A stretch of 58,243 nucleotides of DNA from contig LWCA01000079.1 of NCBI GenBank assembly GCA_001642005.1, forward strand, positions 1 through 58,243, in the 5' to 3' direction. Every line of letters begins with the position of its first letter. Position 1 is the stretch's first letter. A model generated the notes under the pieces. It searched no databases. It worked only from the letters and a program-made list of their open reading frames with translations, and was not told where the DNA came from. Below, in pieces: positions 1 to 58,243 of the stretch. The position numbers and the translations under genes were made by a program. Source of the DNA: Intoshia linei (Eukaryota; Animalia; Orthonectida).

Positions 1-1019
1 AGAATCTACAAAATTATATAATTTTAGTCCATATTTTCAAGGCTTCGAAGGTAAATACATTTTAAAACTGCATCTTCCTCTAAATAAGACCATGGTTTCA
101 TCCAATATTAAGTTATTTCCAGGTTCATAGTTGTTTTAGAAATTTTCCACAAAAAGATTAAATATTTCCCTTATTGGTGCAAGCCTGTCGTTCTTTTTTC
201 TTTGTTCTCTAGTATGTATGTCGTCAAATCTAATAGACCTGGACAAAAATAAAAATCTATTATAAAACATCACGGTTCTAATTGCATCAATACCGCATCC
301 ACAATTTCCCACAGATCAACAAAATGTGTCCGCGATCCTCTTTAACTTCGGGATATGAAAAGTATTCCAATATAAGCATTCATTTCAACTGAATTTGTCA
401 ATTTTTCATCTCTTGGTCGACTATATTTTGAACATGTGTCTGCTATTTTCATATTCGTACAGTTTACGATAATTTCCATAATATTATTAGTAAAAAGTAG
501 TCTAAAAAATTTTTCAATTGAAACATTTGATCTGTCAAAAATTTTATTTTTTGGAGCTGTAGAAAATATATTTAGGTAGATTTATTCGTATTCTAAATAC
601 TCACATCATCTTTGCCAGTCATGGATATAACAGGTTCAGGTGCACCACTTTCAGATTCTGTTAAACTTTCAATCAAATATTCACTATCGCATTCTGATCC
701 ACTAAAAGTATAAAAAATCTTCTTCAATGTCTTCTTTCATAATCATAATATAAATCAGTCAACAAAAATAGAATTGTAAACTTTTAGTATTCACTAAATA
801 ATAATCAAATCAAAAAAACTTTAGCGTTAGTAATGTTTATTTGTGACTTACAGTAATGTTATACATATACTTGTCATGTATTATATTTAAGCTCAATTTT
901 AATCTTAAAAATAATGTGACATTTTAATTATTTACTATAGCTCATGTCAAAATATAATATGTTAATTTATTTTTATGTATAAAAAATGGACAAAAATGTC
1001 CTCTGCGAGTAGTAAAGGG
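1..1019 (-). mobile_element. Degenerate piggyBac transposon (5' end and disrupted transposase; continues beyond window start), in a DAW1 intron
   Basis: Minus-strand terminus TTAA|CCCTTTACTAC at 1023-1009. Minus translation gives IRFDD..DRLAPIREIF..LDETMVLFRGRCSFKMYLPSKP*KYG, typical of piggyBac DDD transposases, with stops and frameshifts. Confidence 0.9.
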
Positions 1020-1039
1020 TTAATAAAAAAGTTTCGAAA

Positions 1040-1391
1040 TCAAAATAATGAATATTAAAGTACTCTTTTGACCGTCACTTAGTCAGATTAAAATTTTTTG
1101 AAATTCTAGGGCTGTTTTCATTAAAAAAAGACAGGCAATTTGTGGTTTTGGCCATGAAGATATAATTTTTTTAAATTTAAATTTATGATATTAAAATTCG
1201 TATCATCAAAGAGGGACAATTGGGATTTTTGACCCGTAAGATGTGAGTTTGCCAGGTTGAAATTTATCTTATTATACGTCCCGGAAAAAACTGTACTTGA
1301 AATGTGGACTTTATAAAATTCTAAGACTGGTAGTTATTTCAATAAAGTGGCACACAAACAAAAATCACGTAGCATATTATATAAGTTAGGA
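1040..1391 (-). mobile_element. Non-autonomous Helitron-like repeat, 5' fragment
   Basis: 5' TCCTAACTTATATAATATGCTACG start and core shared with more than 10 copies in the window. Confidence 0.75.
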
Positions 1392-1430
1392 TTTCCAAGT
1401 CTCATTGATAAGTTAATTTGTATTTTTTAC

Positions 1431-4400
1431 CGATAATGAATGTAATTCTACACCGCTTTCTACGTCACATATTTTAATTTCATTTTTCATGGTTCCAGTG
1501 GCTAATGTAGTGCTTTGAGGGTGAATATCCAAGCAAACCTATTATAAATATAATATTTTGTTCATTACGCAGTGCAGTATAAATAACTTTAACCAGTTGC
1601 GGCCCAGTTTACAGACCAGTATATACTTTTTTAATTAAATAATTTATCTATACCAATTCTGCCTTGTAGCCACGATATGTATGATTGCATTTTCCAGTTG
1701 CAGTATCCCACAATTTACATGTTTTATCAAATGATATTGTAACAATTTTGTTACTAAAAGTAATATTTTCATGTAAATTTACTTTTTTTTTATTTTTTTT
1801 AATTATAATTGATTATAAGTAGCGACTTGTAAAAATCATTTTATTCTTTTTTTTATGGTGTAATATTTAAATTAAATTTATTTTGATGGATTTTAATCTA
1901 ATAAGAGTACCTCCAAATTTAAATAGACATAAAAGTTTGATAATAGCTTAGCTGCTGATTTTTTCACCACGTACTGGTAATTTGCTATGAAATTTCTCAT
2001 GGATCACTAAAACGACATTACCATGAAAAATTTTCGTAAAACATTTCCGATGGACAGTTAAAACTATTTCGACGTGGCATTTGGGAACCGCTTGTTTAGC
2101 TTTTTACAATTAATGACAAATTTGAATTAACTGAAGATTAACTACAAAAATACGTTTTTTTTGAATTATCATACATTATTTGAGTATATTTTATTTTTTT
2201 AAAACAGGGATTCCCACACTTTTTTCACGGCGGACCATTAAAGCGAAATTACTAGGCAACGTTAAAAAAAATGATAAAAAACAATAAATTAACTTTTAAT
2301 TAATAAAAAAATTTCACGGACCGGCATTTGGGAACGCTGTTTTACATTGAATAAATAGGATATACAGTACATTCATAATTTTACTATATACGTAGTCAAG
2401 GGGGTTATTAACGGAAATTGCAATGAATTGATTGTAAATCATGATCAGTAGGAAATTACTTAAAAAGTACATGCGACAATAAAAAATTTAAAGTAAAAAG
2501 TACCCATAAGGATTATTGAATTTAGCTTTGTACACGACACTACCATGACCTTCTAAGGAATTTAGTAGTTTCCCATCTTCAGTGTTCCATATACAGCACG
2601 TTCTATCATAACTCGATGTTATAAATCTAATAAAAATTAAAATGTAAAAACCCAAAAATCTATACTTAGATCCAGGTTTATTGAAAGAAACTGAGGTGAC
2701 AGGTAAAAGATGAGTTTTAAGTATCTAAAATTATAATATCAAATAATAATGTTGCAATGAATATAATTATTAATTATGTTAATTATTATTGTTTCTTAAA
2801 GTTTTTTTTCTGTAATGAAACATTCGTTAGTTGGTTAAACGAGTTAGTATTAAATTAATTATTCATCGATTTTAAAATTACTGGTGTTACACCAATTGCA
2901 CTTATTATTATTATTAATGTTATACGTACACAAGTGCATTGGGGTACGACATTGTTTCATTTGAAAATTAAAAATTCATAAAAATTTTAATTTTTTTCAA
3001 ACTTTGACTCACTACACATGATTTAATCACGCGGATACAATTTATTACAATATAACATTCAAAATATACCTTGTGTTGGGTATATTTATTGTCATATTTA
3101 ATTTTAGCTATTTTTGATTGCAGTCCTAAAATTAGTGATTAATAATCATTAATACATTATGTAGATTTTGTTCTGTAAATGTAAAGCATATGACCGGAAA
3201 AAGTGAATCTGATAATCAGATAAATCTGGCAACTCTGCCGGTGAGTTGAGAGAAATTAAATATTTTTATATTTTATCCTTACATATATAATATGATGTAT
3301 TTGTCTGTGAGTGTGCGTGTGTGTGTTATCGTTTATTTCAATAACTACTCGTCTTAGAATTTTATAAAGTCCAAATTTCTATTATATTTTTTTCCGGGGT
3401 GAAAGTAAGATAAATTTCAACCTTCCAAACTCACATCTTACGCGTCAAAAAGCTCAATTATCCTTTTTTTGAAAATCAAACGGGTTCGAGAATTTAAAAA
3501 AATATACACTCTGATACACATTTTAAAATATAATTAATCATAAATTTAAATTAAAAAAAAATATAAATAAATAATAAACATACATTGTTAAAATGTGGCA
3601 AGTAAGTAAGTAATTCACAAGTAAAAAAGTTGGGAACCCCTACTTTAAGAGATTCGTTCCCATTTATGATTAGAATATTTTTCATTATATACTCTGGTTT
3701 CATCATGCCAATTTATCAACCAGGGTATATCCCAATCGATCGGTATATGAGTATTTCATATGAATAAAATATAAAAATAAAATATACTTTTTATCAAAAG
3801 CTTTATTTGTGAAGTATTTGCATCATTAATTAAAGGTTCTTTATTGCTAATTTCGTCAACTACTTCATTTATATTGCTTCTAAAGCATTTAATTAATTAT
3901 AATTAATTCGTCATTATCCTGCCTCAACAATGATGACTCCATATTCTGAACAGTAGACTTAAATGTAATCACATTTTCATAGTAATTAATTATCATTATC
4001 ATTAATTATTATTACACAATTCTATGTTGTACTAGCTTGACTGTTATGTAGTTCGTACTCACCGTAACTAGCTCTGCCGAGGGCGGACTTTATTAATTAA
4101 ACCAAAAAAATGTTACATAATTCAATTATTCACTATTACTAATCATTTAAAGGAGTGGTTGCCCAAATTGTTTCACCGGTCATTTCACCTTAAATTAAAT
4201 ATAAATAAGGTGAATTATGCACACTTAGTTTTATTTTGTTATTTTGTTAATTCCGGTGCACCATTGATATAGAACATGTTGTTCTCAAATTTTTTTTCAT
4301 GTTCGTTATTGAAAGATAATAAAGAAAGAAAAGATAAATCCAAAAATTAAATTTTAAAATTTTGCGGGCCCAACATTAAAAAATATAGTCGAAACGCAAG

Positions 4401-6520
4401 TGTAAGACCAAAATGTTAAAATTTGACAGATTAATCAGAAAATTACTACGAGTGTCATGATATTAATATTACGCCAATTAAAATTATAATTAGTATTTTA
4501 TAAAATCACTAGATTGGTTGTTTTGTACTTTGTACAAACAACACGTAGCTCTGCCGAGGGTGGACTAGTGATTGTGATTTCCCGGAAAATGACAAAAGTC
4601 GAAAACTGGGAAATTAAAAATTATCTTTAGAATATAATATAGAAGCATTAAAAATTTTAGAGACCTTAATTAATTTTAGAAACCAAAAAAAATTTACTTA
4701 ATGAAATAATACGAATCTAAATTTAAATTTACAAATTTAATTAGAAAAAAATTTATTTATTTTAGATTGTTGAAAAAGTGTTTCAAAACACACATAATAT
4801 TGATAGATTCGTTTTTGAAACGTGTTCTACGTTTTGTAATGAAATTAGAAGCAGTATAGAAATTTCTTTCACTTTGTGTTGACGTTGGTTGAACGGACAT
4901 AGGTCACAACTCAAAATATTTTTCAAAATAATATTGGAAAAAGAGGATAATTCCCTTAAGCGTTAGTAATTTGTGGTTGGAATAAGACGTTTTTAAAAAA
5001 AGTATTGGAAAAAGAATATTTTTCCATTAAGGGCTAGAAAATTAGATTTTTTATTTGCGGTTTGATGAAGTGGATTTTTTTCATAAGATTTCATAAAATC
5101 GGATTTTTGTAAAGAATATCAGTGTAAGTCAATTTTTCCATGAGGGCTTGAAATGGTATTTTTGATTAAGTTTTATTAGTGGTGAGATTTTTGAAATTGT
5201 AAATTTTAAATATTATAATATAATCATATTTTCATAGTAATAACAAACATAAATCAAATACACGTATGTCTCAATTTTTTTCGGGAAATCCCGGGAATTT
5301 GTCCCGGCACAATCACTAGGGTGGACTTTTCTACTTCTACCAAAAAATAAAATCTTACATAAAAATGCCACTATTCACTATAACCAATCTTTTCATGTAA
5401 TGATTCTTAAACGTGCCAAGACAATTTTTTTTTTAAATTCTAGGATCATTAATTATATCAAATTTTTTGTTTTAATGAAATAGTTTTCCAAAAAAAGGTA
5501 AGCAGTAAATTACTTTTTTGAACATGAAAGCTTAACTTTCTTTAAAAAACTCTCTTTAAAATATGGTAAAAATATTTTCCCAAATCTTTTGAAAATAAAG
5601 TAAAAAAAATCCCGTATGTTCCTTGTGTGTGTCAACTGGAATTAACTGTATGAACTGTAATTTTTTTTAAAATTGTAGGACAGTTTCATTTTTTTAAAAA
5701 AAGCTAATTTGAATTTTTGGTCCTGAAGGTATATTTTTTTAAAATTAAAATTTATGATAATATTTATGAATTTCAAATTTTAAAATCTGTATCGAGTGTA
5801 TATTTTTTTAAATTCTATAACTTGTTTGATTTTAAAAAAAATAATTGGTGTTTTTGATTTGTAAGATGTGAGTTTCTGAGATTGAAATTTATCTTACTTT
5901 CACGCCTTGTAAAAACTATAACAAAAATGTGGAATTTTTTAGCAATTCTAAGACTTAGTTATTAAAAAAAACGATAACACACATACAGGTATACAGACAG
6001 ACAAATAGTTTTATATAGAAATTAGGATTAGTCATGTAGTTAAGATAATAGTAAAAAAGGCCCAAAAAGTAAAAAGTTGAGATTAATTAGTACAAAAGGG
6101 CAGAATTATTTCTAATAAATTTAAATTAATTTTAGGTAATGTGGTAATTATGATATTTCTGTAAAATTTACAGTGTAAATCAATATTTTTTATAAATATA
6201 TATCTAAATAATTTCGTGGGATGCACAATTTGATCTGGGGGCCGCATGCGGCCATCATGGAATGATTTTGGTCTTAGATAAATAATACAATTTTTGTAAA
6301 GCGCTTTATGTAGTCACTTTTGGGAGCGCCCACTGTATGTCAAGTTTATACAGTACAAATTTAAATTACTCTGCTTTTAGGGTAGGAAGTTCCAATTTTC
6401 TAGTGTGTAAATTTCCTTGTTGAGTATATTCTAGTAAAATACCTATAATTTAAATGAACATAAGATTAATTATCAGGTACCGGGTGGGTAATAACGCAGT
6501 AAAACACGCTTTAATTTCAT
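1431..6520 (-). CDS. DAW1: Dynein assembly factor with WD repeats 1 (WDR69/ODA16); 5' eight exons, 3' part outside window
   Basis: Exons 6481-6520, 6370-6442, 3788-3879, 3070-3125, 2666-2724, 2504-2626, 1654-1753, 1431-1538 join in frame with GT-AG. Protein reads [19 protein letters not shown]...[48 protein letters not shown], matching WDR69. Confidence 0.92.
3276..3560 (+). mobile_element. Helitron-like repeat, 5' fragment
   Basis: A|TCCTTACATATATAATATG start, TG microsatellite, shared core (CTCACATCTTAC.GTCAAAA). Confidence 0.7.
4509..6027 (-). mobile_element. Helitron-like element with both termini, carrying a nested hAT insertion
   Basis: 5' TCCTAA at 6027; 3' GTAC-GTAC hairpin followed by CTAG|T at 4509. 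Confidence 0.75.
4566..5318. mobile_element. Non-autonomous hAT element
   Basis: TIRs TAGTGATTGTG / CACAATCACTA; perfect 8-bp TSD GGGTGGAC (4558-4565, 5319-5326). Confidence 0.85.
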
Positions 6521-7049
6521 ATCTGTTTATTGAGTCTTGGAAATGAAAACACCATCTTAACTACATATTTCTAAAAATCATAGTTAATAAACATAATTAA
6601 ATAATTAGATAAACATGATTGTAAATATGCATTATTTCAAATTCATTGACATTAACTAATTATAATTATAAAAGTTATAATTTACAATACATTACAGTAT
6701 AACTCTTTATTAACAAAATTTCCAAATTTTCAATTTCGTTAATCATGAATGTTCATAATAGTAACACAGTTGTTGACGGAATTTAATTTTTTTAACAAAT
6801 AAAAACCAGAATTAAATGGTTATATTTCTTGTTATTATGAGTATTTGAATAATACATGACCAAAAATTTCCACTTTTTAAACTTTCGGTCGAATTAACAC
6901 AAGTATATTTTACTGAGCGTTCGAAATGTAATTTAGAACACAATTACAGATTAAATTTGATCTAGTTTTGTAATTTCCTTCGCCTATTTTTTTTAAACCT
7001 TTTTTAATTGTTAATGTTTTTATACCTACTATACTAGTATATACATTTA

Positions 7050-7463
7050 AATGATATTTATGAAATTTTTTGTCTGTGTTAACAGGATACCACTGTACCA
7101 CCTGTAAATTTTTTGAAATTCTAGGGCTGTTTTTATTAAAAAAAGAAAGGTAAGTTGGGGTTTTGGCCCTGAAGATATAATTTTTTTAAATTTAAATTTA
7201 TGATAATGTTTATGGTTTTAAAATCCGTATCAGCGTATATATTTTTTAATTTCTCTAACTCGTTTCATTTTCAAAAAGAGGAACAATTGGGGTTTTTGAC
7301 CTGTAAGATGTGAGTTCGGGAGGTTGAAATTGTTTGCGAACCCCTCAGAAAAAACTGTCATTGAAATGTAGACTGTATAAAATTCTAAAACAGGTAGTTA
7401 TTTCAATAAAGTGGAACACACAGACACAAATAAAAATAGCGTAGCATATTATATAAGTAAGGA
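7050..7463 (-). mobile_element. Helitron-like repeat, 5' fragment
   Basis: TCCTTACTTATATAATATGCTACGC start and shared core. Confidence 0.75.
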
Positions 7464-7692
7464 TGAAGCAATTTTTTTTTACAATAAATTGTATGAAAAA
7501 TAAAACGTCAATGAAATATTGAGAAACTGAAATATAATCTATAAACCAGACGCTTTCACACCAAAAACTAAACTAACCCTGAATGGTTAAAAATAATGCA
7601 ATAAATTTTAATAAACAAAAATGAACATAAATTTAATAAAAAATTAGTGCAAATACATTCAGATTATTGTAAACTATGGAATTATAAAGATA

Positions 7693-7821
7693 TTATTCCA
7701 TAATAACCATCAAAGCCATTTCAGTGATACCGCATCTGTTGTCTCTTCTCAAGATTCTGAATTAACTTTTCTCACCCCAATTGGCTCCCCAACTGTTTTT
7801 TACAATCCAATAATCTGCGTC
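7693..7821 (-). pseudogene. Papain-family (C1A) cysteine protease C-terminal fragment
   Basis: Translation [41 protein letters not shown] contains the catalytic-Asn motif KNSWG..WGE; the conserved GY is changed to S-stop. Confidence 0.85.
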
Positions 7822-7824
7822 AAT

Positions 7825-8088
7825 TATGATTTTAAAATCCGCATCAGCGTATATATTTTTTTAAATTCTCCAACTCGTTTGATTTTCAAAAGGAGGGACA
7901 ACAGGGGTTTTTGACCCTTAAGATGTGAAATTGGGAGTTTGAAATTTATCTTATTATACGCCCCGGAAAAAACTGTAATTGAAATGTGGTCTTTAAAAAA
8001 ATTCTAAGAGTGCTAGTTATTTCAAAAAAGTAACACACACAGACAGACACACAAACAAAAATCGCGTCGCATTTTATATAAGTTAGGA
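7825..8088 (-). mobile_element. Helitron-like repeat, 5' fragment; joined head-to-tail to the 3' end of another copy at 8089-8260
   Basis: TCCTAACTTATATAAAATGCGACGCG start at 8088; the adjacent 8089-8140 carries the family 3' hairpin terminus. Confidence 0.75.
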
Positions 8089-9913
8089 TAGGTTGACTGT
8101 TATGTACTACGTACAAACAGCACCTAGCTCTGCCGAGGGCACATTTTTATCATACCAAATAAATAAATTCACGTTGAATATGTAACTTAAAAATCCTACT
8201 ATTAACTATTATCAATTATTTAAAGGAGTGGTTCCCAAATTTGTTTCAGGTGGAACCATTATATCACATTATTTTTTACTTTAACTGAATTATTCCATCT
8301 TAATTTTTTGTTTATTAAAATTTGCGTAAAAAATTTAATAACAATTGTTATTCCATTTTTTTAATTTATTAGACAGAATTTGTGTATAATATTAAAAATA
8401 AAGTAAAAACAGTCCAATTAAATTTGGACTTTTAATTAGTAAAAAAATGAAATGGGCAAATGAGTTTTTTGTTTATCAGTCATTAAAAATAGATTATAAA
8501 GCTTTAGATTTAATATTTTTAGTAATTGAATTTTTGGTTCATACTGATTCGATAAAAAAATAAATTCCGTTAACTAACGGAATTAGAATATAATTGAGAA
8601 TTTCATCACTGAATTTTACAATATGTATTGTATGATGTATATATTTTGAATTAACACATGTTCTGTGAGACGTCACTCTAAAAAATTCACAAAGATCAAC
8701 AAGTGCAAGTCTGTAAAGTGTATGATTGCATGGAAGAAGTAGCATTAGACTAAACATATTGTAATATAAATTCGAGCATTATATTATCTATTTTGATTAA
8801 TTTTTGTTTAGTTATATTTCTTGACTTATTATCAATGTCCATTAAACATTTTCCTGTCTGATTTCTAAACTATAGTACTAAATCTGACCTTAAAAAAATA
8901 AAAATATAATGAGTAAATTTGCATTTTCGGGATCACCAAATTTTGAATATGACTTGTTGCAATAATTATAAAAATAATCATCATATTATTTGACAAATAA
9001 AGTCAATATGATTTATTAGTGTATTTATTAATTTGAAATATTTAATAAATATGACATTATAAAATATATTGATCAATTGCGTTTACATTTTATCTTAAAG
9101 TATCACGATATTCAAACCTAATCGCCGATATAAAAGTTAAAATCCAAATTTAACTATCGTTAATGTAACAATCAATATTGAATAGTTACAATGTTAACTT
9201 ATTATTGTATTAAAATGTCATTTGAACAATTACGACTGTCCAGTAAATATCTAGATTAAATTATAAGAATGTTGTATTCATTTATGATAATTTATGACCT
9301 TGTCGAGTAATAAAATCCGATTGCTATAATAATGCAACCAAGACTATTATTCATGAGAGTGGAAATTTATATGGAGCTTAACGGTGGCCAGGAGATGAGG
9401 ATTGTTGCGAATCGCAACGTCTCTATTGTCTAGTATCCATAGTCATCAAATTTACTGCTGTCTGCAACTTAGCACGTATTGTCGCTCCGATTTGAATTAA
9501 CATTGAATTAGTAAACTGGATACAAAATGTAGGTAATATGTAGAGCAATTTGTAATTTATGTATAGAAAACACTAATATCAAATAAAATTAACTATTTAA
9601 ATGCTGTCCAATATCCTACACTATTGTCTGATTAACTTTTTGTAATTTATTTGCGAAGCTGGATAATATATCAAGATAGTCTCAATTTATGGTATCATAT
9701 TTGCGTGAACATTGACTTAATGTTAATATCGAAATTTTAGTATAAACCGTCAAAAGAACACCAAAAATTTAATCCGGCCTATGCAACTGTTCAAGGTAAT
9801 TTTTCCTTGTTGAAATACAAACCTTGCATTCCGAAAAGATCTAATTCTACCAAAATTTCTGCAAAAATCAATGTAACCTTTAATATTGAATATTTTGGTG
9901 TATAAAAATTTAG

Positions 9914-10802
9914 ATGAATAAAAAGTACCCTAAACCCGACTATTTTTACGATACTATTCAAAACTCTCAAACTAATAAACGAGACGGTCCCGTATATTGG
10001 GGATTAAAATTATCTTTGGGTAAACAAATTAAAAGACACTTCAAAAAAGAAAAAAATCTAAACAGGATGAGTTCATTGTCGTCATTTAGTAGCAATTCCA
10101 CGTATAGTAGTATTTATAGTGGTATCAGCAATATTGGAGATGTAAATTCACCAGTAGTATATCAGTGTTGCGATAGTGTCCATTCTACCGTCTCGGGGTA
10201 TTCTTCTATGTCGCTTTCTCAAAAAAATGTAATTATTGACCAGCACAGATTAAACAAAGACAGGATTAGACATAATATGCGTGGTGTACAAGATGAAGCG
10301 ATACAGCGGCAATTATTCCGGGAAATTGTCTCACGTGGAGGGGAAAATCATTCTACAATTAGGAAAAAATTGCCAAAACCACCTCAACGTAAAACTGAAT
10401 TATCTAGTCCCCACCAATACTCCACTCTTACTCACAAACTCAAACCAGAGTTTCAACCCTTAACCGAATCGGAAAACATTTATGAACACGTACCACATGT
10501 TCCAGTTGAACAAACCTTTGAATTGCCTCCACCGTCACTTGAAATGCTTAGTTTGACTATATCCGAACGTCCTTTACGTTAGACATTATATTTACAATAA
10601 TAACTTTCTATCTAGCCGCTATCAAAGCACTATCAATTCCTGCATGGAAGCAAGAACTCATCAATAAACGAAACAATGTATATCTATTTGTTTAACTTTC
10701 TAATTTCTTTAGACCCCAAAAGAAAATTTACGGAAACCCTCTGCCTTCTCTGAGCAGTTGATGGAAAAATTGAAGGAGCAACGTAAAAAGTCAGAATGCT
10801 GA
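9914..10802 (+). CDS. Hypothetical Ser/Pro-rich protein (3 exons; possible extra 5' exon at 9741-9795)
   Basis: 222-aa ORF splices via short GT-AG introns to exons encoding AIKALSIPAWKQELINKRNN and TPKENLRKPSAFSEQLMEKLKEQRKKSEC*; AATAAA at about 10831. Confidence 0.65.
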
Positions 10803-10889
10803 ATTTAATCTTGAACTCATTTTATGTATTAATAAAGTTGTCTTTCTTTAATCTAATTTTATTTATTTTAATTACTATTTTCCACAATA

Positions 10890-16374
<5,485 letters not shown>

Positions 16375-16826
16375 AAATGGAATATCACAAGAATAATTTA
16401 CATATTTATTTTTTCACAATTAAATAATTATTAAATTTAAAAGGTCATCTCATGTTATCTAAAGGGTTGGTAAAGCTGGATTTTTCTTTTCAGGGTTGGA
16501 TTAAAGTAGATGCCCTTTAAAAAATTATAGAGAACAAATGTATTTTATATAAACTGGTTCCAGGGGTCAATATGAGCCATTTTAAAGTAGTGAGATTGAT
16601 CCTTCCCGTTGTTTTAATGGTTGATAACATTTTTACTTTTGTATTTCTCGCCTTCTCGTCAGATTGGCTGGAATATTGATAAAACTTCATTAGGTTAAGG
16701 TTTTATTAAAATTTATAAAAACAAACAATAAATGTACGTTGTACAAGTTATTTAAAATGTACCATTTAAACATTAAAGATTTTCCATGATTTACATTTTT
16801 TGTAAAAACTATTGTATTACAACTTG

Positions 16827-18173
16827 TTAGTCGTCAAATTGTTTTTCTATTTGATCCAACACTTTAGGTAAATATTGAACCATCAAAACAAATGTAGTTT
16901 CTAAAATAAGCTTTAACAATCAAATATGTATTCAATGTCAATATTCTAAATTTCAAACAAAGCAGAACCTGTCATACTCCAGCCTTCACTCGAAAATCAA
17001 AAATAGACCGCTAAAAAGTACAGTATTTTGCAAACAATGGGTATTACCCAATATGCCCTAGTCACCTCTTCACGGATCTGGGCTTAACAGTTTACATTTG
17101 ACACACAAATATAATTCTAGTTATGAATCTTGATATTCAAAAATATAATTTTTTTAAATTTTAAATTCGGAAAATTAAAGCCCCATTTTACAAAAATTTC
17201 GTCCCGCCCGCACAACACCAAAACTTTTTTTCAACAATTTTAGTATGTCTCGTTATCAAATTTAATAGAATTATGAAAATATAAATCATAACATGGGTAA
17301 TTACCTGGTCCTTTAAACAGCTCGACAGCTTTTGAATGGGATACATTTTCTACATTCTGAAAAATAAAAATTTGAAAATAGAATAAAAACTATTCCGTTT
17401 ATGCTAATAATTTGATCTCCACGCCGTAATTCCGCACTTATATCAGCACAAGAATTTGGAATGATACGTGAAATAAAAATTGGAGAATTTTGTTCAGATC
17501 CACCTGTAATATTAAACCCTAGATTGTCATTACTTCGTTTGATCGTGACTAGCCGAGGATGGGAATACATTTGAGATGCTGCAAAGGCTGCAATGGTAGC
17601 CTAAATAATTAATTTATAAATAAAACTATCTACCATAAAACAGCCATCCATAATGGATTCTATAATTATAATTGAAAGGTTTATAAACTAAAATTTTCGT
17701 ATAAGTTTAATTTTGTATCAGAAAATTTCCCTTTTTTGGAGTTAGTTTTATCAATTAAATATTTTAAATGCTTTCTAAAAAACATTGGCAGATATAAAAA
17801 AAAGAAAGATTGCCATAAATTTAAAAAGTATTAAAATTGAAAAATAAATAAAAACCTTTTCAGTTGCTATTGCCCTAGTCTCTTCATCTCTCTTAATGTC
17901 TACTGTGTTATACATGAGTTCATACACTTGACGAACACTATTGAATAAATCAGATTCCAAGATTTTTTCAAGATTAATCAGATCTGTATACTCTTCTTTT
18001 TCTTGTTGGTTGAGTCCCTCTATGAAAATGTATAAAATACTTGAAAAATTACCATCTTTCAATCCTCTAATTAAACTAACCACTTTATCAATGTCTAAAT
18101 ATTTACACACAATTTTAAAACCAATTTAACCTTCTTTTAGATTAAAATCTTTAGAATCTAAATTCTCTTCCAT
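16827..18173 (-). CDS. LIN7: Protein lin-7 homolog (L27 + PDZ)
   Basis: Spliced exons give [21 protein letters not shown]|[67 protein letters not shown]. Confidence 0.92.
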
Positions 18174-18216
18174 ATTAAAATATTTTGTTTCCATAACATA
18201 TTTATTGTATTTTAAA

Positions 18217-19393
18217 ATGAAACCACTACGAGATACATCGATACGTAAAGAACACATACATTTGAATAATAAAGACATCATTTCTAGACGCAATAAATTT
18301 TTGCGAATCAATGAGAAATTGACATTACCCACCGAAGCTCCAATAGTAGTACCAACCAAAAAGAAAAATGTATATCCAAAAAAGATTGTAAAACCAACTT
18401 ATAAATTAAAAACAGATGTTGACATATATAGTAAATCCATCTTGAAAATTGAATCCCATTCTGTTGTACCGAAAAAAGAACCTAAAAAAATGAAAAAAAA
18501 TATTTCAAATCTATCATTTCAAGAATTACTTAAATTTGCGAATGATCAGCACCAAAAGATAAATATTGAAAGTCCGCTGAAAAAATTGGAAACTCAGTTT
18601 GAAATAATCTACAATAAAAAAAGTTTTTTTTTATTATAATTATTTTATTCATGTTTAGAACTTAAACCCCTTCGTGTTCATGAATCGAAAAGAAAAATTG
18701 TTCAAATAAAGTCAACTCAGAAAACTAATAATAATGCATCTTTAGTTAATGTTAATTCATTAGCGAAAGAGACTTTTAAAGTTAAACATCAAAGGAAAAC
18801 ACATTATATTAAACGGAATGTTGAATGTGACGAAACTGATGAGTTAATTTACTATTTGTATGTATCTTTATTTTTTTTAATAGATATGAACATGATTTCA
18901 TAGAAGATAGTGATTGTTCCAATTTTAAGTACAATCAAATTCAATCTGTTTTTGGTGAAAAAAATAGGTATTTAATTTTTGACACAATTTAAACTTTTTT
19001 TGAAAACTCATTACTTTATTCCGTTTTAATTTAACTTGCAATCTAACAAGATTCAATTTTATACGATTAAAATATTTTTTATATAATTATTATAATAATC
19101 CAAAAATTTATTAAAATTTAATCTAAAAATCAATTTTTTAACGTAATGTTCAAACTTAAATCAGAATAACAAGCAATGCAAGCTAAGAAATAATTATTTT
19201 AATTAACTGATATTTAGATTCATGGATGAAAACGATTTATCAGATATGGATGTTGGGTTTCATGATATTCAAAAAGAAGAATATATCAGGTAATAGATAT
19301 TAAATTTAAATATATTGGTGATTTAGTTCGAAAATAGCACGATACGAAGATGAAGTAGAATATAAAAGACTACAAAATAAAAAATTTCATTAA
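18217..19393 (+). CDS. SPT2-like histone chaperone (short, divergent)
   Basis: Lys-rich exons with LSFQELLKFA. C-terminal exons DENDLSDMDVGFHDIQKEEYISSKIARYEDEVE match the SPT2 domain pattern (M......Q.EE..S......ED). Confidence 0.7.
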
Positions 19394-19402
19394 ATTTTTT
19401 AA

Positions 19403-22400
19403 TTATCCAGTTAAAATACAAACTCCTCCATTTTCTTTTAATTTATATTCTGCCATTTTGCTAATATATCTTGCCTTTACAACTATAGGTCTTGGAGGTA
19501 AATGTCCTTTACCAAGTAGCTTTTGATATCCCTAAATATACACGTTTATATTGTTATTATTTATCAGTTTCACAATTCAATGTGCTCACATTGGAAGACG
19601 TGATAATTTTCACAACTCAAAATATAATAATAAAAAAAAACATTAAAAATGCTATATTTGCATTTCTCAACAATTCCGTTGAGATTCTAATATTATAACT
19701 CAATACATTAAATTTGACCAAGAAATTTAAGTCTTAGTATTGACAATAAATTATAATGATACTGATAAAACATCATTAATTTATCTTGGCGTTAGCTAAA
19801 AAATTCAATCTGGAGGAAGAATCAACCAACCCGTTCGAATTTTTTATCTGATTATTAAGACATGATGAGATTGATTATGTAAAACGTTCAACAACACAAA
19901 TGAGTCGTTAATTGTTAAAAAAATCTATCATGTGATCTAAGTTTAATTTATATTAAGAATTCAACCAGTTGCCCAGGTGAATTTTGGTGGCCTATTTAGT
20001 AAATATGTAAATTTTTAAAACATTTTCTACTATAATGGTTGATCATAGTAATTTTAATTCTGAATTTTCAGATTGTCCTGGATATATTTTGTTGAATATA
20101 CCAGAACCGTTTCTCTAGAGTTAAAATTGAAATTTATCAACTGTAAAATTTCAAAAAGGGGGTCCGTAGAATATTTTAATATAAAAAAGTGGGACACGAA
20201 ACTAAAAAAATTGTCAATCCTGAATCTATGTTTATGAAGCATACATTTTAACTTTCATTATTAACAAAAAAATATTACATTATATAAATTTTTTTTTATT
20301 ATTATTTTTTATAACCTGGATCCATGAATATAATAATCAAAATTAATTGTGAAATCTAAGTGAAAAATTAATTTCATAGAATAATATAAAAATATTCAGT
20401 GATTTGGGAAATCTCTTTGATCAACTGTGATGCACTGAAATTTACTATTTAGTACTTGATTCATTGTGATTCACTAAAATTTACTTGAATTCACTAAGAT
20501 TTACTGTTTAGTGTGGCCTCGAAAAACTTATATGTAAACAGTATATACATTAGGGTGTCACATTTTTTGGAAAATTTCAGAATTCGATGGGCAATTAGCA
20601 CTAAAAGTGTGTATTTTTAAAATAGAAAGACTAATTCGCAATCAAAAGCATTTAACGCTATCTATTCGAGTTGCGTTTGTCATTTTAAATACTACGTTTT
20701 GATTGCGAATTAGTTTTTCTATTTTACAAATACACATTTGTAGTGCTAATTGGCCTTGATTCTTTGATGAGTGTGACACCCTAATTTACATCCACGACAA
20801 ACTTGATCGGTAGGATAAAAATTAAAATGGTTTTCATTCCATATTCTCAACGTATTATCTTTATATATCCGCGTGTCTTTTTTCAGAACATCACGTCTAT
20901 AAATTCTACCTAAAAAAAAAGTGTTTATTATCAAATCAGTGTTGTTCGCCGCATAAACATTATAGTAATTATAATACACCCCATGATATTCCTTTCCAGC
21001 CTTATGAACTACAATTTTCAATTTAAAGTAGGATATTATTTACAAAAGTATTTGATTAAATCCGGGGTTACCAGAATTTTTTTATGACGGATGGGTAATA
21101 AATTATACAAATTTATTACGGACCATAAAAGTAAAATTACTAGGAAAAATTAAAAAAAATTGATTAAAAACGTAATAAATTGACTTTTATAACTAGTAAA
21201 AAAATTTTCAAAATTATTTCGTGGACGGACATTTTTGTATTTGGGAAACGCTGAATTAAATGTTAATTTTGTTTTTTTTACTTGCAATAATATAGAGCTC
21301 AGTTCACAAGGAGAATATAGATTCTCTTTTCAATTACAATATATAAAATATTTCGATATTTCATGATTTTAAATTAAAACAAAAAATTAATGCCCTGAAA
21401 TGAAAAGCTAACTGAAAAATTGACATTTTAAGGCAGGATGCACAACCTTTCCACCAATTCAGCCGCAAATCTACTTTACTCATTGATACTGCGGTGGCAC
21501 AAAATTTACTTTGACATTGAGAAAGTGGCCAAAGTCAAAAATGTAACGTTTGATAAAAATATTTTAAATTTTCATTGATAAAATCTGATTTAAACATTTT
21601 CAATTTGGTATAAAAAAATATATGGTCACATGGATTGATTACAATCGCATGCGGCCGTACGACAGAATATTGTTCACCCGTTTTAATGGTTAATTTAAAT
21701 TATTAAAATCAATCAATAAATTTCTGTCACTAAACAGTAAATCTTAGTGAATCAGAGTTGATCAAAAAGATTTCCAAAATCACAATGAATATTTTCATTC
21801 AATATTTGTCAGTGCATTGAAAAATTATATTTTAATGAGGTGCTCAAGAATTTATGGGCTGTTTGAGTCATTGCATATTTTTATATCCATCTTATTTATA
21901 TTATTCCATGTAACTAATTTTTTTACTGTAATTCACTAAAATTCATAATTTGTAATGTAAATTACTGTGATTCACTGTTTAGTGATATCCAATAAATATC
22001 ACATTTACTTACATAAAATTCATTGTCAGTTCACTAAAATTGTTATATTCAACGATAATAAAGATGAACAAATCAGAATACATAATTGTAATTATAAGAA
22101 ATAATTTGTCTCTAAAGGGTTGGTAAAATTCAATTTCTCAAAATAAATATAAAAATTTTACCGATTACCAGAATTAAGTTTAATGCAAGAATTTGTAAAA
22201 ACAAATATAATAAACTAACTTATTGTATTTAAAATAAAAATTACGGCTTCTCCAATATCAATAACGATAGGTTTTCCTATATTTTTAGAGTACTTTTCTC
22301 TTTGTTCGATAGACAAAAGTCCCCACAATTGTTCAACATTTATAGCCTTGCACCAATTTCTATTAGGGTGAATGTGAAAATCTCTCATACCCTTCTTTGT

Positions 22401-22641
22401 AAAATAACCGGGGTGACTAAAATATAAATTATACAGTCAATTAAATGAAAAAACTATTTATCAAAGTTGATTCGATGATGAGTCAAACCACCAGCATTTC
22501 CTTTACCACCTGGATTTTTCCTGTGTTTTCCGATACGTCCATGTCCGTGACTTACATGACCTCTCAATTTTCTACACTTTTTGACTTTTTTCTGAGGCTA
22601 CTAGGTTAAATTAAATGTAACCAATTACTTACTAATGCCAT
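19403..22641 (-). CDS. RPL27A: 60S ribosomal protein L27a (uL15), 4 exons with a 2.7-kb last intron
   Basis: [45 protein letters not shown]; last exon 19403-19530 [36 protein letters not shown]. Confidence 0.95.
20551..20783. mobile_element. Palindromic hATm-type MITE
   Basis: TAGGGTGTCACA...TGTGACACCCTA with long inverted arms; 8-bp TSD ATATACAT/ATTTACAT. Confidence 0.8.
21434..21680. mobile_element. hAT MITE (family shared with 56146-57231)
   Basis: CAGGATGCACAAC terminus; TSD TTTTAAGG/TTTTAATG. Confidence 0.65.
21728..21983. mobile_element. CACTA-terminated non-autonomous element with subterminal repeats; related end at about 20390-20514
   Basis: CACTAAACAGTAAATC ... GATTCACTGTTTAGTG termini; repeated ATTCACTAAAATT units. 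Confidence 0.5.
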
Positions 22642-22755
22642 TATAAAATTTAAATTTGAATTTACACGTGAGACAAATAAAGTTGAATTGTTTTTAATCA
22701 AACTCAACAAAATTTTATTTATTATTCTTAATTTAGTTTCCAAGTAACTGTATCA

Positions 22756-25700
22756 ATGGGAATAAAAGGATTGACCAAATTGTTAAGGAGCATTGCGCCA
22801 TCTGCCGTAAAAGAATGTAAAATTGAAAATTTTTTTGGTATTTTGATGAAAAAGATTTTATAAAACAATTTAAATAGGATATAAAGTTGCTATTGATGCA
22901 TCAATGAGCATTTACCAATTTTTAGTAGCCGTTCGCTCCGGAAATGATAATTTACAAATGGATGGTGAAACCACCAGGTTTTTGACGCTCTTTTGGTTTT
23001 CATATTATAATTTATAGTCATTTAACGGGTATGTTTTATCGATCGATTAAGTTAATGGAAAAGGGAATTAAACCTATTTTTGTTTTTGATGGAAAACCTC
23101 CAGATATTAAAGAAAATGAAGTAAATTAAAAAAATTCATTTAAAATTAAAATTTATTTAATTAAATTAGTTGATTAAACGCAAGGTTCTCAAAGAAAAAG
23201 TTACTGAAGATTTAAAAATTGCTCAAGAGGAAGGGGATATGGAGACTGCCATCAAGTTATCAAGGCGTCTTGTACACATTAAACCAGAATATGTCGATGA
23301 GTGTAGAAAGTTATTTTCTTTATTGGGAGTGCCATATATTGACGTTAATTCTTGAGTTTCAATTTTAAATTTTTTAGGCACCAGGTGAAGCAGAAGCCGA
23401 ATGTGTCAATTTAGTTAAATTAGGATTTGCTTATGCAGTTGGTAATATTTTCATTAATTAAATCAAAAGTACATTTATTCCTTTCATTTAGGAACCGAAG
23501 ATATGGATGCACTTACTTTTGGTGCCAACGTTCTTTTACGACATTTATCTCCTTCAAATGAAGCTGCGTAATTTATTATTTTGCAGAAATTTATTCATTT
23601 TAGAAAAAAACAACCAGTTTTAAAATTTACCTTGAAAGATATATTGAATGATACCAAAATGTCTAAAGATCAAGTAATAATAAAATTATATCATTATTGT
23701 GGAAAAGAGTGGTGCCAATTATAAATGTCTTCATTTTATAATATAATAATAATTGTCAATTGCGCCAATTTTATATTCTGTTATTATTTTGGCTACGATA
23801 AACACTGCAATATGCTTATTTATCAATTATATTGCGTTCATTATAATAATATATTTTTTTTAGTTTATAGATTTATGTATATTACTGGGATGTGATTATT
23901 GTGCAAGTATTAAAGGAATTGGTCCGAAAAAAGCAATTCATTTAATAACAAAATATAAGAATATCGAAGAAATTATTAAAAACATAGATAAAAACGTAAT
24001 TTTTAAATATATTATGTAATAAAAAATAATTATTTCAAAGATGAAGCTAGATTTGATTTTGATATAAAGCATTAATTTTTAATAGTCAACAAATTTAGAA
24101 ATACCTTATTCCTGAAGATTGGAATTATGTGGAAGCAAGATTTATGTTTAAAAATCCTTTGGTATCAGACAAAGAAAACATTAAGGTTAACAGTAACTAT
24201 CTAATTATTAAAATATTTTACAGTGTGCATTTAAAAAACCGGATGAGAAAGCACTTATCGATTTTATGGTTAACGAAAAAGGATTCTCGTAATATTATAA
24301 TTCGGGTGTCTACTTGAATCCAACCATTTTTATATTAAAGATCAAAATTTACCAACTCTAAAAGGAAAAATTCAGTTTTACTAAAACTAAAATGAAAAAA
24401 TCATTTAAATATACATAATACTAAACCTCTAGGATAAATTCCAGTTTACAAATTTCTTTCCAAACTGGATTTTCCATTATAGAGTTGGTTAAATTGGGTT
24501 TTTTACCTAAGAGTTTTTGAAAATTAATTTTTTCGGTAAGGGTTGGTAAAATTGGAATTTTAACTTAAAGGTTTGTGAAAATTAATTTTTCCCTTAGGGC
24601 AGTGTTTCTCAACCTTTTTTACTTCAACGCAGATCCCTTATGAAATTTTAAAAAATCGCGGCATCCAGGCATAATCAAAATTCACAACCAAAAGCATGAT
24701 CAAAATTTTTTTCGCATGTCGTATATATAAAACAATTTGATTTTTAATTAAAAAATTACGCTTTTAATATTGAAAACAAACTTTTTAATAATGAAATTTA
24801 TTTTTCCTTCTCAATGAGAAATTTGGGCCTGATATTTTCTACAGAGGTTTTATATATTATATTTAATTTTTATTAAAGAATATATTTATGTAAAATTAAA
24901 ATTAAAAACAACAGTAATTTAGAAAAATATGAGAACCACTTCCTTAGGGATTTGTAAAAGTGGGTTTTGGTAAAAATGGTTGGGTTTAAGAATATTCTTT
25001 TTTAATTCTATGAGGTTTAGCGAAACATCAAAGTATAAGACGTTTTTCAGATTTTTTTAAATTTTAATAAATGGAGTGAATGCTGGAGAGACATAATCCA
25101 TTTGAGCGATACATCTTAGAGCTACATAATCTTCAATTTTGTTAATGAATCATATTTTTTATTTTTTGACAATATTTTTGTGGTTTTTTCAATGACAATA
25201 ACAAAAATTTTGTTAGATTTTTAACGGAATTTTTACCAAATTGTTAAACATTTTGAGGACAATTTTTTAGTTTGTACGGAAACATTTTATGGAATCTTCA
25301 AAATATTTAAAAAATTGTAGAAAAGATATTCTTTTAGAAACCCTACAAAATTTTGATCACAAAATTATGAGTATAAAATAGTTAAAATAATAACATATGA
25401 ATAAAGAAACCCACTAAAATTTCGCGAAAAAATCAATATGATAAATTAGTAAAATCGATTATGTCGCTCTAAGATGTATTGTTGGAACAATACATCGCTA
25501 AAATGAATGTCTTTTCAGAGAATGGGCGTCCTTTTAATCTAGTCATTACTAGGGCAAGTTTTCTTCTGGTTTATAATACTATCGTTTTTTGAACGTAATC
25601 ACTCACTATATTACGTATAGAAAGGATAGAATAGAAAACGCATTAAAAAGACTACACAAAGCTAAAGAAAAAAGCAACCAATCTCGAATGGAAAGCTTTT

Positions 25701-28072
25701 TCAAAGTTTCTTCAACAAGAAAAAGTGATACAGTAATATTTTTTGAAATTTGTTTTTTTTGAATAGTTAATATAGCAATATATGATTGCAATAATTTTCA
25801 AAATTTATTAGTACAGTCCGATCCCGAGTTGGGGCACTTATTTAATATCATGTTAGTTTCATAGTACATTTGTATTTCTTATTTTGTACTATTTACTATA
25901 AATAATGTCAAATAAACTTCCTTTTAGGGAACTTTATATTTTTACTAAATTAAATTATGATTTTAACTTATATAATATGCTACGCGATTTTTGTTAGTGT
26001 GTGTGTTACGCTTTATTTAAATAACTTCCCATCTTAGAATTTTATAAAGTCCATTTCAATTACAGTGTTTTACGGGAGTGTTCGTAAACATAATTTCAAC
26101 CTCCCAATTTCACATCTTACGGGTCAAAAACCCCAGTTGTCTCTCTTTTTGATAATCAAACGAGTTGGAGAATTTAAAAAATATATAAGCTGATACAGAT
26201 TTTAAAATCATAAACATTACCATAAATTTAAATTTAAAAAAATTAATTTAAGATAAAACGTTATCTGAACGAAAACTATAGTTAATGTATGCAATGAGTA
26301 AAGGAAAAATATATCGAATAAACAGGAAATTGTATATTTTGTGAGTAATCAAGTGATGAATGTTAATTTTGATGAAGCAATACCGTCAACAAGCGGACCT
26401 AATGATGTTGTTCTTTTTCTTTTTAAGATAATTTAACATTTTTTTACCAAATTGTATTAAGGAACTCTATGAATTTAGGAAAAAAAGAAAAGCTTTCGAA
26501 AATAAAACAATAAGATTACCGGTTATGTTTATATAGATTAATATAATTTATCATCTCATTTTTTTTATCAGATCTTATGTATACTAATACATTAGTACAC
26601 TAAAATTTTATGGTTTTGTTTTAATATTCCGGATTTTCTCAAATTTTTATATTTTATTTATACATTTTTCAATACTATAAGTCTATTTTTTAAATAAATG
26701 CATTATTTTTTTGACGACCTCATCAACGAATCATTATCAAATTTCTTAATCTCATTAAACATATCATTGTTCAATTAATTTAATAGATAACAGAATTTTA
26801 TCATTACCCTCAGTTTTTGGGTCACTTTTAAAAAAAGATGTCCAAAACGGGATTATACTGCATTAATATTTCACATGTTGAATGTAAAATGCATGTTAAA
26901 AAAATTAAAGAAAGAATATTACATTTTTTGAAGTACATGTGTATGTGTAATATGTACAATGTACATTGTACCACAGAGTTGTTTAAAAAAAAATTAGCAC
27001 ATGAGCAGAGAGTATGCTTTGATATGTTAAAAATAATATGCCGTTATTAAAAATTCTCTATTCTCAAAAAACATTAAGTTCAAATAAATTTTTGGTAATT
27101 ATAAATTTTGGAATTTTTGTATTTGACCAATATTACAAAAACTTTTTTTATGGAAAAAGGCCCTGTGAGGCTAAATATTTAATTTTTTCACTCCAAATTT
27201 GGTATATGTCTGTCTTAGTGGGCGTACATTAATCGTATGCGTGTTTAAAATAAAATCATAGTCGCCAATTAAGAAAAAGGGGATTAATAAAAAATATAAT
27301 TTGAAACAATCTTATTTTTTTTCATTAATTATAACATTTATATTTATTATATTTATATATACTATACATTATATATATTGATATACATTTATATATAATA
27401 TTTTTTAATTCAAACAATATTTTTTTAAAAAATCCTCTTAATTTAACCACAAAATAAAAAATTCAATTTTACCCACCCTTAAAGGAAAATCTCCTGTTTC
27501 TTATATTTTTTTGAAAAACACGATTTTACCAAATCTTATGACAAAAAAATCTCTTATTTCAACACAAAATTTTACAAATTCTTAAGTGAAGTCTCCTTTT
27601 ATCTATATTTATTAAAAAAATCTAATTTTACCAAACCCTTAATAATATTACAATTTCTTCAGTTAAAATGGCTGATTTATTGATCTAAATAAAATATGCC
27701 TTTTTTTGTCGGCTTCAATTTAATTATCCCATAAATATAGGATTTAAGGAAAGATTTCTATAAAATATATTACAAACATTAGGTATTTTTTAATTCATTC
27801 TACTAAATATCCAAATTTTACTATAGGATTTTTTTTGATCACAACTGTATATATTAGTTATAAACGGTGGTCAAATTGCCCTTGATTCGATTTTTGAGAA
27901 TGGTTTACTTTATTTTAATTGTTGTAAACTGTTAACGGCTTTACAAAACGCTATAATAGACTATTCATATTATAAAAAATTTAAAATTAAATGATTGTGT
28001 CAATATTAATAAATTAAAATTTAGAATCATATTGACACTCCAAGGCCACCTAAGAAAAAAATAAAATTATAA
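22756..28072 (+). CDS. FEN1: Flap endonuclease 1 (multi-exon; last exon 28025-28072 tentative)
   Basis: [92 protein letters not shown] box [11 protein letters not shown]-like PPKKKIKL*. Confidence 0.95.
24304..24999. mobile_element. Complete foldback (MULE-like) element with 9-bp TSD
   Basis: Right terminus GGTTGGGTTTAAGAATATTCTT and degenerate left terminus; TSD TTATAATTC/TTTTAATTC; arms of about 31-bp repeats. Confidence 0.75.
24600..24941. mobile_element. hAT (Charlie/Buster-type) MITE nested in the foldback element
   Basis: CAGTGTTTCTCAAC...GAGAACCACTT; perfect 8-bp TSD CCTTAGGG. Confidence 0.85.
25962..26245 (+). mobile_element. Helitron-like repeat, 5' fragment
   Basis: TAACTTATATAATATGCTACGCGATTTTTG start and shared core. 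Confidence 0.75.
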
Positions 28073-28139
28073 ATTTAAATAAACTTTATCGACAGTTGTT
28101 ATAGAAATTTTATCATTTATAGTTACAGTTAATTTAAGT

Positions 28140-29696
28140 ATGTCGGAAGAATTCGATGTCGAACGAATGCTTGATGAGAACTTTGAGCGTCAATCTGTAA
28201 ATTATGATTTTAATATTTTAATAATTAAATTTTTAGAGACGACGGAAAGAGTACTGTTGTTTCATTTGTGTTTTAATTATTTTTAGACGGAAATCTAAAA
28301 GTCCTAGTCGAGATCGGGAAAGAAGAAGAAGGTAAACTGAATATATTTAAATGTAATGAATATTTAGATCTCGAAGTAGAGAAAGAGACCACGATCGGGA
28401 CAGGCGTCGAAATCGAGATTATGTTGAACCTCAACGGAAACAGAGAGAAACTGAATTTGAAAGAACGTATAAATTTTTATGTATTTAAACTACAAATATT
28501 TAGTCTTACTGCCGAAGAAAAGGATATGAGAACTGTTTTTTTGATGCAATTGGGACCTCACGTAAGGAGTCGGGATATTGAAGACTTTTTTAGAAATATC
28601 GGCGAGGTTTTAGATATTGAATTTTAAAAACCTAGATTTAGGTTAGAGATGTTAAATTGATTATGGACAGTAAAACTAGAAGGCCGAAAGGGATTGCCTA
28701 TGTAGAATTTTACGACATTGAATGTGTTTCTAAAGCAATAGGCATGACTGAGCAGATATTAGTAGACAGACCTGTCAAAATTATTGCTTCCCAGGCCGAA
28801 AAAAACAGAATTGGATCAGCAAGTGTTCCATTATATAAACAGCATAAATCCACACTTGTAAAGTTGTACGTGGGAAATTTACATCCGAGTGTTACAGAAT
28901 ACAACCTGGAACAATTATTCGAACCATTTGGACGAATTGAAAACATCCGTTTGGAATATGAACGATTTACCCGGAAATCTTTAGGATATGGTTATGTCAC
29001 GTATTCTAGAGGTGAAGATGCTAAGAAAGCGTTGGATAGTATGAATGGATTCGAATTAGCTGGAATGCACACTAGAGTAAGTTATTGCACAGAAAAAATT
29101 GCCGAAATGCACCCGGGAGGTCTCGATAACGACCAAATGGATAGAGCTGGAATAGACCTTGGAGCTACAGGAAAACTTCAACTGATGGTTTTATTAATTT
29201 AAAGGTTTTTTATCTTTTAGCAAAAACTCGCCCATGGAACCGGTATGATTGTACCCACTAGTTTACCTTCTCATTCGACCACATCGCGTACCGTTCAACA
29301 GCCCGGGATGTTTGCGAAAGCTAAAACTGTTGCGAGTACTACTTCGTGTTTCATGTTGTCCAACATGTTTGATATCCGAACGTAATTTTATAAAAATTTG
29401 TTGTACATTAATTTAGTGAAAACGATAAAAACTGGGACAAGGAAATTAGAGACGATGTGATCGAGCAGTGTGCCAAGTACGGTGGAATTATTCATATTTA
29501 TGTGGATAAAAAAAGTGCACAAGGAAACGTTTATATAAAGTCTCCATCCAATGAAATGGCAGAATCAGCAGTTAATGGATTACATGGTCGATGGTTTGGT
29601 GGTAAAATGATTACTGCAGCATATATACCCGTACAAAATTATCACAAACTTTTTCCATCGGCTGCTCATCAAGATAAATTGCTCAAAGTAGATTAA
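28140..29696 (+). CDS. RBM39: RNA-binding protein 39 (CAPER-alpha): RS region, 2 RRMs, UHM
   Basis: MSEEFDVERML, RS micro-exons, LTAEEKDMRTVFLMQL, KGIAYVEF, LYVGNLH..FEPFGRIE, GIDLGATGKLQLM, CFMLSNMFD, GNVYIK..LHGRWFGGKMITAAY. Confidence 0.93.
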
Positions 29697-29724
29697 ACGC
29701 AATTAACTGTATATTTTATTACAA

Positions 29725-31174
29725 TTAAAATTTTATAATAACAACGCTCATATCGTCCATGTAATTACGCCGGTAGGGTTTTGATAAAATATCAGATATA
29801 GCCCCATGATTATACCCAAGGCAGTGGCGTATAACATTAGTGCAATAATTGTCATTTTCGTATGATGTTTCTAGTTTATTTCTTTGACTGAGTCTTTGAT
29901 GTATAACACTAAGCGTTTCATCATCGGGTTGAAAAGAATCGGGAATTTCTTTAGACATGATGTGACCGTTCACTAAATGCATTATATTTTCGGTACGCAT
30001 TGTTTCCCAAATACCATCGCTAGCTATAATTAAGAAACAGTCATGTTTTGTTATTTTTTTATGTACAATTTCAGGTTTTGCAGTTAGGTATGGTGGGGTC
30101 TTTGATTGGATGGGTACAATATCATCTACGTTAAACTTGTCAATTTTTTTGTTTTTCATCATTAGATTCAAAACAATGTTGAAATTTTCCCTTGACAATT
30201 TCAACATAAAATCGCCAAAACACCTCAAGGGAATCAAGGTTCCTAAAAGTCTTTCTTGTAATATAATATATTTTGATTCTGATTTGGGGTGTTGACTCAT
30301 AATTCGTTCCACTTCAGTTGCATTTGAAGCGTTTTGGTCAACAGACAATGGACTAATCAAAAGTTGGTCTGATTGTCGAGAACCCATCATAGCTCTACAA
30401 TCACCACAATTTGAAATAAAAAGGTGGGTTTCTTTGTTATCATTAAATAAACATGCAACGTTGGCACAAGAACCCGAAAGCGATACTTTCAAATTTGTAA
30501 TGTCTGTTTTCATTTCACTTCCCATGTCATTATCTAAAGTGCAAAAGGCTTCACTTATAGATTTTGATATATTATCAAGGTCAAACTTTTTGACTTGTTC
30601 TTTCAAACGAGTTTTTATGTAGTTTCGTATTGAATACAAATGAGTAGATGATAATCTATAATATTGGTTTGAATTTGGTAGGATATTATCCACACGGTTG
30701 TCAAAAATAGCATTGAGGACGTTCTTATAATGAATCTCTTTTTGGGACAATGTTTTGTCCAAAATTTGTAATTTTTCAGTCAGCTGTTGCTCGTCCAAAA
30801 GAGATATGTAAATATAATCAAATAGTCTTTGACTTAAACTTTGGGCGCAATAGTTTCCTCCATGACCATCGTAGATTCCAAATAAACTAAATGCTCCATT
30901 AATATTAAACCGAGTATTGCTAATAACATCTTCGATAGGTTTGTTTGCAGCAATTTGATTAATATTGACTTCAAAGGACTTTGACCCTATAAATAAACAT
31001 AGTTATTGAATATAGTACACAATTACCGCAATTTGAAGCGAATGTTTGTTCATTCTTGGACAGAAAATTGGATACCTGGGTAGATGTAAGGTACTTTTTG
31101 TTGACATTAAAGTAATCAAACAATGACAATAGTTTTGAATTTTTTAAAATAAAACTTTGCCAAAAACTAAACAT
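29725..31174 (-). CDS. Mitochondrial pyruvate dehydrogenase phosphatase catalytic subunit (PP2C), 2 exons
   Basis: NQIAANKPIED, FGIYDGHGG, SGSCANVA, NCGDCRAMMG, RLLGTLIPLRCFGD, TPPYLTAKPE, FLIIASDGIWE, DDMSVVII; 40-nt intron near 30988-31027. Confidence 0.9.
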
Positions 31175-31303
31175 CCACACGTGTCTAATTTTTACAAATA
31201 GGTTGGTTTGTCGTAGTTCATTACATTATCGTTACTACATATTTGTTAATAGTTACCGTATTTATTTTACTAAATTTTTCAATTTTGTATATTTCTTATA
31301 TCT

Positions 31304-32061
31304 ATGTCTAATATTGCAGTAAAAAGACTAAAACGTGAATTTCTCGATAATGAAAAATACGCCACGGTAATATTACCCATTATTTATTTAATTGTTCAAC
31401 AGGAAGGCGATTCCATGATAACTTTGGAGCTTATTGATCAGAATTATTTGCATGTGCAAGGAACTATTTTGGGAGCACAAGATACACCATACCATCAAGG
31501 GCACTTTTTAATCAATATTGTTATACCCGAATCTTATCCATTCAGTCCTCCAAAGGTTTGTTAATTACATTGAATATATTACCATTTAGGTAACTTTTAA
31601 AACGCCAGTTTGGCATCCCAACATTAGTTCAGTTACAGGTGTTATATGTTTGGATATATTGAAAGAAAAATGGTATTATTTTTTTTGTATTTTTAAAATT
31701 ATCTAAAATGTATAAATTAGGGCAGCTTCGCTCACTCTTAGAACGGTATTGTTGTCTATACAAGCACTTTTGTCGTGTCCGGTACCAGAAGACCCTCAAG
31801 ATGGTGTTGTTGCTTCTCAATACATTAAAGATAAATCATTGTTCGAAAAAACAGCTCAATATTGGACTCACGCTTTTGCTAGTGGGCCGTATTTCGATGA
31901 AAACCAAGAACAACAAGTTAAAACTATTGTGGGAATGGGATTCAATCATGTTTACATTTTCAAATTTTCCTATAATATTTTAGTTTGAGGCAATTTCGAA
32001 TTTATCTTATGTTGATTGGGACATTGAATTGGCTTCCCAGCGACTTTTAGACGATAGATAA
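31304..32061 (+). CDS. UBE2K: Ubiquitin-conjugating enzyme E2 K (UBC + UBA), 5 exons
   Basis: [27 protein letters not shown]|[51 protein letters not shown]. Confidence 0.93.
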
Positions 32062-32172
32062 TGTAAAATTTTCTTATGTTATTAAATATATTACCATTTA
32101 CTTTATTTAAATATTTTAAGATAAAATTCTGCTTCAGTGGTGTTGAACTCAAATATAGACTACACTATAGTC

Positions 32173-32729
32173 CAGTAATGGCAGCCAACTAAAACTAGGT
32201 GTGTTAAATTTAATACTATTTTCAGAAATTTTTTTCTAGTGTTTTTATCAAAAAAAATATTAGTTTAACTAAGTCGAACAACTTGATGAAAAATGAGTTA
32301 AAAAAATAATTTTTACATTTATTTAGATTTAAAAAATTGAGCTGCAAGCTTTTCAATGGGAGGTTCATAACTTGTTGATTTTAACGCTACACAAGCAAAA
32401 CTAGTTTCATCGTGAAGTTTATTTTTTTTATGATTTTTTACATTATTCAATGTGGAAAATAACGATTCACAAGAATATGTAGATATAAATATAGCTTTAG
32501 CTAGATATTTCAGATTATTAAATGTTTCAGGCATAGAATTCCAAACTTCTAAAACATATTTGATTGGTCAAAGTAGGTAACATCTTCAAATGCTTTTGTA
32601 AGTCTATTTCGTTCTATTACTTTAATTTCTGATCTCACTTATTTTAGAAGTATTTTTTATTTTGAGTGAACTTATATATTTTTTCAAGTGTATATTTTTT
32701 ACACGCAAATACGTACTTTGTCATCACTG
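32173..32729 (-). mobile_element. Deleted hAT (Buster/Charlie-group) element retaining a dimerization-domain fragment
   Basis: TIR CAGTAATGGC / GTCATCACTG; TSD CTATAGTC/CTACAGTC; ORF STYSCESLFSTLNNVK..KL.DE...C..LK. Confidence 0.85.
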
Positions 32730-33119
32730 CTACAGTCGATTACGTCACATGAAAATGATTAAATATGAACTTACATAAATATCGTGTTAGAGGTATTATA
32801 CAATTACGACAACAATTTGCCATGTAATTCAAAGTTTAAATGAAACTGATTCTGAATGAATGATTTACCTTTTTTGGGTATGAATTATGAAGCCTTAGGT
32901 ACAAAACAAAATTGCCCATGTCTAAAAGTTTATTTAAATTTAATCTCAAATTTGTGTCATATTATTAACAATGAGATATAACAAGATTTTTATAAAGTTT
33001 TATATTTCTTGCATAATATTAAAATGTAATATTACAGTGAAACCTCTATAAACAAACGATTTTGAAAATTTAACGACTAATTTGTTTATTGGAGTATCAA
33101 AAAAGCGTGATAAGTGTCA

Positions 33120-33790
33120 AAAATATACAAAAAATGTAAAATAATTATCGGTCCTAAAATTAAAAAAAAATTCTGATAGAGCTTATTCCAGTTGATATAA
33201 ATACAAAACTTTACCCCTCGAAATCTACGCATTCCCGGTGAAAAATAATTTTTAATAATATTATCAAACTATTTTCGAATCATTTCTATTTATCAAATCT
33301 AATAAAATTAAGATGGAATAATTGACTTTAAATTAAAAGGTAATGTGATATGACGGTCTACGTGAAACAAGTTTGGGAGCCACTTCTTTAAAGGATTGAT
33401 AATGGTGAATAGTAGGATTTTTAAATTAGATTTTCAACGTCAATTTATTTTTTAAGTACCGTATTTTTCGGAGTATAAGGCGCGCCCTGTATAAAAAAAC
33501 AATTTTCAATTCACAAAATTCACATATAAGGCGGATTAGCGTATAAGGTGCGAGAAATTTTATTAAGAGAAGTTTTAAAAAAACAGAAGAGTTTTTCTCG
33601 AAAAATTAAGAGTCAAATGGTACAATATATAGTTAGAAAAAATTTTCCCTTGCAAAATCCTTCTATAAGGCGCATTCTTAATTTTTCATATAAAAGGGTG
33701 TGCCTTATACTGTGAAAAATGCGGTATAATAAAAATGTGCTCTCGTAAGAGCTAGGTGCTGTTTGTACATAGTACATAACAATCAAAATA
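33120..33790 (+). mobile_element. Helitron-like element, middle and 3' part
   Basis: Family core (GAGCTTATTCCAGTTGATATAAATAC) continuous with the 3' hairpin GAGCTAGGTGCTGTTTGTACATAGTACATAAC. Confidence 0.7.
33459..33724. mobile_element. Tc1/mariner-pogo-type MITE nested in the Helitron
   Basis: TA|CCGTATTTTTCGGAGTATAAGGC ... GCCTTATACTGTGAAAAATGCGG|TA; internal TATAAGGCG repeats. Confidence 0.85.
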
Positions 33791-34032
33791 ATTTACTATA
33801 ATTTACATAAATTGTACATCGTACATAAAGTCATAAAAAAAGTTTTAAATTTTAAATTGAAAATGGGACAAAAAATCAGTAAATATTCATGATTCTATAA
33901 AACATCATCCAAGAAATATAAAAATTAATTTTTCACATAAATGATAGATAATATAGACTTTTTATTGAGCTAGTAATAAAAGTATAATAGTAAAAACCTA
34001 GGTTAAATATTTGATTAGATTTATATACAAAT

Positions 34033-34704
34033 ATGGACAAAATGCATACAATATTGATAACGCTAGCATTTCTTTCATTAAATGTGAATTGCGAAGAAAT
34101 TGAAATTGGCAGTCGCAAAATATTTGAAGTTGATATTAACAGTTTGAAAAATCAAATCGGAAATGGAAGATATGACATGACTATTATAATTTGTATTGCA
34201 TTTTTTAATGTTATTTCAGAAATAATATGGAATGTTATATTATATTTGTTTTATGGTGTAGATTCGGTTATAACTATATATAGTGAATATTACTTGGCAC
34301 TTAACACTGTTTCTTTATCTTTTTCAGATGTAGCTGAGATGTTAATCGAATTTAATATCAATAAATATACCGTAACACTTAGCATATATTTGATATTTGT
34401 TATATCGTTTGCCATTGTGGAGTATATATCAAATGAATTAATTGATACAAATTTATTGAAAATAAACTACACTATTTATACTATCGTTTATTTATATTTA
34501 ATAAGTATTATTTGCCATAATTGCACCTTTTTTTCAAAGCTTTTTATGGATGTATTAATGCAATTAACATTATATCACATTTACAAATTAAATAATGACA
34601 ATAATCCAACCAGTTATGCTAAATGGAATGGCGTGATAATGAAACACATTCATCATACTAATTTGATAAACATGAAATTTGTATACAATCCTTTATATGT
34701 ATAA
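34033..34704 (+). CDS. Intronless hypothetical membrane protein, 223 aa (signal peptide plus about 3-4 hydrophobic segments)
   Basis: Long open frame in very AT-rich DNA; N-terminal hydrophobic signal-like stretch; no recognised family. Confidence 0.55.
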   Translation: MDKMHTILITLAFLSLNVNCEEIEIGSRKIFEVDINSLKNQIGNGRYDMTIIICIAFFNVISEIIWNVILYLFYGVDSVITIYSEYYLALNTVSLSFSDVAEMLIEFNINKYTVTLSIYLIFVISFAIVEYISNELIDTNLLKINYTIYTIVYLYLISIICHNCTFFSKLFMDVLMQLTLYHIYKLNNDNNPTSYAKWNGVIMKHIHHTNLINMKFVYNPLYV

Positions 34705-35189
34705 TAATGTAATATAATTGTATTATAATAATATATAAATAATATTTAGTTATTAACTTATTAATGTAGATGAACAAGACATTGTGTTGTTTGATTATTT
34801 ACATATTATCACATACGTTATAAATAAAAGTTATAATTTTAGTTGTTTGTAAGAATTCTTGCCATTTATAGAAATATACTATGGTGTATACAGCATGAGT
34901 AAGGTGGTTATTACGTAAATCTGCCGATTGCTAACATTATAATTTTAAAACCAATTTTTGTTCATAAAAATTTTTAAAGATTATTATTCACTTACATCTA
35001 TAATATTGTCGAAATTACCCTTGAATGTTTAAATCAAAAACAATCTTAAAAACCTTATTGAAAATTTGATTCAAAAAAAATTTTTATTAAACGCTTCTTA
35101 AAATTTGGTTTACAAAAATTTCTAAGAAAACACTAAAATTTATGTTCAAAAAAAATTACTAAAACCCAAAATTAATCTAAAATATAAAT

Positions 35190-36420
35190 GAAAGTATTAT
35201 ACATTCTATACAACATATATTATGAAGTCCTGATTATTCGAAAATTTGAAAAAATGAAAAAATATCAAATATAAAAGGAATATGGGGTTTCCCAACTTTT
35301 GAATATTACTGTAATGAAAGTGTTAGATTTGTGGATTACAAGTTCAATTTCTATTAAAGATAAAAAAAATATTGTAAATATGTTAAAGACATACGGCGGA
35401 CGCTATAATTTATAAAAAAAGAAAAAAATTGGAGATGTAAGTCTTAAATATTACGTGAAGATAATTTTTTTAAATTATGAATCATAAAAGATGTTGCTAA
35501 TTTTTTAGTATGATAATTAGTATTATAATGAGTAACAGGTAAGATTTCTGGGTCTTTAAGTTCAGACATTATTTGATTTTCTTCATATGTATTATTTTTT
35601 TCAATAGTTATTGTATACATTGTGTTTTGAAGCAAGAAAACATTGTGTACTACCTTTGTGTTCATCAAACAAACGAATTAGTTCTTTCTTTGTAGATGCA
35701 GTTAAATATTTTTTTTTTAAATTTTCTTTGTTCATGTTGCAGAAATAACAAATTTTTGAATAGCACTTTTTGTAAACAATAATTGTGAATAACAATAAGA
35801 GCTTCACTTTAATTTGGATAAATTATGTTCATCGTTCACGTAGTAGAATGTTCACGATTCATTTACTTTTTTCATAATAAATTATAAAAAAATTTTTTTG
35901 TTGTTTATTATTGGAGAAGTTCACGTTATAGAAGGTTCATCTTATAGAAGGTTGACTGTATTCAGTTTTATAAAAAAGATTTTTGTCTGCAATTTGACGG
36001 GAAAAGGGCTCATGATTATGTTAATACTATTGTTAAATTTTTAGCGGTGTGTATATAACATCTGATGGATTTTCTAAAATTATAACTCGTCGGGGTCTGA
36101 TCAATTCGAAAAATGAAACAATATTAGTTTTTTGCATACTATTATACATTTACGAAATATTAAAAATATTTAATTTTTTCTTAGGCACACCTACAAACTA
36201 TAGTAATTATTTAAACACAATAGTTTTTGCCAAACTAAACGTTTCCGTAATCAATGTTATCTTAAATATGGTCAAACTAAGATAAGCCCTCGTATATGCT
36301 ACTCATACATAGTTATGTATACAAATTGTATACTAAAATTCAGTATCCTTGAGCATCCTCGTAGAGTTTTCAAATTTTGTTAAAATTTTGTATTTTAAGT
36401 TAACTTAACAAAACGAAACT
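35190..36420 (+). mobile_element. Old degraded hATm copy interrupted by a pogo/Tigger-like fragment (about 35444-35958, minus strand)
   Basis: FCLQFDGK and TSDGFSKII fragments and a subterminal region homologous to 49738-51915. Insert has TA|CAGTCAACCTTCTATAAG terminus and an HTH-like ORF. Confidence 0.6.
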
Positions 36421-36621
36421 TTCCACTTTACTGTATATTAAAAAAAGTTGTGTCAACTCAATAGTGTTTGATTATGCCAGTGGAACACGGCCAGATTGTT
36501 TATACTGGCCACCCTGATAATCAATTTAAAATTCAGTCTAAAAAATAAAAAGTTCGCACATGACTGAGTTTTAAGAAACTACGTAACATTCAAGTTACTT
36601 TAAATTAAATTCATTTATTAA

Positions 36622-39600
36622 TTAAAAAATTAAAAACATGAAAATAATTTGAATTTGCATAAAAACTTTCATCCAAAATGCATTAGATATTATATCATAA
36701 TTGCAGATATCCTGGTCACAACATGAGATACATGATTCTTTATTAGAAATATTGACACAAAATTTCTTTTTAAAGTTCAAAGTGTTGCAGACATTAAAAT
36801 CACAGTATCTTTTGTATTTTAAAACATTTGTGTTCATATCATTTAGCCTTTCAATCTATTAAATTAAAATTTGTAATAGAATATAATCATTAATCAGTAA
36901 TTCCTCTGATGCTTACTTGGGATATATGGTAAAAAGTAGGCCCACAATTTTATTTTAAGTTATAATTATATAATACATTGTAAATATTACATAGCAATCT
37001 CCTGAACACACATTTAATGTCATATTCGCTGTATCTTTGGTGCAATTCATTATAGAAGGATGACATTGATAGCACCGCTTTTTTCCACATGTATAATTAT
37101 TGTTTCCCAAAAAATAACCCTTGTTACAGGTTGTACAACGTGGCTTATAATCAGCACAAGAATTACAACCTGTTTGACAATCTAAAAAGTTAATATAGAT
37201 GATTCATATGATATAATTTTATTTATTTTTATTTATAATACATGTATATTAATATATAGATAAATGTATTATAAAATTTACAATAATTCAAATAAAAATG
37301 TATAAAATATTTTTATCTATTAAGATAAACCTAAACATTGACTAGAATCATAAGTCAAAATTTTGGGTGATTCACATTTATCACAATAAACTTTGTTATC
37401 ATACCCCAGATAACATTTCAAACAATCCGTAATTTTGTCGGTGCATTCTAAAAGTTAAAATTATAATTATAAATTGATTTGATATTGATTATTAATGAAA
37501 CTTTGTTAAGTGCAATCAATTAAAGGTTGATTTTATTAAAAAAAACGGAAACTTGATTTTTGACGCTGAAATAATCAATTTCTGAAAATGAAATTTTCAA
37601 TAAAACATGACTCTCGAAAAACTGTATTAGAGTTGGGTTATATTAAATTCTAGAACTGTTAATTTTTTAAATAATCGGCAACAAAGTAATTTAAAGACAT
37701 TTTATATATGTTAAAATATACTGTTGAAAATGGATAATTTCGTTAAATATTTGGCTAAATTAATACTTTAATGCTGGGGTTCTTAAACGATTTGGTCTAT
37801 CGTCCCTTTTTTAACAATACATTTTTTTACGCAACTTAAAAAAAATTTTCGACTAGTTCGTATAGTATAATATACTATATTTAAAAATTTACTCAATAAT
37901 ATTCAAATTTTTTTATGATTCAACTGATCATAAGATATTTCCGGAACCTGGAACCTGGAATCGATATTAAATTATTAATGATATAATAAATGGCCATGAA
38001 AATTAATTATTTATTACTGTGACACTATTTATCTCAGTGGATCGTAAACTTGCTACAAAAATCTCTCCTTACAACCAAAAAATTTATCAAAGCCCCACTT
38101 TATATTATATATGTATGTAATATATCATTTTTTTAAATAGCCTTAATCGCCCCTAATTGAATTAATTTCCCACTTTGAGAACCCCTACTGTAATATATAA
38201 AATTTAACTTACTTGTACAAATATGTGGTATAACGATAGTGTCTTTATAAGCGTCATCACTACATATTTTGCAAGTATTACTGTTGAAGCATTCTTTGCA
38301 ATTATGACCGCATGCTATAAATTAGAATTAACGACAGTCTTAATTTATATAAAACTATTTTTTTGTATGTCTGTCTGTCTGAGTGTTTGTTATCGTTTAT
38401 GTTTATTTTCAATAACAAAGACTTTTAGAATATTAACAAACATAAATTCCAAGTCAGATTTTTACGGTTGGCAAAAGTAAGATAAATTTCAATATAAAAA
38501 ACTACATCTTCCCGGTCAAAAACTCCAATTTTCCTTTTTTTGAAAAATTAAACGAGGTCTAAAACTTAAAAAAATAAACACTCCAATAACGATTATTTAT
38601 TATTATTTTAAAATCATGTACATTATTATACATTTAAATTTCAAAAAGGTATATCTTCAGTGCGAAAACCCAAATTAACCAGTTTTTAAAAAATCAGAAT
38701 AGTCATAGAATACCAAAAATTTACAATTCATACAAACAGACACAACAAAATAATGACATACATGAAACCAGTACAGAACCTAATTTACCTAGAGTATTGT
38801 GGGTCGACGAATTTTTCTTAAGTAGGTGCCTTATTTTTGAAAATTGAGCATTTAAAAAAATATATTTTACAATGTTATAACTGTTATGTATAGGGCCGTG
38901 AATATTTAGCTAGTGTTATATGGCCTTACATTTACATCCCTTTGTGACACTATTATATAAATATCCACTTGAACAAGTTTGACATCCGGTTTCCAAATTA
39001 CATAGAATGCAATTGTTTGGGCATTCTATATAAAATACAATATAAAATTAGTTGTGCTTTTATAATAATGTATTATGTATGAGGTCGATATCAATACAAT
39101 ATATTTCTACATATCTTAATTCACGTATGCAAAAAAATACAACAATTATAATATAATGGGAATCCACAATATGAATAATAATTGATAATTATACACTTCA
39201 AATTAGGGGAAATAAATGTATAGTTAGTATAAGAAAAAATTTACGTAGACAAATTTGATGTTTATTGTCATATAAAAACTTATCAGAACAGGATATACAT
39301 GTTTTTGCATCGACACATGTTGTACAATTGTTGATACATGCTAAAAAATTGTAGTACATTTAATATATTTACATTATAATAAATATGGCGATTAATAGAA
39401 TAGACTTACATTTACATTCCAACAATATTGAATCAAAAAACATGTTCTTTTCCATACATCTTAGACAGCTTTTATTATCTGTGCATTTACTACAACCAGT
39501 TATACAAACTAAAGTTTAATAAATTTTTAAATGATTTTTTAGTGTAGTATATCCATTTTAATGTACAGTTCATATGGTAGCTCAGAAAAAGCAAACCATG

Positions 39601-42600
39601 CCTAAGTTGTAAAAAAATGAAAGAAAGTTTATCAGTATTTAAAAATTTAAATCACATTTGTATTACATTACACAAAATTAATTAATGAAAAAGGGAATCA
39701 TACATCATGGATGATTTTCATATTGGACTAAACAATTATTATTATTTTATGTTGAAAATACGTGGGACCAACTTTAAAGTGTAAAAATTTTTTAAAAGTC
39801 GCTGTTGTAACCTAAACCTAACCAAACTATAAACCTTATTTGAAGATCATTGGGATAAAAATGACATTCAAGTTATCATGAACAATTTGTTAAACGTGGT
39901 TCACTTTTTCTGGTGCTACAATATTATTAAAGTGGATAGACAAAAATGTAATTAAAAATAAAACAATTTAAATAAATGTTAAACATCTAATGTTAATCTA
40001 AACCTTCACATTTATTTGTGGTAATATCAAAAAAGAATCCATTGGCACATTCGATGCATTTAGTTGCTTCAGCACACACAATGCAGTTAGTCATGCATTC
40101 TATATGATAAAAGTTTTATGAAAAAATTAAAAATTAATCATTAGTTAGTTTTTAATATACGAATGTAGAGTGTACAATATACACTGTACTACAGTGTACA
40201 TTACGTATCTATATCAGTATTTTCCAACCATTTTTTCACCGTGATCCATTTTTCATATATAAAAAAACTTTAATTTTGATCTTTTAGTTTAATTAGAAGT
40301 GACAGAGCCGAACCTACCCGCTTGAGCCCATCAAAAATAAAAAATAGTCTCATAAAATTTTTTCTAAAATGTTATATCATAATAAATAACCCTGACAACC
40401 TTTCCACAGGCATAAATTTGACTGGATACTGGATACTGTAAATTTTTTTAAATTGGATGAATCTGTATTTCAAATATTTTAAGCAGAATTTAATTTAAAA
40501 AATGTAATATTTAAAAAAAAAAAAATAGTAAATTGCTTTTATTGACAGTCAAGAATTTTGCTTATTTGTGACATTGAAATTTTTCAAGTACAAGTATGTT
40601 AATTTAACTTAATTAACTGAAAAAAATGTAATATTTTTTAAAATTGTAGGACCATTAATTTTTTTCATTTTAAAAAATAATGGTTAATTTGTGGATTTGG
40701 TCCAAAAGATTTAAGTTTTTAAAGTTGAAATTTATGCGCACGATTTTAAAATTTGTATAAAAATTTATGATTTTTGAAATTAAGTACTGATTTGATTTCA
40801 AAAAAACGGGTCCTTTCGGTTTTTAACCATAAATAATCAATTTCTGAAAATTAAATTTGCGATAGAACCTCAATCTCAAAAAAATGTATTAGAAATTGGT
40901 GTTTTTAAAATCTAATGTTTCATATTTTCTTATATACTTGGTTACAAACGTATATAAAGATATACATTTTTAGCGTTTAAAAAAAATTCTTTTTTTAATT
41001 TTTACTAATAAATTACTTGAATAAAGTAATCATTTCTTAGTAAGGAGTGACATATGATATATATAAAAATTAAATTTTTGCTTATTTATGCATATATATA
41101 TTTATTATTATTATATATTGATTATTACTTGTACATGTAGTCTGATCGAAACTTACTTCTAAAAAGTAATTGACAGCACACAAATCGCATTTATTAACTA
41201 ATGTACAAGCCAAGCAATTTTCTGAACATGCTAAATACATAAAATGAACATAAATGAATATAATTTATAAATAATATAAAACGGTACTAAACGAGAAACC
41301 GTAAATATTCAATTATATATATTCTATTATATTATATTTATTTTTTTAAGACAGTGTTATAGTGAATTGTCATATGAACAGAGTATTATGTTAATCACCT
41401 TATGACTAAACATCTTACTTTTTTGATTTTCATTTTACATTTATACACTAAATTTAAGAAATTCTAAGACGGGTAGTTATTTAAATAAAGCATAACACAC
41501 ATTAAAACAAAAATCGCGTAGCATATTATATAAGTTAAAATTATGAAATATTAGAAGGTTTTCATTGATTAGGAACGGCTATTATATAGGATAATTAACG
41601 ATAATTGTACATATGCAATATATTTGTAAAATTTACCTTTACATGTATCCAATTCGTATCCTAGACTACATGTGATACACACAGACATATCATTGAACCC
41701 TTTTTTACATCTTTGACAATTGTTGCTACTCACTACATGTATAACTTCAAATAATATCAGACATTCCAATTTCAAAGTAATACACACTTAATCTTCCTGA
41801 ATAAATTTCATATGATGTAACTCAAGTGAAATTCAATTAATGTGAAGAATTGAGTTAACGGATATAAATCTTATGATTATCATAGTTTTATTTTGATATA
41901 CCAAACGTGAAAAGTCAAAATTTACGCATAGTTAAAGATAAATTAAAACTGTAAGGGGGTTTTCCATTAATTTTTGTTGGAGTCTTTTCAAAAAAGGTTT
42001 TTTTAGTATTAGATAAAAATATTGTATATTTCGTTGGGTCTAGTGACAAGTTGTGACTTGTCACAACAAAGTTTCACTGATTTTCAGGTTAAAATGGATC
42101 GATCTAATTATAGTTGGTATAATTTGAATATTTACACAAAATTCAGATAAATAAGCTTTTAAATTTTTACGTAATTGGCATATTTTATTTATAAAGTATG
42201 TATAATATAGTAATTATTAATTACATATACAAGTGTTTGAATCCAACAAACAAAAATTTGCCATACAAATTAAACATTTTCCTTCGTTAAAGCAAGTTTT
42301 ACAATTATCAGAGCATTCTAAAAAGATTAGTTACATACATTAAGATAAAATTTATCAAATTAAGATGTATTAAGTCAACCAATTACGGTGTAATACTTTT
42401 ATCTTTTAAAAATTGTTTTTAAATTTTTTCAAATTTAACACCATTAATCGTTATTACATCAGACATTACTTACTTTGACATTTTTTCATTATAGAAGAGT
42501 AAAAATATCCATCAACACAAATTTTACATGGTGTTGTAGTGTTACATTCTTGACAATTTTCAATACAATCTAGAAAAATCGTTACGTGTTGATACAAAAC

Positions 42601-45600
42601 ACAAATGTATTAAAATTATAATAAGTTAAAAAATCACTTTTTATCTGAATTTTAGATATAAAAGTACATTGCTGTTTATTTTGTTTTATCCTTTACTTAT
42701 ATGAATATCCTGAAAATTACAAATTATCCTTTTTTTTGAAATGAAAAAAGTACTAGAAATTAAAAAAAAATACAACTCATACAGTTATACATATCCAGTT
42801 AACACACCCAAAAATTTTTAATCTCATTAAATCACGCCTTCAGGTTCAATAAAGTACTTTAGTATTATTTTTTTTTAGTTTATACAATTTATTTAAAAAA
42901 AAATTTGAAATAATTAATTGATACATCTTATTCCAGTTGATCTAGATCAGGGGTTTGAAAAAGTGGGCGATATTCAGCTGGGGGCAATTATAAAAACATG
43001 GTATACCAAAAAAACGATTTTAGATAGATAGAATGGAGCGTTAATAAATTTTTTGGTTGTAAAAAGGATATTTTTATAGCAAGTTTGGGATCCACTGATA
43101 TAAAAAGTGACAGTAATAAATATTTTTTTTTTTAATTTCTAAATATTGAATAATGTGTAAATTATTAAATATATATACGACGTAGTCGAAAAATTTTTCA
43201 GGGGGGCGTTGAGAAAATATATGCTAAAAAGGGGGGCGGTAGGCAAAATGAGTTTGAGAATTCCTGATCTAGATTCTAGAATTTAGACACATTTCAAACA
43301 TAAAAATCTATGCATTCCGGTGAACAATAAATTTTAACATATTATCAACCAATATTTTTCAAATTGTTGAATTAAAATTAAAAAGGAAAATTTGAACCTA
43401 TAATTTAAAAAAAACTGGGAATTGATCGTATACATATTTTAAATACAGAATTGTGGGTTGCAATCTCTTAAATTGCTTCTTTCTGTTTTTTTATCATTAC
43501 TACGAAATTTTTCATGTTTAAAAAATTTCAAAATTTACAATCAACTTAACTTTACTTTGTTAGTATAATTTGGAAATTTATTTTAATTTTGATAAAATTG
43601 CTTCATATGAAATGCATGACAGAAGAAAATAGTGTAATAATAAAGCTCCGGTATCCAGGGACACTGTTAATTTTATTATCAACCACCTGAAGAATATCAC
43701 AATTGTAATACTAATTAAATTATTTAATTGAATATCGACTTTAATCATCTCGATCTCTTCGATCCATTACATAATAAAGTCATTTTGCGCGTAAAAGATT
43801 TTTTTCAATTTAGGATAAAATAAACGAATTTCGCAAAATCAATGATAATTACTGTGAAATTATCGAAAAGCAATGTGAATGCTTAATTGACACGAGTGCT
43901 AGGAAAAGCTTGATTTCGGCATCGAAGGCGGGTCCAGTTACGGATCGAATTCCGGAAAAAGGAATTTACGGGTGCAGTTGGAGAAAAATATATTTTTCTG
44001 CACGTGATGTTGGTAATTTTATCGTATAACCTCGTTGATTTGGAGGTTAAGGCACATGTTATCGAAAATTGAACCTTTGAGAGGTTCGATATAATTTTAG
44101 GGTGTGATTTCCTATTAAATTATGGCGTTGTTTTGGATATAACTTCGAATACGATAAAGTTCCAGTTGAAATGGAAGGAAATTGATCATTCCGGACCTAA
44201 AGTGAATACTGTGACCGGTAAATCTTCTGATCTAGAAGAAATGGTCGAAAAGTTGGTGGATTTGGGCGCTGTGGCGCCGGATATGAAATACATCGTTGAA
44301 AAATTTCCCGATGTATTTGATTCAAGGCCAAAACAAACAAAGGAGGTCGAACATGAGATTTACGTGATTCCCGGTAAGTAACTCAACCGAGGCCTGGTAT
44401 ATGGGGCACCTGGTAACTTGAGAAATAAGTTACGTGAAAATGTTGAGGAAATGTTAAAATTGGGGATAATTGAGACATCCCGTAGTAATTGGCGAGCTTT
44501 TTGTATGTTAGTGCATAAGAAGGGCGGTAAGGATAGATTCATCGTAGATTTCAGGGGTTTAAATGAAAGAACTGAAAAGGATTCGTATCCCACCCCAAAT
44601 CCGAATGAGATGTTTGATCAGTTGAAGGAAGGTTGGGTATTTACCACGATTGATTTGAGTAAGGGAGGAATAGAGTGATTTGAGGAAAGCAAGTTCCTCT
44701 AAGACCAAGTGACCGTAAATACACGGCATTTGCCACTAGTTTGTTGGGCATAAGTAACAAATTATTTCAATTTAAGGTACTTCCCTTTGGTCTTAGCAAA
44801 TTTCCCTCAACATGTCAAAGGTTAAGTGATCGAATTTTGGGTGGAATAGATTGTGCCGTCGCGTATATGGACGATATAATAGTATTTTCTAAATCGCGAA
44901 AGGACCACAAACGCGATTTAGAAGGGGTTTTGACTTGTTTAAGGAATGCGGCGATCGATCTTGGAGGGAGATATAATAATAAAGCTCCGGTATCCAGGAA
45001 CAATGTTCACTTTATTATCAACCACCTGAAGAATATCACAATTGTAATATTAATTAAATTATTTAATTGAATATCGACTTCAATCAGCTCGATCCTTCGG
45101 TCCATTACAAATAGCATGTCCAAATTTTTTCTTATTTTTAGGTTTGTAACTATAATTGAATTTCTGTTAAGATTATAATCTTATTATCTATAATCAATTA
45201 AAAAATCGGCTTTCGGCAGAGATAGGTGTTGTTTGTACGAAGTACATTATAGTCAAGCTATTAATAAATAAACCTTCGCATTCTTTCTTCTCTACATCAT
45301 AATACATATTAGTGTTGCATTTTTGACAATAATGGCTCGATGGGCACGATAAACAATTATTAATGCATTCTAAAATATCGATAATATATACAATACAAAA
45401 TATTAATACAGTGTAGTATGGACTAATTATAGATTACAGTAGTTCCGAAATTTTGAAACTGATAAAATTTAATAAAAATAAATTTCGTTAACCCTGTGAG
45501 AAAAGTTGTAACATTGTAAATTTAAAATTTGACGTAAATGTCGGTAGTATATAACAAAATATATCTTATGAAAAATATTTCGCAGATTTTTAGGAAATTG

Positions 45601-48600
45601 ACAATTTCCCATTTGAACAAGGTGTATAAATAAAATAAAAAATTACCATTACAATATTTACCGACAATTTCGAAATATCTTCCTACACCGCAATCGGTAC
45701 AGCTATCCAAATTACTGCAATTTGTACAATATAGAGGACATTCTAAAAATTTCATATAATTTATTTTGGAATGTAATGTTTTGTAGAGTATGAAAAATTA
45801 CTATCGCATTCATTTGATATTGGGTTGAAATAATGAGCCTGTTGACATTTTATGCATTTATTAGAATCAATACATTTGTTACATCTCGTTGGACAATCTG
45901 GTAATATTTAATCAAAATTATAATTATAGTTACCGACACACTGTGATATGTTGTTCCAAAATTTATTTTTCAAGTATTTATTGACATACATGCCACAATT
46001 TGAACATTTCAGTTCAGTGTCCAACGTCATACCATCATAGCAGTCTTAAATAATTACTTTAAAATGTAATTTAAAGTTAAATATATAAATATACTAATAA
46101 TATCATTATAAACACTATTGTTATTAATTTTATAAATATAGAATATATATTGAATTATAATTATCAATTTACCAAAACATTGATTTTCATAATAATATAA
46201 AGCTTTTTTTTCTGTTGAACATTGTTTGCAATTTTCACTATTTAATACAGAGCAATCTGAAATGCATAAGAAATTGTAAATAGTAATAATATATGTTACA
46301 ATTAATTAATATAGTGAATTAATAGAAACGCACCTACACACATTTTGTACAATTCTGACCATGATTTTCCTGGAAAGCATTGATCGCACACATCTTTTAT
46401 TGAGCATCTAATGCAATTTAATGGACAGTTAATGCATTTCACATCCCAAATTCTACCTGGACACGTTTCACACAATATTTTAGTTTCCAAGAATGAGCCG
46501 ATGCAGACTAATTGGTTAATATAGTAATGACAGTATATTAAAGGATCTAAAATTGGTCATCTTTTTGGACTACAATATTCCATGAAACCTTCAGTAACTT
46601 TACTTTTAAAAATTAATAGCTTCACCAAAATGTGTCATTTCATATTGATACAAATTTAATAATAAATCTATTCTAATTACAAATTATAATAATTCTAGAG
46701 TAATAGTTCTTTAACGCGATCCGAAATTTACGTTGTGGTTAAATTTACTAACAGCTAATATTACATTATTGATAGGTGTAAACTCTTAAAATTCGTGCTT
46801 TGGACCGTGTTACAGAACTAGTATCTACGGTGTGTATTAGTTTTTTGTTTTATGTAGTTTTAAATTTTTCATGTTACTTATGAGTTTATTTATAAATAAG
46901 ATGTAAATAATATGTGATCTATAAGGATGAGCGATTGTTCATGTTGTCGGAATAAAACTGTTTTAACACTCTCGCATTCAGACATTTTTGTTTTAAATTT
47001 ATTATTTATGATGCTCACAATTTCCACAGTGACCTGAAAAAATATGTAAGAAAATTTATATTTTTGTAAAAAGTAAGTATGTTTGTTTAAATTTCGTAAT
47101 TGCGTCAATTTAAATGTGAGAGTGTTAAAAGTAACCAATTTTTATTATGAATAAATAAATTAAAATTTTACTTTGACATTTCCACGTTAATTCATTAAAA
47201 AAGTATCCATTGTTACACCGGATGCACCCATCGGCATTGCAGGATTTGCAGTGAGTTGGGCACACTAAAATATAAAATTTTTACATAATAACTGCAGTAC
47301 AATATTAATTGTTTCACAATCACAATATTTATTTTTAATTAGCTCGTAATTTATAAATTTATGTTGTCTAATTTAATCAATGTAACGCGCAAATTAAATA
47401 CTTTAACAATCAATTTAGATTAAATAATTTTGTCAGTTTGTTTATATTTATTTATGAAAGTAAGAGGTGCCGAGTTTTAAAAATTTCATATTTATATTAT
47501 ATTTTTTCGAGAGTCTTGTTTTATCGCAAATTATAGTTTCAGAATTTGATGTATTCAAAGTAAAATCCCAATTCTGCTTTTTTTTAAATTCAAATCCGTC
47601 CTAGAATTATAAAAAATATACAATCTGATCAAAATTTTAAAATTATCAACATAATAATTATTTTTAATATCAAAATTTGATATCTTCATGGCCAATACCC
47701 CAAATTACATTTTTCTAGTAAAAATGAAAAGTCCTAGAATTTTATGCAACATAAATTCTGGGATAGTTTTTAAAATCATAAGCATCATCATCAATGGCAA
47801 CCATTAAAAAAATTACATATGATACAGTTATATGCAGTTAATACACTTTTTTTTCATTTTTTTTTATTTCGAAACTATTTTATTAAAACAAAAAATTTGA
47901 AATAATTAATGGTCTCAAAATTTAAAAAAAAGTTTATTCTGATACAGCTGATTCTAGTTAATATAAATACAAAATTTTAACCTGAAAAAATATACGAATT
48001 CCCGCTGAAAAATAATTTTTAATATATTATCAACCAAATATATTTCAAATGTTGGATTAAAATTAAAAATAAAAAAATATATAATTATCCTACAATTTTA
48101 AAAAAAAAATGTGCATTAAACGTCTAAACATCTCCAATAAAGAAATGTGGGTGAAAATTTATATAATTGATTCTGTCGGAATTGCTACGCAATATTTCAT
48201 TTTCAATACTCGATTTCAAATACAAAATGTAATTCAAATAATCACTTTGTACTAAATTTTAATCTAAAACTACAAGCAAGTACTACAAAGTACATATTTT
48301 TTATCATTTTTATATTTATTGCAAGGTTGGTAAAATTTACCCGAAATATGTTTTTAAAGTGGTAATTCAGTTAATTATTGATACAAAATTGATATTTTTT
48401 ACTCATCTAATCAGGTCCACTGGACTCCATTGTTGGTATCCATGGAACCTTATATAAGAAAAATAGTAATTGAACATTAACCCTTTGACTGTTTATTGAA
48501 TTCTAGACTATACACAGCATAATTTTGAAAAACTTTATTATTTTATTTTCATACATTTTCACATAAATAATTTAAGAATTATACAAGTTTAAATTAAAAC

Positions 48601-51600
48601 ATAAATTCAAGACAGTGAAAGGGTTAACAAGCAAAATATAAAAATAAGTTACTCCAACATTGAGCCACGTTGGTAACAAAACTATGTCTGATATTGTTTG
48701 TTTGACAAGCATAGCATCGTTCAATGGTATTTAAAGGAGAATATGAACAAATCAGCGCTAAAAATATTATATAAAATTCAATGGATATAATTTCAAATTC
48801 TGTATGGATGCCAATTTCCAAAAACATTAACATTTAAAGCTTAAAAAAACGAATCAAAAAAAATCTTTTTAATATGACACCAAAAAAATTAATTTTATTC
48901 AAGTACGGATGTTAATAATATTATAGTTACATATATTTACATTTTTGTATTTTTTAAATTCCTTTTTTTTAACTAATAAAATAAATACTAAATAACTAAT
49001 ACTGCCATTAGAAAAATTATCTAATAAGGTAGTATAAGATTTGAGTATGCCATGTGACAGAGCCTAACCTACCAATCTTAAGGTCACTCGAAAATGAAAA
49101 ATTTGCATCTCAAAAAATTTCGCAATTGATGAGTAGTGTCATATATTCCTAGCCACCTCTCCAAGGATGTTGAATTGACATTTTAAATTTAATACACTAA
49201 ATAGTTTTCATATTCAGAATTCAATTTGAAAAAATGAGGGCCCAATTTTATTTTAGAGAGTTTCTCGTTACGATAGGTTCAGCACTTCCGTGTGGTACAT
49301 AATAAATTCACTTTTGCAAGTTGTGCCATTCCAGTAAACTCCTGAACAAGAATTGCATTTAGGTTCAGAATTCAAAATTTTTGGATCATTGCAAAGTAAT
49401 TTTACACATACATTGAAGGTAGAATCATAATAATATCCTTTTTTCATTGATTGGCATTTAAGACAACTATCTTTCAGTTTAATGCCAGTAAATGAAGCGG
49501 CCATCGTTTCGCAATTCAATGCTATATAATAACAATATATTGAATTTGATAATATTAATTTAGAAAAGTTTCGCAGTTGAAATTCAATAATATATACATA
49601 TATATACACATATTGATCTAGGGCATTGATGCCAACATTTTTCTGTTGGTGTGTCAAAAATTTTTTTGTTTTCTTTTTTAGTTGCGTTTCTCTTTTAAAT
49701 GATAAATAATGTTAGGTATGTACACTAGTATGTATAGTAGGGTGGACATATTTTTCATAATAAATAATTATTTTCAGATTTTCTGGAGGAACAAGTGAAA
49801 ATTTTGTTTGTTTCATTAATATATACATTTGTAGGAAATTTTACAAGTCTACCATAATGTTATAGTGGTGCTCAAGGGCGGGAAATATACTAAAAGTTGA
49901 GTTTTTTTGATTTTAATGAACTTTATGATTATAATAAAATGTTATCGTAATATAACAATCAATAATTATATTTTTATCATTCATACGTATCTGTATACCA
50001 AATTTTAGGAGTCAGGGTTGATGTTAAATAGTGTTTATTAAATGAAATAGTAAATTATTTTAATTTATTTACTTAACAAAATTAATCTACCATTTAATGT
50101 TACCAACAAGATCAAAATACAATATATGATTAATTGGGTATGTTATGAAAGATTTTACTTGCTATAATTTTCCGACCATAAGAGATGTATTGAAAAGTTA
50201 TTTTTATCATGTTAATAATAACAGTAAAACGTATTTGTTCTCTGAAGTTGTTAATTTAACTGTAATGAAGGTTATGGATTTGTGGAGTACTAGTACCATT
50301 CCGATTAAATATAAAAACCGTATTATAAATAAGTTAAAGACATATTGCCATACAACAATCTAAAATGAATGGTATTTAGTGATAACAATTGTGTGGATTC
50401 AATTCAAAATGATGTAAACTTGAATCAAGCACATCATGGTGGGCAGGTATCAAAACTGTATTGTCAGGATATTGAAAAGGCTTGTATAAAAACACACACT
50501 TCGTCACAGAAAATGCAAATCATTTTAAAAACTGTCATCAATTATGCAGTTCGTTCAAGAACAAGCTGTATTAATGCATTAAACGAAAAAATTGGACTGC
50601 AGTGATAAAATTAAAATAGACATTGATACATTCAAGAAAGATTTCTGTATTCAATTTGACGGAAAAAATGCTCGTGGTTATGATAATAATATTGTGGAGT
50701 TTTTATCAGTGTGTCTCACATCGGATGGATTTTCTAAGATGATTGCTCTTCGAACTCTGACTAATTCCAAAAGTGATACAATATTTACTGAATTACCAAA
50801 AGTAATTACAAAATACAATATTTTATTCATGATTAAACTCATCATATGTGATACCACTGCAACAAATACCGGACGCATCAATGGAGTTGTTGCACAAATG
50901 CAGAGACTAAACGGTAATATAGAATATGAAGGCTGTAGGTTTCATATCCTAGATTTGATTTTGAAGCATGTTTTAAATCAGATATTTGGATGTGGAACTG
51001 TATCTTCAAATATTTATTATTCTTTTGTTAACGCGATTCGCGATAATTATTCGTCCCTATACAGCAATTATATTGGGACAATTGATATTGAATATGAAAA
51101 TACTCTAAGTGGAGAAATGATTATAAGGAATTATATGATTTGGTGAACTGTTATAAAACACTTAGAAAATATACTTTCGATACAAAAATGAATTTCAAGA
51201 AACCATGCATAATATCGAATGCTAGATGGAATTCTAGAAGCATTTACTGCCTCAAAGCTTTCATTCTAAATTTGGATAGGACAGAAATTATGATCGAAGC
51301 GTGTAATTTTATATTATATGTATGGAGTAAATGTTAGTTTACATGTCGTGATCAAAAAATAGCTTTTGGGGAACCTCTTGAACTGTTATAGGACCTGTAA
51401 TATCACCTAAATACCCTAAAGCGTATTGTTGCCTAATGAAACATTGGAATAAAACTATACAGTTTATGGATATATTTTTCACCAATGAGATATGCGAAAG
51501 ATCTCTTGCATTGATGGATAACGTTGTCCCGACATGCAAAAACTTCAAAAATTTAGAAAATAGAGTTTTGACTAAATTTAATAATTATGTATAAAAAATT

Positions 51601-54600
51601 CACATTAAAATTATCACAATTTTATTTAAAATTCATTGTTAATTAATTAAAATTTAACGATTTAAATTTTATTCTACATTCAAAACTATTAATTGAACCT
51701 TATTTGGCTTTTCTAGAATTAATTTGATTATATAAGTAAGTAATACTCTTAATATTCATATTTAAATAATAATTTGATATTCTGTGCCCTTGAGCACCCT
51801 TATAAACTTTTTGAATTTTGTTAAGATTTTAGATTTTATGTCTGCTAATCAAAACGAAAAGTTTTGGATCTTGTCCTATCAGAAATTCATAAATATTGAA
51901 ATTATGTCCACCCTAATGTATAGTCTACATGATTAAAATAATAATTTAATGCTTGAAATTTTAGTTTTTATGAGTTTTGGCAATTTTATGAATTTAAGGT
52001 CAAATATAAGACAGAAATTCGCATTTATTCATCAACATACATGTATTTAATTCTGTCTTTTTTTTTATATTTTATTGTTATCAAGGGTGGAACTCCTACT
52101 TCACATAGATATCAAGTCGAAAATAACAATAATATTTATAACGCTTTGCTACATATATCAGGATATTCGTATTTCATTAAAATCCAAAAGTTTTCAATAG
52201 AAAACTCTTTAAAATCAATTCTTACACCATGATCAGTTGATATCATTGCTAATTCCTTTTCTTCTATTAAATGTAATAGTTTTTGTATCTACCGATGGAT
52301 TATGAATCCAATCATAATCTTCAATATTCAAGGATGGGAAATATTATCTTTTTTTTTAACTTTTGGATTAGTCACTAGGTGTTAGTGATTAGGTGGTCAC
52401 TAGTGACACGCGTGTCATATTTTTGCCATCCCTGGTTTAAAAGGTACAAAACGTGGTGTTAATGAAGTGTAAACCACAGTAGGGGTTGCGAGATTATCAA
52501 TATTTGTTTAATTCTGGATTTATTTATACATATTTAAACTTACACCAACAGACTGGAGTAATAAATTTTCCCGTCATGCAAGAGTTGCAATTGCTTTTAT
52601 CCAAATCCAAATCAACGCAATTTACTTGTGTTGTGTCTAAATAAAATATTAATAAATTTAAAATTTGTTTACAATTTGTTAAAAGTGTTATCTAAGCATT
52701 ATACATTGTATACTATACAATCATTAATATATTGGTGTTATTTTATCAGGGTTGATACCTATCCAAAATTCAGAGCAAAGGATAAAATGTGCAATATAAA
52801 ATGTAATAATTGCATTTTATAATATATATAATGTAGATTTACAATGTTAATGTAACACAATATAATTTTGAACCTAAACATTTTCCCGAATTCCAAATTT
52901 TACCAATTGTACCTTCACATTTAGCTTGTGAGTCCAATGTAGTTTTTAAGATGGCTAAAAGATAAATAAATAATTATATATATTTTTTTTTTATATTTGT
53001 ATTAACTATGTCTCTACAAGAAAATATCTCTCTTTGCCAAAAATTCTACACATTCATTTTTTTTCAGTGTTGCCTTAAAATTATCATACGCCACTTTATC
53101 CGTTCCTGCACCATAAAATTTTCAAAAAAACTACTAAAATTCACAACCTAACACATATGATATAAAATAACAGTAACATGGAAGTATTTTCACGTACACT
53201 GTACATGAAACTTAATAAGACACCAACTTCGAAAAAATATTAAAGTATACGTGTACTAATCCCGGCATCATCATATGCTATTCCTTTACAATATAAGTAA
53301 TCGTTTGAAGTGGCTTTAATTTTTAGACATTCGACAGCTATTAAAATTGAATAAATTAAAGTTTAATAATGTCTAATAATTAAACAGTACATTATTACAA
53401 TTACATTGTTTTGATTAGTAAACATTACCTTTTAAAACATTACTCACTAATTTTACACCATAACACGAATTGCATAATTTTTCATTATTATATACATTTT
53501 GATTATCACAAACAAAGGTTTCTAAAATGCAAATAATATTGAATAATGACTCCAATTTTTACCTACAACTCCAATATAGTTTCGTGTTTCGCATGCCGCT
53601 GCGGCAGCTACACTGGAAACTTTAGTACAATCAACCGTTTCTAATATATTTAGTATTATCAGTATAATTAATACATTTATGACAAAATACTCAAATTATT
53701 AAAAATTTAAAAATTACCACACTTTTTACCATCCCAAAAATTTCCCAACTTTCTACAACCAAAACACTTTACCGCGGTATTCAAAACATCCTTGTAACAA
53801 TCTATTTCTAATCAAAAAATTAACTTTGGATTTATTTACAAAATTAAATGTAATATTAAAAGTTCCGGGTAACGTCAAGGGGACAAGACTGAATCCTCCC
53901 GTAGGAGGATGATTACACGTCACTGACTATTACACGTGATAATATAAAATACTGCATACTATAGCATTGATTTAGATACCAATATTGATTATTACAAGCT
54001 TCACATTTCTCTTTTGTATTTAATTGACTAAAATTGTCGCAATCAATTGCTAGAGTAAATCAATAATAAATCATAAAATAATAATAACGTTAAAAATATT
54101 ACGCAAACAAAGTTCGTAATCCTTATTCCAATAGTGACCACAATGCTTGGTTTTGTCTTCAGTCCATGTATTGGCAGTACAGTCGACTAAAATTAATTTT
54201 AAAGAGTATAATGTTATAGAATCATGATATTATCTTATGAAATGTATTTACCTTTGTCACATCGATAACCCGTTGCAGACCAAAAACGATTTTCACATGA
54301 ATTGCATAATAAATTTTCGTGTATTGTCAGATGGTTTAAATCACAGAGTGATGCTAAAATATATATTAATTAACAGTAACTAATACTTTTCCGAAATTTT
54401 TTTATATTAGTATTTGTTATTGTGACTTGACGTAATGGGGACCTTAAAAACACTGAAACGTAATGTAATGATGGCTGTAAATCGTGTGAATTTGATTTTA
54501 AGCTAATAAGAAATTCTATGTAATCGAATTTCGCAACATTTGATACCAATAGAATAATTACCAATGGAATACGGTATTTCAGTACGAAACCTTTTTTATA

Positions 54601-57593
54601 TGATACTTTAGAAAAATCTGATTTTTTGGTTTTTATAGTAAAGGTATTTATCTAAAAATGCCTTTAATACCAGAATCATCAACGCCCAAGAATTGAGAAA
54701 AAGTATCTTTAGAAGTAGAATAATTTAAAGTTTTTAAAAATATAGATAAAAATGTGTAATAATTATGTGTAATAGTCTATTACACTATTACTCTATTACT
54801 TAAAAAGTACAAAGTAGAAAATTTTCAAAATAATAAGCAAGTTTATAAATTACTTTTGCATTCATTACTTTGAAAATATCTACCGTTGCATCGACCACAT
54901 TCATCAGCATTTAATTTACTCCCACAATCAATACCTATATATTAAAAATATAATTATAATTATTACTACTTCAAATAACACAATCCAACACTAAAAAACT
55001 GCAAGGGATGATGAATGCATCATCTTTTCGTCTCAATAAGCTGATCAACTTAATACCAATTTCATTTTTAAATCACGTCAACATTTTTGTTAAATTATAA
55101 ATTAAATTTTCAAATTATTGTACATTGCTGGTAAAATAAAAACAGATTTGTTTTGTGTGGTCATATTTTAAATAAAAATTATTTGTATGATAAAATTAAT
55201 TTTTTAAACTAAAGGGGTTATAAAATAAAAAAATTATACTTAGAATCTAGGCCAGTGATGCCAAAAATATGACACGCGTGTTATATTTGACACGCTGGTA
55301 AAAAGCTTATTTGAAAAATTAACTCAATAGTGTGTAATAATAGAAAAGTATACATAGCTATAATTATTTATCATTTAAAAGTGACACACCAACTGAAAAG
55401 TCTTGCCATCATTGATATAGGGCCTAAAATCTAGGCCATGGACATTTATTATTACCAACCATACTATAACTAATTATACTATGTGTTATACGTTTATTTG
55501 AATAACTACCAGTCTTAGAATTTTATAAAGTCCACATTTCCAATTACAGTTTTTTCCAGAGGTGTTAACAAAATAAATTTCAACCTTCCAAACTCACATC
55601 TTACGGGTCAAAAAGCCCAATTGTCCTTTTTGTTGAAAATCAACCAAGTTTGAGAATTTAAAAAAATATATACTCTGATACAGATTTTAAAATCATATAT
55701 ATTATCATAAATTTAAATTTAAAAAAAGTATATCTTCAGGGCCAAAACCACAAATTACCTTTTTTTATGAAGACAGCCCTAGAATTTAAAAAAATTTACA
55801 GATGGTACAGTTGTATCCTGTTAAGTCACACAAAAAATTTCAATCCGAATAAGTAGCGACTTCACGGTCAAAAAAAGCATTTTAATATTTATATATTTTT
55901 TTTCCGAAATATTTTATTAAAACAAAAAATGTGAAATAATTAACAGTCTGAAAATTAAAATAAAAAGATTATTCTGATAGAGCTTATTCCAGTTAATATA
56001 AATACAAAATTTCAACCCCTGAAATCTACGCATTCCCGGTGAAATTTAATTTTTAATATATCATCACGTTGATATATGATTACCATAGGTTACTAACCTT
56101 ATAATAATACTTAGTGATAGTTTCATCAGTATACATTATCTAGAGCAGGAGTGCACAACCTTACCACTAATTCAGCCACAATGCTAATTTTCTCATTGAT
56201 ACTACGGTCGCACAAAATTTACTTATAAATTGAGAAAGTTTACGCTGAAAATAAAGTTTAGGTCTAATAAAATAGTTATCTTTAAATTTTAATATCAGCA
56301 AGTTTTAATTAATAATTTTCAATTAAAATTAATCCTTAATTCACTCATATAAATTAATACCACATTTGTCATTTATCTGAATCGGAATAAATATCAATAT
56401 TAGGATTAATGCAGTGCTTCTTATGGGGTGACTGGTCACCCCATAAGGGGTAAATACAAAAATTTTAGATGATTGTAGGCAAATCTAAAATTTTCAGCAT
56501 ATTTCATTCAATCATCTAATTTAGTAAAATCTTATAAGAAAAAACCAAAATTTTACCAAATCTTGAGGAAAAAAATCTCCCTTAACCAATATTTTTAAGA
56601 AAAATCCATTTTTACCAAACTTTTAGAACAAAAACTACTTTATATGATCCCAAAAGAAAAAACCCAATTTTAACAACCCTTAATGAAAAAAAACCGCTTT
56701 TACCAATTTTTTTCTGAAAAATCCCATTTTACCAAATTTTTAGATCAATAATTTCTCTATCTGATTCCAAAAGAAAAAATCTAATTTTAAAAAAATTTGA
56801 AAAATCCCCTTTTACCAATATTTATTTGAAAAAACATTAATCATTAATGTTTCGGTAAATAATTAATAATAATTAGACAACAGAAAAAAGTTCCAGTAAA
56901 AACCGATTTGATGATACTTTAGAGTGGAAGACATCAAAAAAATTAAAAATAATCATGTCAATATTAATAATTACATAAAAAAAAGATAGCAGTGACTGTC
57001 TTGATTTTGTGTGCCCTTCACTATCATATTAAAATCATTATTTAAATAACATTTGACAACTGGGGCAAATTCAAGAATGTAACTTTTTGATTAAAATATT
57101 TTAAATAGCCCTTGAATAAAATCTGATTTCAACTTTTCAATTTGAAGTAAAATGATATATTCCATTATTATCAGTTGAATTGGCTACCGCTGCACATCAA
57201 CGCTCTCACAGCAGCACGTTGTGCACCCCTGATCTAGTGTCTAAACATTTATTGTATAACTATCATCAAAAGAATTATGTTGGAATAATTTAAAATGTAT
57301 ATTATTATTATATGAATGAATTACGTTTGCATGAATTTGAACCATAAAATCCAATAATTTTATAAACGTTTCTATCAATACATCTTTCGCATTTTGATAA
57401 ACTATCAATTACAGTTGTTTCAGTGCATTCTAAGTTAATATCAGTTGAATTGTTAAACGGTTCTGTAGTAAATAAGCCAACTCTAATATATTTCACTTAC
57501 GATAACACTTGTCTGTAAAATAGAATCCACTACATTTTTCGCAACTTGACTTTGTTATAAGTAAACTTGATTTTTGATTCAACGTTTTGCAAT
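36622..57593 (-). CDS. Large cysteine-rich (CxxC/furin-like repeat) surface protein with C-terminal Ly6/uPAR-like domain and GPI-type tail; at least 33 exons, about 1180 aa in window, 5' end not found
   Basis: 31 phase-1/1 exons: 57501-57593, 57325-57429, 54854-54934, 54252-54353, 54103-54186, 53960-54049, 53718-53801, 53563-53640, 53429-53521, 53251-53337, 52874-52954, 52544-52636, 49312-49521, 48653-48757, 47172-47264, 46334-46507, 46173-46256, 45934-46044, 45802-45897, 45647-45742, 45274-45369, 42474-42569, 42225-42317, 41637-41732, 41129-41230, 40004-40099, 39410-39508, 39245-39340, 38930-39025, 38213-38314, 37331-37447. Then 36991-37181 and 36622-36855. All open in frame with GT-AG. Confidence 0.85.
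37773..38190. mobile_element. hAT MITE, inverted relative of 42948-43266
   Basis: GGGGTTCTTAAAC ... CCCACTTTGAGAACCCCT termini; internal similarity to the 42948 copy. Confidence 0.6.
42948..43266. mobile_element. hAT MITE nested in a Helitron
   Basis: CAGGGGTTTGAAAA...TTTGAGAATTCCTG; perfect 8-bp TSD ATCTAGAT. Confidence 0.85.
43633..45109 (+). mobile_element. Internally deleted Ty3/Gypsy LTR retrotransposon
   Basis: LTRs 43633-43771 and 44972-45109 (TG..CA); PPT TTGGAGGGAGA; 5-bp TSD AATAG; protease-like LIDTSA; RT motifs RFIVDFRGLN, TIDLSKG, LPFGL, YMDDII. No gag, RNase H or integrase seen. Confidence 0.93.
48481..48623. mobile_element. piggyBac-type MITE (143 bp)
   Basis: TTAA|CCCTTTGACTGT ... 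ACAGTGAAAGGG|TTAA. Confidence 0.85.
49738..51915 (+). mobile_element. hATm-type DNA transposon with both ends and a disrupted transposase
   Basis: TIR TAGGGTGGACATA/TATGTCCACCCTA; perfect 8-bp TSD ATGTATAG; fragments QFDGK, CDTTATNTG..NG, CRFHILDL, NARW, NEICER. Confidence 0.9.
55253..55414. mobile_element. hAT1-like MITE
   Basis: CAGTGATGCCAAAAATATGACACGCGTG ... CTTGCCATCATTG; related end at about 52400-52434. Confidence 0.7.
55470..56060 (+). mobile_element. Helitron-like repeat, long 5'/core fragment
   Basis: About 590 bp collinear with the reverse complement of 13340-13910. Confidence 0.8.
56146..57231. mobile_element. Non-autonomous hAT element containing a 31-bp-unit tandem array (about 56520-56830)
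   Basis: CAGGAGTGCACAAC...GTTGTGCACCCCTG; TSD ATCTAGAG/ATCTAGTG. Confidence 0.8.
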
Positions 57594-57762
57594 CTGAGAA
57601 AAAATACGATATATGCTAACAATGATGTAGTAATTATATACATATTATATTATTAACTATATTAATATACAGTACAACGGATTTTAGTATGTTGAGATCT
57701 AGTGATAAGCTGCATATATAAATCACTAAATGCTGGTTTACTTATGAAAATATCATAAATCA

Positions 57763-57926
57763 TAACTTATATAATATGCTACGCGATTTTTGTTTGTGTG
57801 TGTCTGTGTGTTCTGCTTTATTTAAATAACTACCCGTGTTAGAATTTTATAAAGTGTACATTTTAATTACAGTTTTTTCCGGGGGTTTTCGCAAACTTAA
57901 TTTCAACCTCTCAAACTCAGATCTTA
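57763..57926 (+). mobile_element. Helitron-like 5' fragment interrupted by mariner
   Basis: TAACTTATATAATATGCTACGCG start; breaks at ATCT|TA. Confidence 0.75.
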
Positions 57927-58243
57927 TTAGGTCGTTTCATAAGTAATGTCGTTTTTTTAACAAAATTAAAAAGTTTATTTGATTACATTAAAAATAAAGT
58001 TATATTATAAAATATTCAACATTGCTTTCCAGTCTTTTTCCAACGTTCCGGTAGTCTATTTATACTATTAGCATAAAAAATCGCTACTTTATTGGACAAA
58101 AACTTTTCTATGTCCAATTTTAACCCTTCATTTGAAATGTATTTTTTATCATAGTAATGGTTACTCATAGCAATGGTTACTCATAGCAATAAATAGGTAA
58201 TAATCAGATGGTGCTAAGTCTGGTGAATACGGTGGATGTGGTA
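57927..58243 (-). mobile_element. Mariner transposon, 3' end (degenerate)
   Basis: TA|TTAGGTCGTTTCATAAGTAATGTCG TIR; minus translation PHPPYSPDLAPSDYYLF...RLPERW; a short tandem duplication disrupts the frame. Confidence 0.9.

Follow-up and report, generated by a model that had tools for sequence, protein, structure and literature searches.

A probably GPI-anchored rod of furin-like modules with a Ly6/uPAR-like domain, encoded by a run of symmetric phase-1 exons in the orthonectid Intoshia linei

Furin-like (FU) repeats, with the spacing C-x3-C-x2-C-x5-C-x2-C followed by an aromatic residue and a further cysteine, are found in the Fu1-Fu2 pair of R-spondins, in the Cys-rich regions of the insulin and EGF receptors and in the proprotein convertases PC5/PACE4, where the FU arrays come after the catalytic and P domains. 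CxxC-rich extracellular repeats are also the substance of the Giardia VSPs, a parasite multigene family of ~200 intronless genes whose products end in a transmembrane helix and a CRGKA tail, and FU-like repeats occur in surface proteins of Tetrahymena and Paramecium; ciliate immobilisation antigens are GPI-anchored and display periodic cysteines. Runs of symmetric exons, the skipping of which preserves the reading frame, are characteristic of the Schistosoma micro-exon genes (MEGs); MEG exons, of 6-36 bp, do not encode a folded module, and their variation by skipping has been demonstrated by transcripts. Finally, Ly6/uPAR (LU) proteins such as LYPD6/6B, GPIHBP1, uPAR and Quiver carry a C-terminal CCxxxxCN motif, directly after which come small residues and then a hydrophobic tail; known LU proteins are small and carry between one and three LU domains, or else have N-terminal parts that are short and acidic or of another kind. 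Intoshia linei has one of the smallest animal genomes and, to our knowledge, orthonectids are extremely reduced parasites whose molecular host interface is almost wholly unstudied.

Here we describe a locus of I. linei that recalls all of these systems in part. The window, that is, the whole stretch of DNA analysed, is an entire contig of 58,243 nucleotides, and the gene lies on its minus strand, from 57593 to 36622. We consider it likely that this region represents the 3′ four-fifths of a single I. linei gene for a long extracellular rod that ends in a Ly6/uPAR domain and is probably anchored by GPI. Its features, numbered in the direction of transcription, are as follows.

57501-57593, minus strand: exon 1 in the window, 93 nt, phase 1-1, four-Cys module; matches module 9 of OAF68963.1; requires an upstream exon outside the contig
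57325-57462, minus strand: exon 2, 138 nt (105 nt with the acceptor at 57429), four-Cys module with KCERC
54854-54934, minus strand: exon 3, 81 nt, 1-1, four-Cys module
54252-54353, minus strand: exon 4, 102 nt, 1-1, four-Cys module
54103-54186, minus strand: exon 5, 84 nt, 1-1, three-Cys HCGHY module, kept in paralogs
53960-54049, minus strand: exon 6, 90 nt, 1-1, IDCDN..LNT..KC module; missing from the public model
53718-53807, minus strand: exon 7, 90 nt, 1-1, CFGCRKLG marker module, once per paralog
53563-53640, minus strand: exon 8, 78 nt, 1-1, irregular two-Cys module
53429-53521, minus strand: exon 9, 93 nt, 1-1, three-Cys module
53251-53337, minus strand: exon 10, 87 nt, 1-1, two-Cys module
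52874-52954, minus strand: exon 11, 81 nt, 1-1, two-Cys module
52544-52636, minus strand: exon 12, 93 nt, 1-1, four-Cys module
49312-49521, minus strand: exon 13, 210 nt, 1-1, two four-Cys modules; missing from the public model
48653-48757, minus strand: exon 14, 105 nt, 1-1, four-Cys module
47172-47264, minus strand: exon 15, 93 nt, 1-1, six-Cys FU module
46334-46507, minus strand: exon 16, 174 nt, 1-1, one four-Cys and one six-Cys module
46173-46256, minus strand: exon 17, 84 nt, 1-1, four-Cys module
45934-46044, minus strand: exon 18, 111 nt, 1-1, four-Cys module with KFW
45802-45897, minus strand: exon 19, 96 nt, 1-1, six-Cys FU module (second example peptide of the preliminary description)
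45647-45742, minus strand: exon 20, 96 nt, 1-1, six-Cys FU module; final exon of OAF71117.1
45274-45369, minus strand: exon 21, 96 nt, 1-1, six-Cys FU module (first example peptide of the preliminary description); outside OAF71117.1 and OAF71115.1
42474-42569, minus strand: exon 22, 96 nt, 1-1, six-Cys FU module; outside both models
42225-42317, minus strand: exon 23, 93 nt, 1-1, seven-Cys FU module; outside both models
41637-41744, minus strand: exon 24, 108 nt (96 nt with the acceptor at 41732), 1-1, five-Cys module; internal Met is the start of OAF71115.1
41129-41230, minus strand: exon 25, 102 nt, 1-1, six-Cys FU module
40004-40099, minus strand: exon 26, 96 nt, 1-1, six-Cys FU module
39410-39508, minus strand: exon 27, 99 nt, 1-1, six-Cys FU module
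39245-39340, minus strand: exon 28, 96 nt, 1-1, six-Cys FU module
38930-39025, minus strand: exon 29, 96 nt, 1-1 (90 nt in the public model, with the donor at 38936), six-Cys FU module
38213-38314, minus strand: exon 30, 102 nt, 1-1, six-Cys FU module
37331-37447, minus strand: exon 31, 117 nt, 1-1, six-Cys CxDKIxxC module, same position in paralogs
36991-37181, minus strand: exon 32, 191 nt, phase 1 to 0; last FU module and first half of the Ly6/uPAR-like three-finger domain
36622-36855, minus strand: exon 33, from phase 0 to the stop codon; other half of the Ly6/uPAR-like domain (CCDQDICN), small residues (ISNA) and 14-residue hydrophobic tail
44418-45070, plus strand: reverse-transcriptase fragment, antisense to the gene, in the 2.7-kb intron between exons 21 and 22 (RVT_1, E 1.4e-11)
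57925-58243, unstranded: dispersed repeat at the contig end, at least 40 copies, many at contig ends; truncates the 5′ part of the gene
35460-35962, unstranded: dispersed repeat 3′ of the stop, at least 20 copies; contains the false last exon (35604-35765) of OAF71115.1

Our scripts recovered, between 57593 and 37331, the 31 consecutive exons noticed in the preliminary description; each has phase 1 at both of its ends and a length divisible by three. Splice sites are canonical throughout, with AG at all acceptors and GT at all donors (all 32 introns are GT-AG, and GTAA is found at 24 of the 32 donors), and independently built public gene models share the same junctions for most exons. The run is followed on its 3′ side by two terminal exons that are not 1-1 (37181-36991 and 36855-36622). 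Over the 33 exons there are no in-frame stops in 1169 codons, an outcome with a calculated chance of ~2e-45 at the local base composition, so that the frame indeed stays open despite the reverse-transcriptase fragment and dispersed repeats in the introns. Because all exons from 57593 to 37331 are 1-1, none could begin or finish a coding sequence; the 5′ end of the gene is absent, truncated by the contig end. From this arrangement we infer that the 31 exons and the two terminal exons form one gene, read as a single transcript. DNA of the window is contained in two sequencing runs, in which 0.30 and 0.24 of the words sampled are present; neither run is recorded as RNA.

In GenBank, the gene is divided into two hypothetical proteins, OAF71117.1 and OAF71115.1, the ends of which are artefactual. 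The start of OAF71117.1 is an out-of-frame reading of exon 3 that then runs through an intron, whereas OAF71115.1 starts at an internal Met and thereby cuts a module; between the two models lie three good phase 1-1 exons (45369-42225) that obey the same frame logic. The alternative last exon of OAF71115.1 falls inside a repeat and folds at pLDDT <45. Thus, at least two public gene models are corrected here, and the family to which they belong has until now been present in GenBank as fragmented hypothetical proteins.

Two classes of modules can be distinguished in the deduced product, which contains ~14 four-Cys modules and ~17 six-Cys FU repeats. The four-Cys modules, encoded by exons 1-14, have one CxxC each, as had been stated for most exons of the run, whereas the modules of exons 15-31 are canonical six-Cys FU repeats with two CxxC. 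The high divergence of the modules was borne out: 16 aligned six-Cys modules are ~32% identical, with the cysteines alone invariant. In this alignment, C1, C5, C8, C14, C17 and C30 are (nearly) invariant, and G-[YF] follows the fifth cysteine. Most exons have an even number of cysteines, but four have odd counts (3, 3, 7 and 5), indicating that not all exons correspond to closed disulfide units. Searches with the window gene itself were run on single exons or on the public models (P0001 and P0019), and comparison of single exons, OAF71115.1 and OAF71117.1 with Pfam gave nothing above the cut-offs. The profile of the 16 aligned modules matches 13 R-spondin-1/2 chains across Fu1-Fu2 (E 3.7e-5 to 5.8e-3). 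The AlphaFold model has pLDDT 75-90 across the FU repeats and takes the form of a ladder of beta-hairpins; when it was compared with known structures, R-spondin Fu1-Fu2 occupied ranks 1-18 in VIA (Z 6.0-4.4), whereas a Foldseek search with the 432-residue model returned no significant E-values, VIA alone giving usable Z values. The modules are therefore furin-like repeats, as the R-spondin profile match attests and the predicted fold agrees.

The resemblance to R-spondins ends with the repeat itself. R-spondins have 2 repeats, whereas the Intoshia family has a rod of ~40 in tandem, of which a central block consists of shortened four-Cys modules, and, unlike in known FU proteins, this rod is accompanied by no TSR, kinase or protease domain but by a Ly6/uPAR-like domain and a GPI-type end. 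The best profile matches outside Intoshia are Tetrahymena proteins; however, these are generic repeat-to-repeat matches to organisms of a different kingdom, with neither colinearity nor an LU domain, and signify a type of repeat rather than orthology. The comparison with Giardia VSPs made in the preliminary description holds for the kind of module, which is of the CxxC/furin-like sort (with the R-spondin profile and the Tetrahymena matches), and for membership of a multigene family in a parasite, but not for the VSP family proper: with PF03302 we obtained 16.6 bits for exon 22 and 30.0 bits for a family fragment on another contig (C2741, see below), against a cut-off of 31.4, and no match in OAF71115.1 or OAF71117.1. 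Furthermore, unlike the VSPs, the Intoshia genes number ~10-13, keep a fixed module order and have a GPI-type end, and the product of the window gene finishes in a hydrophobic stretch devoid of a charged tail. Compared with MEG exons, those of Intoshia are long (78-210 bp) and encode disulfide-bonded modules in a conserved order, and they are known here from genomic DNA alone.

Exons 32 and 33 encode a region with 11 cysteines (CYQC...C...C...C / ...C...C...C...CISCCDQDICN) that includes the CCxxxxCN motif, also present in paralogs and in two proteins from outside the genome assembly (P0026 and P0040, see below). In a structure search of the ESM Atlas with residues 284-378 of OAF71115.1 (TM 0.65-0.71), all seven rows belonged to the Ly6/uPAR or TGF-beta-receptor three-finger families, and VIA gave middling scores (Z 3.7-3.0) for model residues 303-372 (pLDDT 39-72) against GPIHBP1, Lypd6b, uPAR, TEX101 and TbRII. 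Sequence similarity lies under the Pfam cut-off: UPAR_LY6_2 scored 13.7 bits with exon 33 alone (cut-off 31.5) and gave no match with the whole of OAF71115.1. The domain thus appears to be Ly6/uPAR-like, an assignment drawn from predicted structures of moderate confidence and a sub-threshold Pfam match. As a single exon encodes both the final FU module and the beginning of this domain, their junction is independent of the splicing model. The frame continues to the stop at 36622 via VFMQIQIIFMFLIF, and the C-terminal layout, by inspection, is ...CNYDIISNAFWMK-VFMQIQIIFMFLIF-stop, that is, small residues and a hydrophobic stretch without a cytoplasmic tail. The same layout is seen in the paralogs OAF69529.1 and C1055 and in the outside proteins P0026 and P0040. 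Judged by eye, the hydrophobic signal would most likely be exchanged for a GPI anchor. The preliminary reading, a secreted protein of cysteine modules ending in a GPI-type signal, is thus upheld by the putative three-finger domain and the hydrophobic tail, and the protein resembles LYPD6/6B, GPIHBP1, uPAR and Quiver in its C-terminal motif, its tail and the matches of its predicted fold, although its LU domain forms the base of a ~1300-residue rod.

At least 10 paralogs of the same architecture are present in the 41.6-Mb genome, so the gene is not single-copy; the CFGCRKLG marker module was found on ten contigs. The order of the exons is colinear with that of the modules in OAF69529.1, OAF68963.1 and OAF71400.1 (z 12.4, 9.4 and 5.6, respectively, versus shuffled orders), implying that the modules hold fixed positions. 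For this comparison a colinear-chain test was used instead of mapping single exons by best hit, which was too noisy for OAF71400.1 (Spearman 0.23). The complete paralog C1055 carries the whole array in two giant exons with ORFs of 840 and 585 codons. The family member C1426 has decayed, with stops and lost cysteines. A genome search with the terminal exon alone matched no paralog, which is a failure of sensitivity, since paralogous Ly6/uPAR ends exist.

In complete paralogs, a signal peptide is directly followed by FU modules. By analogy, the missing 5′ part of the window gene would comprise a signal peptide and ~8 FU modules and would lie on another contig. At least three orphan 5′ fragments are available (C2741:41263-44749, the tail of C2065, and C1670). 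The C2741 fragment ends at module 8 and has long repeat-bearing introns, as does the window gene; the last 2.5 kb of C2741 and the last 1.2 kb of the window show no overlap, and at least one other gene of the family, on C1651, is 5′-truncated at the same point. C2741 is one candidate for the 5′ part, a guess to which we would give somewhat less than an even chance.

Proteins of the same architecture, with a signal peptide, FU repeats, an LU domain with CCxxxxCN and a GPI-type tail, were recovered from Logan assemblies: P0026 (1451 aa; SRR28002504 and SRR28002475) and P0040 (406 aa). P0026, which sits on an intronless 7-kb contig and probably represents a transcript, is 30% identical to the paralog OAF68963.1 over 623 residues and of near-equal length; compared module for module, it shows no significant colinearity with the window gene (z 1.8). 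Homolog searches with OAF71115.1, the last 220 residues of OAF68963.1 and a C-terminal portion of P0026 as queries retrieved no named relatives, by a shared-word method whose blanks are weak evidence, and in the literature we found no account of an architecture combining an FU rod, Ly6 domain and GPI end, or of orthonectid furin-like proteins.

The exon layout had originally been read as a sign of interchangeable modules, the symmetric exons perhaps being skipped, duplicated or shuffled in many combinations such that one gene may yield a variable antigen or recognition repertoire. Indeed, any subset of the 31 exons could be removed in frame, most contain an even number of cysteines, and the setting, a parasite with a likely surface protein and an expanded gene family, is suggestive. 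However, the colinearity with three paralogs and the presence of a single marker module per gene indicate that no modules have been shuffled or duplicated since the paralogs split, and the low identity of modules within the gene indicates that its exons have not recently been duplicated or converted. The array of C1055 shows that the family functions without per-module exons, and exons with 3, 3, 7 or 5 cysteines are unlikely to be removable singly. Moreover, extracellular modules of metazoans are as a rule encoded by phase 1-1 exons (PMC7259759, with the Patthy review cited there). A combinatorial variable-antigen system is thus unsupported, and we regard it as improbable.

The remaining alternatives concern the integrity and identity of the gene. 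Two or three separate genes, as annotated in GenBank (A3Q56_01152, 01151, 01150), might be suggested by the separate modelling of OAF71117.1 and OAF71115.1 and by the 2.7-kb intron with a reverse-transcriptase fragment that parts the two blocks, but the out-of-frame and mid-module starts of these models, the three bridging exons, the lack of any exon in the 1-1 run that could supply a start or stop, and the colinearity of the entire run with single full-length paralogs make this division decidedly improbable. A young pseudogene, bloated by transposons and either silent or in decay, is likewise improbable: although the introns of the locus, with their transposon fragments, are far longer than those of its paralogs and its relative C1426 has clearly decayed, the stop-free frame, the GT-AG boundaries of all 32 introns and the intact cysteine framework, which matches that of the paralogs, are at odds with decay. 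As the 5′ end is missing, the exons could also encode the Cys-rich C-terminal region of a PCSK5/6-like proprotein convertase with its subtilisin domain past the contig end. No subtilisin (Peptidase_S8) or P domain was found in the window; the four Peptidase_S8 loci of the genome (C2812, C3070, C65 and C2278) all lie on other contigs, at a distance from the contig ends and with no FU modules in their vicinity; window exon 1 finds its match in module 9 of paralogs whose N-terminus is a signal peptide plus FU module 1; and a Ly6/uPAR domain and GPI-type end are foreign to convertases. A 5′ subtilisin domain is therefore very unlikely, and a convertase the least credible of these readings.

For the single-gene rod, which we favour, the following scenario can be proposed. 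An ancestral array would have been built by exon duplications, from which the layout of one module per 1-1 exon would have been inherited; this layout permits in-frame skipping without demonstrating it. On the default reading, the gene would produce a constitutively spliced rod of fixed module order that displays or spaces the Ly6-type domain or forms a surface coat; GPI anchoring, surface location and function of the rod are putative assignments. A bolder version, in which the expanded FU-rod/Ly6 family, of at least 10 genes with decayed copies besides, supplies the main coat of the parasite surface or its interface with the host and the exons, one per module in most members, are skipped in a regulated way, varying rod length or epitopes between life stages, seems unlikely to us.

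At least 10 long, probably GPI-anchored rods stand out in a 41.6-Mb genome, and they are specific candidates for proteins that coat the plasmodium or the ciliated adult or that serve adhesion in these stages; through P0026 and P0040, the same architecture is present in other samples. More generally, runs of symmetric phase-1 module exons alone are an insufficient sign of a diversity generator, for which comparison of module order among paralogs offers a cheap test. The introns of the window gene range from 36 to 3022 bp (median 228), most paralog introns measuring 34-60 bp; such long, transposon-laden introns are unusual among the paralogs and could reflect relaxed constraint.

Translation of the minus strand revealed a long row of short cysteine-rich open segments, and exons were delimited by AG...GT pairs keeping these segments open and by mapping public models back onto the DNA. 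The window gene comprises 33 exons (57593-36622, numbered from the 5′ end), 31 of which follow one another between 57593 and 37331 with phase 1 at both ends and lengths divisible by three, bearing out the preliminary description almost to the nucleotide; its two example peptides were located at 45369-45274 and 45897-45802. Module exons measure 78-117 nt, with single ones of 138, 174 and 210 nt. Exons 1-14 encode shortened four-cysteine modules with one CxxC, and exons 15-31 canonical six-cysteine modules with two (the cysteine count is odd in four exons). Acceptors are AG in every case, usually preceded by a T-rich tract, and GTAA is found at 24 of the 32 donors. Introns span 36-3022 bp (median 228) and contain a reverse-transcriptase fragment and several dispersed repeats. 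The claimed absence of stops despite such transposons was confirmed: the 33-exon model has 1169 in-frame codons and no stop among them, the expectation being ~2e-45 at the base composition of the window (GC ~26%). The intronic fragment and the two closing exons are located as follows:

44418-45070: reverse-transcriptase fragment within an intron (RVT_1, E = 1.4e-11)
37181-36991, minus strand: exon 32, closing exon, not 1-1 (191 nt, phase 1 to 0)
36855-36622, minus strand: exon 33, closing exon, not 1-1 (phase 0 to the stop)

Open frames of 72, 78, 184 and 65 codons are clustered on the plus strand at 50145-51600, within a 3-kb intron and antisense to the gene; two of them were searched against Pfam with no match, and the cluster is probably another transposon remnant.

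The modules are furin-like (FU) repeats; the searches took the exons singly, alongside the public partial models of the gene. A profile of 16 aligned six-cysteine modules matched, among solved structures, the Fu1-Fu2 regions of R-spondin-1 and R-spondin-2 (E = 3.7e-5 to 6e-3). Consistently, the AlphaFold model of OAF71115.1, one of the two GenBank models splitting the window gene, has pLDDT of 75-90 across the repeats, and ranks 1-18 of its structural matches are all R-spondin Fu1-Fu2 (VIA Z 6.0-4.4), with Foldseek E-values that, taken alone, are not significant. In a profile search of 1.84 billion representative proteins, the top non-self matches were long cysteine-repeat proteins of Tetrahymena, Paramecium and Tritrichomonas. 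Matches to the Pfam model of Giardia VSP, one of the coats to which the preliminary description likened the modules, stay under its cut-off.

Exon 32 contains both the last FU module and a CYQC...C...C...C run, which exon 33 carries on to ...CISCCDQDICN, followed by ISNA, a 14-residue hydrophobic stretch and the stop. When residues 284-378 of the ESM Atlas model of OAF71115.1 were used as a structure query, all seven rows of the ESM Atlas search were three-finger folds (Ly6/uPAR, Quiver, GPIHBP1 and TGF-beta-receptor ectodomain clusters; TM 0.65-0.71), and the same stretch of the AlphaFold model aligned to GPIHBP1, Lypd6b, uPAR, TEX101 and TbRII (Z 3.7-3.0). Model confidence is moderate over this region, and the match to Pfam UPAR_LY6_2 is under threshold; on these models, the terminal domain is likely a Ly6/uPAR domain. 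By inspection, the C-terminus resembles a classic Ly6-type GPI signal, and the Ly6/uPAR-like domain together with the hydrophobic tail running to the stop supports the earlier prediction of a GPI-anchored cysteine-module surface protein.

The window is one entire contig (58,243 b) of a 41.6-Mb assembly (3,520 contigs), and a module-profile search of this assembly detected FU modules on 17 further contigs. The profile of the CFGCRRLG marker module hit ten contigs with one copy each, and that of the first module at least 11 loci; this HMM search, which the preliminary description had proposed for counting paralogs, shows that the gene is not single-copy. Paralog identity is ~30-35%. Three long paralogs have public models:

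Contig C2611: OAF68963.1, 1456 aa
Contig C2509: OAF71400.1, 1278 aa
Contig C1651: OAF69529.1, 1196 aa, partial

These share a common plan of a signal peptide, ~8 six-cysteine FU modules, ~14 four-cysteine and ~17 six-cysteine modules, and in all three a Ly6/uPAR-type cysteine run is terminal. The motif CCxxxxCN followed by a hydrophobic stretch is kept in OAF68963.1 and OAF69529.1; the OAF71400.1 model stops short of it. There is mostly one module per exon, and introns, most of them just 34-60 bp, are phase-1 wherever the junction is resolvable (about 40%). Another paralog (C1055, 8204-13766) is intron-poor and apparently complete: two open frames (840 and 585 codons) cover everything from the signal peptide through the Ly6/uPAR domain to the hydrophobic tail. 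It could be a retrocopy or the product of massive intron loss. The family also yields pseudogenes: a copy on C1426 (36900-38233), most similar to OAF69529.1 (55-62% identity), is decayed, its reading frame interrupted by stops and framework cysteines missing.

The public models mapping to the window at near-identity, OAF71117.1 (A3Q56_01152) and OAF71115.1 (A3Q56_01150), both named 'hypothetical protein [Intoshia linei]', would assign the exons to separate genes, divided at the 2.7-kb intron that contains the reverse-transcriptase fragment. However, the module exons of the run can neither open nor close a coding sequence, because each begins and ends within a codon; OAF71117.1 starts with exon 3 in the wrong frame, followed by intron read-through (54388-54910), the start chosen for OAF71115.1 is a Met within exon 24, which cuts that module, and three good exons (45369-42225) bridge the two. 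Exons 54049-53960, 49521-49312, 45369-45274, 42569-42474 and 42317-42225 are absent from both models, the comparison covering these two and leaving aside A3Q56_01151, which lies between them. OAF71115.1 further swaps the hydrophobic tail for an extra exon at 35604-35765, which is taken as an annotation artefact because it sits in a dispersed repeat of at least 20 copies and folds at pLDDT below 45. The simplest reading of the sequence, also backed by the paralogs, is that the whole run is a single gene. The same paralogs bear on the proposal that its exons are interchangeable parts of a combinatorial antigen. The phase 1-1 pattern, treated in a passage of PMC7259759 (citing Patthy 1999) as a remnant of tandem exon duplication in metazoan extracellular proteins, allows in-frame skipping but gives no evidence of it. 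Best chains of local alignments between unjoined exons and paralogs, compared with 200 shuffled exon orders, were colinear with z of 12.4 (OAF69529.1), 9.4 (OAF68963.1) and 5.6 (OAF71400.1), and the distinctive modules (KCERC, HCGHY, IDCDN..LNT, CFGCRKLG, the KFW module and CxDKIxxC) as well as the FU-Ly6/uPAR fusion exon occupy matching positions. Modules are therefore not interchangeable, their positions having been kept since the paralogs diverged, and the array in two open frames on C1055 indicates that the family has no need of one exon per module; the combinatorial proposal thus finds no support.

The acceptor site of exon 1 implies one or more further exons upstream. Beyond exon 1, the last 650 b of the contig consist of transposon remains only, including a mariner-like PHPPYSPDLAPSDYYLF motif (transposase C-terminal) at the contig end and a repeat of at least 40 copies often found ending contigs; the 5′ part of the gene is cut off by the assembly. 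Because exon 1 corresponds to paralog module 9, the missing part should be a signal peptide and eight FU modules, not a protease. This makes a PCSK5/6-like convertase with a 5′ subtilisin domain very unlikely: the genome has four Peptidase_S8 loci (C2812, C3070, C65 and C2278), none at a contig end and none with FU modules. A fragment on contig C2741 (41263-44749, plus strand; part of it is the public model OAF70299.1, 'partial') codes for modules 1-8 behind a signal-peptide-like stretch before leaving the contig at its end, 45401. Its introns are long and repeat-bearing, as in the window gene, and the two contig ends showed no overlap when compared; we regard it as a tentative candidate for the 5′ partner. 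Other orphan 5′ fragments lie in the C2065 tail and on C1670. Like the window gene, OAF69529.1 (C1651, 34877-35336) is broken by a contig end at the module boundary before module 9, and several family members may have a long, repeat-rich intron following module 8.

Two families of short dispersed repeats (~320 and ~380 bp; dozens of copies, 82-98% identity) seem to break the assembly, since many copies lie at contig ends. On the contig they occur at:

57925-58243: short dispersed repeat
55607-55982: short dispersed repeat
47562-47947: short dispersed repeat
13413-13796: short dispersed repeat

Among the best 150 profile matches, the full architecture (signal peptide, FU rod, Ly6/uPAR domain and GPI-type tail) was found in two non-Intoshia proteins from Logan assemblies, P0026 (1451 aa) and P0040 (406 aa), and is therefore not private to Intoshia. 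P0026 is encoded on 7-kb contigs (SRR28002504 and SRR28002475) that probably represent mRNA, being intron-free with a low-GC 3′ region of 2.6 kb. It is 30% identical to OAF68963.1 across 623 residues; module-by-module colinearity with the window gene is not significant (z 1.8). Fragments of P0026 at ≥90% identity occur in JGI metagenomes. The secreted protein is most likely a rigid disulfide-laced ladder of ~40 FU-type hairpin modules (~31 in the window), with a Ly6/uPAR-like domain and a GPI-type signal at its end. Cleavage of this signal and addition of a GPI anchor would place the Ly6/uPAR domain beside the membrane, so that the rod stands out from the cell surface, and the at least ten diverged paralogs might present different surfaces on a common scaffold, as a parasite surface coat, spacer or adhesion/recognition molecule. 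Known parts (FU repeats, Ly6/uPAR domain and GPI anchor) would thus make up an architecture for which the limited literature covered yielded no description, and which has expanded into a family.

Downstream, a 425-codon open frame on the minus strand (29728-31002) encodes a clear PP2C phosphatase domain (PF00481, E = 1.1e-34) and seems to be a neighbor unrelated to the window gene.
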